Below are positions 1 through 64,000 of a stretch of DNA of 64,000 bases, one piece after another; positions within the stretch are counted from its first letter, which is position 1; each line of letters begins with the position of its first letter. The position numbers and the translations under genes are program-made. Where the stretch lies: the NCBI GenBank assembly GCA_964057225.1, contig OZ059899.1, positions 8,060,001 through 8,124,000 of the forward strand, read 5' to 3'. This stretch comes from Auanema rhodensis (lineage: Eukaryota > Animalia > Nematoda). Under the pieces are notes generated by a model. It worked only from the letters and a program-made list of their open reading frames with translations, was not told the DNA's origin and did no database searches.

Positions 1-23
1 AGCTACGTGTATTTTCTATTTAG

Positions 24-1958
24 GTAAAACGATGCTGCGATTTTATACCTATTGTTCACTGGGGATTTGATGAATCTGTTCAAGAAAAACTAAGACAGAG
101 AAAGCATAGACTAGTTAATCAAAATTTATCAAAAAGTCAGTTTTTTTTGTGTAAATAATAACCATTCGTTATTTTACAGAGGAGAAACAGATGATGACTA
201 ATGAGAAGAAGCAACGTTTTGCTAGAACAATTGGTGGTGTTCACACAACAGTTTCTGAAGTTTTAGATTGGATGAGTACTAGTATTGTCCAGAATACAGA
301 TCCTAAAGTAGCATTTGTTCGAATGATGGTTTTAATAATGTATGTCTTAGAAAGCTGAGGTCAAAAAATTAGAGCTCAAACAAACCAAGACGAAGAATAA
401 CTTGAAGACTGAAAAACCGCCCAAAAAAGTTATTACTCCGGTATGCCTAATGCTCCCTTTTTTTTGAATATTTCTATACTTTAGGCAAAAGAACTAGAAT
501 CGGAGGATTCATCTGATGAGGAGGAAGAGCAAAATAAAAATATGCAGAAACCAACTCCATTAAAAAAAATCGAAAAGCCTGTTGCGGCAGTTAAGTAATA
601 TAGTTAATGATCATTTTCTGTAGTAATTAATTCACTTAAGGCCCACTCCTAGAAAGGAGAACACGGAAGAGAATGAAGAAAAGGAAGATGGGAGTGTAGA
701 AATGTTAGATAAATCAATGGAACATGATAGTGACTCTACAGATGAGGAAACTGAGCAGGTTTAAATCGAGTTATTAATTTGATTACTTTGATTTTAATAG
801 AAATCCAAGAAAGGTAATCAAACTAAGCGTAAACCTACAGCCAGCCTAGGTGAAGTCCCTGCTAAGAAATCTAAGATTGACAAGGTTTAAAGTGTATACA
901 GGTTTTCAAAATATGAGAATGTTTAGGAATTAGAGAAGTTCGAAAATGTTGATATTTCAACCTTAGATCCCATTGAAAGCCGTAAAGTAGCTATGCTGAA
1001 ATTACAAAAGAAGATTGAAACTATGAAGAGTAGGTTAAGCGCTAGAAATGAAAATATTTTCATTTTTTCAGTTTCTCGAAAAGGCAGTAAAGGCGCCAGT
1101 GTTACCAATATGGAAGAAGAGAGGAAGATGAAAAGACGAATGAGTAAATTGAAAGGCAAACAAAAAAGAGCAGAAGAGAAAAAGGGTAAAGAAGTAAAGT
1201 AAGCTCAATTTTTACTGTCGTCATCGAACATATTATGTATTGTTGCAGAGCTGAAAGTATACCTGAAGCTAAATCTCCAAAAGAAGAAAATCTTCCTAGA
1301 ACAGAAGAAGGGAATGTAGTATATTCTAAATTTGACTTCATTGTAAAAGATGATAAGAAGAAAAAGAAAAGAGTATTGTTATATTCAATTTTTTCTTTTA
1401 TATACTACTCATTCAGATGAGCACTTCAGAAAAACGTGATAAATTCAGTGGAAAAGATTACAAGTCATTGTTGACTAAAGTGAGAGAGCAAGCTATTGTA
1501 TAATAATATATACTTGAAATGCCTTATAGGTCGAAAAACGTGAAGAGAAGATAGCAAAGTTGCGCGAAACAGAACCTGAAAGGGCAAAAGAAATGGAACA
1601 AGACATTAAATGGAACCGAGCTCTCAAAAAGGCTGAAGGAATCAAAGTGAAGGTATTGTTTTATTGACTATTTAACAATATATATACAAATATATTTGTT
1701 AGGATAATGCTGAATTATTGAAAAAGGGATTGAAAAGGAAGGAGAAACTGAAAGAGAAGAAATTGACTAAATGGAGTAACCGTGAAGAAAGAGTCAATAA
1801 TGAGCAAAATACTGTAAGCCTTTTTCTGTTATCGATTTGATTATTTATATGACAATTTGTAGAAACAAGAAAAGCGCAATACAAACCTTCAAAAGAGAAT
1901 TGATGATAAAAAGAAGAGGAAGTTACAGTCATTAAGAAAGAAAGGCAGAATTCTTTAG
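24..1958 (+). CDS. SURF6: Surfeit locus protein 6 (SURF6/RRP14) nucleolar protein, multi-exon, 5' end outside window
   Basis: Exons join in frame across short GT-AG introns. First visible exon after tttag at 24 reads ...FIPIVHWGFDESVQEKLRQRKHRL. Middle is Lys/Glu-rich. C-terminal SURF6-type signature VVYSKFDF...KWNRALKKAEGIKVKDNAELLKKGLKRKEK...LRKKGRIL ends at TAG 1956-1958. Confidence 0.9.
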
Positions 1959-2128
1959 GAAATTTTTTCATTTTTATACTTGTATGTCGTTATTTCATGT
2001 TATGCTTTGTTGTTGACTGTTGTTGAAAATTTTATTAAGCCATTCAGTTTTTACAAATTGTTTGAATACAGTTGTTGATTTTTCTATAAATGCATCATGC
2101 AACACTTATGTGGTACTGATGAAGAGAT

Positions 2129-2353
2129 TTAATAGGCAAGGATGACATAACAAGCGTGAATGATTCCTGGAATGAATCCGAGAATAGTGAGGAGAATGTT
2201 GATGGCGAGATGGTAAGTGCAACCCTTCTCGAGGAAAACTCCTATGGGCTGAAATATATAACATCAATTGTGTCTATAAAGGATTCTGCGAAATCTTACA
2301 GGGAAGATAACTGCGCAGATGAATTTAGGAATGTCAGTACAGGTGAGAGCCAT
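2129..2353 (-). CDS. Pmp3/UPF0057 family small membrane proteolipid, 57 aa, 2 exons (2353-2300, 2248-2129); missed by the ORF track
   Basis: Translates to MALTCTDIPKFICAVIFP|PIGVFLEKGCTYHLAINILLTILGFIPGIIHACYVILAY*. The 51-nt intron is GTAAGA...TTTCAG. PP.GV and LLT.LG..PG..HA are the Pmp3 family signature. Confidence 0.95.
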
Positions 2354-2365
2354 CGTGAAGTCTTC

Positions 2366-2371
2366 CTGAAA
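2366..2371 (-). promoter_or_regulatory. Probable SL trans-splice acceptor (TTTCAG) of the Pmp3 gene
   Basis: TTTCAG lies 12 nt upstream of the ATG after an AT-rich stretch; no upstream coding exon is needed. Confidence 0.55.
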
Positions 2372-5300
2372 TTTATTGTTAACTAATAATTTGTAAATGA
2401 GAAAAAATGTATATAATAAGTGACTCAGAACTCAAAAAGTTGAAATTTAACGAAATAATAGCTCGTAGAAAATAATAGGAAGTATAAACTTCAAAACAAC
2501 CAGAACAGTTGATAGGAAAAATTTGTTTGTCTGCAACGAAATATGCCATCTATTTGATGCCACAATTGAAAACAACAGAAAAAATTCATGCTGGAGATGA
2601 TCGATTATATCGAACTGAGTTAGTTCAATTCAAATCAAATAATAAATTAAAATTTTATCAAAAATGAACAACTTCTGAATGATATAACTACTGCTTTATT
2701 AAAGTATAAGAATGAATTGAAAGGCGACATGTAAAGAGACGGTGAAGAACCGAATGGCCTAACTAGTGAAAATGAATGGTTTTACACAGTATTGGCTGAA
2801 AGGGGCGATGGCAGAAACTAGTTAGAAATAGCTTGTTGTCAAAACGTTTGATAAAAACTAATTAGCAGAATATCACAATGCGACAACCATATTATATTAT
2901 GAAGACAAATGAACACTAAATGCTTTAACAGATTGTGACATCTGAGTTCCATTTTACAGTCAGGAACTAGAAGGAAGAGCAGCCACACGGAGGAAATGTT
3001 TCACAACTTGTGGCAAATAGTGAGCGACAGAGTGAAAGTCAACAATCCAGTGTATTGACAATTTCTGTTGCAGAATACAGAGGCTGTCTTTCGACGAACT
3101 CTCATTCATGCTGTCTTGTTCCTCCCTGTTTCTCTCATTCCTTTCATTTGCATTCTCTTTCGTACACACTATATCTTCTTCTCTTTAGTTCAAATTGAAT
3201 GTTCTTTTATGCTCTTGGTGGTGAGCAAGAATTAATCAAGAAGAGCATTGTTGGCAATGAGTCAGTTAAATCCAATCTGCTGCCGTGTTTCGAAATAGTA
3301 TAGGCCTGTTGCTAAGAAACATGTATCAACTTGCATAAACTGTTATAAAACAGTAGCATCCACCAAATAAATACTCTAAATTAGTAAAGTTGAAAGATGT
3401 ATGATCTGAAAAGTCAAAAAAAACATTAAGAAAGAAGATAAGTTTAAATATATTCTGAATAAAGTTGGTCAAGAAAAATAAGAAGAGTATCCTTGTTTTT
3501 CGAATGGCAGAGAAAGCGTATTGGAGGAGCTTAAATACTACTCGATTTCATTACCGGCTGCCTATTCTAACGATTTTCCTTTGTAATGACATAGACTATG
3601 GAGAATCGAAAAGTAGTCAGTATCAAGCCTCAAAACAGGTAGTGGAAAAATGATGAACAAAGAGTAGGCATTTTGATATGGAGATCGGTCATATTTTACA
3701 ATTTTTTGTATTTTATGAAAATCAATAGCAAAAATTACTAACTAATACCTAATCAATATGTTTATTTATTGTACATATATTAAACTTTACCAAAAAGGAA
3801 ATAATGAACAGGCGAGAATGTTATAGCTCTGTAGTTTATAGGAAATCACACATACAAAATGTGTCATATGAGGTCTCAGAATCGTTTTAAAAAATGGAAG
3901 AAAAATGAAATGGCTGGAAGTTGTAAATAATATTTTATAATTTAGCCGACACTAGTATTACATAAGAAACAGCAAATATATTTGTCACTTTTATGCTTCA
4001 TAAATCAATTGAGTATGTAAAATAAGAGAATAAACAATGTTCCTTAACCACATTACATAGACTAAATTAAGTTGAGGTTTGACGTCAAATCACTGTCTGA
4101 TATGAACGAATATTCTCGCTCAATAAGATATTAGATATAATATTATATACACGCTTTATCGCATAGCTTGCAGGAAATCTAAAATTGGCTTAAAGGGCCA
4201 ACAAAATCTCTATATTCTAAAGTTTATGGATACGCTTTTATAAGGAAAGACAAAATTATATCCAATGCAGAAGAGGAATGGCAGCAGAAACAGCTAGATT
4301 ACATGAGAAGAGAGAGAAGGGGAAGGAAGGGGACAATGAACAACAGATGTGAATGGATAAGCAAACCCATATATCTGTCGCTCAAAACAAGTTTATCGGA
4401 ATAAAATGATAAACGATCTCACTTGGTCTTCAAAACGCTAGGTTCACACTGATGTATTTAGTCTGACACGAAAAAGAGAGAGAAATTCGACCCGATGGTT
4501 GAGGTCGTTTTTAATTCTCTCCTGTTGTCATTTCAACTATGAAAAATAGTGGGAAACATGCCACCTTACGATCGATTGGATGATTTGTAAAAACGATAAT
4601 CAATATATGAGGTAAGTAGAGAATAATATTTTGATGGCATATTATATGAAAGTGTTTTATGATTTTAAACGTTTGTGGTGCAGGAAATGAAATCTCATAT
4701 AAATCTGGAATATTCAGTTCTGAACAAGGTAAAGTTTTATCCTGAAATAAGAAACATTTTAAATGTTCGTGTAATTCAAAAGACTTCGAAATTAAAATAT
4801 CGATCATCATCCATGCATATTTAATTTTATTTGAGTGTTTCTTCTTTCCTCTCTTTACATGACCATATGATATGCTCATACTCAGCTCATTGGTCTTTGG
4901 ACTCTGAGACTCTGGGCCAGTTCTGAAGCCGAGCAATGTATCATACAAAATAAAGTTAATTCAAATCCAATTTTACCATTTAAAAGTTTAAAAAATAATA
5001 ATGCTAACATTCAAAAGCAAATAATTGCACAGATCGGGCATGATGTCATAGTTGCATGTTTGATTTCTCCCAGGATAACTTAATGGAACATCGTTATATT
5101 ATTTTAACAAGAAAAAACGCCAGCATAGGTTGCAGGTTTTCGACGTCGTAGTTGTTGTTAAAACCGATGATGAGTCAACAGCAAAAAAAAAGATCTTGAC
5201 AACCGGCAATGACTCATTTTACCAATAAATAGTAAAAACCAGTAATTATTTATATTTCTAAATTCTCAGAAAAATAAAGATAAAAGGGGCAAAAATCTGT

Positions 5301-5382
5301 AAAACTAATAGATATATTTAATTTTCATTAAAAAAAACACCGGCAGACTACAAAAAAAATAATGATAAAACAATTATATTAA

Positions 5383-7461
5383 TTATAATGTTTTCTTCGT
5401 ATCATCACGACTGACAGATTTCTGAGGACGAAAAACCAAAGGTAAAACAAAATGAACAAGTAGAGCAATAATATGCCCCACGAAAAACACACGTCTAGAA
5501 GAAATAGAAGATTATACGCCTGCTTATAGTATGCAACTTACTGATATACAAAGAAAGAAGGACCGAAATTCATGGCAACAAATGGATAAGTTGTATATGC
5601 AAGAACAACCTAAATATTGATACCTGTCTCATTCAAAAATCACAACGTTACCTTAGCACCGAAAAAACAAAACACATCATAAACAGCTTTTTTATTCATA
5701 CTGTCCAAAAACCTCCATCGAATACATCTACGGAACTGAAATATATACATTTCCAAAACGCTTCCATTTATATATAATAGTTACAGTAGATCCAGCTAAG
5801 GTCATTAGGGCTCCGGTGAAGAAAGTCATGTAATATCCAGCTGAAATTCCATGCCAAACAGCTGAGAGAAGATATGTGGCAAATGTACGTACTCTGGAAG
5901 GACATATATGAAAAGTTGAGAAAGGGAAACTAGCTAACTTTATCGGAGTTCTGTCGTATGCGACACGGCGGAACCAACCACCAGTTAAAATGTTCCAGTT
6001 ATCCAAAGTTTCTTTGAAGCTTTGGGCCATCTTCAAATCATCATATCAATATTGTTTTTATAATATTTGCTTTATACCTCTACTTTATATGGTTTAACAT
6101 TAGTGCATAACTCCCATTTAGCATTTTCCTTATCATCATATCCGGAAAATCCAAACCCAGACATGTTGCACACAGCATCAGCTAAAGTTATATTGTAACC
6201 AGAGAAAATTTGAACTTTTACCAAATGTCCATGCAAAATAATAATTGAATCTAATGATAAAGATTACGAAAAACCAGAAGAAGAACCACTCCAAATAGGA
6301 CAATTCGAGAAACCTGAATCGAAAATTTAAGATGCAAAATGCAATTGTTTCACTCACTCATGACTGACAATATGATCAGGTTTGTAACGACTACCGAATG
6401 TAACGATAACAGCCAAGTAAATCAAAGATTCCCCAAATTTCTTCCAAGCAACAGTTTCAGGACAAGGCAACTGGGTAAAAGCTTCATATACTTTTGTAGT
6501 TAACCAAAATATACCTTTCCCTTCCCGTCTGGAACCACATGATGACCATCTAAAAATTTGGAATAGTCGGCATAGAAATTAATAGGTCCTGTTAAAGTTG
6601 TCTGAAACAGAATAAATAGAAAATATTATATAGAAAATTCGGACCTGGAAATTAAAAACAAACGACAAGTAATCCAATAGAGACGGCAATTCACTAAACG
6701 AAATAACTTTATATTTGTACAAAGAAAAAAGCACCAACTGAATTGCCTCTTTTTTTTGGATTTCAGTGAGATCTTCCTCTTTTCTTCCCTTACCATCATG
6801 TAAATTAAAAGCCAATGTTGTAATCTTTAAAATGATTATTCATCCGGGTACGTTAAAACTCTTACTTTTTGAACAGCTACCATCATTGGCCCTGTGATGT
6901 CAATACTAAATGAATCCAGTATAAGCCAACGATAAAAATGGATCCATAGCAGATAGCTCATAGAAAATAAAAATACAATACTGAAACAAATTAATTAAAT
7001 AATTATGTAATATAATTTTAAATTTACATATGGACTTTTGATGATGGCGCTTTTATCATGAGAATGTAACTGATAAAAGCATTAGTTAACAGATGTTTAA
7101 TAGCCCTGCAAAACTCAAATTACAATCTTTCAATAACAACGAAAAACCTTCCAAAACAGAAAAAGCTGATTATTAGGCCGACAGCTAGAGGAAAAGTAGA
7201 TCTAACCTATAGCATATTTCCTTCTAATGTATTAGCTTCTCGAAACTTACATTTCTGGAAACTTTTTTGGCAGGAAAATAATGTCGATAGATATATGCAA
7301 GAGGAAAGAAGGAAAACATACATAACGTGAAATTTACCTAAAAACAAACAAAAATAGATTAAAATATTACGTAAACAAACTTTGTCAACTTCAACTCCAA
7401 TTTTATCAGCCAAAGGCTGCAGAATCGTTGATCCATCGTAGAATGTATGGACTCCAGGCAT
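5383..7461 (-). CDS. MBOAT-family lysophospholipid acyltransferase (MBOAT1/2, oysgedart/mboa-3-like), tandem copy A
   Basis: Starts MPGVHTFYDGSTILQP. Motifs DITGPMMVAVQK, YYFAWTF, WNILTGGWFRRVAYDR and catalytic SAVWHG are present. Ends ...DDTKKTL* (KKxx ER-retrieval signal). Confidence 0.92.
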
Positions 7462-8580
7462 TTCGTTTATATTAACTTACATATGCCTTGAATAAAATAA
7501 GTATCAGAATAAATAGAGTATTAAAAGGCAAAAACATGAAGAGAAACGACAAGTATATCAAATACAAAAAAGGTAATCGATATAAAAAGACGTCTGATAC
7601 GACCATGAAAATACAACGTGTTTAATAGGTTTCTGAAAAGTAGGTTAAAAAACTAACAATGAGGTAACAATCAAATTATTGCTCTGATATAGAAAATAAA
7701 AAAATATTATGTCAGCATAATTGTGATCAAAATGTGAAAATTATCTTTTGGAGGAATTAGGACAATTACCTAACATATTTTGCTAAGCCTTAAAAGGGTT
7801 GCTGAGTCGGAACAAGATTATTTTGTTAGCATTCACTCTAAAAAGTTCTAACTATCAAAAAAAAGAGATAGAAATAGAAAAAGGATAGAAAAAATTGGAA
7901 CAGATACCAAACGATGGCAAGTCTTACGACGATGCCATCTTCGCAAAGCAGGACATTCGTTAAGCAAACATAACTCTGTTCAGCTGAGCAAAGTGCTAGA
8001 GAATGACGCTGAATTTGTTATTTGAACAAAAAATTCAACACATATTTGAAGGGAAAAATGCTACAAGCATGCGCAAGGTGAGGGTGACATTCATAATATG
8101 CACATGTAGACTGTTTTTCACAAGCTAAATTAATCAATAAACTTGTCATCATTGGTATTAGGAAATAATAAAATGTGAATATAAAGTGCAAATTAGCAAA
8201 ATTTGTGCTACGTTTTATCTATTTCGTGCTAGAATAACAGATTTGTAAACCTTTTTCAGAAGGGAAAAAACGTAATATCAACAACAATTATTATTATTAT
8301 TTAAATATCTAGATCATCGCAAGGGACAGAATAAATTACATTTTTTCCAGTTTTGTTTTGATTTTGAAAGAACGGTATTGTCATAAAAGGTCAAGCTTTG
8401 GAATTTGTGGTGTCCTACAGGCTAGCAATAGTGGGTGTCATGCAACTCGTAAAATCAGGCACGTTAGTACAATATAAAATGAAATTAACGACTAAGATAA
8501 AAATCGCGTATTATAACAATAATAATGCTCATGCATTCAAACGCTAAAAGTGCTAGCACAATCAACTATAACAAATCTAT

Positions 8581-10691
8581 CTATTGAGTTTTCTTGTGTT
8601 CTTTTTCTTGACCACTTGAAAGTCCACTAGTGGTATTATCAGATTTTTTCTTTTTTTCTGGTGGGAAAATCATAGGTAGAACAAATTGAATTCCTAAGGC
8701 TATAATGTGAACACTGAAGTAAATGCTCCTGGAAAATGGTGAATTGAAACCAGAAAATACAGGAAATCATACTTGTACATGGAAAATCCAGGATTCAAGT
8801 GCATGGTTGTGAAGGAATAAGTGGCATAGGCCAGAGCCACCTATAATACAATAAAAAAAGATAAGGAACACGAAGATTTTAGCAATTTAATACCTTGGTG
8901 GCCATAAACGTAACAAAGTCATAAATCATCTTCTGAGTCTTGTTGTTAACGAAACGGAATCTCATAGATCTGCGGAACTGAAACAAATAGGAATCCAAAT
9001 TAATTGAAAAAATAATTATCATCATACAGTAGCACCAGCTAAGGTCATAAGAGCACCAGATAAGAAAGTGATATAATATCCGACAGATATTCCATGCCAG
9101 ATGGCAGACAAAACATAGGTAGCAACAGTTCGGATGCTATAATCAAGAAATCATATATGTATATTTCAGGTTTTAAATAAACTTTTTAGGTGTTCTATCA
9201 TAAGCAACCCGACGAAGCCATCCCCCAGTCTGGGTGTTCCATCCATCAAGTGTTTCCTTAAAACTCTGAGCCATCTCAACTTGAAGAGGCTTAACATTTG
9301 TACAGAGATCCCATTTAGCATTTCCTTCCTTATCATAACCAGAGAACCCGAAACCAGCCAAATTGCAAACTCCATCAGCTAAAACAATTCAAAATATAAC
9401 TAGACTCCAAATTGTCGTAGTACCGAAAGTCCAAGCAAAGTAATAGTTCACTCGGAAAAGGAAGATTACGAAGAACCACCACCAAGCCCATTGAAGGAAT
9501 GGAAGTTCGAAATATTCCTTTTCAGCAATTATTTCAGTTGGGTATTTTCCAACATAGAAAACGACAATATATAAATAAACAAAAGACTCAGCAATCTTGC
9601 GTAAAGCAATGCCAACAGGAGATGGTTTCTGAAAATTTTCATTTGAAAGAATTCTCAATTTCAATTTATACTTTTCCATTTTGGTTTGGTGTGATGTTTG
9701 TTCCATCTAAGTATGCAATGTAATCAGCATAGTAGTTCAAAGGTCCAGTAAGAACAGTCTAAAAATCATTAAGTAAGGATGTAAAAAACAGTGTTGCAAG
9801 TTGTTCAGAGACAGAATTGAAGCAACAACATGTCAAGGGCATATACAAGAAGATGTACGTATTTTCAATTTTTTTTCAAGTTTTGGAGAAATTTAAAAAA
9901 AATCAGCATACCTGGAAGTTCAAAACATAAGAAAGGAAATCTAACAATGCTGGCATTTCATGAATAGCTTCTTTAGCTTGGAGTTCAGAAAGAGATTCTT
10001 TTTTACGACCACGACCATCATGAAGAGAAAAGGCAACGGTTGTAATCTACAAGCATTTTTAATGTAAAGATTTTCTATCAGTTGATATCCAACTTTTTGA
10101 ACAGCAACCATGATTGGTCCAGTAATATCAAGATAGTAGGATGTAAGAAGAAGCCAGCGGTAGACATGAATAAAAAGAAGATATCCTACTGAAAACAAAA
10201 AAACAGCTCTGAAATAAAAAAATAATTTTTGAACATAACATAAAGCTCACATGTGAACATATTTTGGTGGAAGAAAACGCATCAAACCATAACTAACCAG
10301 AATGTTGGCTAACAGATGCTTGATAGCCCTAAAACAAAATTTAAAGATTCAGAATAAAATTAAATTACAAACCTTCCGAAACAGAAGTAACAAAAGAATA
10401 GCCCAACAGCTAAAGGAACCACAGAACGTACCTACAATTTGGAATAGAGGGAAATATTATATACCATTCAATATACCTGACGTGATACTTTACTTGGTGA
10501 TAAAAATTTGTAATATACATATGAAAGAGGTAACGATGCAAACATGCACATTACAAAATTAACCTAGAAAAAATTAATATTTGCACTATATTAAAACTAT
10601 ATAAGCTCACTTTATCTACGGAAACTCCAGCCACATCTGATATGGGCTGAAAAAGCGTCGAGCCATCATAGAACGTTTGTTCACTTGGCAT
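8581..10691 (-). CDS. MBOAT-family lysophospholipid acyltransferase, tandem copy B
   Basis: Starts MPSEQTFYDGSTLFSP. Motifs DITGPIMVAVQK, YYFAWTF, WNTQTGGWLRRVAYDR and SAIWHG are present. Ends ...EHKKTQ* (KKxx). TTTTCAG at 10702-10708 lies just upstream of the ATG. Confidence 0.92.
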
Positions 10692-11892
10692 CTTTTACCC
10701 TCTGAAAAATAAATTTATTTGTGTTTTTTGAAATTCTCGAACAAAGATTGAAATGGATGCAGGAAGGAAAAATACACATCTTATGAAATAAATGAAATAT
10801 ATTAATGAATTCTTTGTATTCTTGTCCCTATCACAAAGTCTATGATACTAAGCTACAGCAAAATCAAAATATGTGTAAATTTTCATGATAATGGCAGCGA
10901 TGAATAGCATGCGAATTTAATATAAAGCAACGCATATACGAGAGAAATGCAACTATATTTCAATTATATTAATCAACATAAATTATGAATAGAAAAAACA
11001 AAAATAAATTTGTGATATTGGTATGATGAAAAAAGACTACACGGGAACTTAATGAGCTTTCTTAAAAATTGGAGCATAGCGTTTGGCTTCATCACAGTTG
11101 TTTATATTTTTAGCTTAGCATCCAATGGCAATAATGAAAACAGAGAAAATAAAAGTTTGTAATGGAAAAGTAAATGTTTCATGATTCGAAGAAACAAGTA
11201 ATCAGCAAAGCATTAAATCATTGAGAAACAGCAGGTGCTGCACAAAGGTTAAATGATTGAAATGAGATTTCGGAGGACGAGGTGCGACGTGTCAGTGGTG
11301 CGCTCGATCACACCACCCGTATCGTTTGTACGCGCGATCGAAGGGCAACTGATAAATGTTTTACTGGAAAAACCTCTGCATAAGGAAATAGCTGAAGTGA
11401 TTTTTCTCCCTTTTCTTCCGTAGCTGATTACACGAATGATAGACGGGTATGCTGATATGAAACTACATTCACAAATTATCGGTCCCAAAAGCACGAATAT
11501 GATACTCTGACCGTATGCTATCGTTATTCCAATATCATAAGGCATGCTTGTAACAAAATATGAACTGATAATGTGAAAGAAAGAACGGAGAATACTGCCG
11601 ATATAAGAGGTGGACTTCGCCCCTGAACGTGGTTGTACACGGGAACAAATTGATAGAAATAATAATAACTCTTCATAATCAAATTAAATAACATATTGAC
11701 TTTTAAATGAAAAAATAAACAATGCCCTGATATGAGTACAATGAGAACAATGTGAAAAATAACCAATTCAATTGGTTAATTGACAAGAGGTCCGCTTCTT
11801 GGAGACGTTGACCGGAAATGAGCAATAATCAAAATTATGTACAGTTCTATATACAGATAGATTACACATATTGGTTTTATACACATTACATT

Positions 11893-13315
11893 CTAAGTTG
11901 CTCCGTATTTTGCATATAAAGTGCTGTATACGAATCTTAGAATTTCATTTTCAGCCTTGGCCCGATTTTCAGGTTGTAAACCATCCAGAGCGCGATTTAG
12001 ACTGATACTAAAAACATCAGATGCTTGGGATTGTGCATTTTGAGGAGTAGGCTCCTGAAAGCGAAAGTCTGAGAACTCGTTAACGTTAGAACTGCGAACC
12101 TGTGGATCTGGATCAGGCTTTTCTTCTTTTTTACTTTTTTTGGGTGTAGGTTCAACACTATCTTGCTTAGGAATATTTTTTAGTAAAGTATCTAGAATAG
12201 AGGAGCATAAATTATCCCGATACTCTACATCATCTTTCACAGATTCAATCGATGTACTACAAGCAAATTATATCAATTAAAGAAGGAATTTTAGAAAACT
12301 CACTTTATAATACTAGTTTCATCATTTTCTAGGAGACGAGCAATAGCAGGAATTAAAGATTTTTCAGATTTGTTGGTACAATTTTCTTTTATTTCTTTCG
12401 AATTTTGGAGTTGGGCAGCTAAATAATGATAAGGATTAAAATATCATTCATACTAACATACTTATTCTTTGACGCTCTTTCAACAAGTCCTTGTTTTTCT
12501 GATCTAATGACCGTTCTCGTACTTCACGCAATCTATAAATTCCATATTTAATCATAGAAATTACAGGTCATGACTAACTCTTCCTGGTTCAGATAACAAA
12601 TATGGTCAAGCGATGCGGGATCTTCAAGAAAATATTCACCAGAAATCTAAAAAAATTTCTGTATACAAGTATGCGATGAACATTTAACTAACCAAAATTC
12701 GAACATATTTTTTTCTTGACTTGCATCTTGCGCATGCATAATTATCAGCTTTTTGATGATTTCTTCTATGTAATATGAAACGATAATGTCGGTTTGTTTT
12801 GGGATCACAGTATAGGACAGCTTCTTTATCAGAATGATCTAAATTTAGAGTTTTAGTTGAATAAAACGAGCGTCAATGGGAAATAATATAACTTCGACAG
12901 AGGGCAAACGAACATGAGAATGCAAGAAAATGAGAGAAAATAGAGAGTAAAAAACAAAAATGGATAAATACAGAGTAAAATCAAAAATAATGGTAAAGAA
13001 AGAAAACATACCGTTCATAGGTACGATTTGGCCCTTCCAATCCGTAATCACTTTTTTAGTGTTTCCCACGGAAATAATGTTTTGAATTCCACGCTCTTCT
13101 CCTTTCTCCTCATCTGAAACTGGAAAAAAGTTCTAGCAAATGACGACAATCAGAATAACACAGTAGTAAGAAGTTTTTTTTTCCTTTTCTCTGATATCAT
13201 GATCATAACGACATAGAAATACGGAAAAATGAAGAAGAAAAAGTACAAGACAATTCAAAGAAAACATACCGTCTAGCATTTCGGTCTTAAATGCCGAAAA
13301 TAGAAATGAGGACAT
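11893..13315 (-). CDS. Putative nuclear protein with a nematode CCHC zinc finger (RYYR-CCHC/FLYWCH-like) and a C-terminal BESS-like motif; start uncertain (13315 or 13279)
   Basis: Spliced exons give ...RHYRFILHRRNHQKADNYACARCKSRKKYVRIL|ISGEYFLEDPASLDHIC..., an NLS-like PTPKKSKK, and C-terminal DVFSISLNRALDGLQPENRAKAENEILRFVY. Splice sites checked are canonical GT-AG. Confidence 0.7.
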
Positions 13316-16300
13316 GTCCCCGTCCAAGGTATTAGCAGTAGCTGTGAGCATCAAAACTTCTCTCAAAGTCTGCAACTTGTTATCATGAAGATATGTGTTA
13401 AGCCGAATAATTAGTGTAGAATATCAAAATTTATTTATAAAGCAGAGAGAAGTAAGAGCAAAAATTGTATCGGAATAAAAATATATTACAAAAGTTAAAA
13501 AGAAACGAACATAGAAACTAGGAAAAAAATTAAAGAACAGCGACTATGCGCATACGGTTAGCTATGTAGAGAGAAACGTGAGAAAGAAAGAGAGCCTGAT
13601 GGGAAAGACGCGAGGTGGGTGGGTGCTGCTGCAAGGAAGACGGGGTTGTTGGTCATAGTTGTGCTGTATGTATGCGTTCTTGTCTAGGAAAGCCGTTTGT
13701 GTATGTGTTTGAGTTTGAAAATCGAAATACGCAACCAAGTTCTCATTGTCGCTCAGGTAAAACAAGGTTCTGATGGATAGAAAGGGGCGCGAATGACAAT
13801 CAATTGGCTGTTGGTTGCTTGCATGGTCGGTTGAAGTGTATATATGTAAGTATGCGTGTATGTATGTTGGGGTCTTGGCAATAGTGCGTGGGGTATGAAT
13901 GAGTGAATGAACATGCATCTAGCTTGATAGATATAAAATGAAGGATGCGGAATGACTTGATAACAATAACCAGAACAAAGATTTTGAATGAGAATACATT
14001 TTTTCTAATTAGCATTGTAGTATCAGTTTGAATATCATATATAATAGTATCAGTAATCATAGTAATCGACATCGGTGTTGTGGCTATGTTAGTAGCCATC
14101 GTTTCAATAGATGGCAATATTGCATGTGAGTTTGAGAAGGAACAACGATGAGTAGCGCGGAAGTGCTCTCGGTCAGAGGCCGGACCGGTCGACAGCGGAC
14201 GCCACACGCACACGCATTACTCCAACCCAGTTCGCTATTCTATACTCCCCACAGCTCATCTCTCGTCATCGTCGTACACACTATGCACGAATCTGACGCG
14301 GCACGTACGCGGCGCGTTCTATCCCGTGTTGTTCTCTCTGTCTCTAGTTCCTCCATCGTTCATACTTTCTCATTCTCCAACCATTTCTCTCTCTATTCAT
14401 GTCATTTTCCAATTTTCCTCCTCTCTTTTACACATGTTCTTGTCTCTTTCTCTATCACTCTCTTTGACTATTTCATCTTCCGCTCTTCTAGTCACGGGAT
14501 CATTCTGCATAGCTAGCTGTGATGCTGAGGCGGCTAGCTGAATGTGACCAGCCCCAACGACTGACAAGCAAATTGCCCAACTCTTTGACATCGATGATCA
14601 ACAGGATTGTTCAGCTGACATTGTTACGACTGCCTGCTGGTCATGCACGAATGTGGCGATCATTTCTCGTCCGTCCATCTCGTATTGAGCGTGACTGCAA
14701 CAAGCTAGTTAGCTAAGCGACTATTTCTCTAGATTGAGTTTTGGGTCGTATGATGTCGCAAGTGGGAGAGGCAAGAATGAGACACGGTACATAAGACAAG
14801 ATCATCGACCAGTGCGTTTTCAACATGAAAAATGTATAAATCAATAGTTTTGAATCATTTGCTAAATACGTTAAACTTCTGGGAAGGTTCAGTTGACAGG
14901 TATATTTAGCAGAATACGGTGTGGAAAAAAAATGTACGGATTGTGCAAATCGACACGAAGATGAGATGTGAGAGAAAGAAGAGGCTCGTCGTCATGTGGA
15001 CCTTGCCCCCGTCAAGAGTTTATCGCAATGAATTACAAGATAAGGGAAAGGTGAAAGTAGTTTAGTTCGCAAATTATTTGCATGGTATATAATGAAATAC
15101 CTTGAGTGCAGAATAAAAGTAGGAAAAATGAAAAAGTTCACGAAAATGCACGATTATAAAATCGTACATTTTCGTACACATTCGATCATAATCCAAATAT
15201 TGATCATTGAAATATCCAGTAACGTTTGCAGGAATGTACGGTAATCGTATCATTTAGTTCCCACGTGTTCAAAGACGATTCAATGGAAATTTTGTTTGCA
15301 TTTTGGTGTCGCACTACATACACGTAGTGCAAGAGCTCTCAGAAGGAAAACGTACTATAATGGTTATAGATCATAAATGCTTTACACTTGATATACACAT
15401 TATCGAGGCATAAAAATTAAAAAAAAAACATTTTTTTTGGTTAAACTAAGTAATTTTTGAAAACAACCAGTATGAACATATCATATGGTTTTATAATCTT
15501 TGTCTTATCCATATGCTTTCTTTTCAACCTTTTTTTTTGCTTCTTCATTTTTCTTTCACATCTCTTTCTTGCTTTTTATCACATTTTGAAAAAATAAATA
15601 AATTTTTAATAATAATATTTAATTAAAAAAAAGCAAAATATGCTATATTCTTCTATTAGAGTATCGAGACGAAAATTGAGTTTTTAGTAAGGATAAGCCA
15701 AGATTACAATTTCATTCATAATTAGAGATCAACGATCATTCAAGGTAATTCGGAAATGTTGTTGATAGAAATGTTATGAGTAGTATGTACAAGCTTCAAT
15801 GAAAGCCTCAACTATAATCCCATGAAATATACATTCGTATATGTGCATAGCATGCGTACTATACATGACAATATCCGATTTAAATTTTTTTTTGTTTGGA
15901 TAACTTATCAAAGTTTCCAGTAAAAGTTCAGAAATCTCGACAACAAATTCAATATTTCGTACTTTTCTCGTTCATTTGGGTAAACTTCTGCAGATTGCTA
16001 AGCTCTATGAATAAAGTGATGTTGATTAATTCAGATTTGGAGGGGAAATATTAAGATAAACAAAGAAGAATTTGAAATAGTTTATATGAATATATTCAAA
16101 CATAGTATAAATACTAGGTGAAGCTATACAATTTGTTCATTTTGTAGGATTAGAAACAAGAGAAGCATGACGGCATATTCAAAAATACTCGTATTAAGAT
16201 GTAGCTCCTAGATTGTGATATTTTATGGATTCACTAGTGTATAATCAAGAAAAAAATGACAAGAATATGTGGTTAATAAAGAATAAATAAATATATCTGT

Positions 16301-16349
16301 TCGAGTAATGTATTAGTATATAAATAATAATATTTATTGACAAAATAAG

Positions 16350-19300
16350 TTAGTATGGTGATTTGCCAATAGGGTTTTCAAGCCATGGATATAACTCGGG
16401 ACATGGTGAACATGTCAAAAATTGATGTTCCTGGCTGTTCATCGTAGGCGTTCGATACATGCATTTATTTGGTTTCGTGCAGCTGTTCGTGCGCATTCCT
16501 TGAGGATTCTGGCTGAACTGGGTAGCTGTTGGGCAACGAAGAGCTTCGCTCTTAAACAATATATTGAATAATTGAAACTAACATTAGAAAAAAGAATAAA
16601 GAAAAAATACTTACTCGATAAATTTGACTTAATGGAAGCGGATGTTTCATCCAATCAATTAATTGCTTCATATTTACTACAAACACATCCTTATTTTGCG
16701 TAATTATTTGGAGGAAACTGTAAATGGATGAGTTTCAATATAATTTAAAATATTTGTATACTTGTTCAATGCCACCATTCCAGTATTTTTTCCATTTAAT
16801 TGAAGGAAATCGGCATTTAGTGACAAAACGTAAGGTGCTCGGTTGGATGTATAAGCTCGATCAAAATTACGCAAAAGCATGGAAGTCTGAAAATATAATG
16901 AATTTTCATAACTTTTGATAATTAACTAACCAATTCATCGACAGTGTTATTCAAATCTACAGCAGCCCTAACCATACTCGAACGTCTATAGCTATCTATT
17001 TGGTTTAAGTATATTCCATAGAATTGGTTTAATGGTACTTCCCAAATTCCAGGGAATGAGCTGAAAGCAGCAGTATAATTAGTCCAGTATTCTTTATATA
17101 TTCTTTACCTTGTAGGACAATTTTCTTCATGACAATTCCATGGTACTAAGTAATCTAAAGTTTGAGGCCAATATGGTTCACCATTAACACCAGGGTTGGC
17201 AGATAATGTGTTGTCATAGATGAAGCCGGCTCTAGCCATCATCTAGAAAACATTTATTTTCAACTCAAAACAATTGAAATAACAGACTTCAAATTGTTCA
17301 TTGCCCCCAGCTGATAATTGCGGAGCTCTCATTCCAATAATTTCCTCTTCTAGAGAATTTGAAAATTTGGCCATAATTCGTCGTTGACCATCGATTTCAT
17401 TTAGCCAACGAGATGCATTCTCTCCAGACAAGGATACATGTCTGAAATACGATTTCTACAGTCAATTTACAAAAGAAAATTTGAATAGTACGAAATAGAG
17501 TTTGAAGCTAATTCCATGCCTCTGTCAGATAACCATTGAACACCATCATAATTAGTCCATTCATGAGATATGAAGAAAGTTGCCTTTATTGGACAACCAT
17601 TAGGAGTACTGTAATTTTGAATATAATCAGCATTATTTTATTGATTCTAACTTGAATTTAGTATTTTCGAAAAGTTCTTTATAATCCGGCAGTGTGCGAC
17701 CATTGACAGCATCATCAAATGTTAATACAACAAACTGTGGAACTTCGTGAATTGGAGAATCACGCAGCGGTGATCGACGTCCTATAACGTATCAATATTT
17801 GAACATTGAGGATTATACACATAATGATAGTTAATTATTCAGATAGAGTTTTAGATTAACCGTTTGGTGAACAGAAACAGTCTGGCAATTGGCAAGCATG
17901 TACATTACACGGAGCCGCCATGCTTCGAGGTTGGAATGATTTAGAAGAGAATCTGAGAGCTCCACCAGCCTCATGTTTGACTTGTGATGAACGAGAAGCT
18001 AAAATAATATAAATATTTTAGTTTACTTATTTAATTGAATTTACTTATATGTCGGCAGTACCCATCCTCTATGTAATGATTGCTGTCACATTGGCAAATG
18101 CCATCTACGCATATAGATCCTCCAGAACATATCTGTCCAGAATCACATGGTGAATCAGGATAAACGAATGATGCTCCATCTATAAATAATGTTTACTATA
18201 CTTCATGAAAACTATAAAAGATTATTTCATATTTTAATGTTTGTTTCTTATCTTTTGTTTTATTTTCATACATTGATGGCCCTATTCTTATCACAACATT
18301 TAAAAAAAAACTGATAGATTATTTCAGTATTATTATTTTTAAAAATTTTTATAGATATGATAGAGAAATATACCTTTGCTTTTACAAACACCATTAACTA
18401 TAATATGACGAGCAGCACATATACAGATCTTCACATCAGAATCACAGATTGAACCTCCAATACATTGTTCTCCATTTTCACATGTATTTCCAGGATGAGC
18501 AATGTTATCTTTTACTGCTATAAATAAATTCAGTCACGAGAATGAAAATCTAATTCGTTTCTTACGTTTCAAACATTTTCCATTCTTGATAACTAAATGA
18601 CTTGGACATTGACATCGTCCATTTTCGCAAGCAGATCCATTCATACATATATCACCTCCTCTTCAAGTATAAAAACTTTATAAGCTTTAAGGAAAAAAAA
18701 GTTTACCGGCATGTGGATCCTGGCTTGCGTCCTCGAACTCTTGGAGAAACTTTTTTCGTTGTGATAGTCATATGATCTATAGCAGCTACAGAAACTGTTG
18801 TAGTTGTTGTAGTTGTGGTCGGTGTAGTCCTTGCCGCTGTCGGCGGAATCGTTGAAGTTGTCGGAATCGTAGCCTTACGTGTTGTTACACCAGGTGCATA
18901 TGGTCGTTCATAAATCGGTCGGGAATGGCGAACTGTAATTTTATTTTGAAAAACTCAGCTGAGTTATCTGAGCTTGCCTTCATCTGAATCTTCACTTTTG
19001 TGTCCAACACCCTTGACAATGCTTCCAAAGAATGGAGGAGAAGTTGGCTTTCCGATTTTAGGCCAAGAAGGTGTCTGAAACATATAACATGCCCGTGTGC
19101 TTAGATTTAAACTCCTTACAGATGCAGTAGAAGCAAAAGGTCGCTGTGTTCGTAAGTTTGGCAATTTTGTATGTGATTTAAGCTGAAGGAAAACGCAATA
19201 AGCTTTAGTTAGAAAAGAGACAAGTGAGTTTTGCAAATCGAATAAACGGTATAAACGAGTTCTTACTTTCTCATAATCCACAAATTCACACCATCCGGTT

Positions 19301-22300
19301 GTATTGAGATAGAGGCCCGGAGGACATTTACAGACATTATCGATACACTTAGCAGCGTTGGTGCATCGATCCTTATAAACATCACATGGCTGACCATACT
19401 TTAGTTGCTTTGGGCGAAGTGCTGAATTATAACTCTTCTGATATTTAATGGAATAACTCTGATATATGCTGAACACATGTTCAAGTTGGAAGTTTATACT
19501 TCTTCAAAGTATTTTGGAAAGCATTCTATATAAAACAATGTTTGAATAACGTTATGTTTAATTAAGCAACATTTCAATGTGTCAGACATGGTAACGATAA
19601 AACAGGCTAATTGTGAAAAAGGTAAACAAATTCTGTAAGAGTTGGGTGGTGAGAAGAGCAAATTTAGGTAAGTATAGAATGCTTCCAAGCGTACTTGCTA
19701 CACTACACTGGAAACATTCATTTTATGGCTTATAAGATATATTAATATATAAATATTATAAATATAAATAATAAACATAAATATATACGAACAAATATAA
19801 AAATTATTAGAAACAAATAAGTTAACTGTACATCTGTCAGACCGTACATACGCTACGAGATGTTAGCACTAGTTACACACTCGGCATAATTATTTTGAAG
19901 CATCTTATTAACGAATTAATTGGAGAAAAAATATCTTAAAAAGAACATGAAAACAATACATGTGTAAAAATCATTTTTAAATTATATATAAACATATAAT
20001 AAAGCAAAGTATATTATACTTGTTGCTCAATTAAATTAATTATGCAAAAAACATGATTAGAAGAAATCCTATAAGTGTAAGCATACGTTACGTATGGGAA
20101 CTTCTTTTGGGAAGAAAAAGGTCATTGAGAATTAATTACCACGATTTACAACAATTATACTCCTCGGTGGCAAAACCGCCTGAGGTAATATAGCAGTAAG
20201 AGCGTGGGGGGCAATTGGGTTCTAATCCATTGCATAAAATAAGTTTTCCGTATGAATCTCGGGTGGCTTCATTACCTGGCGGACAGTTACCGTTACCAGA
20301 GCCACCAGTTTTGTAGCTAGCTACACTACCAGTTCCCGATCCGGATCCGGAACTTGAAGTTGTTTTTGGTTTTGGTTTTGGGCGGCGGATGGGAGGGCCG
20401 ACTACACGAGGCTTTTGCCCTTCGGCACGGGCGGGAGCTCGCGCAGCTACAGTGACTAGCGGTGTTAGGGTAGTTGATTGGATAACTCTTTGGTTTTCGT
20501 ATTCCGATGACATTGACGATTGTGATTGTTGGATTTCCGGTTCAGCGTGACCCGAAGCAGGCTTCTGCTTCTCTGACAGGACCCGATGTCTGGCATAGGA
20601 AATCGGGATCGGACGTTCACCGATTTCAATTTCTGGAAAGCGTTCTGTTAGTAGGAGCACACAGCAAATAACAATTTAAAAATTAAGCTAGTTTTCACAC
20701 GTTTGGTAATTGCTTTGTCAAAGCTGGCAAAAATAGCTTTCCATTCATCTTAATCACTTGATGATTTAGATGGAAAACCATTAGTTTTAAAAACACAGCA
20801 CTCAATAAGCACACCAGAACTTGAATAGAAGATTCATTTATTCAATATTGTTCTTGTATTTAAAAAAAATCTGTATCGATATGAACTATTAAATGTACCT
20901 TCAAGAAGTTCGCAAACTCCAGCGTTGTCTACTGTGCCCGGTCGGCAACGACATCTTCCAGCTACACAAAGCTTTCCTTCTCCACAGTTATTATCATTTT
21001 CACATTCTGTTGTCGCAGCTAAAACATTAAAAATAGGGTTATATTATAGAAAAAGTAGTATTACGATTACTAATGGTTTCTTGAGTGGTCATTTGGCTTA
21101 CTGAAGCACCGGGAGGAACTTTACATTCAACACCAAAAGCAACTTGACCACGTGGGCACATGCAAATTAGTGTGTCGTCATCACATCTGTGAAAAAGATG
21201 AAATGAAAAAATAAACTGGTTTCAAGAAAATACTTAGATCCTCCTTCACATGTTTCTCCATTTTCACAGCTTTCTAGAGGCTTGGCAAAGGTTTTCATTT
21301 GAGGTGTTGTAGACATTGGCATCTGTACACAGAATCCTAAAATATCAAAAAAAATTATATTTATACTCCTGGCTGTATTCTCACCAGAAAGAGCAACAAA
21401 TTGTGGAGCACAACGACATTGTCCTGAATGACAACTGAAAAGCAACCGATCAGTAAAGAGGTTAAATAACAAATAATTTTCAATAATTTCATTTTTTATG
21501 AAAGAAGTTGAGTGAGCGGCTGCTCATGGATTTGTATGTAGTTCACCTTTGAAAAGTTTTTTTTTCAAATATTCTAGAAAAATTTAGAGATTCAATTATA
21601 ATTGAAATTGATTCACGAATAATCGGAGATGAAATAAAAATGAAAACTGCTGTCTCTGCAACATTGCTAAATTCAATGTTAAACTGTGACTTAATGAATA
21701 TTTTGAAAGACAACAATTTATCACAAGATTTTATAAAGGTAATATGTTACATTCTTTAACATATTATTGAATGTTTTTCATTTTAAGGCCATAATAATAG
21801 CAAAAATTGAAGAATTTGATGATATATTTCAGATAATATCAAATCATTTGGAAGAAGAAATTAACTTTGCAGAGAAAAGGGTAAAGTCCAGGTGTTTGTA
21901 GAATTTTTTTTTATTTCATAAAACTAGAATCACGAAATTGCAAAAATTATTTATGGTTTTCAAGATGTCATAAAAACATCATTGCATACAAAGAAGTTAA
22001 AGAAGAATCATAAAAGTAATATTTGAAGAATTAACATTCAAATATTTTTGATTTGTTTTAGATAGAAGTCATCAAATCTTATCTGGTGATTTTACTATAT
22101 TACAAGGGATGAAAGATCAAGAGTATGTTTCTGATATACGAAAAAATTATTTCTTATAATATTCAGAAAAGATATAGTTAAGTTTATTAATGGAACACCT
22201 ATACGTATGTATATTTTATTTTTTAAAATTTTTTCTGTGAATTATTAAGGTCCAAACTTTACATCATCATTTGCATTGAATATGATTCAAAATAAAAATG

Positions 22301-25300
22301 AATCTCCTTCAGAGCAACAAGTAAAGTCTAAATGGTATTTCAAATGAAATTCATAGAAATTTATCATTTTTTGTTTGTTTTTATAATCTAATGTTTCGAA
22401 ATATTTAGGATTTTACCAGAAAATATTGATATTGTACGTATTAATGAATTAAAGAAGCAATATTTAACACCAAAGAAAGGTAATTCAAATTACAGATTAT
22501 TTCTATGTTTTTGATTTTACAGAAAACTCTTTCAGTTATTATACACCTGTTCGTAAGTTAAAGTTTATTTTTTCTATTTTCATCTTTTTTTTTCAAAAGG
22601 TCCGCGATATGAATCAAAAGAAGCTCAAGAAATGCTAAGAAGTAATCGAAAAACTATTGTTTAATTTTTTAATTTCAAGTTGTTTTTTTTTTATGTTTGT
22701 TTTTAATTATACTTAAATAAATATCATGTATATGTATTACCTGCTTCCATTGATACAATCTGTATTAGCATCGCAGCTTTCTCCTGGTACAGCTTGACGA
22801 CGTGTTTGAGGTTTCTGTTCTTCGACACATGTTCCATCTTTTATAAGTGGCTTATGGCTAGGGCAAGCACAGTCCTATATATTTATGATGAAAAACAATA
22901 AATTGAAAAAAAATTTTGACGTACCCAATCGTCGTTACAAGTAGATCCTCCAGTACAAGTTTGACCGTCACTACAATCTTCACCTGGCTTAGCAAGTCCG
23001 GGTGTTGTAGAAGAAACAGCCGCTGGAATTCAATAAAGGTTAATATGGAAAATGTTATAATATATGGTTAAAGTATTAAATTATATATTGTATAATAAGT
23101 GTAAGTAGCTGAAACAGCGTTTTTAAGCAAGCAAAGCGTTATATGTGAAGCACATTACTCACACAAGGACACAACGACAGATAATATATTAAATTATTTT
23201 TATTAATAAATAAATTAAAAAATTATTATGTGTTACGACAGACATGAATAGGCGGATTAAAGGAAAGAATGACTTAATTCCATACATTATACTTTAAATA
23301 AACATGAGTAATTATGAAATATAATATGATACTGTATATCGACTTGTTAATAAGATTTCAAACATTTGGACTGATTTTTATATCCAAAACAGATAACTAT
23401 ATTCGATATTCGATATACGGTATAAATTAAATTAAATGATTATGATTGGCAAGTTATTTAATTCTTTCTCCGCTTAAAGAATTCTGATTTTTTTCGGTTT
23501 GCTTATGTGCACTGAGGTGTTGATGCATTTAGGGAAATAGTGCTGTAGAAAGACATATAGTTGACCACTATGAGGACCAAAGAGAGAAGAAGGACGGTAG
23601 TCTCAAACCTTGATGACGAGCCTTGCCACGTACTTTGCGTTTACCGGCTTCAGAAGGTGGCACACAGCCATCGTTGTGCAAGATGTGTCCATCTGGACAC
23701 TGGCACGACTTGTTGATACAAATCGTGTTACCCCTAAAGATGCAGAGTGAACAAGCTGAGCTTAAAGCTTAAGCTTGATCTACTCCCATCCGGCTCGTCT
23801 TTTGCAAAAATCAATGTTTCATGTGCTCTATCAATCATTCCTCACACGTTCTTTCTCAACTTACTTTTGAATTCGAAAAATAATACAAAACAAACATTTT
23901 TTCTCAAAAAATATGTTTCAAAAACGAAATGGTTTAATATCACGGTTCAGGCTAATTGTGAAAACAAACTGACGTGTATTTTCTTTAAGCTATTTTGTAC
24001 AGAGAATTCAGTTAGTTTAATTATTAGAAACAAACGTTTGTTATTGTAAGTATAATACGTTCAAACATTCAGTTAACTATATGTAATTATAATTATATTA
24101 TAATCTGAAAAGTGAAAAAAGCACACACACGCACAAACATGAACAATTTTTTTTGGTATTGCATACCGCTGGATGGGAGCAGCCAAGATATACATATGGC
24201 AGAAGCATAAGTGCATACCTACAATAGAGGCCAATAGCCTCACATTCATTTTTGCTACCAGAATATGATGGTGTTGACGTGGTTGTTGGACGAGTTGATG
24301 AAGCATAAGCAGTTGTGGAATAGGTAGAAGCAACAGAAGACGAAGCTGATGTTGGATTTGGTGAAGGTCTTCCGTAGTGACGATCTACGTTATGACCATT
24401 ATAGCCGGATGATAGTGATGTGTATTCAGATGTTGGTACGTTATTACGTTGGTTACTGTTGTAATCTACGACAAACGGCACATGCGTGGGCAATTCGATA
24501 AAGTCGACAGGTCGACGTGTTGCTGGTTTCCATGTTGTGCTGGCTGAAAAGGTGTATTAGGCTATACAAAGGTAAAAAGCCAGCTGTTTCGAATTCGATT
24601 ATCATTTCAATTAAAGTCTGAAGATATTCAATGCATATATCGGCTTGTTGATTTTCTAGAATTGTGTCATGCACGTTAAATGATATATACTAACAAGCAT
24701 GATGCATAATCGAAATATTCGTCTATTTGATATTAATATTAGTAGTATCGAGCGTGCGTTAAGCTATGAAAACATAATTTCATATAAAGACCTTACCTTT
24801 AGTTGTGGTTTGCGTTGTTGTTGTTGTGGATTCACAACGTCCATTCTGAGAAGCATGAGTACCTTGAGGACAAACACATAAGCCATCAAGGCACATAGAG
24901 CCTCCAACACATGAATCAAGAGGTCCACATTGATTTCCGGGGGTAACCTTTCTACCTTGATGGATAGTACTAGGTAAAGCATTGAAAGTATTGACTTGCT
25001 AAATGGTTGGTATTACAAAGCTGTTTCAAACAAACTAAGTACTGGCTGAGCTGGTTTATTTGTGACAGATAATACCGAAGCAGTTTGGTACACAGGAGCA
25101 GTTGGAATAGATGTAGTATATACTGGTACAGTCTAGACAATAGTTCAACTTCAAAATACGATAACGAATAAAATTTTTACCTTTGGTGGAAGAGTTGGGC
25201 GAATTCCAGATTGAATGCAAATGCCTTTCTGTACGATCATTGATGGATCAGGGCAAATGCACCATCCTTCGCGGCAAACACTACCTCCTGTGCATTCACG

Positions 25301-28300
25301 AGCATCAGTGCAAGATCCTCCTGGTGGAGAAGTCACAGGCTCATTAGCTAAATAACAAAAGTTTCGTTGAAGTATAGAAGAATAAATATTTCTTGTAATC
25401 GAACCACAAAAAGCAAAGAATTCTGATCTATAGGATAACATGTTAAGCTTTTAATATAATTTAATCAAAAGTTGGTTATTATTTGGTAAAAAAACAAGTT
25501 AAATGTTAAAAAGAAATAAATTAGAAAAGTTGGTATAAGGAAAAAGGGAAATGGGGAACTTACGATCACATGTTATATCTTCAGGAGAACAAGCGCACTT
25601 ATCATGCAAACAAATTAAACCTTCATTACAACGATGGACGTCAGAACATGGATGTCCGAATCGAATATGACCATCACGTGGTATACATGAATCATTAATT
25701 GGAATGTAATCATAACTACATATACAATAATCCTTAAAACATATTCCATTGTTGCCACATATGCGATTAGGAACTGAGCATGGCTGACCAGGCACAGAAA
25801 AGACTGTCATTGTTGATGTTGATGATATAATACTTTCTAATGTTGGCAATGCAGCTGGAGTTGTTAACATTGCATCAGAAAATCGCATTGATTCGGATGC
25901 TTGACTCAATGCATTCAAAAATGATGAGAGAAGTCTTGAAGCCATTACCGGATCAGCTGTTACAGTTGGGACGGAAATTGATGGTATTCTGTTCAAAACT
26001 AAATTATCAGGAAGTTGATTTGATGATGGAGTTGTCGGAATCCTCGGTAGTGATGGCAAAGTTGATGTATCCGCAGGTGGGTCTTCATGTGCAAACATGG
26101 GCAATCTGTGAAGCAATGTGGGAGAAGCAGCCATTTGACTATGCCGAACAACACATCGATCTGCATCCATACGATATCCATCACTACAGATACAGATCCC
26201 TTCATTGCATTTAGAATTCAATGGACATTGTAGGTCTTCAGAACATTGAGCATCAACGCTTAGTAGCATTATGGATAAGCATTCGGAGCTTGATCCATGA
26301 CAAACACAGAGTCTTTCATGACATCGGAAATGTAAAGGGCAATCCTCATTTTCATCACATATTGGACCGTTTGGTGTGTTTGTGACTTCTGTTAACGAAT
26401 TTGAATTTATTTTTGATAATTCATGTCTTCTAATTTCGTTGGAAACTGGAATACAACGATCATCTACTCCAAGAAGACCATCAGCACATTGACAAAATCC
26501 TTCAATGCACCTTGAGCCTGTCACGCAGATCTGTGTCATTGAGCAAGATTCATATGGTTGGCGAACCATATCAGATGGAACACATCTACCATCAACATTG
26601 AAAAAGCGTGGTTGACATTGGCAGGTTAAATCATTGGCACATTTTGAATTATCCATGCATATAGTACGTGAATCAGAGCAGTTTTCACCCGGATATGCTG
26701 AAGTCAAATGCCTATGAGGAATCATGTTTTCCGAGCCATCTTCTTTCATTGTAGCAGCAAATTCATCTTCTGGGCCATCTTGCTCAACACATCTACCGAG
26801 TAAACTTCGTTTTCCCGGTGGACATATACATGTTCGCTTTATACCAGCACAAACACTACCATCGACACAAAGCTGTCCATTTGAGCAATCATCACCTGGA
26901 TGAGCTGTATAAACGCATATTCCCAGAATATTTCGTCGCCCTCCACGACATACACATTTGTCATCTTCGCAAATTGAGCCCCCTAAACAGAGTTGGTTTT
27001 TTCCACAAGCTTCACCAATGCCAACGAGATCAATAGCTTTCGGAGCTTCGATACATTCGTCCTGAAGGTAGATTAAACCTACAGGACATTGACACAATAA
27101 CCCTAATCCAGCAGCAAGTTGTAAGCATTCAGAACCTCCAACACAGAATTCAAAGTTTTGACAATTTTCCAAAGGTTGAGCAAACTGCCTTTCTTCAGAA
27201 GCGTTCAAATGTTTTCTATCAATGGCTTCATCATCATCTTCTTTGCTCAAATAATCTGAATCGTATACTTTAATTCCATCTTGATATTTGTAGGCACAAA
27301 TTCCGTTTTGAGCAGAACATTGGTCGGGACAACGACAAAAGTCTTGTGTGCAGAAACTGTTTCCCAGACATAGCGCTTGATCGCCACAGTATTCTCCAGG
27401 CATTGCGAAACGCATCTTTGGTGGAGAAATGTTTATTGCCGAAGATGATGCCGTAGAAGAATCTCCAGAAACAATAGGAGCACCGTTTACGATTGGAAAG
27501 CTGGCAAATTGAGCAGCGAATGGGTTATCCATATTTGGAGTAAACGTTGGAGTGAATGAATTGGGTGCAAATATTGGATTAAATGAAGAAAATGGTGTAG
27601 CCGGAGTTTGTGTTGAAGGCCCAGAAGTAGTTGCCATAAACACTTGCACATTCATATTTTTTGAGTAATTGAAAGGAGGCTTTGTTAAATCAATGGGTAA
27701 TGTCGCCATGTTCGATTGTGTACCAGTCATAGGTTGAAGAACATTTGGACTTAGAAGCTGATTACTTGTTAATGATTGACTAGTATCTCCTGAATTGACT
27801 GGACCAAATATACTGTTTGTTCCTGCCATGTTTTGCATAAAGGTTTCTGTTCGAATTCGTTCTTGCATTGGCGACTGTGGCCCGTCGTTTCGTTGAGTTT
27901 CCAAATTCTGATTAGGTTGTTCATCTATTTCGTTCAATAGTAAACGTTTAGGTGGTGGCATACAAAAGTCATTAACAAGCTCATAACCACTTTTACAAAG
28001 ACAAAATCCATTATCGCAATAACTAAAGCGATGACAATTGCGAGATGTTACACATGCCTTACCAGTGGTTAGAGCTGTTTGACGACATTCTCCCCGCTCT
28101 GTGGCCATTCCTGATGGACATTCGCACACTCCACTCATCAGTCCACAATAACTGTTATAACTACATATAACGTCATTATGGCATTGATCACCTGGACGAC
28201 CAAGTCGAGGGGGTCGGCATGCTTTACCGTCACGAAGGCTTGAAGCACATTGACAAGTACCTTGCACACATACTGCATGTAGAGGACATTGGTTTGTGGA

Positions 28301-31300
28301 GATACAACTTGATCCTAAAGCAGATATCTGTTCACAGTAACCAGCAGTGGCACGATAGCCTGCATTGCAAAAACATATTCCTTGGAGACATCGGGAAGAC
28401 AGTGGGCAATCAGAATCTTTTGCACAATGCGTTCCTTCGAGTAATAGATCTTCTGAAGTACTCCTATCATTGGTGGCCACATCAGCCACTGCGCTTTTAG
28501 CGGGATTTTGCTTCAATTCAAGTTCCAATCTTTCCATTTCTGCTTCCAAGTCAATACAAATACCACCCCGACAGACACCTTCTGTGCAACTGAATATGCA
28601 TGATTCACCTAAACCAGGAATTCGAAGTGTGGTAGTGGGAGGAGTAATAGTCGTTGTCGGTTTCATTATTGGATAAACAGAACTTTTCTTGACGCATTTG
28701 TTATTTACATCAGGAACTTCATCATATCCACAGCGACATATTCCTTCTTGACAGCGAGATCCACCAATACAGTAACTTTCAGAATCACATCTTTTAGTCG
28801 GAATAACTGGATTGAGCTGACTCCGAGGAACACATAACCCATTAGAAGAATGCATCTGATGAAAGCATGTGCATGCGCCGTACGTACAAAATGATTCTCC
28901 GATACAATCATAACCTTTTTGTGGGTTACAAGCTCCTCCTACTCGAACTTGATGAATAGCTTGACGACAAGTTCCATCAACTATTGTTTCTCCATGTCGA
29001 CATCGACAAACTCCTTGTCTACATTCAGTTCGAAAAGGGCATTGAACCGTTAAAAGGCATTCCATTCCAGGGAGAAGTTCGTCACTCGAGGATGATGATT
29101 TCTTTGCTTTCTGTCCGGAAGTATGAACTTTCAAAGGAGTTTCTGTAGGATTTAGGCTAGGCGGTGTACTTGGTAATTCACAAAATCCTTGAGCATTCAA
29201 AACTCCACTCTCACAACGACATAATTCATTGATACAGATGGATCCTCCAGTGCATGTTGTTTCAGCATTACATGGTTGTCCGGGAGCTGAAATAGGCATC
29301 AGTTCCATGTCTCCTACGCATTTTTCATCAACAACTATTTCATTATCTTTACAAGGACAGATTTCTCCTGCACAAGATGAACTTCCATTACAGATTTCAA
29401 ATAACGTACAGTTGCTATTGAAAGATGAAATAGTACTTTCAGATATATATGTTGTTACAGGTAAAGTTGTTGTTACTGTTGATGGTGGCAATGATGTTGT
29501 TGTTTTCAAAGTTGTTGATGGTGTAGGAGTTGTTGTCGGTATTTTGTTAACTTTAATTGGAATTGAGTCCTTCTTTACACATCGTCCATTCACATTCACC
29601 TTCTTCGCGACACACATACAGATTCCAAACCGACATACACTACCGTGGATACATACTTCTCCTAACTGACAAGATTTTCCTGCTTCAGATGCTGCTACTA
29701 TACACATTGTTGGATCACGAGTAGATATAACATGACCATCGGGACAGTTACATCGCCCAAGTTCACAGATAGAGCCGTTAACACAAGTTTGACCATTTGA
29801 ACATCGACCACCTGGATTTTGATGGCATCTGAAAATAGTTCACTATTGGAAATAACATAACTGATATTCAACATACCGTCCCATTTTTTCCACTGAATCA
29901 TCTGTGCATATACAGACACCTCCTTTACAAACGGACCCTCCGGAACATCGATCAGTTTTTATGTTGCAAATATTATTTATGCCTTTATAAATAAGAACAT
30001 CATTTTGTGATGTTGGATGACATTGTCCATTCTATAATAATTTGATTTATAATTTATAATTGAAAATAGGCTTATGATACCTTTACTACAAAGTTTGTAT
30101 CACAGACACAACGTCCACCTACGCAGATAAATGTTTGAGGACATTGACTGTGACTTTCACACATTGAAACACTCATTAAACATCCCCCTGGCTTTTGACA
30201 ACGACAGAACCCATCAATACAGAATGCTCCATCTTCACAAACAGCTGATAGATTTTCAACATCACATGATGAATCTACTGGTAGTAGTACTGGCCTACAG
30301 AAGCCGTCTCTTGGCACCAAACCATTTATACAATGACATTTGTTGCTTATACATACTCCATGACCATCGCTACATGTTGTAGCGTCCGGCCAGCATACCA
30401 ACCCATTCGTCTGACGACGACTTCGTTTATGAAAGCTTATTGTTTGCATGTTAGTACGAGATTCTACTGAATCCAAGTTAGATATTTTCTTTTTTCCGAT
30501 GAGCATTAGTTGAGTTTGGCAGTTAGTTTCATCAGGACAAATACAGATATTATAGGAACAGATTAGAGGTGGTACACAAGCAGGAATACATAAATCAAGT
30601 TCTGAAAGAGATTAAAGAAAAGTTAAGGATAGGTTATAATAAGTGGTTAAAATAATTAACTTAAAACTGAAGTTTGAGGCGAAGCGTGCAAAGGTAAGAT
30701 GTTTTGGTTGCAGCATAACATAATATAACTCAGAATTAACTATAAAAACTGAAGTAAATTAGACTAATATGGTGATAAAGTATTTCTATCTAAATGATTG
30801 TCAGTACCTGGTATACAGGTCTGATCAACAGTCTTAGTTCCGTCTGGGCATTTGCAGACGCGATCAACACATGAAGTTCCAGCATAAGCTGCTGTGCACT
30901 GTTGGCTACTACGGCATCCAATTTGTCCAGGATAGATCACTGTAGAGATGAGGAAATAGAAAGAAAAATCAGATGAGAGTAAATTTCTGCTTTGATGATA
31001 TGGACGTCTATTGCCATCTTCATTATATGTATATGAATTGATTAATATGATGGCTACTGAACGTTTGCTAACTATATTAACTATTACATATACATATGTT
31101 AAGGTAAGAAGACGAATAATCATTATGTGCTTTGGAAGTGTTTAAAATAAATAAAACTAAGATCAAAATATAAATATTCAGTTTGAAGATTATATTATTA
31201 TGTCATATAGCTATGTTTAAAAAATAAATTCAAATGTAATGTGCTGATTTGCGTTTGCTTAATATAGCATGTTAACTATTAAGCTTATTAATTAATTAAT

Positions 31301-34300
31301 TGATTAATTATTTAACTAAAGCAACTTAAATATTATAAAATAAGCTAATTATATGATAAACTAACCTTTTTCACATCGACTTTCGATATTAACATGAGTT
31401 GAGAGACATTGACATGATGGTGGTGAAGTGTTTCCATTGCAATAAGCTCCAATCATACAATCAGTATTCAAAGAACAGCGAACACCAACTCCTGACTGCT
31501 TACTTCCACCTAAATTATTAAAACTTTAGTTTGATATTTGATATACAAATACCAAGAGAAATCTTCATATGATTAGGCTTTGAAGTTGGTTGTTGTGTTG
31601 CCACATTCTTGTAACCATATGTTGTAGATGGTTGTTGAACAATATTTTGATTAAATGTATATACTGGTGGAATTGTCTTTGTCTATAAAATAAACATATA
31701 ATTAAGTTAATTATAAATAATCATACTGTAGTTGCTGGAATATAAACTGGTGCAGCAGTTGCAACTGGCCTAGCTGTGGTTTGAATTGGAGCAAGAGTTG
31801 GTGGAACTGTACTCTCAGAATAAGTAGACTTGGTAGCTCCATTAGGCTTATAGACATGAACACATTCTCCGTTGCTTAAATCAGTATCAGATGGACAGAC
31901 ACATACAGGAATGATGCTATCGCAAATGGAACCTTTCACACAAACTTCTCCATTATCACATAATTCTCCAGGTCCTAAATAATAAATAAATATATTATTT
32001 TTCAACTTTTTATATATTATACTTACCAACTTCCTTACGTTCCTGTCTTAGAACACATTTTCCTTCATATTGCACCAATGGAGAAACACAAGCACAACGT
32101 CCCATTTGGCAAACACTACCATTATCACACTCAGCCAAATCGTTACAGATGGCTCCAATACCAACTTAAAAAATTTAAAATTTTGTTTGAAGAGAGATAC
32201 TAATGAGGCGATATTTCAAATTTGAATAATTGTTCAAGAAAATAAATAGAAAACCAGATTGATAGCGATTGAAAAAGAAGAAGCTTTAAAGATAGCATAA
32301 GCAAATGATGAAGCTGTAGTTGAACTAGCAAAAAAAAAACAAATTTGATTGTTTTGAGCAACCTTTTTGAATTTTGATAGAAGATGTTGCTGGTAAAACA
32401 CATTCTCCGTCACGTGCTTCCAAGTCTCCTGGACAGAGACATAAGCCAATCGGTAAAGTACAGATAGATCCACCCATACATACTTCCTTTGAACGACATG
32501 ACTGACCCGGTTCAGCTGAAATGCAAGCAAGCCGATAGAAGAAAAGCCCAGTTAGCATAACAGAAGTTAGATTGAAACTGAACAATATTGATGTGCAAGT
32601 GCATATGAAAGCTATGTGTTCAAGTACATTCAACTATAATCTAATAGAATGGTGGATCTAAGTTTTATTTCAACACTTTAATTATTTCCAACTTCAACCT
32701 TTCTCCCTTGAATTACAAATTCTTTTGAACAATTTTCTCTCAAACTACATATGTATATGCCTAAGAACGGAAATGATTATTAAGTTCAATTGGTGTTGCT
32801 CTTAATTCAAACACAAACGACGTGAACAAACTCAACTCTATAATCTCATTTCGTGTTTATCCACCTTTTATCTTCACAGCGAACCATTTCAAGGAGATAT
32901 TCTTGAGAAACATAAAGCTTGACACGGCTTTTCTGTTCTTTCTTTACTATTACAAATCATTCTTCGCATCTCTCTATCAAATATAAGTCTTTCTCAAGCA
33001 CACATCTGTATGTACATATATACGAAATTAAATGTTTCACAACATTACTTCATGCTCCTGAAACGTTTTCAACTTTTGATGACAAAATAGTTTGTAAAAT
33101 TAAAAATAAGTGTAACCATTATTATCCTACAATATAGTTGAAAATCAAATATTAGCTTTCTATTTTCAATAATTCTTTCAAATGAATTCTTCCGTTTTAT
33201 AACTTCCTTATAAGATTTAAAATTGATTTCTTTTCATATATAGTTATTGTTATTACAATACTACTTAAACTATTTGAAATCATGAAAAAGAGTTATTGAA
33301 TAAGTACTACATGTCTCAATTCTAGATGATAGACATACTCATTCACTTCTTGCTCTTTGTTAACTATATTCCTCTTATGAATTGACGTCATCTGAGTAAA
33401 CACATGAACATATGAGATACTCATCTGTATGATATCCGTTCAATGTCTTCTCTTCTCCCTTCCCCTTACAACCATTTACAATTTCTTCAGATGAAAGGAA
33501 AGTTTTGAAATAAAGAAATGAGATACATGCTTAGAAGAAATAGATATAAAATAAAATATTTGCTTTCCGAAATCATTAACATGCATATTTCAGAATAAAG
33601 GAAATTTAATCTACGTATTAGCTCAGTGGCGATTTGAAAAGCAGCTTACCGAGTATTGGAATTCTTTTAGTAGTAGGAGCTTGAGTAGTAACACCTCCAA
33701 AGTTTCCAAATACAAACTTGTGATTTGGCATCATTCCACCGAAGTTGTTTGATGATGTTGCTGGAGAATTAGTTTGCCATTGGCTATTACCTATAAAACA
33801 TATTTTTCTAATTTTATAAGCATTGCTTAACATTCTACCTAAGTTATTGTTGTTTGCAAAGTTGTTGCTATTATAATTATTAGGATTGAACTTATTGAAA
33901 TTAGGATTAGGAATGAAGCCAGGCTGACCATTGTTGTTATTCATATTTATTGGTTGATTGGGATTTGGTAAGAAATTTCCATTTTTATTCTAAAAAAGAA
34001 TAGTTATTGTTAATTATAATTTTCAATTATTACCACATTTTCGAATGAAAATTTAAAACGTTCTGGATTAAAAGCATTTTCATTCTTAACACATGATAAT
34101 GTTTCCAATTGTGGAATCGTTCCAAATGGACACAGACACCTAAATTTATTTTGTTTGTCTTTGATTTCTAAGTTTTTGATTTTTTCAAACCTCAATGTAT
34201 CTCGGTCACATACAGTTCCACCAATACATGTTTCACCTTTAGCACACGATGAATTGAGAATAGCTAAAGATGATATGTGGTAATAAGGACAAATCAAATA

Positions 34301-34618
34301 AGAATTAGAAAAATTCTCACGAAAAGCTTACCGATGTTCAAATTCGATTGCGGCTTACGATGTTGTTTTCGCATGGCTACAGTCTTGCATTGTTGATTTA
34401 TAAAATCAAAAATCATATTATATGGACAAAAGTTTCTTTCCCAAATTCCAATATTTCTAAAATGCATATGATAAACAGATTATTTAAATGAATATAACAT
34501 ACCCATCACCTGTAACCCGACAAGAGAGAAAAGCACTGGAATTTCCATCTGGATCTACTGCTAAGAGACCATCAAGCTCACGATTACAAGGTATATTCAT
34601 AGCCCTATCCGCGGCTGA

Positions 34619-34650
<32 letters not shown>

Positions 34651-34866
34651 TATAAGTTATTAATATATATTTTTTGTAAATTATAAGTAAAATTATCATT
34701 GTTTTCAACAAATATTTAGTATTTGGTTGTTAACGTTAGGAGAAACATTTTGATTTCTAGGCAAATAAATCGCATTTAGAGTTCACATTTATGATTTTCA
34801 ATATTCAAATTTAATAAACTAACCTAGAGAAAGGGAGAATAATGAGAAAGCGAGTAGAACCCGCAT
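16350..34866 (-). CDS. lgx-1: Large secreted EB-module / polysaccharide (chitin) deacetylase-domain protein, lgx-1/F48E3.8 type, long isoform
   Basis: ATG at 34866 gives signal peptide [15 protein letters not shown]. It is followed by a chitin-binding-type-2-like Cys domain, Asn- and Thr/Pro-rich linkers and many Cys-rich PG..C..C.GGS.C..G.C.C EB modules. The C-terminal CE4 domain ([35 protein letters not shown]) ends at TAA 16350-16352. lgx-1 over F48E3.8 is inferred from the adjacent MBOAT genes. Confidence 0.8.
20136..20632 (-). CDS. Alternative terminal exon of the lgx-1-like gene (deacetylase-less isoform ending in a small Cys module ...EEYNCCKSW*)
   Basis: TTTCCAG acceptor (AG at 20633-20634) is in phase 1 with the donor at 20897-20898; frame stays open to TAA at 20136-20138. 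Confidence 0.8.
21526..22664 (+). CDS. Nested antisense 10-exon gene, 229-aa protein of unknown function, inside intron 21435-22740 of the lgx-1-like gene
   Basis: Exons 21526-21533, 21588-21738, 21788-21880, 21928-22015, 22062-22122, 22167-22204, 22250-22334, 22409-22479, 22523-22552 and 22600-22664 total 690 nt. All nine GT-AG introns are phase-compatible and there is no internal stop. AATAAA at 22716-22721. Confidence 0.8.
34621..34646. repeat. (TA)13 microsatellite abutting the acceptor of lgx-1-like exon 2
   Basis: Perfect TA run directly next to ctgaaa (TTTCAG on the minus strand). Confidence 0.9.
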
Positions 34867-35532
34867 CTTGAAAAATTTATTCGATTTGATAACTATGTGT
34901 TTACTTGTAGTTCAGTCTGTATCTTATAACTTTCTTCAGCTGCTTATGAAGCTTCTCTTAAACCTTACTACCCCCAACCAGTGAACAGCTATCTAAAATG
35001 AAATTGGTAAAATATAATAGAATAACATGAAATTAAGCACAAGCAATATTTAAAACAATTTAATGTACAAATAGAATACGAAGAAAAAAAATGATGAAGA
35101 TATATTCATAACTTTGGATACGAAAAGACAGATGCGAGGAATGAGCAAGAAAACTTCCATATATAAAAAGAACATGAGAGACATGTTTGTGTTCAATAAA
35201 GAAAATAAGAAAGACCTGTCTTGAATTGACTTCCGAAATGAAAGAATTTCAACGCTCAAACGATTGACATTGAGCTTCAACTTGCAACAGGTCCACAAGT
35301 CACCAAATACGGTCAACGAGAAAACAATGAGTGTGTGAAAAGAGCAATAAGAGATTAATATTGGAACTGGCCAGTTAATCCGTTACGGAGCAGGTTAGAT
35401 AGATAAATCAAGTTAGTGCTATTCTTATATACTAAAAGTGTTCAAAAAGACAAAAGAAGATGGCATATATGTTACAAAAGAAAAAAATGTTTGGAGAAAA
35501 AATTACAAACATTCAAGAAAAACAAAAGGTAA

Positions 35533-35651
35533 TGCACGGAGTGGGATTTGAACCCACGCCCTCATACGAGGACCAGAACACTCAGCGGCTTGATTCTTGC
35601 CGCAAGATAATATCTTGAGTCTGGCGCCTTAGACCACTCGGCCATCCGTGC
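35533..35651 (-). tRNA. tRNA-Leu(CAA) with ~35-nt intron
   Basis: Minus strand reads GCACGGATGGCCGAGTGGTCTAAGGCGCCAGACTCAAG-[intron]-TTCTGGTCCTCGTATGAGGGCGTGGGTTCAAATCCCACTCCGTGCA. Acceptor stem, A/B boxes, long variable arm and a downstream T-run terminator are all present. Confidence 0.95.
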
Positions 35652-38600
35652 TACAACAAGCAGGATAAGGTGCTTTACCAAGTAAATGGTTTTATTACGA
35701 TTGAAATAAAAAATATTTTGGTATAGGTAAGAAAGAAGTAAATAAATAGGTAAAAAGCAATATAATGAATGGAAATGCGTTTAGTTCTGTAAATTGATCT
35801 GTGAAAATCACTAAATTCTTTTCTTTTTAGTAATGACAATGTAAATTTTCTTTGTTTTGTGCAAAAAACATGTTATGAGTGAGAGTATTAAGACTGATCT
35901 CTTCACGGGCGACCTTAAGGTGAGTTTGAGGTTCTCCAATTTCAGTCTTTCCTATCAAAAGTACATAGAAAAACGGTTGAGTGTAAATAAAAAACTCAAT
36001 GAACAGATGGAACAAACGGAGAACGTGTCGATTGAATTGAATCACATTAAAAGGCTCCCGATAATGACCACATGAGCTTAATATGAGTTATGAACTGAGA
36101 TTTGAACAGAAAAATCAATTAATTTTTGATCAGAAACTATATTTGACGAAATGAAAATATGAATCAGCAAAAATGCTTAGTAAAAGCGATTACCTTATAA
36201 ATGAAAGCTAAATTCTAAAATAGATTGAAGGATAATATTATTCTATGGAAACGAAAAATCTCAATAGAAATCGTACATCGTTTATGCTGAATGCGATGCT
36301 TAATTGGAATAAGTTGAAGGCGGTTCATAAGACTATTGGACCCGAGTATGATGATGGGTGGTCGTCCTCAATGGCTCGGTCGCGGTCTGCTCGGGTTGTC
36401 TCTGATCAAACATAGCCCAAATCACACAAGCAGCATCTTCACCTCTTTCTCTCTGAGGAATCCGCTTCCCTTCTTCCTCGCCGAGCAGTAGCTCCACACC
36501 CATAGTTGGTCAAGGAGGGTACGAGAGGTAGATGTAGAGATATAGAGAATAGGAGAGAGGTAATACAAAGTGAAGAGATGAAGATATCTGACGAGAGTAT
36601 AAGAGGTAAAGTGGACGGAAGATCATCTTCTATTACATTTGGTTACACCCTTTTTATATCCTCTCACTTCATCATAGCCTGATCTAAGAATATATACATT
36701 GTCTGGTAAGTTTTCTAGAATATTGCACACATCAGCGAATTTTCCAAAAAATTATAAAAGAAAGAAAGACAAAGAAGATGATTAAAACAACAATAAACGT
36801 TCATTGACTAAGGGAATTTAAGAAGAATGAGCTGGCTGTTTGAGATAGTCTTAGTCATCAGCATACCTCTGAAAGCACGTTTTCGAATTGAATAAAAATT
36901 CAATTCCACTGAATTGCTTTTTACGATTGAAAAGCTTAACAATGACCTTATCGAAAAGTGATCGGAAGCTTTTGGATGCGTGAAGAACTGAGCCGCTTCA
37001 CACGGTGATCCGAGAAAAAGAGATGGAATCGCGCGCAATTAATCGGATTCTAATGTTATTACCCTTGAGGAAACAAACATGACTTGTCGTTTTTCTCATC
37101 TCAATACTCGTAAAGACAATAGCCTGTTACTCATTTACCGTATTTGAGCAAAGTCGAGACGGTATTTCGATTTAAAAAGAAGAAGTCTGATTAGACTGTA
37201 AAAAAAGTTTTGATGATTATTGTCGTTGTGATGATGACGTCGTAAGTAAGTTATCTTCAAAGAACAACAACTGTGTCGATGATGAGGTTGACGACGATAA
37301 GGAAGAACGTTGAGACAATCAGGTTATCGTTCACGAGTACATGAATACGTTAGTTTAGCCTTTTTACACCCAAATGTCTAAGGACAATACACAGAATAGA
37401 GAAAAGCGGCAAAAACGAAGTAAAAGAATTTTCTTTAAGTTTGAAGAGCAATGATACTTGACGGTTTGTCATCATAAACAATGAAGTACCAAATACGGAG
37501 AAGGGATCCGTTACATTGGTTAAACATGTAAAAAGAACGTTTAACTTAAACAACCAAACTTTTCAAAGAAAAATGAATTTAAAACTTGAAATCTAATTAG
37601 TGATTTTATGAGATGTTTAGAATAATAGGTTATACGTTGAATATAAATACAAAAACATAATTCATAAAATACGGTCAATGCCAAAAAAATAATTAAATTA
37701 AAATTATAATTTTCTAAAAAAAACATGAATATGAAGGAATAAAAGAAAATAAATCTACAAACTATATACATTCAACCATTTTTTGAATGAATGAAGAGCT
37801 TGTTGTACAATGAAATTGAGATTGTTTTCACTTGAAAATGTTTTCAAGGAAATTCTGTTTTGGAATAAGTATGATGAAGAGGAGCTCATAAACGGGTTTG
37901 AAAAGGTTGTATAGTTTAGCTGGAATACGAGCATGATGTAGATTTCTCATCTACCGTTTCTATAGAGCTTGCTAACAGAGCATGAGAAAGCTGAACAAGT
38001 TCTTCTTTTATCTTCAGGTCAACAACAACTAAGAATATGTCACATATGGATGTTTAAGAAAGTTGTGTCATGGAAGAGGGAGAATGAGCTTGAAGTGCGT
38101 TGGATCATCGTTCGGAGGTAGCCAAAGATGGCTGTCAAGCGGTCACGAGTCGACTCCGCCTCAACATTTTCCCTTAAACTCACATTTCTCTCGGTCTGTC
38201 ATTATATCTTTGACTCTTACCTAGCCTTGTATGAATGTTCGACCATAACTTCAATTCGACGTCGAAAGACGTGAAAAAAAGAGAAGCAAAAATAGTGGGA
38301 GGGAATGAATGAAAGTAAGATGTTGAGATCTTAAAGAAAAATGGTGAACAGCAAAGAGTTCAGACAATCAGATTTTTTGTTGAATCACTACAAGAAACAA
38401 TTATGAAATATATAAATAGATCTATTCATTCATTTATAATATTTTATAAAATATAAAATCAATAAAATATTAATATATAAATACTTTGTTTATTTATAAA
38501 TAATTATAATTAATTCTTTAATTTTGTTTCGAAAAAAAAGGAAAATTTTATTTAAATTTCATAAAATACTTATCTGATTTATTTGTTAAACTTTTATTGA

Positions 38601-40279
38601 AAATTCGACATACCATCCTACAATATGCTTTTAACTTAAGAAATATTTTTGTTAATAATGCTAATTATGTAGATGATTTTCTCTTTATTTTTCATTTTTA
38701 TTTCAAATATTTTTCTTTCTTTTTTCAAATATTTTATCAAAACAATCTTTTATATTATTTTATCAATTATTATATTAATAAATTTATAATTATGTATATA
38801 TATTGATTAAATCACATGTATTGATATCAAACTTTAATTCTTATAAACTTCATGTAATGTTTGACTTTCTTCGTTTATAAAACAAAAGAAGCTCTTCAGT
38901 GGTAGATTCAAACTGTTTTTTTTGTTTCACTACAACTTTAGGTAAGCTAAACCATATTAACTCCAAATAAGGAAAGTACTTGAGTCATGTCCATTTAAAG
39001 CTTAACGCAACGAACTATATCTCTCAGGTCGTGGCTATACAAGTGGAGTACTAAGGATCAGATGTTTGTCCGTCGGTTAATTCTCAAGAGAGGAAACACG
39101 AATAGTCAAGAGATTTCATCGTCATTTCTACGTCGTTGTCGTAGTCTTCTTCGTTTTCTTGCTTTGTCATACCACCACCGTGCTTTAGTCTACAACAATT
39201 CAAATTTTGTCTGCTCACTATATCTCTCAATCCTTCATCTATCATCACCTGACGATCTCATTGAATAGTGACCGTTCTATTGCTCTCTTGATGATGTACT
39301 CTCTTTGCTTCTCGCTCTCTGCTATTCCCTCTCACTTTCTATCCATCCCTTTTTATTTTCTTTATTTTTTGATGCAAAAAGTGGAACCATAGATACAACA
39401 TCCAAAAGAAGTGCGTCGAGATAGGCAAGAACACAAGAAAGTATAGAATCTGATGAAAAAGACACTCAGAATGAAGCTCATGTTATGTTTCCATTCGTAA
39501 AGTACCATCAGGTCAAAGCTTTCTTCATTTTTATTAAAAAAGCAGTTTATAACCAAATAGCGCAAATGATTGGAGAACTTGCTCACAAGTCAACCATTGA
39601 TTTTGCAAAGCCAGAAGATGAAGCTCTTCAGATGGTATTGTGTGGAAACAAAAAGTTAGGAACATAAAATTTTACAGGGAACAATGACAACGAACAACTA
39701 TATGATTGAACTTGATATGATCTTACTCATATATAATATGACTGATAAAGCACATTTCGTTGTTTAAAAAATATTCTTTTAGTCTCAAATTAAAATTAAT
39801 ATTACATTAAAGATTATAAAATCGTTTATAGTAGCAATCATATGATGTTTAATTCAAATATAATTTTTAAAAAAAAATTCTTTTTAATTTTTTTTAAATT
39901 TCTAAAAATATAAATTATGTTTTACTTAATTTTAAATAAAAATATTGATGAAACAAATAATTTAATTTTGAATTTATGAATGTATGCATTTCAAGTATTA
40001 TTATGAACTGTATATTGAATCTTTAATGAAATACTAATCTAATTATCAAGATTTTATAGTTTTTATGTATTTTTTTATAATCTATACATACATATATGTA
40101 TGTATAGATTCATATACAACCGGATATTTGAATTTTCTTAAAAATCAAACATCAAATTTCTTACAACACATTCATACTTTTATTAATATATTGCAAATAC
40201 TTTGACAGAATATTAGAGATAAGAAATAAACTTATATTATGAATGAAATGTTTGATAAGGATACCAGAACCGCGTGGAA

Positions 40280-41964
40280 ATGCTGCAGTTCTCATTCGGT
40301 AGAATCTTAAGCTTATTAATGATAATCACTCAACATCTATTTTAGGAAAATGTCTACTTCTTGCATGTTTTCTACCAGTTAGGTATATTATAGTAACTAT
40401 TCATTCTATTATTAATTTATATTTATAGCTTGGCACATTTAGCTGATTTTGGTGTACCCAACTATTCATGTAATGATGAGCTAATGAGACCAAGTAAAAA
40501 AATTCCTACAAATGTCAATTCTGTACGCCCAGCTGATATTAAGGTTGTAATGGCATTAGGAGACTCATTAACTGCAAGTTATTCATTTTCTTTTTTCTTC
40601 ATTTCATATATTTTATTATTTTTTATTGTATTATTTGTGTTATATAATATTATATAATTAATTAAGGCTGCTAATGGAGCCGGTGCTGAAGATCCAATTG
40701 CTGTCGTTCTACAGTACAGAGGTTTAGCTTTCCAGGGTGGAGGAGATCACACTTTAGATACACATGCTACTATTCCAAGTAGAATCTATTTTTTATTTTT
40801 CAACTATTGTATGTATCCTTTTCCAGATATTTTGAAGAAATATAATCCAAACTTATTCGGTTATTCTAATGGTATTGGCTCTCCAAATGTTTGGGAAGTA
40901 GCAAGACTGAATGTAGCCATGCCTGGAGCAGAGGCAAAAGATTTGCCTGGCCAAGCACGTCAACTAGTTGCTCTTTTGAAACATCATACTGAGGTACAAA
41001 ATTTGTGAATCTTTCTTAATTATTATTTTTTTGAAATACTTAGGTGGTTAATTACAAGAATGATTGGAAACTTTTGAATATTTTCATTGGCGGAAATGAT
41101 GCATGTGGTTACTGTAGACATCCAGTTAGTTGATAAGATTTTCAGATAAAAAACATAAAATACTATGAACCATTAAAGGATTACAATCCTCAACAATGTG
41201 CTGATCATGTGGCCGAAGCTATCAATGTTATTTACCAAAATGTGCCACGTGTAATTGTATCAATCACTGGAATGTTACAGCTTCAAATGCTTCGACAAAC
41301 GGATAAGGGTCATTTCTTCTGTACAAGTATACATAAGTAGGTTATAGGAAAACAATATTCATACAAAATATACAAAATTATTACCAAAGAAAATACTTTA
41401 ATACGTGAAATAGCTTAAAGTTTATTGAAAATTATCAAAAAAACGTATAAAAAGTGAATTTGTTATGAAGAATATTAAGTTTTCAAGTTTATCTTATATT
41501 TCTAGAGATGAATGCGGTTGTGAACTCAATAAGACAGTTACTGATCAACAACTTGGTCAATATGGTATTGCATACACAAATGGAGAAATTGAAATTCAAA
41601 ATAGTGGAAGATTTGAAAATGATAATTTCACTGTTGTTGTTCAACCATTCTTACGAGACGTTGTTGTACCCCCAGCTAATCAAACCTTCTTTGCTCCTGA
41701 CTGCTTCCATTTCTCTCAGTATGGACATGGAATCGTAACTACTTGGGTATGGAAAAATCTTATGGAACCAACACATTTGAAAACAACCAAAGGATCAGTT
41801 AATGAAGGAGCATTACCCTTAGCGTGTCCTGATCCCGTAAGTTTTCTTTTGTTTTTGCTTAATTTTAATTTTAAATTTAGTCCTGTCCATACATTCGTAC
41901 GGTTAAAAATAGCAAAGATTGCACACCATACTTAACACCTGTAGCTGATAAGAGAATCAACTAA
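40280..41964 (+). CDS. Secreted phospholipase B1-like GDSL/SGNH lipase
   Basis: Signal peptide, then SVRPADIKVVMALGDSLT|AANGA, LNVAMPGA, DWKLLNIFIGGND, FTVVVQPF and FFAPDCFHFSQYGH (catalytic S, D, H). Ends ...DKRIN* at 41964. Confidence 0.92.
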
Positions 41965-41989
41965 GCCTAAACTATAAATAAATTGAAAT

Positions 41990-42420
41990 CTTTTTTTATC
42001 ATTTATAAATAAATGTATATTAATGTAATTATTGAATAAAAAAATGAATTTTATTTTATGTTTATATTTTAAAATAATTATATTATTTAATTAAAAATAC
42101 AAATTAAAATTTTATTATAATTTTTAAAATAAAATAATATAATATAATATAATATAAATTAAGATAATACATTAATATAATAATACAAAAATATAATAAA
42201 ATACTAATATTAATAAAATAAATTTAATATTAATATTAATATTAATTTAAATAATGAAAATATTATATTTTTTTAAAAATAAATAAAAATATTAATTATA
42301 CAATAACCGGTCGTTGATTGAGCATTCTGATAAATTTCGAATTAAATTTTAATACAAAAACATTAAAAAAATAAATAAAAATGAATTATTACAAATAAAA
42401 ATTGAATTCTAAATTAAACA
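41990..42420. repeat. Extremely AT-rich low-complexity tract
   Basis: Almost only A/T apart from a short insert near 42300-42340. Similar tracts occur at ~38400-38820, 39780-40100 and 57120-57260. Confidence 0.7.
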
Positions 42421-45400
42421 GATCAACTGATGAATTACAGGTTGAGCATTGATCATTACGATATATTTAGACAAGAAATAGTTGAATTTAAGGATAAAGC
42501 TCTAATACGGACTAAGAGAAATAGAAAATTGTACTATAAGCTATGCTCTTTTATGAAATCCGTTCACTCGTTTTTTCGGCTTTTTCTTCAATTCTCCGAC
42601 AAATTCTATTTGAAGTCGTGACCGCAGCAATGATGGAGAAGCACTGAGCGGTCAAAAGATCGAGACTAGATACTGTGAAAACAGGAAGAAATATTGAGAA
42701 TACAGCATTGATATTTAAGAGGATGGCTAGAGAAACTAAGAAATATGGAAAATAATCTGACGACGACATAGAGCAGAATGCAGAGCTCTTCGTCACCTTT
42801 GTTCTTCTTCTTCTTCTTCGACATTTTTATTCTCGTTTAGCTGTACATCAATTTCAACTAAAGGTTATTCAACTTCAATTTCAACATTCAATTTTTCATA
42901 TTTTCACAGTTTTTCAATACTTTTTCATAAAAAATGTTTTTTTTTTCTAAAAAAAAAACGATTTGTATGAAGATAATTCACATAATATAGTATATGTATC
43001 TCCGACAGTTGCCTATTATATATCCGATTATTGCCAATATATAAATAATTTTATTAAATTTTAGTTAGGCTGTATCTACAGACATGTATGTATGTATGTA
43101 TATGTACTTTCATATTTCATTTTACTTTATTTTCTTTTATTTTATCATATTGTTTTATTTCTCTATATCTATACATAGTATCTAACATAGAAAACATTAA
43201 AAGTTAACAAATTTTGAAATATTTTAAGCATATACTATATATTCTATATATATAGATGATGTATAATAGATTAATAGTATAGTACCTGATGTTTTTATTT
43301 ACTTTATACATACATTCTTCATTGGTCACTCTCTTTTTTTCATCACGTCCTCTCTGACAACTATTGTTTGTTCGTGTGCTTAAGCTTTTGCACAGTGCAC
43401 CAAAAGTATTCACGAAAAGTTTTTAATGAATAGAGAAAAAATGAAAAAAAAATCTTTTTTAGAATTATTTCTAATAAAGTTTTGAGTAAAAGAAAAAGTT
43501 GTTAATGCTTAAAGTCAATTGTATACACCTTTGATACATAACTATCTTTCTTTCTACTATTTCACTTATATCCTTTAAACAATTCTTTTTTTTTTCTTTA
43601 CGAATTCAACTTATTGGCTTTTGAATACAACCGTTTCAACTATAGCCAAACATGTAGCAATTGCTTATTCTATTGAACCAGAAAGGATAGAATTACCCAT
43701 TTGGTTCTTTTATTCCGGAAAATTCTTCATTTTCTCAGTTTCAAGCTTCTGTTGACCACTTGTTTGACCACTTCATCTACAGCATAATCGGCTATGCTGT
43801 TACCATATCAATCGATATCACACTTGTAAAAATGGTTAGAACATTTGAAGAAATCTAATGGTTTTACGAGTTTTCCCTCTTAGTTCACTCCTTTTCAAAT
43901 CATTCTTCTACTATTTGTTTCTCTTTTTACCTTTTCTTTTCTAATGACTGTCTCTGCTTATTAATTGTATTTACTGTACGAGTAATCTGTGTAAATTCCG
44001 AAAGAGGAAGAAGATAATCTCAACTGTCTATTCAAAAGAAAATAAGAAATTTCATCAGATTGAAAAGGTTGTTGTAGGATTAGATGAGACACAGAGAAAC
44101 AGAAATGATTGAGGAGACAAGAAAGGCGGTAAGAGATAACGCAAGTTACTCTGACGTCCGATAGAGGGATGTCAACGAAACCGACAGACGGGTGAAGAAG
44201 ACATCATCGTTTGTATTCTACATCTTCATTTCGTTATTGGTCATCTCTTTACTTTTCCTCGTTCGGTCAACTCTTCTCTACTCTCGGTATTCCTTCATTG
44301 TCCTTCCCATTGACTTTCCCCCTACGTGTGTTTTGCAAACAAACATTTGAGCTCGCAGGTGTCTGAGTGAGAGAGAGGTAAAGTAAGAAATAATGAGAAA
44401 TATCGAAGAATAGAGTTTGTGAGATCTATAGAAAGATAGAGAGAGAGGATGAACGAAAAAGGGAAAAGAGAAGTAAAAGGTGTGACCAGTTCAACGATTG
44501 AGAACAGACGACGAACAAGGAAAGTGCTTAATTCTCCGATCTGCATTCGGAATCATTACTATCTCAGTTGATGTGGCTCTTCATTTATCGTTGCTGTCCT
44601 AGCACTTTCCACTCCAAAATTCTTGCTTAAAGTACGTTTTTGCGAATTTGCGAAGAATTTTCAATTCTCTTTTTCATTTTCTTTCATTTGTGGCCGCAAT
44701 TATCTGAATTTTTCAAGCATTAATATTAAAAATATTCTAATATATATAAATTTTTTTTTCAATTACAAATCAACTAACTATAGCTTTATTGGAAAAAATA
44801 ATTGTATAATTCCTATTATTCGTCAAATATGTTTCAAGTATATCTAAATATATATTGATAACAATGATCCAAATGATCTCTTTTACAAAAGTTTTTGTTG
44901 GTTTTTTTTCTTTGTTGGATCATTTTCAACACTAAAATTCTACATATAGAATTGAAGTATATATGTATATCACTTATTCAAGAGTACTTTTGGCTAGTAA
45001 GTCGAATCAACTGGCCTATTCATAATACAGCTGGTCAGTGAAAAGAATCTAAAATAAGGAATATAAGAGATATATGAACATATATAGAGAGAAAACGAGA
45101 AGTATACAGAGAGAGAAAGGGTGGGAAAAGAGGGAAAAAGCAAATATGTCCACATGACCCAACACCGAACTCCCTCATCAGTATTCTACGACAGCTTCTC
45201 AGTATTAAGAATCTCCCGTCATTTGCATCTGATGCTCTAGTTTATTATTTTTATTTTTAATTCAATTATTAGTCAGATAATACAATAATATCAAATAATT
45301 CTATGATTTAATGTTACATATCTTCAGAATTTAAAAAAAACGTCTTACATTTCTTCCCAACTCCCTCCCCTAACTCCCTCAAACCATTGGCCTTACAGAT

Positions 45401-45836
45401 CTAGAAAAAGAAGTTTTTATTTCCAAATTTCTTTTCTCAAAAAAGCTATTTCAAATGGAAATATACTGTTCTAGAACCATTTAGTATATTTCTATGAAAA
45501 GGTTTCTATAACTGCTAAACAAACATAACTGAATAAACGACCTCAAACCAACTAGCCATTGGCTATATTTGGATTATTATGATGGACAATCGTTGTTGTT
45601 ATAGTTATCTATTAATTATTTTTTTCTGAAAAAACTCTGTAAAAGACCAATTCATCTTTTATCTCTGTTATACACATAGAGATGTATATACACATTCGTT
45701 CTATCTCATTATTGCTTCTTTTTCTTTCTTTTTTTCTTTTTTTCTAGTTTAAACAATCAAATTCATCATAGATTTTTTAAACTTTATTTATCTTTATATT
45801 TTTATTCATTCTATATATCTATTGAACTAATTCAAA

Positions 45837-45864
45837 TATTATTATTATTATTATTATTATTATT
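45837..45864. repeat. (ATT)n microsatellite
   Basis: About 9 perfect ATT units upstream of the ITM2 start. Confidence 0.8.
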
Positions 45865-45932
45865 TCACTTTCTTTCTTTCTTTTAGTTTGAATCCGCTTC
45901 AAATAATAAATCCATATTTAACTTTGTTATAG

Positions 45933-47367
45933 ATGACGGTCTTTACCAAAAAAGATGCTACAGAAGAGAAAAATACTTCAGAAAAAGAGGTAATACTTAA
46001 TAAATTTTATTATTTTATTTATGGTTTATTATAATTTTATTTACTTTGTAAATATTTAGGTACCAAAAGTAGTGGTGTCTGGTAGCTTGTCACCTAGTTC
46101 TCCTCCCGATGAAAGACATATCAGTAACTGTGGCTGGATACCAATGGAAGGAGGAAATTTTGACAGGTATTTCAATAATATTAATATATTTTTTATATTA
46201 TTTTCTATAATTTTTAGACCAAAGGAAAAGAGATCTTCATCATTTGGACCATTATCTATTATCCGTCTATCACCATCACCTTTGGCACGTACACCATCTC
46301 CTTCTCCTCCAGATTATGATAGCGTTGATCAAGAAAGAAGGTATAAATTGAATAATTTCTGTTAATAAATTAAATTTTTTTTTCAAATTGATAATTAAAA
46401 TATTTTTTTTTAATTTGTATTTTAGGTTCCGAAAATGTACGAAAGTTATGCTTCTTCTCTGTATTCTAATGGGTATTGGAATGGGAACTGGATTCTATTT
46501 TTATCAAAAATCTTTAATAAAGTAAAATAAAATTTTTTATTATTTACTTATTTACTCAAGCGTTTCCTATTCTTATATCACTTTTTTTCTTTTAAGTGCT
46601 GCTTATAAGAGAGGAATTTATCATGGATGGAATGCTGCCGTATATAACAATCGTGGGGTTCCTGAACGACTTGAACAGAACGTCGAAGTTAATCAAGATC
46701 AGGTAATTATTATTCATATAGTTAAATCTATTTGATTCACACCGTTATAGTCTTACGAGAAAATTGATGTTCCACGATTTGGCTCCAATCGTCCTGCTGT
46801 ATTTCTTCACGATTTCAAGCAGGTATATAAGCTTAATTGAAGAGTTTTCATTGAAAAACTGTTTAGAACTTGACAGCCATTGTTGATGTTATGGGAAAAC
46901 GTTGCTTTGTTAAGCAACTTGATCGAACCACTGTTGCTGCTCCCCGCAATCTTATCGATATGCTTCGTGGAATTGAGGTAATTTCAGCATATATGGTAAA
47001 CTATTTTTCTAAATCATGATTTCAGTCAACCTCAAATCCATCAACAGAATCACGAGTAGTACGTGAAACTTTCCGTGTTGGCGATCAATTGAACGAGGAG
47101 CAACTTGATGCTTTAGGCTCTTTCGTCATCACTCGTCATTGCCAATTCAGACCCGTCTATATGCTTCAAAAGACTGGTGAAAGCCAAGAAGCTAGACGTG
47201 TTAGACGAGGTCAGTTATAAACCTTTCTCGTATTCTCATCTAGTTATTACAATTACTTTAACAAAAACCAAATAAAAATTTTATTTTCAGCTAGCGATGT
47301 AATGGAATCCTTGGACTTCGCTTCAATGGGTGGTGATGCCGTAGAAGTTGATACAATTGAGTTTTAA
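45933..47367 (+). CDS. ITM2: Integral membrane protein 2 (ITM2/BRI) family BRICHOS protein, type II membrane
   Basis: MTVFTK start and TM segment VMLLLCILMGIGMGTGFYFY. BRICHOS signature YEKIDVPRFGSNRPAVFLHDFKQNLTAIVD...RCFVKQLD...HCQFRPVYML. Furin-type RRVRR, then a short C-terminal peptide; TAA at 47365-47367. Confidence 0.9.
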
Positions 47368-48307
47368 AGCTCAATATCATACAAATTCATCCATACGAGA
47401 ATATTATTATTCCATTATATCAATAGATATTTGGATTGAAGAAATTTAATATTTATTTGTAAATAAGAAAAAGTTCAGAAATTTTTCGTATTTTGTTTGG
47501 TTCAAGATCTGTTTGATGTTCTATGTCAAACGAGTGTTTTTCACTAAAAATTGTATTTCTTTTCTCGTTTTAGCTCACATGATCGTCGTCTTTTTCAATA
47601 TTTCTTCTATATTATTTCCATCGTTATCATCGTAGTCATTCACAAACCATAATTGTTATAATTATTTTTATTATTTCCGTTTTATTTTCTTTAATATGGC
47701 CTACGTGTTTCTCTTTCTCACACCCTCCCTTCTACCCCCAACCCCTCCCCCTTGAAAGATCAGCGGCAAAGATGAAAAAATCAGACATAACATGTAAACT
47801 TACGTTTTTGTATTTTTATTCTCTTGACCTATTCATAATTATATTTTCAAAAAGTTATATACATATATATATATATTTTTATTATATTTAAAAATATATT
47901 TGATAATATACAGTATAAATAAGTTTTTTTTGTTATTCTGATTCATTCATTTGACTGTACCGTTTGTAATCACTACGTGATAAACCTTCTTCAAAAATAA
48001 GTATTATATATGTATTAAATGAAACATAAATAGAGTTCAGTATCAAGTTTAATATATTTATATTTATTATATTAAACTATTTTATTAACTTACAGGTGTA
48101 TATTTTAATGTTTATTCTTAAAAAATATGAGATCCGCGATAAAGAATTGTCAGATAAATAATTTGTTTGTTTTTGTTTATTGTTGTTTTATTAAATATTA
48201 AAATTAAAACAACAATAGCTACATTAACAAAAACAACAACAACCGCATTTCATTTCTGTACTATTTAAAATGAATTATTTGATGATATTAACTAATTTAT
48301 AAATATA

Positions 48308-48867
48308 TTAGGTGTGTAAGTTAAAACGCGGCTATAGTGTGTCATGTTAAAAAAATCAAAAAAACTGTTAAGAAAGAAAAGAATTTATTTCTGAAAATAT
48401 TTTCCCTCGCTTTCGATCACTTTCTCTCATCTCTTCTTCAAATTTCTTATTCCATTTCTGAAAAATATTTTAGATTTAGACTCGAAAATTTTTTTAATGA
48501 ATTGTTCAATTTCTCCTAAAGTTTTGAAGCTTTCCCCTCTCAAACTATGCTCCATTGACCTGAACAGATGATAATCTGTTGGGGCAAGGTCTGGAGAGTA
48601 AGGGGGATGCTTCAAAACTTCCCAATTCAGCTCCTGGAGCGTTTGCTGTGCCTTCGCACAACAGTGAGGGCGCGCGTTGTCGTGTAACAACGTCACGCCA
48701 AGTTTTTTGAAGCAAAAAAAAATTAAATTTTTAAACTTTTTTTGGTTTTATTATATTTAAATATATTCGAATTTTGTAATTCATTTAAAAAAAATTTTAA
48801 ATTTTGTAAAATTAGCATAATGTTTTCATATTCTAACCGGTGGCCGCGTTTTAACTTACACACCTAA
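48308..48867 (-). mobile_element. Internally deleted (non-autonomous) mariner DNA transposon, 560 bp
   Basis: Perfect 25-bp TIRs TTAGGTGTGTAAGTTAAAACGCGGC at 48308-48332 and 48843-48867. TA target-site duplication at 48306-48307 and 48868-48869. Contains a transposase remnant. Confidence 0.95.
48427..48696 (-). pseudogene. Mariner transposase C-terminal fragment (D34D)
   Basis: LLHDNARPH...LKHPPYSPDLAPTDYHLFRSM, with exactly 34 residues between the two aspartates. The N-terminal HTH and first catalytic Asp are absent. Confidence 0.92.
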
Positions 48868-49377
48868 TATTTTAATACATATATGTATATGTATATATTA
48901 TCCGGATTTCTTCATTAAGTGTTTTAAAAAAAAGTTATTTTTGAAAAAATATTTAATAAAATAAATGAAATAAAAATAATTAATTCAATGAAACTTCACC
49001 AAAAGTTGTCATAATTAACAAATTATGAATTTATATCAATAAACAATCAAATAATTGAGATCAACGACGAAAATGCAGAACAAACAAAGAAAATACATTT
49101 GTGTACAGGAATTTGGCTAATATTTGACAAATAATTGAAATTCACAATTGAGCACAAACAAGGAAAAACCAGGAAAAGTAGTTGTTGTTAATTCATAAAA
49201 AGGATAAACTTAATATACTATATAGAATACATAAATATATATGATTATATGTATATACTATATGTACAGACACATCGCTGTTATATAACAATTACTATAT
49301 ATAATTTATGTTACTATCTATATAAACTATAAGATTATAACTAATATTTAAAAATAAATAATGTTATTTAATCAATT

Positions 49378-52300
49378 CTATAATGATATTGATGTGACCT
49401 GTGAATCGACAACCTGGGAATTATGTATAAAACGACTGCAGAAACCGTCTATTTCGTCATGGCATTCTTCAACTTCTGAACTACGCCCAAAACAAGGTGA
49501 GCCTCCTTCAGAAGGGGAAGGGGAAAGACAACCACGAATTCTGAATAGTTTCACTTGATAACTACAACACTTATGACTAATGTATACCGTGTACGAGAAC
49601 CGATACCACAGTTTGCAACACAAGGCGACCATTCATTCCAGGCCGACCAGTCGCCGTCGCGAGATTCTGAAATTAAAATCAGAATATCAAAAAAATTTGA
49701 GAAATGATTATATGAAAAATCTGTAAAAACAGTGTTTGAGTGCGCATTGCATTCCCAACTTGTGAAATGTTGTAAAACTTAAGAAATTGATATGAAACAT
49801 GCAAACTTTAAATATTTCTTTTGATTAATGCAAAAAAAAGAATTTGGATTATAGTTTTTCGAAATTTTTACTTTTTTTTCTTTTTTTTTGTTGTTTTGCC
49901 AAAAAAATTTCAAAAAAAAAAATGAAAATAAGTTTGATATACATAAATACATACATATATACACTAATCTCAAACACCTATACTATCCATCTAAAACTAA
50001 ATACCAAAACAAAACTTTAACTCGATGACTATTATATACCAACCCGGACAAAAATTCAAGTTACAGATGGAAGTTTGTACAGCCAAACCCCGACAGGGTG
50101 ATCCGGCCCCAGATGGTGTGGGGAAATCACACGAACGGAACCGAGATTGTAAAGCAAATCCGCAGCTTTTCGGACATTCCGACCATGCAGACCACAGACT
50201 CCAACTGCCGTCACGATCAGCTAAAACAGAAAAAAAACGGAAAATGCTATCAACTGATATGTGTAAACTAGAAAGCATGATAACGATTAACTAATTAGAA
50301 AAAATAAAACAAAGAAGTGAGTGAGTAACAGTTAAATGAAAAATAAAATAAAATTGTTAATTTGAAAGTGTTAGTATGTTAGTTGTTGTTTTTTTTAAAA
50401 TTAATTATAATTAATATTGGTTAATGAGTTATATTATTAATTATATTTCTTTTTTCTTATAGTTATAAGGCATTGTCATCGCAGCATAGAAGTTTATATC
50501 CTAAAACAAACTTACAATGAGTACACTTTGATGGATCAGAACAAGGTTGAAGCTCAAAATCAGAACCGAAACATGGTTGACCGCCTTGTGATGGACGTGG
50601 ATTAGAACAGAATCTATGCATCAATCCATATTTGTCAAAAAATGAGATAAGAAACAAACCTTGTTCGACTACGGTGGCCATTTGTACAGTAATCTGAACA
50701 TTCGCTCCATTCTGTCCAATCAGTCCAACCTCCGTCAATTGGTTTACCACATTGCTGCAACAAAACAAAATTAATAAATATATAATATTTTCATTGAAGT
50801 AAAATTAAAAAAAAGAAATTGATAATAAGAATAGAAACCTCGTTTGATTCACAGCTTCGTTGATCAAATGAGTAACCACTACAGTATGGACCTCTTAAAT
50901 ATAATGATTATATATTTATATATTTTAAATATAATAGATTACTTGTTTGCAGGAATTGGCTCACTACACATTCTATTACGAATTTGATGTCCAGCTCCTT
51001 GACAGTCTTTAGAACAAACGGACCATTCAGACCATAAAGACCATCCACCAGGAGATGATATACAATTCTAAATATTATAAAAACACTAATAACAACATAG
51101 TATATAAATTAACATACAGTAGCAACACATGGACGTTGTTCAAGTATCGGTCCTGAACAGAATCCTTGAACAGCTGGATCAGCTATTCTACAGAATCGAC
51201 GACGAGTTTCTGTTGATGTGAAACAGGAACACGATGACCATGATGACCATTGTGACCATGCTGGATCTAAATCAAAGATAAATAATTACATGAAACATAG
51301 TTTAACTTACATTGAACTTCTGTAATTTCTCGTGTCTTGTGACAAGATGGTGAATCAGGACATGCTCGTGTTTCAAACGATGGACCAGAGCACTAAACAG
51401 AAATGTTTTAAGCAAATGCTGAGAATCAAAACCTGGAAAATGAAGAATGCTGTACATCTACGTCGTCTTGTTTGAATTCCATTATCACCGCATGTAACAC
51501 TACATTCTGACCAATCAGTCCAAGCAGTCCAATGATTTCCTTCAACAAAAACTAAATTTTGAAGGAACCTTATCAACTTACCTTGCATATCACAAGTGTT
51601 CAAGTTGCAGCTTTGTCTATCAACTTGTAAAGGTTGTGGTGGACATTTGGACCCAATACAAACTCTAGTTCTTAAATAACAAATATATATAATTGAACAT
51701 TCATAATATAAAAATGTTTTAAAAAAATTAATTTACCTTCTCCTTGTTCCCCCACCACAACTAGCGCTACATTCCGTCCATTCATTCCATGAGTTCCAAT
51801 CTGTTTCTGAATCGTCCTCATCTCTTTCATTAATGGGAACTATTCTTTCACCGTGGGCAACAACCTATTCAAAGTTTTCGAACTGTTTCTTGTTTCGCTT
51901 CAAATCTTTCTTACCTTTCGTTTACCCTGACCAGTTAAAATTTCAATTGCTCGTCTTTTGCCATTAAATGGTTCTTGTAGTGAACACCATCGATCACAGG
52001 TTTCCACTTCAATTGGTGATCCAAGACATCGTTTTCCGTTAGAAGCATTGGAACAAATTCTACTTCTTTCATGAATTTCCGTAGATGAGCAGGATAAGCA
52101 TGAAGTCCATTCTGACCATTCATTCCATGTTGGTTCAGCACAAGGCTGATTGACACAACGTCGTTCGCGTTTTCCTTCATGAATCGAGCAATCTCCTGTA
52201 TTGAATTATTCTTGTTAAACTAAAACCAATAATATCCAAAACCTTTCAAGCATGATCGTTCGCGAATTTGTGTTCCTTCTCCACACGATGCTGAACATTC

Positions 52301-55300
52301 AGACCATTCTGTCCAATCATCCCAAACGACGTTGTCTTGTTGTTTTGGGCATGGCTTAAAGAAATTACACTGAATTTCAGAAGAAAAATATAAGAAAACC
52401 TGCTCATTGCATGTTCGAGCTTGCTTGTTAGCTGTAGCACATAATACTCCATCACATAAACGTTCACGTATTTGGAAACCAATTCCACATGACACCGAGC
52501 ATGGTAACCAGTCACCCCATGTTGATATTGGTTCTCGATTTGAAGGACATGGCTGTAGAATAAGCAAAGTTAGTTAGTAATATTAACTATTTTGATTTAT
52601 ACCTCAGTATTACATTCAAGTAACTCAATTCTATCTCCTACACAGTCTTCTTTGGGATCTGAACATGTTCTTTCACGTTGTTGTTCACCACCATCACATG
52701 ATTGTGTGCAGATAGACCAATCAGACCATTCATTCCAGCATGATGGCTAAAGTTGTACTTTTTTGTTACAAACTTCAGCTATTTAGCAAACCTTGTTGCA
52801 GACTTTACGCTCTTCTAATGAGTTTGTGTCACATTCTCCGAATAAGCATATTCTCTTTCTACGTTGTGTTCCCGTTCCACAATTAACATTACAAGCTGTC
52901 CATTCTCCCCAGTCACTGAATGAAGAACATTCTGGAGGAGCAGGATTACATGATCTAAGTTCTTCAGATACTCCTATAACATTTTATTATAACATTATAT
53001 TGAAACCTAATTATAAACCTTTGCATTTCTTTCCCGCACAAGTGCGTTTTCTTGTTTGATGGCCACCATCACCACAACTCACGCTACATTTCGACCATTT
53101 TGACCTAAAGTTTATGTAAATTTTAGATTTAAGCTTAATAATTTTTACCAATCATTCCACTTGCCAACTTTTTTGGACAAACTAGCTGGACAATCCTCTT
53201 CATATTCAATAAGAGCTTTGTTACTGCAACCAACGTTCTGAAATTATTTTACATTTTAATTTTCCGAAATTAAAATTCAAAATAATGTACCAAACAGACA
53301 CCGCTGACGCAAAATTGATTTACTCCACAAGGTGCACCATCAGGAAATTGTCCCTTGTTACGAATTAATTCAGAATCAATTAGATGACACCAAACACGAC
53401 AGGGTTGTGTTGAATCTAAATTTCAGAAAAATATTTTTTAATTCTTTTTCATTTCGATTTACGATCAAATCCTTCGCCAGTAAGTTGTAAATCCGGTTTA
53501 AATGGATCGTTCTTGATAGCAGAACAAACTCGGTTACTGAATTCTTCACGAGATAAGCCATGATCACAATGAGATATGTGAGAGCCGCATATGCTACCTC
53601 GAATAGAAGCACCTTGGCAAGCTCGTCCACCATTATTAGGACTAAAATAGAAATGAATGATGATGATATATGATTACGATTATATGATAAATTGGAAAAA
53701 CATACGCTGGATTAACACAGTCACGATGTTGAGCTTTAATAGTTATTGAACCAGTGATATGACATTGTTGAACTGGACAAATCTTATCTCCATTACTCCA
53801 ATCTGACCATTGTCCATGTACAACATGAGGAGGTGAATTATCTGGCCAAGCTGTACATTTACCTTCATGACACCACTACAAATAACAAATCTAAGTTTAT
53901 TAAAGTTGCAAAGCTGATTACCTTGTTAGCACCACACCAACTACCCTCTAACGCTGGATGAGCAGTAGAAATAGTGGATCCACTATTTCCGCACCAAAGA
54001 ATTCGACAAATATCCTTAAATCCAAATAATTATATAAAAATAGTTATGTTTTGGAATATACATCTAGAGTACGTCCTGCTGGAATTTCAACTTGATAATC
54101 TCGACCCCAGAAATATGAGCATTGTTGATCAGCTGTGAAACGTTGTCCTGGTAATCTTGAAAATATAATTTTATTATTGTTATTATATAAAATATTATTA
54201 CCTCCCATCATTTAAATGATTATGTGATATTAATCCAGGTGATGCATCTCGAAGACAATTTCCTCGTCCAGATTCACTAAAACAGGGATATTTGGTGTTT
54301 TATTTTTGTTTCTCATATAATATAGTATTATATATCATTAAAACTTACTCAAGTTGTAAAAGAAAAGCATTAAATTCTCGAACAGAACATTCAGACCAAG
54401 TTGTTTTACCAGCACCATTAACTGCTGACATTAAACAACATGACCGACTACATTGATTTTGAACTCCATCATGTACCATTCCCATACTATTAATATATTT
54501 TATATATAAATCTTCAATATTAATAGTTACTTATGTCCCATCTCGTGAGCAAGCACGAAAGATCTTCCAAGATGTAATCCTTCAACTAATGAGCAAGCAA
54601 ATAGCGGATCACACATACGAGCAACAGGAGCAACACCAGCTACAGATGATGTTGTATGATATATATCATATCTAAAATTTATTATATTTCAAATATATTA
54701 CTATACTGTATACTTACCCAGTAAGTAATACTCCATGATCCCAATGACCCATATCAGTTAAATCTGTTCCGGGATTAATATGAGATTGATGTCTACAGAA
54801 AGCATCTAATAAAGCTTGAGCTTGACCACCTTTATGAACCATTGTATCCAAATTGCTCTAAAAAAAGAGAAAAATGAGAAAATACCTTAGATATTCATAT
54901 ATCTAACCGGCTGAGTTTTCCACATTTCATATCGAACAATAACAATATCAATATTTGGAGATAATGTTGGTTGTTGATAAAGAACATGAACATTATTAAT
55001 CAAAGCCAATGAAAAATCAAGTAAATGTTGTTCAGGATCTTGTATATATTCACGTTGAAAATGCTCAAATAACTTAGAATCCAGGAATAATCCAATCTCT
55101 AGTGTTATAGCATCCATATTAGGAAATATGAATGGAGAATCTAATTGAGCAGATGATGGAATTGAATAATTCATAGATAGAATTTGAGCTGAAAAAAATT
55201 GAAAATTTTCCAATAAATTATAAAAAATAGAATACGTACGTCCTTCTGGATCATCAATAGATTCACTTGTATCACAGAATGGTTCTTGATCTTCATGTAA

Positions 55301-56104
55301 ACGAACTATTTCTTCTTCAAAATGTCTTTCTAGATCAGTTAATAATCCAGCAGATCGTTTAAATACAAGATGCTTCTCTTCCTAAATATTTAAACTTTTC
55401 AATAATATTTTTATTGTCAATTTAAAATACTTGATGATGTTGAACACGCTGTGGAACTGTTTGAATTATCAAAAAATGATCATCCATATGAAGTGTTCCC
55501 ATCAATTGATTACAATCTGATATAGCAACTCTTTCGTTTGAATGTGATAATAAGTTTCCCTTAAAATTATTTTATTTTAGTTGAATTTAAATATTTTTGA
55601 TTGTTTTTACTTGATAATGACAGTCATGGCGAAGTGGTAATCCTTTGAACTCTGTTGCTTGAGTTCCATTACGGATAACAGAAACCTAAATTTTCGAAAT
55701 TAGTAAAAGTATTCTGAGCTTAATTTAAAAAAAAAAGTTGATAACTTACCAAATGAGGACTGATTATGCGACTATTTGGCTTGAGTTGCATGTCATATAA
55801 CTCATTGAATGCTTCAAATTTCATTCGAAGCTGTCCATCTTCTGCCTCATATTTTTCTGGTGAAATTAGATGATATGAAGGAACCTTCAAAAAAATATAA
55901 ATTATATGATATAATAAAAAAAAATTCAAGTACATGATGTTTTTCTTCAACACCAAACACATGTTGAAGTTCGCGTTTTGTTAGCTTATGATGTAAGCAC
56001 TGAAAATAGGTTGTATTTCTCATTGAAAGCGCATGAAATTTAAAGCTTACCTCAATGTTCTGTATGCAATGAACACTAATTAAGATTAATATACAGATAA
56101 TCAT
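49378..56104 (-). CDS. adt-1: ADAMTS-like metalloprotease with many TSP1 repeats, orthologue of C. elegans ADT-1
   Basis: Signal peptide; prodomain LHHKLTKRELQHVFGV; ITLEIGLFLDSKLFEHFQREYIQD; zinc motif HEMGHN|MGMVHD with Met-turn CCLMSAV; LPGQRFTADQQC; then many W..W..CS..CG.G.Q.R.R.C TSP1 repeats. Stop TAG at 49378-49380. Matches my recollection of ADT-1. Confidence 0.88.
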
Positions 56105-59100
56105 TCAGACATTCGGGGATGCCAGCCTAATGGCAAGCTGGAGGGCGATAAGCTGACACAACAAGCTGACTGACTACGGATAACAATGACAACGACAACA
56201 ACGTTTGTCCTGTCAAATCTCTCTGTCTGTGCTTCTTCGGTAGCTGACGGTTCTGCTGAATCTGCTGATGATGTAGCCTTCTCTCTGCCTTCTTAGCCAG
56301 TTTCCACTTGGCTGTATTTGGCCGTTTTGGGAGAGGGGGAAGAGATGTTACCTATGTATGGATGATGTCTTCGGCTTGTTACAAAGACAATCACTTTATA
56401 TAATATAAAATATTATATGTAAGATAAATATATATATATGTTTGTATAGTTAATACAGTAAACTATAGAAGTGAATGATGCTGATGATATAAGACGTCCA
56501 ATAGTCCGGATTCCTATGCCGGACAACAGAAGGCTGATCGCCTAATCTGCAACAGTCGTCTTCAAAAATTGAAGGATTTGAACTATAGAATTGAAAAGAA
56601 AGTAATAAATGAATGAAAATTCTAGAGAAAGTCAAGACGAAGAATAAATTGAAAAATGCTTTCGGAAGAGTAAAATAGTACTAGCAGTGGGTGGTGACAA
56701 AGCAATGGAACTAAGAAGCTAAGAAACTTTTTAAAAGGAACAACGCAAAGTAAAGAAGCCATCTATAGTTCCAGATAAAATATAAGAGAAGAAACATGAA
56801 TTATCACTTTCAATTGATGACTAATAAAAATATTTCGATATTCGAAAAAAAAGGAAAAAAACTGTTTTTATTCAATTTTTTTTAACATAAGAATGTTTTA
56901 TAAAAAAAACTATATGAAAGAATATAAATAATAATAAATATTTTGAAAACAGCTTATTGAAAGAATTTGTTGATTATATAAGAACAAAAAAAGAACAAGA
57001 CGAACGAATAGATGTCTAATTGAAAATGAAGCCCGATTTAAAACTAGATAAGTATCAGATTAAGCAAATAGATTATAGTTTGAATATGGTTTATGCTTAG
57101 GATAAGGGCAATATACAATAAGAAATTATTAAATTATAAGATTTTAATATATTTTAAATTATAAATTTATATATTAACTATATTGATATTATTATTATTA
57201 TAATATTTAATATAAAAATAGTTTATATTAACTATTTGATTATTATTATAAGTTCAATGATATTCAGTAAATTTGAAAAGTATTCAGAATATTCATATGG
57301 CTATTTGGTGCTATCGAAATTGAAAGGATATGGAAAGCTACCGGAGGCCACGGCATCTGAAAAACAGATAAGAGATATCATTTCATGAAGCTTAATTGGA
57401 ACTTTGTCTAATAAGGAAACAGCTGAGGCAAACGGGTTTATTTTTCTGCCAGGGCCAAGCTATCCTCTGCGATCATCAAATGAGAAAAGAAAAAAGAGAA
57501 AGTTGGATTTACAATATCGACTTGATGAAAGGTGATATAAAGAAAATTTCCAGACAGAAAAGTGGAAAGGTAAGACCGATAACAGCTTATCCATCCGATA
57601 TTCAACGATGCCCATCATATCTTCTAAAACGATTGTGGTCTTGCTGACTCAAACTTTCAAATCCTTTCACTTTTGCTGATAAAGAAATTGATCAGCTGAT
57701 ATGTGTATGTATTAATTTCTCTTTGACATCATCATTATCTTTCATTTATATTATCTCTTCAATTGATAATATGAAAAGGAAATATAAACACATACAGGTG
57801 GTTGCAAAACGATTGTTCGACTTCAAATAAGAGATTGATGAAACTTAGATAAAACCAAAAGATTCTTGATCTCATTCATTATATTCTGATGATGTTTTGA
57901 AAAAAAAGACAAACTAGTTACTATAAACAAGAACAAAGCAGATCAGGTTGCTAGAAGTGTTATTAGGAGGTTAGGAAAAGATTAGTTAGGTCAATTGTGC
58001 AAAATAACTACGACAATCATGTATCTATGAAGACTTTTTTTAGATTCTGTAATTGAAAAGAAAAAGTAAAGATAAATAGATGAATATGATCTAATAAGAT
58101 CAAACATGATGACATGAACAACGATTGGCAACATATACAGGAAAAAGAGATATAGAAGAAACGACTAAAAGATATTGAAAGATTCACAGAAATATGTTTA
58201 AGTACTCATAAAAAGGAAAAGCTGTTCATGATAAATGAAATTAAAATTATAAAATTAAGAATAATTACCAAAATTGCCAACAAAAATTTAAAATCATTGA
58301 GGTTAGGGAACAACGTAATGGGGAATCACAAATGATCTAAGAATAATACTGAACGAACTGACAATGATATTTCCTATTTAAAGCTCTAAAATCTTTTTCA
58401 AATTACTAAAATATACCAATATAGGTTAGACGAATACAAATAAACAGATTCGTTGAGCTAACAAAGATATTTTTACTATTTTTAGTATAAAAAGAATGTT
58501 AAAAAAATAGAAAACTTGATGAAAGCTGGTGTTGTTACAGCCTTGGCCACTCTGCTTGTTCAGACGATCTAGCATAAGTTCAATAGGCATGGGTAACTTA
58601 ATTCGTACCAAGATAGATGGTCAGATTGCCTATTCTATAGCTTCCGTTAATCTAACAAGTTCTTTCTTTATAATGTCCTTAAAGTACAAATGACGCAGAA
58701 TATTATATGAAATTGAGAGAATTTTAGAGAAACATCGAAAAACGGTTGAGGTCCAGTTCTCTTCTGACCACTGAAGGCTTGTGACATATCAAAGGGGTTT
58801 TGACAAGAACATTCATAAAACGAGGTGGTAGAGTTAGACATAGAGATTGAAAATGAAAAGAAGAAGAGAAAGAGTTTGTTGTGGAATAGTTGAAAGAGAG
58901 GGTTTGTTAGAAGAGAAAGGTGGATTTAGTGAGGATGAAAAACCAGTTGACTGCTATAGTCCGATCTCTGTGTCATCCGCCTCGCATCCTACCTTCAACA
59001 ACTTATCTAACTAAAGGCTACTAACCGAATGGCTTAGTTCTAGCATTAATGTTTGTAAAATCTTTAAAATTGCAAAAATCTGATGAAAATACATAATTTA

Positions 59101-62100
59101 TATAACTATTTGTATATAATTTTAAGAAAAAAAAAGAAACAATACAAATATTACATATATGGCAAAAAAAGAAAGAAATAGGCTATGAAATGGATTAAAA
59201 AATCTGAATAGGAAATATACTATTCTTTTTAAAATCCATTTTATGGACTTAAATAAGTGAGAACAAGTCAATGAATAAGAAATAAGGAGAGGATATAAGA
59301 TATGTAGTAATGGATTAGCCAACTTTCTAATCAAAAGTTTCCCTTTTTTTCGCAAAAAATGAATGAAATACGAATTTTCAACTTTGAAATGTTTCAAATA
59401 CAGGTGAATACAATAATTTTTATGTTGAGAACAAGTAAAAATGAGAGATTTAGTAGTTAAAGCCAATGTGGCCTGGTCAGTTTCAAAATTGGGTCTTCAG
59501 TTCTAGGAGCTTTAAAACTAGTTTACCTGCGAAATATAGAGAATAGGTAGTTAAAACATAAGGAAACTGATAGAAAGAAAACATAATATATAATATAAAT
59601 TATATATTATACTATATAGTATATAGTATGATCTTTAAGTTTTTATTTGATATATTTGATATGACAAGTTCATGATTTTATACAAGCGATGTGATATGAA
59701 ATAGTTAATGAATTACTGCAACTAAACTATAACATATTGAAAAGATAATTATTAGACAAACAATTTTCTTTTTTTATAAAAATTGAGAAAAATCATTGAA
59801 TGACAAAAACATCCAAAAGTTTTCAATTCAAGAAACTTGCTTATAAGATCTGAAATGACAAAATATTGCATAGTAAGCATAGGGGGAAGAAATAAAGAAG
59901 ATTATGAATGAAAACGAAACTGAGTGAACTATCTCGTTTCAAAGCTTTACCAGTAAAGATTCAAAGATTTTTTTCTCAATTTAAATCGTTGGATCAAGCT
60001 AAATCGACAGATAAGTAGTCCCGATGTATACAACATGTTGATGTTGGTTAGCTTGCAAACTAATCGGAGTGAATATTTCAAAAAAGAAAAAATGTAGTCA
60101 AATCTGAGGTATATGCTTACATCTACTGAAAAATTCGGTTTATAAATCATTCGCTACTGTAGTTAACTTTCGAAACTTCAGAACACCATAAAAGTGAAAA
60201 TTACGGAAAACTAGCTTATACGATAGTCAAGTACGGGCAAAATTAGCTTTTCTTTTCTTCAGTTTATTAGGTATGAATTCTGAAAAAAAGAGCAAAAATG
60301 AATAAAGTACTAGCTAGGCAAAAGCTTTAAGACTTATTTGAAAAGGTTTTATCTGTAAACGTGAGGAAAGCCCTCAGGGCATAAAAAGTTGAAAGTGGGC
60401 GCATAACGGGGTCAGTGTGTTCAACAGAAGGACTGTCAGTTAAATTACAATACATGTAGATATGAACTACTAGAATGATATGAAAGCTACAAAAAGGAAA
60501 AAAGAAAATGATTTAGATGATTCAGATGATAAAAAGAAAAAGATATAGAGAATAAAGAATGGAAAAACACCATTAATGATAGTTAAACATGATACTTTGA
60601 AATAACACCCATTGATATGGATAATGAAAAACAAAAAACAAATGAGCTATCTCTTTACAACCTTTTTATCCTCAATATCTCTCTTCTTATCGTCTAATTC
60701 TTTTTTTCCACCGATTTGTCGATTCTGTCATCTGGAAATCCTCAGTTAGATGTACGTAGCTCAAATCTACTTGATCTTTTCCCTTCTATTTCTCTCTTTG
60801 TTTCTTTTTATTTCCTTCTCTCTCTTTCCCTCTCTCAGATGTACAGTTCTTCCTCTGCTTTCTCCTGTTTCTTGCCATCAGAGGGGCATGAAGCGTAGAG
60901 GCTAAGCCGGCTACTGCCCCAAAACTGGTCCAGGCTCAAGTTGACAACTACACGAAATATAGGCATACAAGTCTATAACTGGTTGACAAACTTGGTTGCG
61001 ACAACTGCAGTGACCATTCTCTCTTTCTTTGTTTCTCACACATGTTATATATATATGTATATATCTTTTTATGTATATTTTATACTAAAAAACGATAGAG
61101 ATACATAATATATAATGGATTATCATAGTCAACTCTTTCTAAAAACAAAAAAAATATAATTAGATAATATACTAGAAGAAGAGGAATCAATTACTAAGTT
61201 TTCAATTGACAAACAACAAATCAACATGTTCTCCAATTGATTCAAAAGATAATGAAACTAATTTGTAGTCATCTTCAATACGAGAAGTTTATCAATACAA
61301 CTGTTATTAGAGATGTTCTCCTCTGTAAACTTTCTTTATGACAGTTTTCTGGACAAGTGAAAACCAGCAATTAGCCGTTTCTCAATAGCATAATTATCAA
61401 AGACCGTTGCGGAAAAAAATGAAAAAAATCGGATATACAGTTGATGTGTGCTGTCAATGTGAATCTAGTCTGTAGTCAAACTTATTCAACGAAGAAATCT
61501 TTCACAAAAGCGTTTATGATACCTGAGGAAAGTTGAGAAAAAAGCGCTGCTTCATCTTTGGACTTTACGTTTCTACAATTTCAAGTTTATTACCATTTGC
61601 TTTTCAAATCAGATGGCTATTGTAATGGTGTCCATTGCTTTTCAAGGCTTTATCGTCGTTGGCAAAATTTGAAGCACAAAACAAGACATTATGTGATGAT
61701 TCAAAGATGAATAGCCATATATAGCAGATGACAAGGCCTCAGCTACTAGATAAACTGGGCTTTCATCGAAATTTTGTGTTGCAAACAGCAGAAGTAGATG
61801 GTGAAGCTGATGAAACGCTACGTCATGACTCATGATGATATGACTGAAAACCTGAAAGTTCTCATGGCAAAAATTCGGTCACCGAACGATTTCAGATTTC
61901 AAGATAGCCCCGAGGGATTTTCAGGCAGGTACGATAGATTTGGTGTAGGCTCTTGTTTGAGTTATAACTATGTATATTGAGACTTGTTTATTTCTATTTA
62001 TGAAAAATGAACGGACATGAATCGTGACTGACGTATGTATATTGCTGAATTGCAGAGAATCAGGTCAAAGAGTAAGCTATTAACGTTTTGAAGATTTTGT

Positions 62101-64000
62101 TAGAATCTTCAGTTGTCTATATAAAGACAACAAAAGACGAAAAAGAATGGTGAAGATAAGACGATAGAGATGTAAATGGTTGAACATATAGTATATCCAC
62201 ACATTGAACGGTAATTGGACTTTCTCACAATTTCACTATTCGTAAAGACCTTGAACAAAAACAGAAAAAAGTGATAGTTAAAAGTGAAAAAGTAGAGGAA
62301 ATAGCCAATAAAATTCCATTACATCATCAATCCGATTGCTTAATCTTGTACCGTCATGGGCTTATCACACATCAGAACTGAGAACTGAACAACATAAATA
62401 GAAAACTGTGATAGATAGATATTTAAGAAAGTTTCAGATATCTTTAGAAGTTTCAGGATCACTTAATAAGAAAATTACGAAAATGGAAAAAAATAAACAA
62501 AACAATCAGCCATATCAGATGATTGAAAAACGAGCTATTAACCCTTTTATCTTCACAAAAGAGTCGCCCAAGCGAAATATGTTGAGGGCAGGTCAGTCCA
62601 GAAGCGAAAGTGGTCATATCCTTTTTTGAAAAAAAAATGCAGCAAGTTCTTCAGATGAATGAAAAATATTTCAAAGTAAATAAAGTTTAAACTCAGTTTC
62701 GTATAAAAGTAATTTTTGAAGAAAAAACAAATTATCATATACGCAGTTAGTAAAGCTATATACAACTAACTTATATTTTAAAAATGAATCTTATAAGAAT
62801 TATATAAAAGAATATATATTATGAATAATAATATTGCTTGAAAACGAATTAGAGTAAACTGAAAGCTGACTGATATATTGGCATTAGCTTCATGCTTTAT
62901 CATGAAGATTGTTATGATCTATACAAAGTCCAGGAATAGCAACACAGAATACAACAAATAATCTTCAGGATTCATAACGAATAGACCTTTCACTTGGTCA
63001 GAGCTATTGTGCTTTAGCCAATCTATTGTTGAATATGAATTTTATTTCTTTTCCTATCCATTTAACTGTACATGAGATTCAACTGAAGGAAATCAAGAGA
63101 ATAGCCAAAAGGTAGATCGAAAGATCAAGCATACATGAGAGAAACAGCATGGAAAAGATATATAGAAATATAGGAAGAGAAATATATAATATAAGAGAGA
63201 GAGAGAGATATGACGTTTACTGTGGTTATAACTACAGCACACGTCTCACTTCTCAAACTGTTTGTATGAACCTTTGTCTGTACAATCACGAGCCAACGAG
63301 AATATGCGGCTCCTCAAGTCTTTCATACAAAATACCGAAATGGATGGTATAGATATGTATGTATGTCGCTCAATAAACAAAAAAAATGAAATTGTTCTTC
63401 GTTTTCGTCTGAAATAGTCAGGGAATACATGAAAAATACCATTTTAAATATAAAAAGTACAGTATATGATAATGATAAAACTAATTAATTTTTAAATTTA
63501 TTACCACTATTTAAGATATAATGAACATGTTTAATATATTATAATATGATTTTTACTATTAAAAAATCAATTTTTAAATGTTTTTTGTATTGAAAACTAT
63601 TCGGAAATGAGTCTATCGTTGTTTTATTTTTCGTTCAAAGTTTGTTACTTATCTATTCTTATTCTTAAAAGCTATACGGTATATTATATAATATTATTTT
63701 AAAATTAAAATAAATTATATAAAGAATATAAGATTAGTATTATATCTAATACTAATCATATCATCTTTAATCATTTCATGGTTTTTTTAGATCGAAAATA
63801 CATTATTTGGATCATAGTTAACTGACTCTAATATATTATGAAGACAGGGTCAGAGATGTTCTTCGACAAGGTCATTACGACCTCTCCTTTCTTCCAAACA
63901 CCTATCTTCGGATAGTCTTCATTCAGTATGTTTACTATTCAATATAAAAATATTTTTGCTAACCTTTAGTTAGTTCTATTACATATCACCTTTTTTGTCA

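Follow-up and report, generated by a model that had tools for sequence, protein, structure and literature searches.

A predicted ten-exon gene nested in an intron of the Auanema rhodensis lgx-1 orthologue and its duplicated module headed by CDK-consensus sites

A long intron in the chitin deacetylase gene of the nematode Auanema rhodensis raises the question of whether it houses a second gene on the opposite strand, how such a gene came to be there, and what its product may do. An earlier note on this DNA proposed that the intron contains a complete antisense gene of 229 codons whose nine GT-AG introns all join in phase. We rebuilt this chain from its coordinates in the window (the whole 64,000-nt stretch analyzed), and it holds: ten exons on the + strand between 21526 and 22664 yield 690 nt, consisting of 229 codons and a TAA with no internal stop (Table 1), and nine of nine introns (54, 49, 47, 46, 44, 45, 74, 43, and 47 nt) are GT-AG. 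Of the host intron, 87.2% is occupied by the gene, which leaves about 90 nt before it and 76 nt after it. It is also invisible to an open reading frame track, as the note had stated, in that the region contains no + strand ORF of at least 50 aa. Genes nested in introns are common, and the arrangement resembles nested antisense genes of other animals in placing an entire gene in a single intron of an unrelated host, on the opposite strand.

Splicing and coding evidence for the nested gene

The host intron was scored with a splice model trained on neighboring genes, using 600 dinucleotide shuffles as the null. Its + strand gave a parse score of 18.8 versus 3.7 ± 1.2 in the shuffles (maximum 9.5); the opposite strand of the intron scored 2.4, and the real genes of the window score 13 to 30. 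The blind best parse finds introns 2 to 8 only, starting at ATG 21640 and reading through intron 9, and splice scores are low at the intron 1 donor and at three acceptors (introns 3, 6, and 9). The introns of the nested gene match those of the window's genes in length (median 47 versus 49 nt), and T exceeds A in all nine introns while A exceeds T in 8 of the 10 exons. Codon-position scoring ranks the modeled frame first in 9 of 10 exons, with totals of +12.4 versus −23.8 and −47.4, and in eight exons it is the sole open frame. This frame-specific codon bias is independent of the splice model and counts against a chance parse. Base composition also differs by codon position (p = 3.5e-7). The coding sequence has a GC content of 26.8% versus 38.6% in neighboring genes, and its AT richness inflates the lysine content of the product. 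An AATAAA does follow the stop codon, as the earlier note had pointed out, but it is weak as evidence because the hexamer occurs 1.8 times per kb in the window. On these grounds the locus is almost certainly a real protein-coding gene. The converse, that it is nonfunctional and represents either AT-rich intron DNA that parses by chance or a duplicate that died recently, would agree with the weakness of some splice sites and with exon searches that returned no homologue, but we consider it very improbable in light of the shuffles, none of which approaches the observed score, the codon bias, the repeat in the protein with its shared intron position (described below), and 229 codons free of frameshifts and stops.

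Exon 1 and the start codon are less secure than the rest of the model. Translation might instead begin at ATG 21640, giving a 209-aa protein without the first 20 residues, in which case "exon 1 and intron 1" would be promoter or outron, the acceptor at 21587 would be a trans-splice site, and about 150 to 200 nt would remain for an intronic promoter. This is the start chosen by the blind parse, it has the context aaaaATG, the intron 1 donor scores just 0.6, and intron 1 contains two TTTGAA hexamers, although TTTGAA is frequent (2.8 per kb). Nevertheless, the sole open frame of exon 2 also runs through the 17 codons 5′ of ATG 21640, and ATG 21526 connects to these codons through a 54-nt GT-AG intron. 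ATG 21526 is the likelier start, with ATG 21640 a less probable but serious alternative.

Table 1. Features of the nested gene and of its host in window coordinates
Feature	Position	Strand	Remarks
Exon 1	21526-21533	+	8 nt, ATG; from rebuilt chain and splice scoring; least certain of the ten
Exon 2	21588-21738	+	aa 3-53; predicted long helix; contains alternative start ATG 21640
Exon 3	21788-21880	+	aa 54-84; amphipathic, acidic
Exon 4	21928-22015	+	aa 85-113; lysine-rich patch at its end
Exon 5	22062-22122	+	aa 114-133
Exon 6	22167-22204	+	aa 134-146; last residues are TPI of repeat 1
Exon 7	22250-22334	+	aa 147-174; remainder of repeat 1
Exon 8	22409-22479	+	aa 175-198; TPKK at 22467-22478
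Exon 9	22523-22552	+	aa 199-208; last residues are TPV of repeat 2
Exon 10	22600-22664	+	aa 209-229 and TAA; remainder of repeat 2
Repeat copy 1	22195-22305	+	aa 144-165; crosses intron 6
Repeat copy 2	22543-22655	+	aa 206-227; crosses intron 9
AATAAA	22716-22721	+	candidate polyadenylation signal; 51 nt past stop, 19 nt short of host donor
G+C-rich patch	21510-21525	+	directly 5′ of ATG; most G+C-rich 14-mers of the intron; putative promoter or 5′ UTR element
Host intron	22740..21435	−	1306 nt, phase 2, GT..AG; lgx-1 orthologue; in-frame join within EB module
Host exon 5′ of intron	22741-22874	−	
Host exon 3′ of intron	21385-21434	−	

The host gene and the polarity of the nesting

Sequence comparison identifies the host as the orthologue of lgx-1, a chitin deacetylase gene, and like C. 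elegans lgx-1 (C54G7.3) it has EB modules, a lustrin-type terminal exon, and a polysaccharide deacetylase domain. The description of the host as somatic is in keeping with C. elegans, in which lgx-1 is somatic and pharyngeal and only some of its isoforms include the deacetylase domain (PMC3396651). An MBOAT gene lies downstream of the lgx-1 orthologue in C. briggsae, as it does here, but the orthologous C. briggsae intron is only about 54 nt and has no gene inside. The comparison with related species that the earlier note had suggested gave the same answer throughout: at the same position, the intron is about 45 to 85 nt and empty in five of five nematodes (the species at locus L001, C. auriculariae, T. 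colubriformis, C. briggsae, and M. spiculigera). The locus of a close relative, L005 from run SRR31646600, spans just 20027-20885. Because the host intron is short and empty in the five other nematodes, we regard the nesting as derived, and it is very probably the result of an insertion into the lgx-1 intron. A retrogene is ruled out by the nine introns, which are of genome-typical length. Cargo of a transposon or Maverick was rejected as well, since the repeats flanking the gene are low-complexity matches only, with no terminal repeats, and exon 2 has no relative among metagenome and viral contigs. No Rfam family was found in or near the host intron. We propose that, in this rhabditid lineage, a DNA-level event carried an intact protein-coding gene with its introns already present into an old, once short lgx-1 intron, where it is read from the opposite strand.

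A repeated module and its phosphorylation sites

The product is divided into an acidic part (pI 4.5 for aa 1 to 103) and a basic part (pI 9.95 for aa 104 to 229), and exon 2 alone is predicted to form a 33-residue helix (pLDDT 86). The three full CDK-consensus sites noted earlier are borne out as TPIR at aa 144, TPKK at aa 195, and TPVR at aa 206; 0.14 would be expected, none of 2,000 shuffles contains three or more, and three of the four S/T-P pairs in the product are full consensus sites. Two of the three are not independent, however, because one duplication produced both. That duplication, at which the earlier note had hinted, is substantiated by a new observation, a 22-residue repeat that starts at both TPxR sites (score 43, P = 0.012), and by introns 6 and 9, which are both phase 1 and interrupt an Arg codon at the same base of the two repeat copies (P = 0.011 for the shared position). 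The common intron base supports the duplication and intron 9 alike. Both copies place hydrophobic residues at +11, +14, and +15 from the Thr. Two of the CDK sites match the Cks1 docking pattern, and between them is one KEN motif (aa 198 to 200), which by our estimate would be expected about 0.16 times from composition. The modeled protein contains no D-box, cyclin RxL, or polo-box motif. We rejected a securin- or cyclin-type APC/C substrate because the D-box (RxxL) is absent. The product is like securin IFY-1, the Cip/Kip protein CKI-1, geminin, and SLD-2 in being small and partly disordered with clustered [S/T]Px[K/R] sites and a KEN, but differs from them in having neither D-box nor RxL and no Pfam match to these families in the exons searched. 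A DREAM-regulated promoter was rejected in the same way, in that no composite CDE-CHR/E2F element is present in 21300-21700 and lone TTTGAA hexamers there are at background frequency.

Homology searches provided no family, although they used exon-sized queries of 20 to 50 aa, with which a diverged member of a known family could easily be missed. Exon 2 had no homologue among 1.84 billion representatives, and there was no match for seven exons queried singly against Pfam or for exons 2 and 3 against the ESM Atlas. Six single exons searched against PDB sequences gave chance-level rows only, with nothing SKA-like at E ≤ 10, and the exon 2 helix, used as a query for similar structures, returned generic helices only (Z < 5). 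The joined protein matched none of the fetched nematode loci at E < 1 and has no paralogue within the window. Possible likenesses to Nnf1, Mis12, and borealin were discarded because they amount to generic helix patterns and Pfam does not support them.

Origin and possible function

We lean toward a CDK-regulated role in cell division, and, with slightly more reserve, toward a relocated, fast-evolving CDK substrate that combines a helical N terminus with two phospho-site-plus-helix modules. In the predicted product (209 to 229 aa), the N-terminal 100 residues or so would be acidic and helical and would probably oligomerize or dock on a partner, whereas the C-terminal half, with its three TPx[K/R] sites, would be basic and mostly disordered. 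Two of these sites would each head a module composed of the TP, an aromatic residue at +6, and an amphipathic stretch from about +8 to +17. In the likeliest mechanism, phosphorylation of these threonines by CDK1 in dividing cells would switch binding of the modules to a chromosome or spindle partner, with two copies providing avidity. The host may be active in the pharynx and the guest in dividing cells, so that their polymerases would not collide. Against a CDK substrate are the lack of a homologue for any exon searched, the interdependence of two of the sites, and the missing D-box, RxL, polo-box, and CDE-CHR. In addition, the host orthologue of C. briggsae lies on a 21.5-Mb record that we take to be the X chromosome, and the Caenorhabditis X has few germline genes.

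The presence of just two independent CDK sites, the missing D-box, RxL, and CDE-CHR, and the exon searches that gave no homologue favor a real, relocated, lineage-restricted gene with no role in cell division, such as a sperm- or stage-specific one. The TP sites could then be chance occurrences or MAPK/GSK3 targets, or their PxRP cores could bind SH3 domains, and the C-terminal TIV may be a PDZ-domain ligand; the AT-rich coding sequence and its inflated lysine content are consistent with this. Even two independent full sites are nonetheless improbable when 0.14 are expected (Poisson estimate, about 0.01), and the high share of S/T-P pairs with full consensus also speaks against it, leaving this explanation a serious one but distinctly less probable than a CDK substrate. 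A special case of the CDK substrate is a diverged ska-3, encoding the SKA3 subunit of the Ska kinetochore complex, in which the N-terminal helices would join SKA-1 and both repeats, copies of a single tether, would attach to the Ndc80 coiled coil under CDK1 control. Human SKA3 has an N-terminal coiled coil up to residue 101 and a tail rich in CDK sites, in which phospho-Thr358/360 and helix 368 to 377 bind Ndc80 (PMC6927755; bioRxiv 10.64898/2025.12.06.692780), and SKA-3 exists in C. elegans (PMC9930252). The nested product would share this layout, with about 100 putatively helical residues before a tail with CDK sites that is probably disordered, and the spacing from Thr360 to the helix (+8 to +17) matches that to the amphipathic stretch in both repeats. 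It differs in length (229 aa versus 412 aa in human), in its basic tail and two near-equal modules, and in having TPIR, TPKK, and TPVR rather than the TPTP of human residues 358 to 361; its single exons match nothing SKA-like in the PDB or Pfam. Possible short residue matches to human SKA3 are a lead only, and the one at the N terminus can be placed in either of two registers offset by 17 residues, a pattern expected of generic coiled-coil periodicity. The candidate was, moreover, chosen after many families had been considered. We thus consider ska-3 unlikely. Equally doubtful is the fuller scenario, in which a 50-nt intron of a pharyngeal gene received a cell-division gene complete with its introns. 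This gene, which might be a diverged ska-3 whose phospho-dependent Ndc80 tether has been duplicated, would be kept there with flanks of less than 100 nt and would use conserved host-intron DNA upstream as a control region.

The locus illustrates that a multi-exon gene can be overlooked by length-based ORF tracks, and the empty intron of five outgroups makes it a polarized case of recent gene nesting. Public data include a relative at about 64% four-fold-site identity, usable for a selection test. Should the product not be a segregation factor, this would be another uncharacterized nested gene, of value chiefly for annotation. If it does act in segregation under CDK1 control, as a diverged SKA-3 or otherwise, its duplicated phospho-helix module would offer a natural experiment to learn how many Ndc80 tethers are used by a holocentric kinetochore.

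The nested gene model

The ten-exon antisense gene that the earlier note had read on the plus strand of an intron of the chitin-deacetylase gene, the lgx-1 orthologue, could be rebuilt as described, with nine GT-AG introns, 229 codons and a TAA stop, occupying 87.2% of the host intron. Our parser, which had no codon model, weighed splice-site matrices and intron length and avoided stops; it was trained on 55 introns read from other genes of the window, 44 of them 42-54 nt long. The plus strand of the host intron scored 18.8, compared with 3.7±1.2 (maximum 9.5) for 600 dinucleotide shuffles and 2.4 for the minus strand; non-coding windows ranged from 2 to 6 and real genes, including MBOAT genes outside the training set, from 13 to 30. 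Support independent of the parser comes from a codon-position model built on other genes, which ranked the modelled frame first in nine of the ten exons, from base skew on the plus strand (introns T-rich in 9/9 cases, exons A-rich in 8/10) and from in-frame stops in eight of the nine introns. The modelled frame is also the sole open frame in 8/10 exons.

A blind parse recovered introns 2-8, started at ATG 21640 in exon 2 and read through intron 9, which we retain because the second copy of an internal repeat in the protein would be lost if this intron were not spliced. Exon 1, which begins at ATG 21526, is drawn from a run of 17 open codons and a donor that scores low, and is probably correct as modelled. 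The AATAAA said to follow the gene is indeed present, at 22716, but this hexamer is at background frequency in the window, a weak point of the model.

The host gene and its intron

The host intron is real. Splicing it out leaves the host frame free of stops and completes an EB module, and comparison with related species, suggested earlier and carried out here in five other nematodes, found in every one an intron that matches it in codon position and phase. Its length in these species is about 61 (L001, a sequence from another nematode), 48 (C. auriculariae), 85 (T. colubriformis), 54 (C. briggsae) and 45 nt (M. spiculigera), which makes this an old intron with derived content.

Eighteen EB modules lie in one exon of this large minus-strand gene, which has relatives in Heterorhabditis, strongylids and Caenorhabditis, and a search with its terminal exon returned proteins named LGX-1. 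In an EB-region tree the source species falls, without a resolved place, among Heterorhabditis, strongylids and one Logan sample, which makes it a clade V rhabditid. In C. briggsae an MBOAT gene lies downstream of lgx-1. The host donor at 20898 can join in frame either to a terminal lustrin exon or to an exon at 19421 that leads on to the deacetylase domain. Likewise, C. elegans lgx-1, which is expressed in soma and pharynx, has isoforms with and without this domain, found in one of its two predicted transcripts (PMC3396651).

Features of the host locus and the rest of the window
Feature	Coordinates	Strand	Details
SURF6-like gene	1-1960	+	by eye; training-intron source
Two tandem MBOAT-like genes	4900-10710	-	by eye; downstream of lgx-1, in the same place as the C. 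briggsae MBOAT gene
115-codon ORF, part of a small gene	11893-12240	-	between MBOAT genes and lgx-1; parse score 12
Alternative host splice routes from donor 20898	20898..19422 and 20650-20136	-	in-frame joins
Host intron	22740..21435	-	1306 nt, GT..AG
Intron-containing tRNA gene	35533-35651	-	Rfam RF00005, 52.3 bits; tRNA-Leu(CAA) by eye; not detected by ARAGORN as run here
Phospholipase B-like gene	40346-41935	+	by eye; training-intron source
BRICHOS/ITM2-like gene	45930-47370	+	by eye; training-intron source
ADAMTS-like gene	49380-56100	-	by eye; training-intron source

The predicted protein and its possible relatives

Over residues 1-103 the protein is acidic (pI 4.5) and shows an amphipathic pattern, and exon 2 alone is predicted to form a helix over 33 residues (pLDDT 86); the remainder, residues 104-229, ends in TIV, is basic (pI 9.95), includes every one of the seven prolines and is for the most part predicted to be disordered. 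The three full CDK-consensus sites described earlier are present, against 0.14 expected, and none of 2000 shuffles reached three; counting the duplicated pair once, we estimate the Poisson chance of two independent sites at about 0.01. The Cks1 docking pattern is matched at two of the sites and a KEN lies at residues 198-200, while a motif scan of the protein found no D-box, RxL, PP1 or polo-box motif. The internal duplication at which the earlier note had hinted is borne out by the best internal match, a gapless alignment of residues 144-165 with 206-227 (score 43, P=0.012 in 1000 shuffles) that extends well beyond the TPxR first noticed. The copies share TP, RP, an aromatic residue at +6, Ser at +8, Ala at +11 and Met-Ile/Leu at +14/+15, and a phase-1 intron falls at the identical base in both (chance 0.011); an exon-intron-exon unit was therefore duplicated.

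Exon-by-exon queries gave no hit of note among 1.84 billion representatives or in Pfam, the ESM Atlas, PDB, metagenome contigs or viral contigs. Queries of 20-50 residues could miss a diverged family member, which leaves the gene at most a candidate orphan. The joined model had no other match in the rest of the window or the fetched lgx-1 loci. The only close relative in the protein collection was L005, a contig of Logan run SRR31646600, whose lustrin exon is 80% identical at the protein level; across 20027-20885, outside the intron holding the nested gene, it is 83% identical overall and 64% at four-fold sites. Its source sample would be useful for selection tests in this genome.

In human SKA3, a coiled coil takes up the N-terminal part as far as residue 101; in the CDK-site tail that follows, phospho-Thr358/360 and helix 368-377 bind Ndc80 (PMC6927755; bioRxiv 10.64898/2025.12.06.692780). 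The nested protein resembles it in layout, a predicted helical N-terminus followed by a CDK-site tail, and in both repeats a putative helix would have the +8 to +17 spacing seen in SKA3. In contrast, the TPTP of SKA3 is absent and the nested exons gave no SKA3-like sequence match. The residue correspondences to human SKA3 fit in two registers. For these reasons we do not file the gene under SKA-3; orthology is unlikely.

Origin, control and function

Nested antisense genes are an already known kind of arrangement. Here, a gene with nine introns cannot be a retroposed copy and is unlikely to have been born in place, and no transposon ends are present around it. The simplest history would be that an existing gene moved at the DNA level into the lgx-1 intron, keeping little beyond its coding exons. 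The 91 nt between the host acceptor and the nested ATG hold one G+C-rich patch and no CDE-CHR or E2F element. Within another host intron, before the lustrin exon on the minus strand, the non-coding segment 20651-20838 lacks a conserved reading frame and is 87% identical in L005, versus 64% at four-fold sites of the exon that follows; from the nested ATG it is 690-875 nt upstream. This candidate splicing or transcription control element could govern either the choice of host terminal exon or the nested gene.

The earlier observation is confirmed and its interpretation partly supported. The C. briggsae lgx-1 record, which we take to be chromosome X, counts against any germline role. Judged from motifs, the balance tips slightly toward a docking protein that CDK1 would switch in dividing cells, in which the predicted helical N-terminus would serve assembly and the two phospho-Thr-plus-helix modules would bind a partner.
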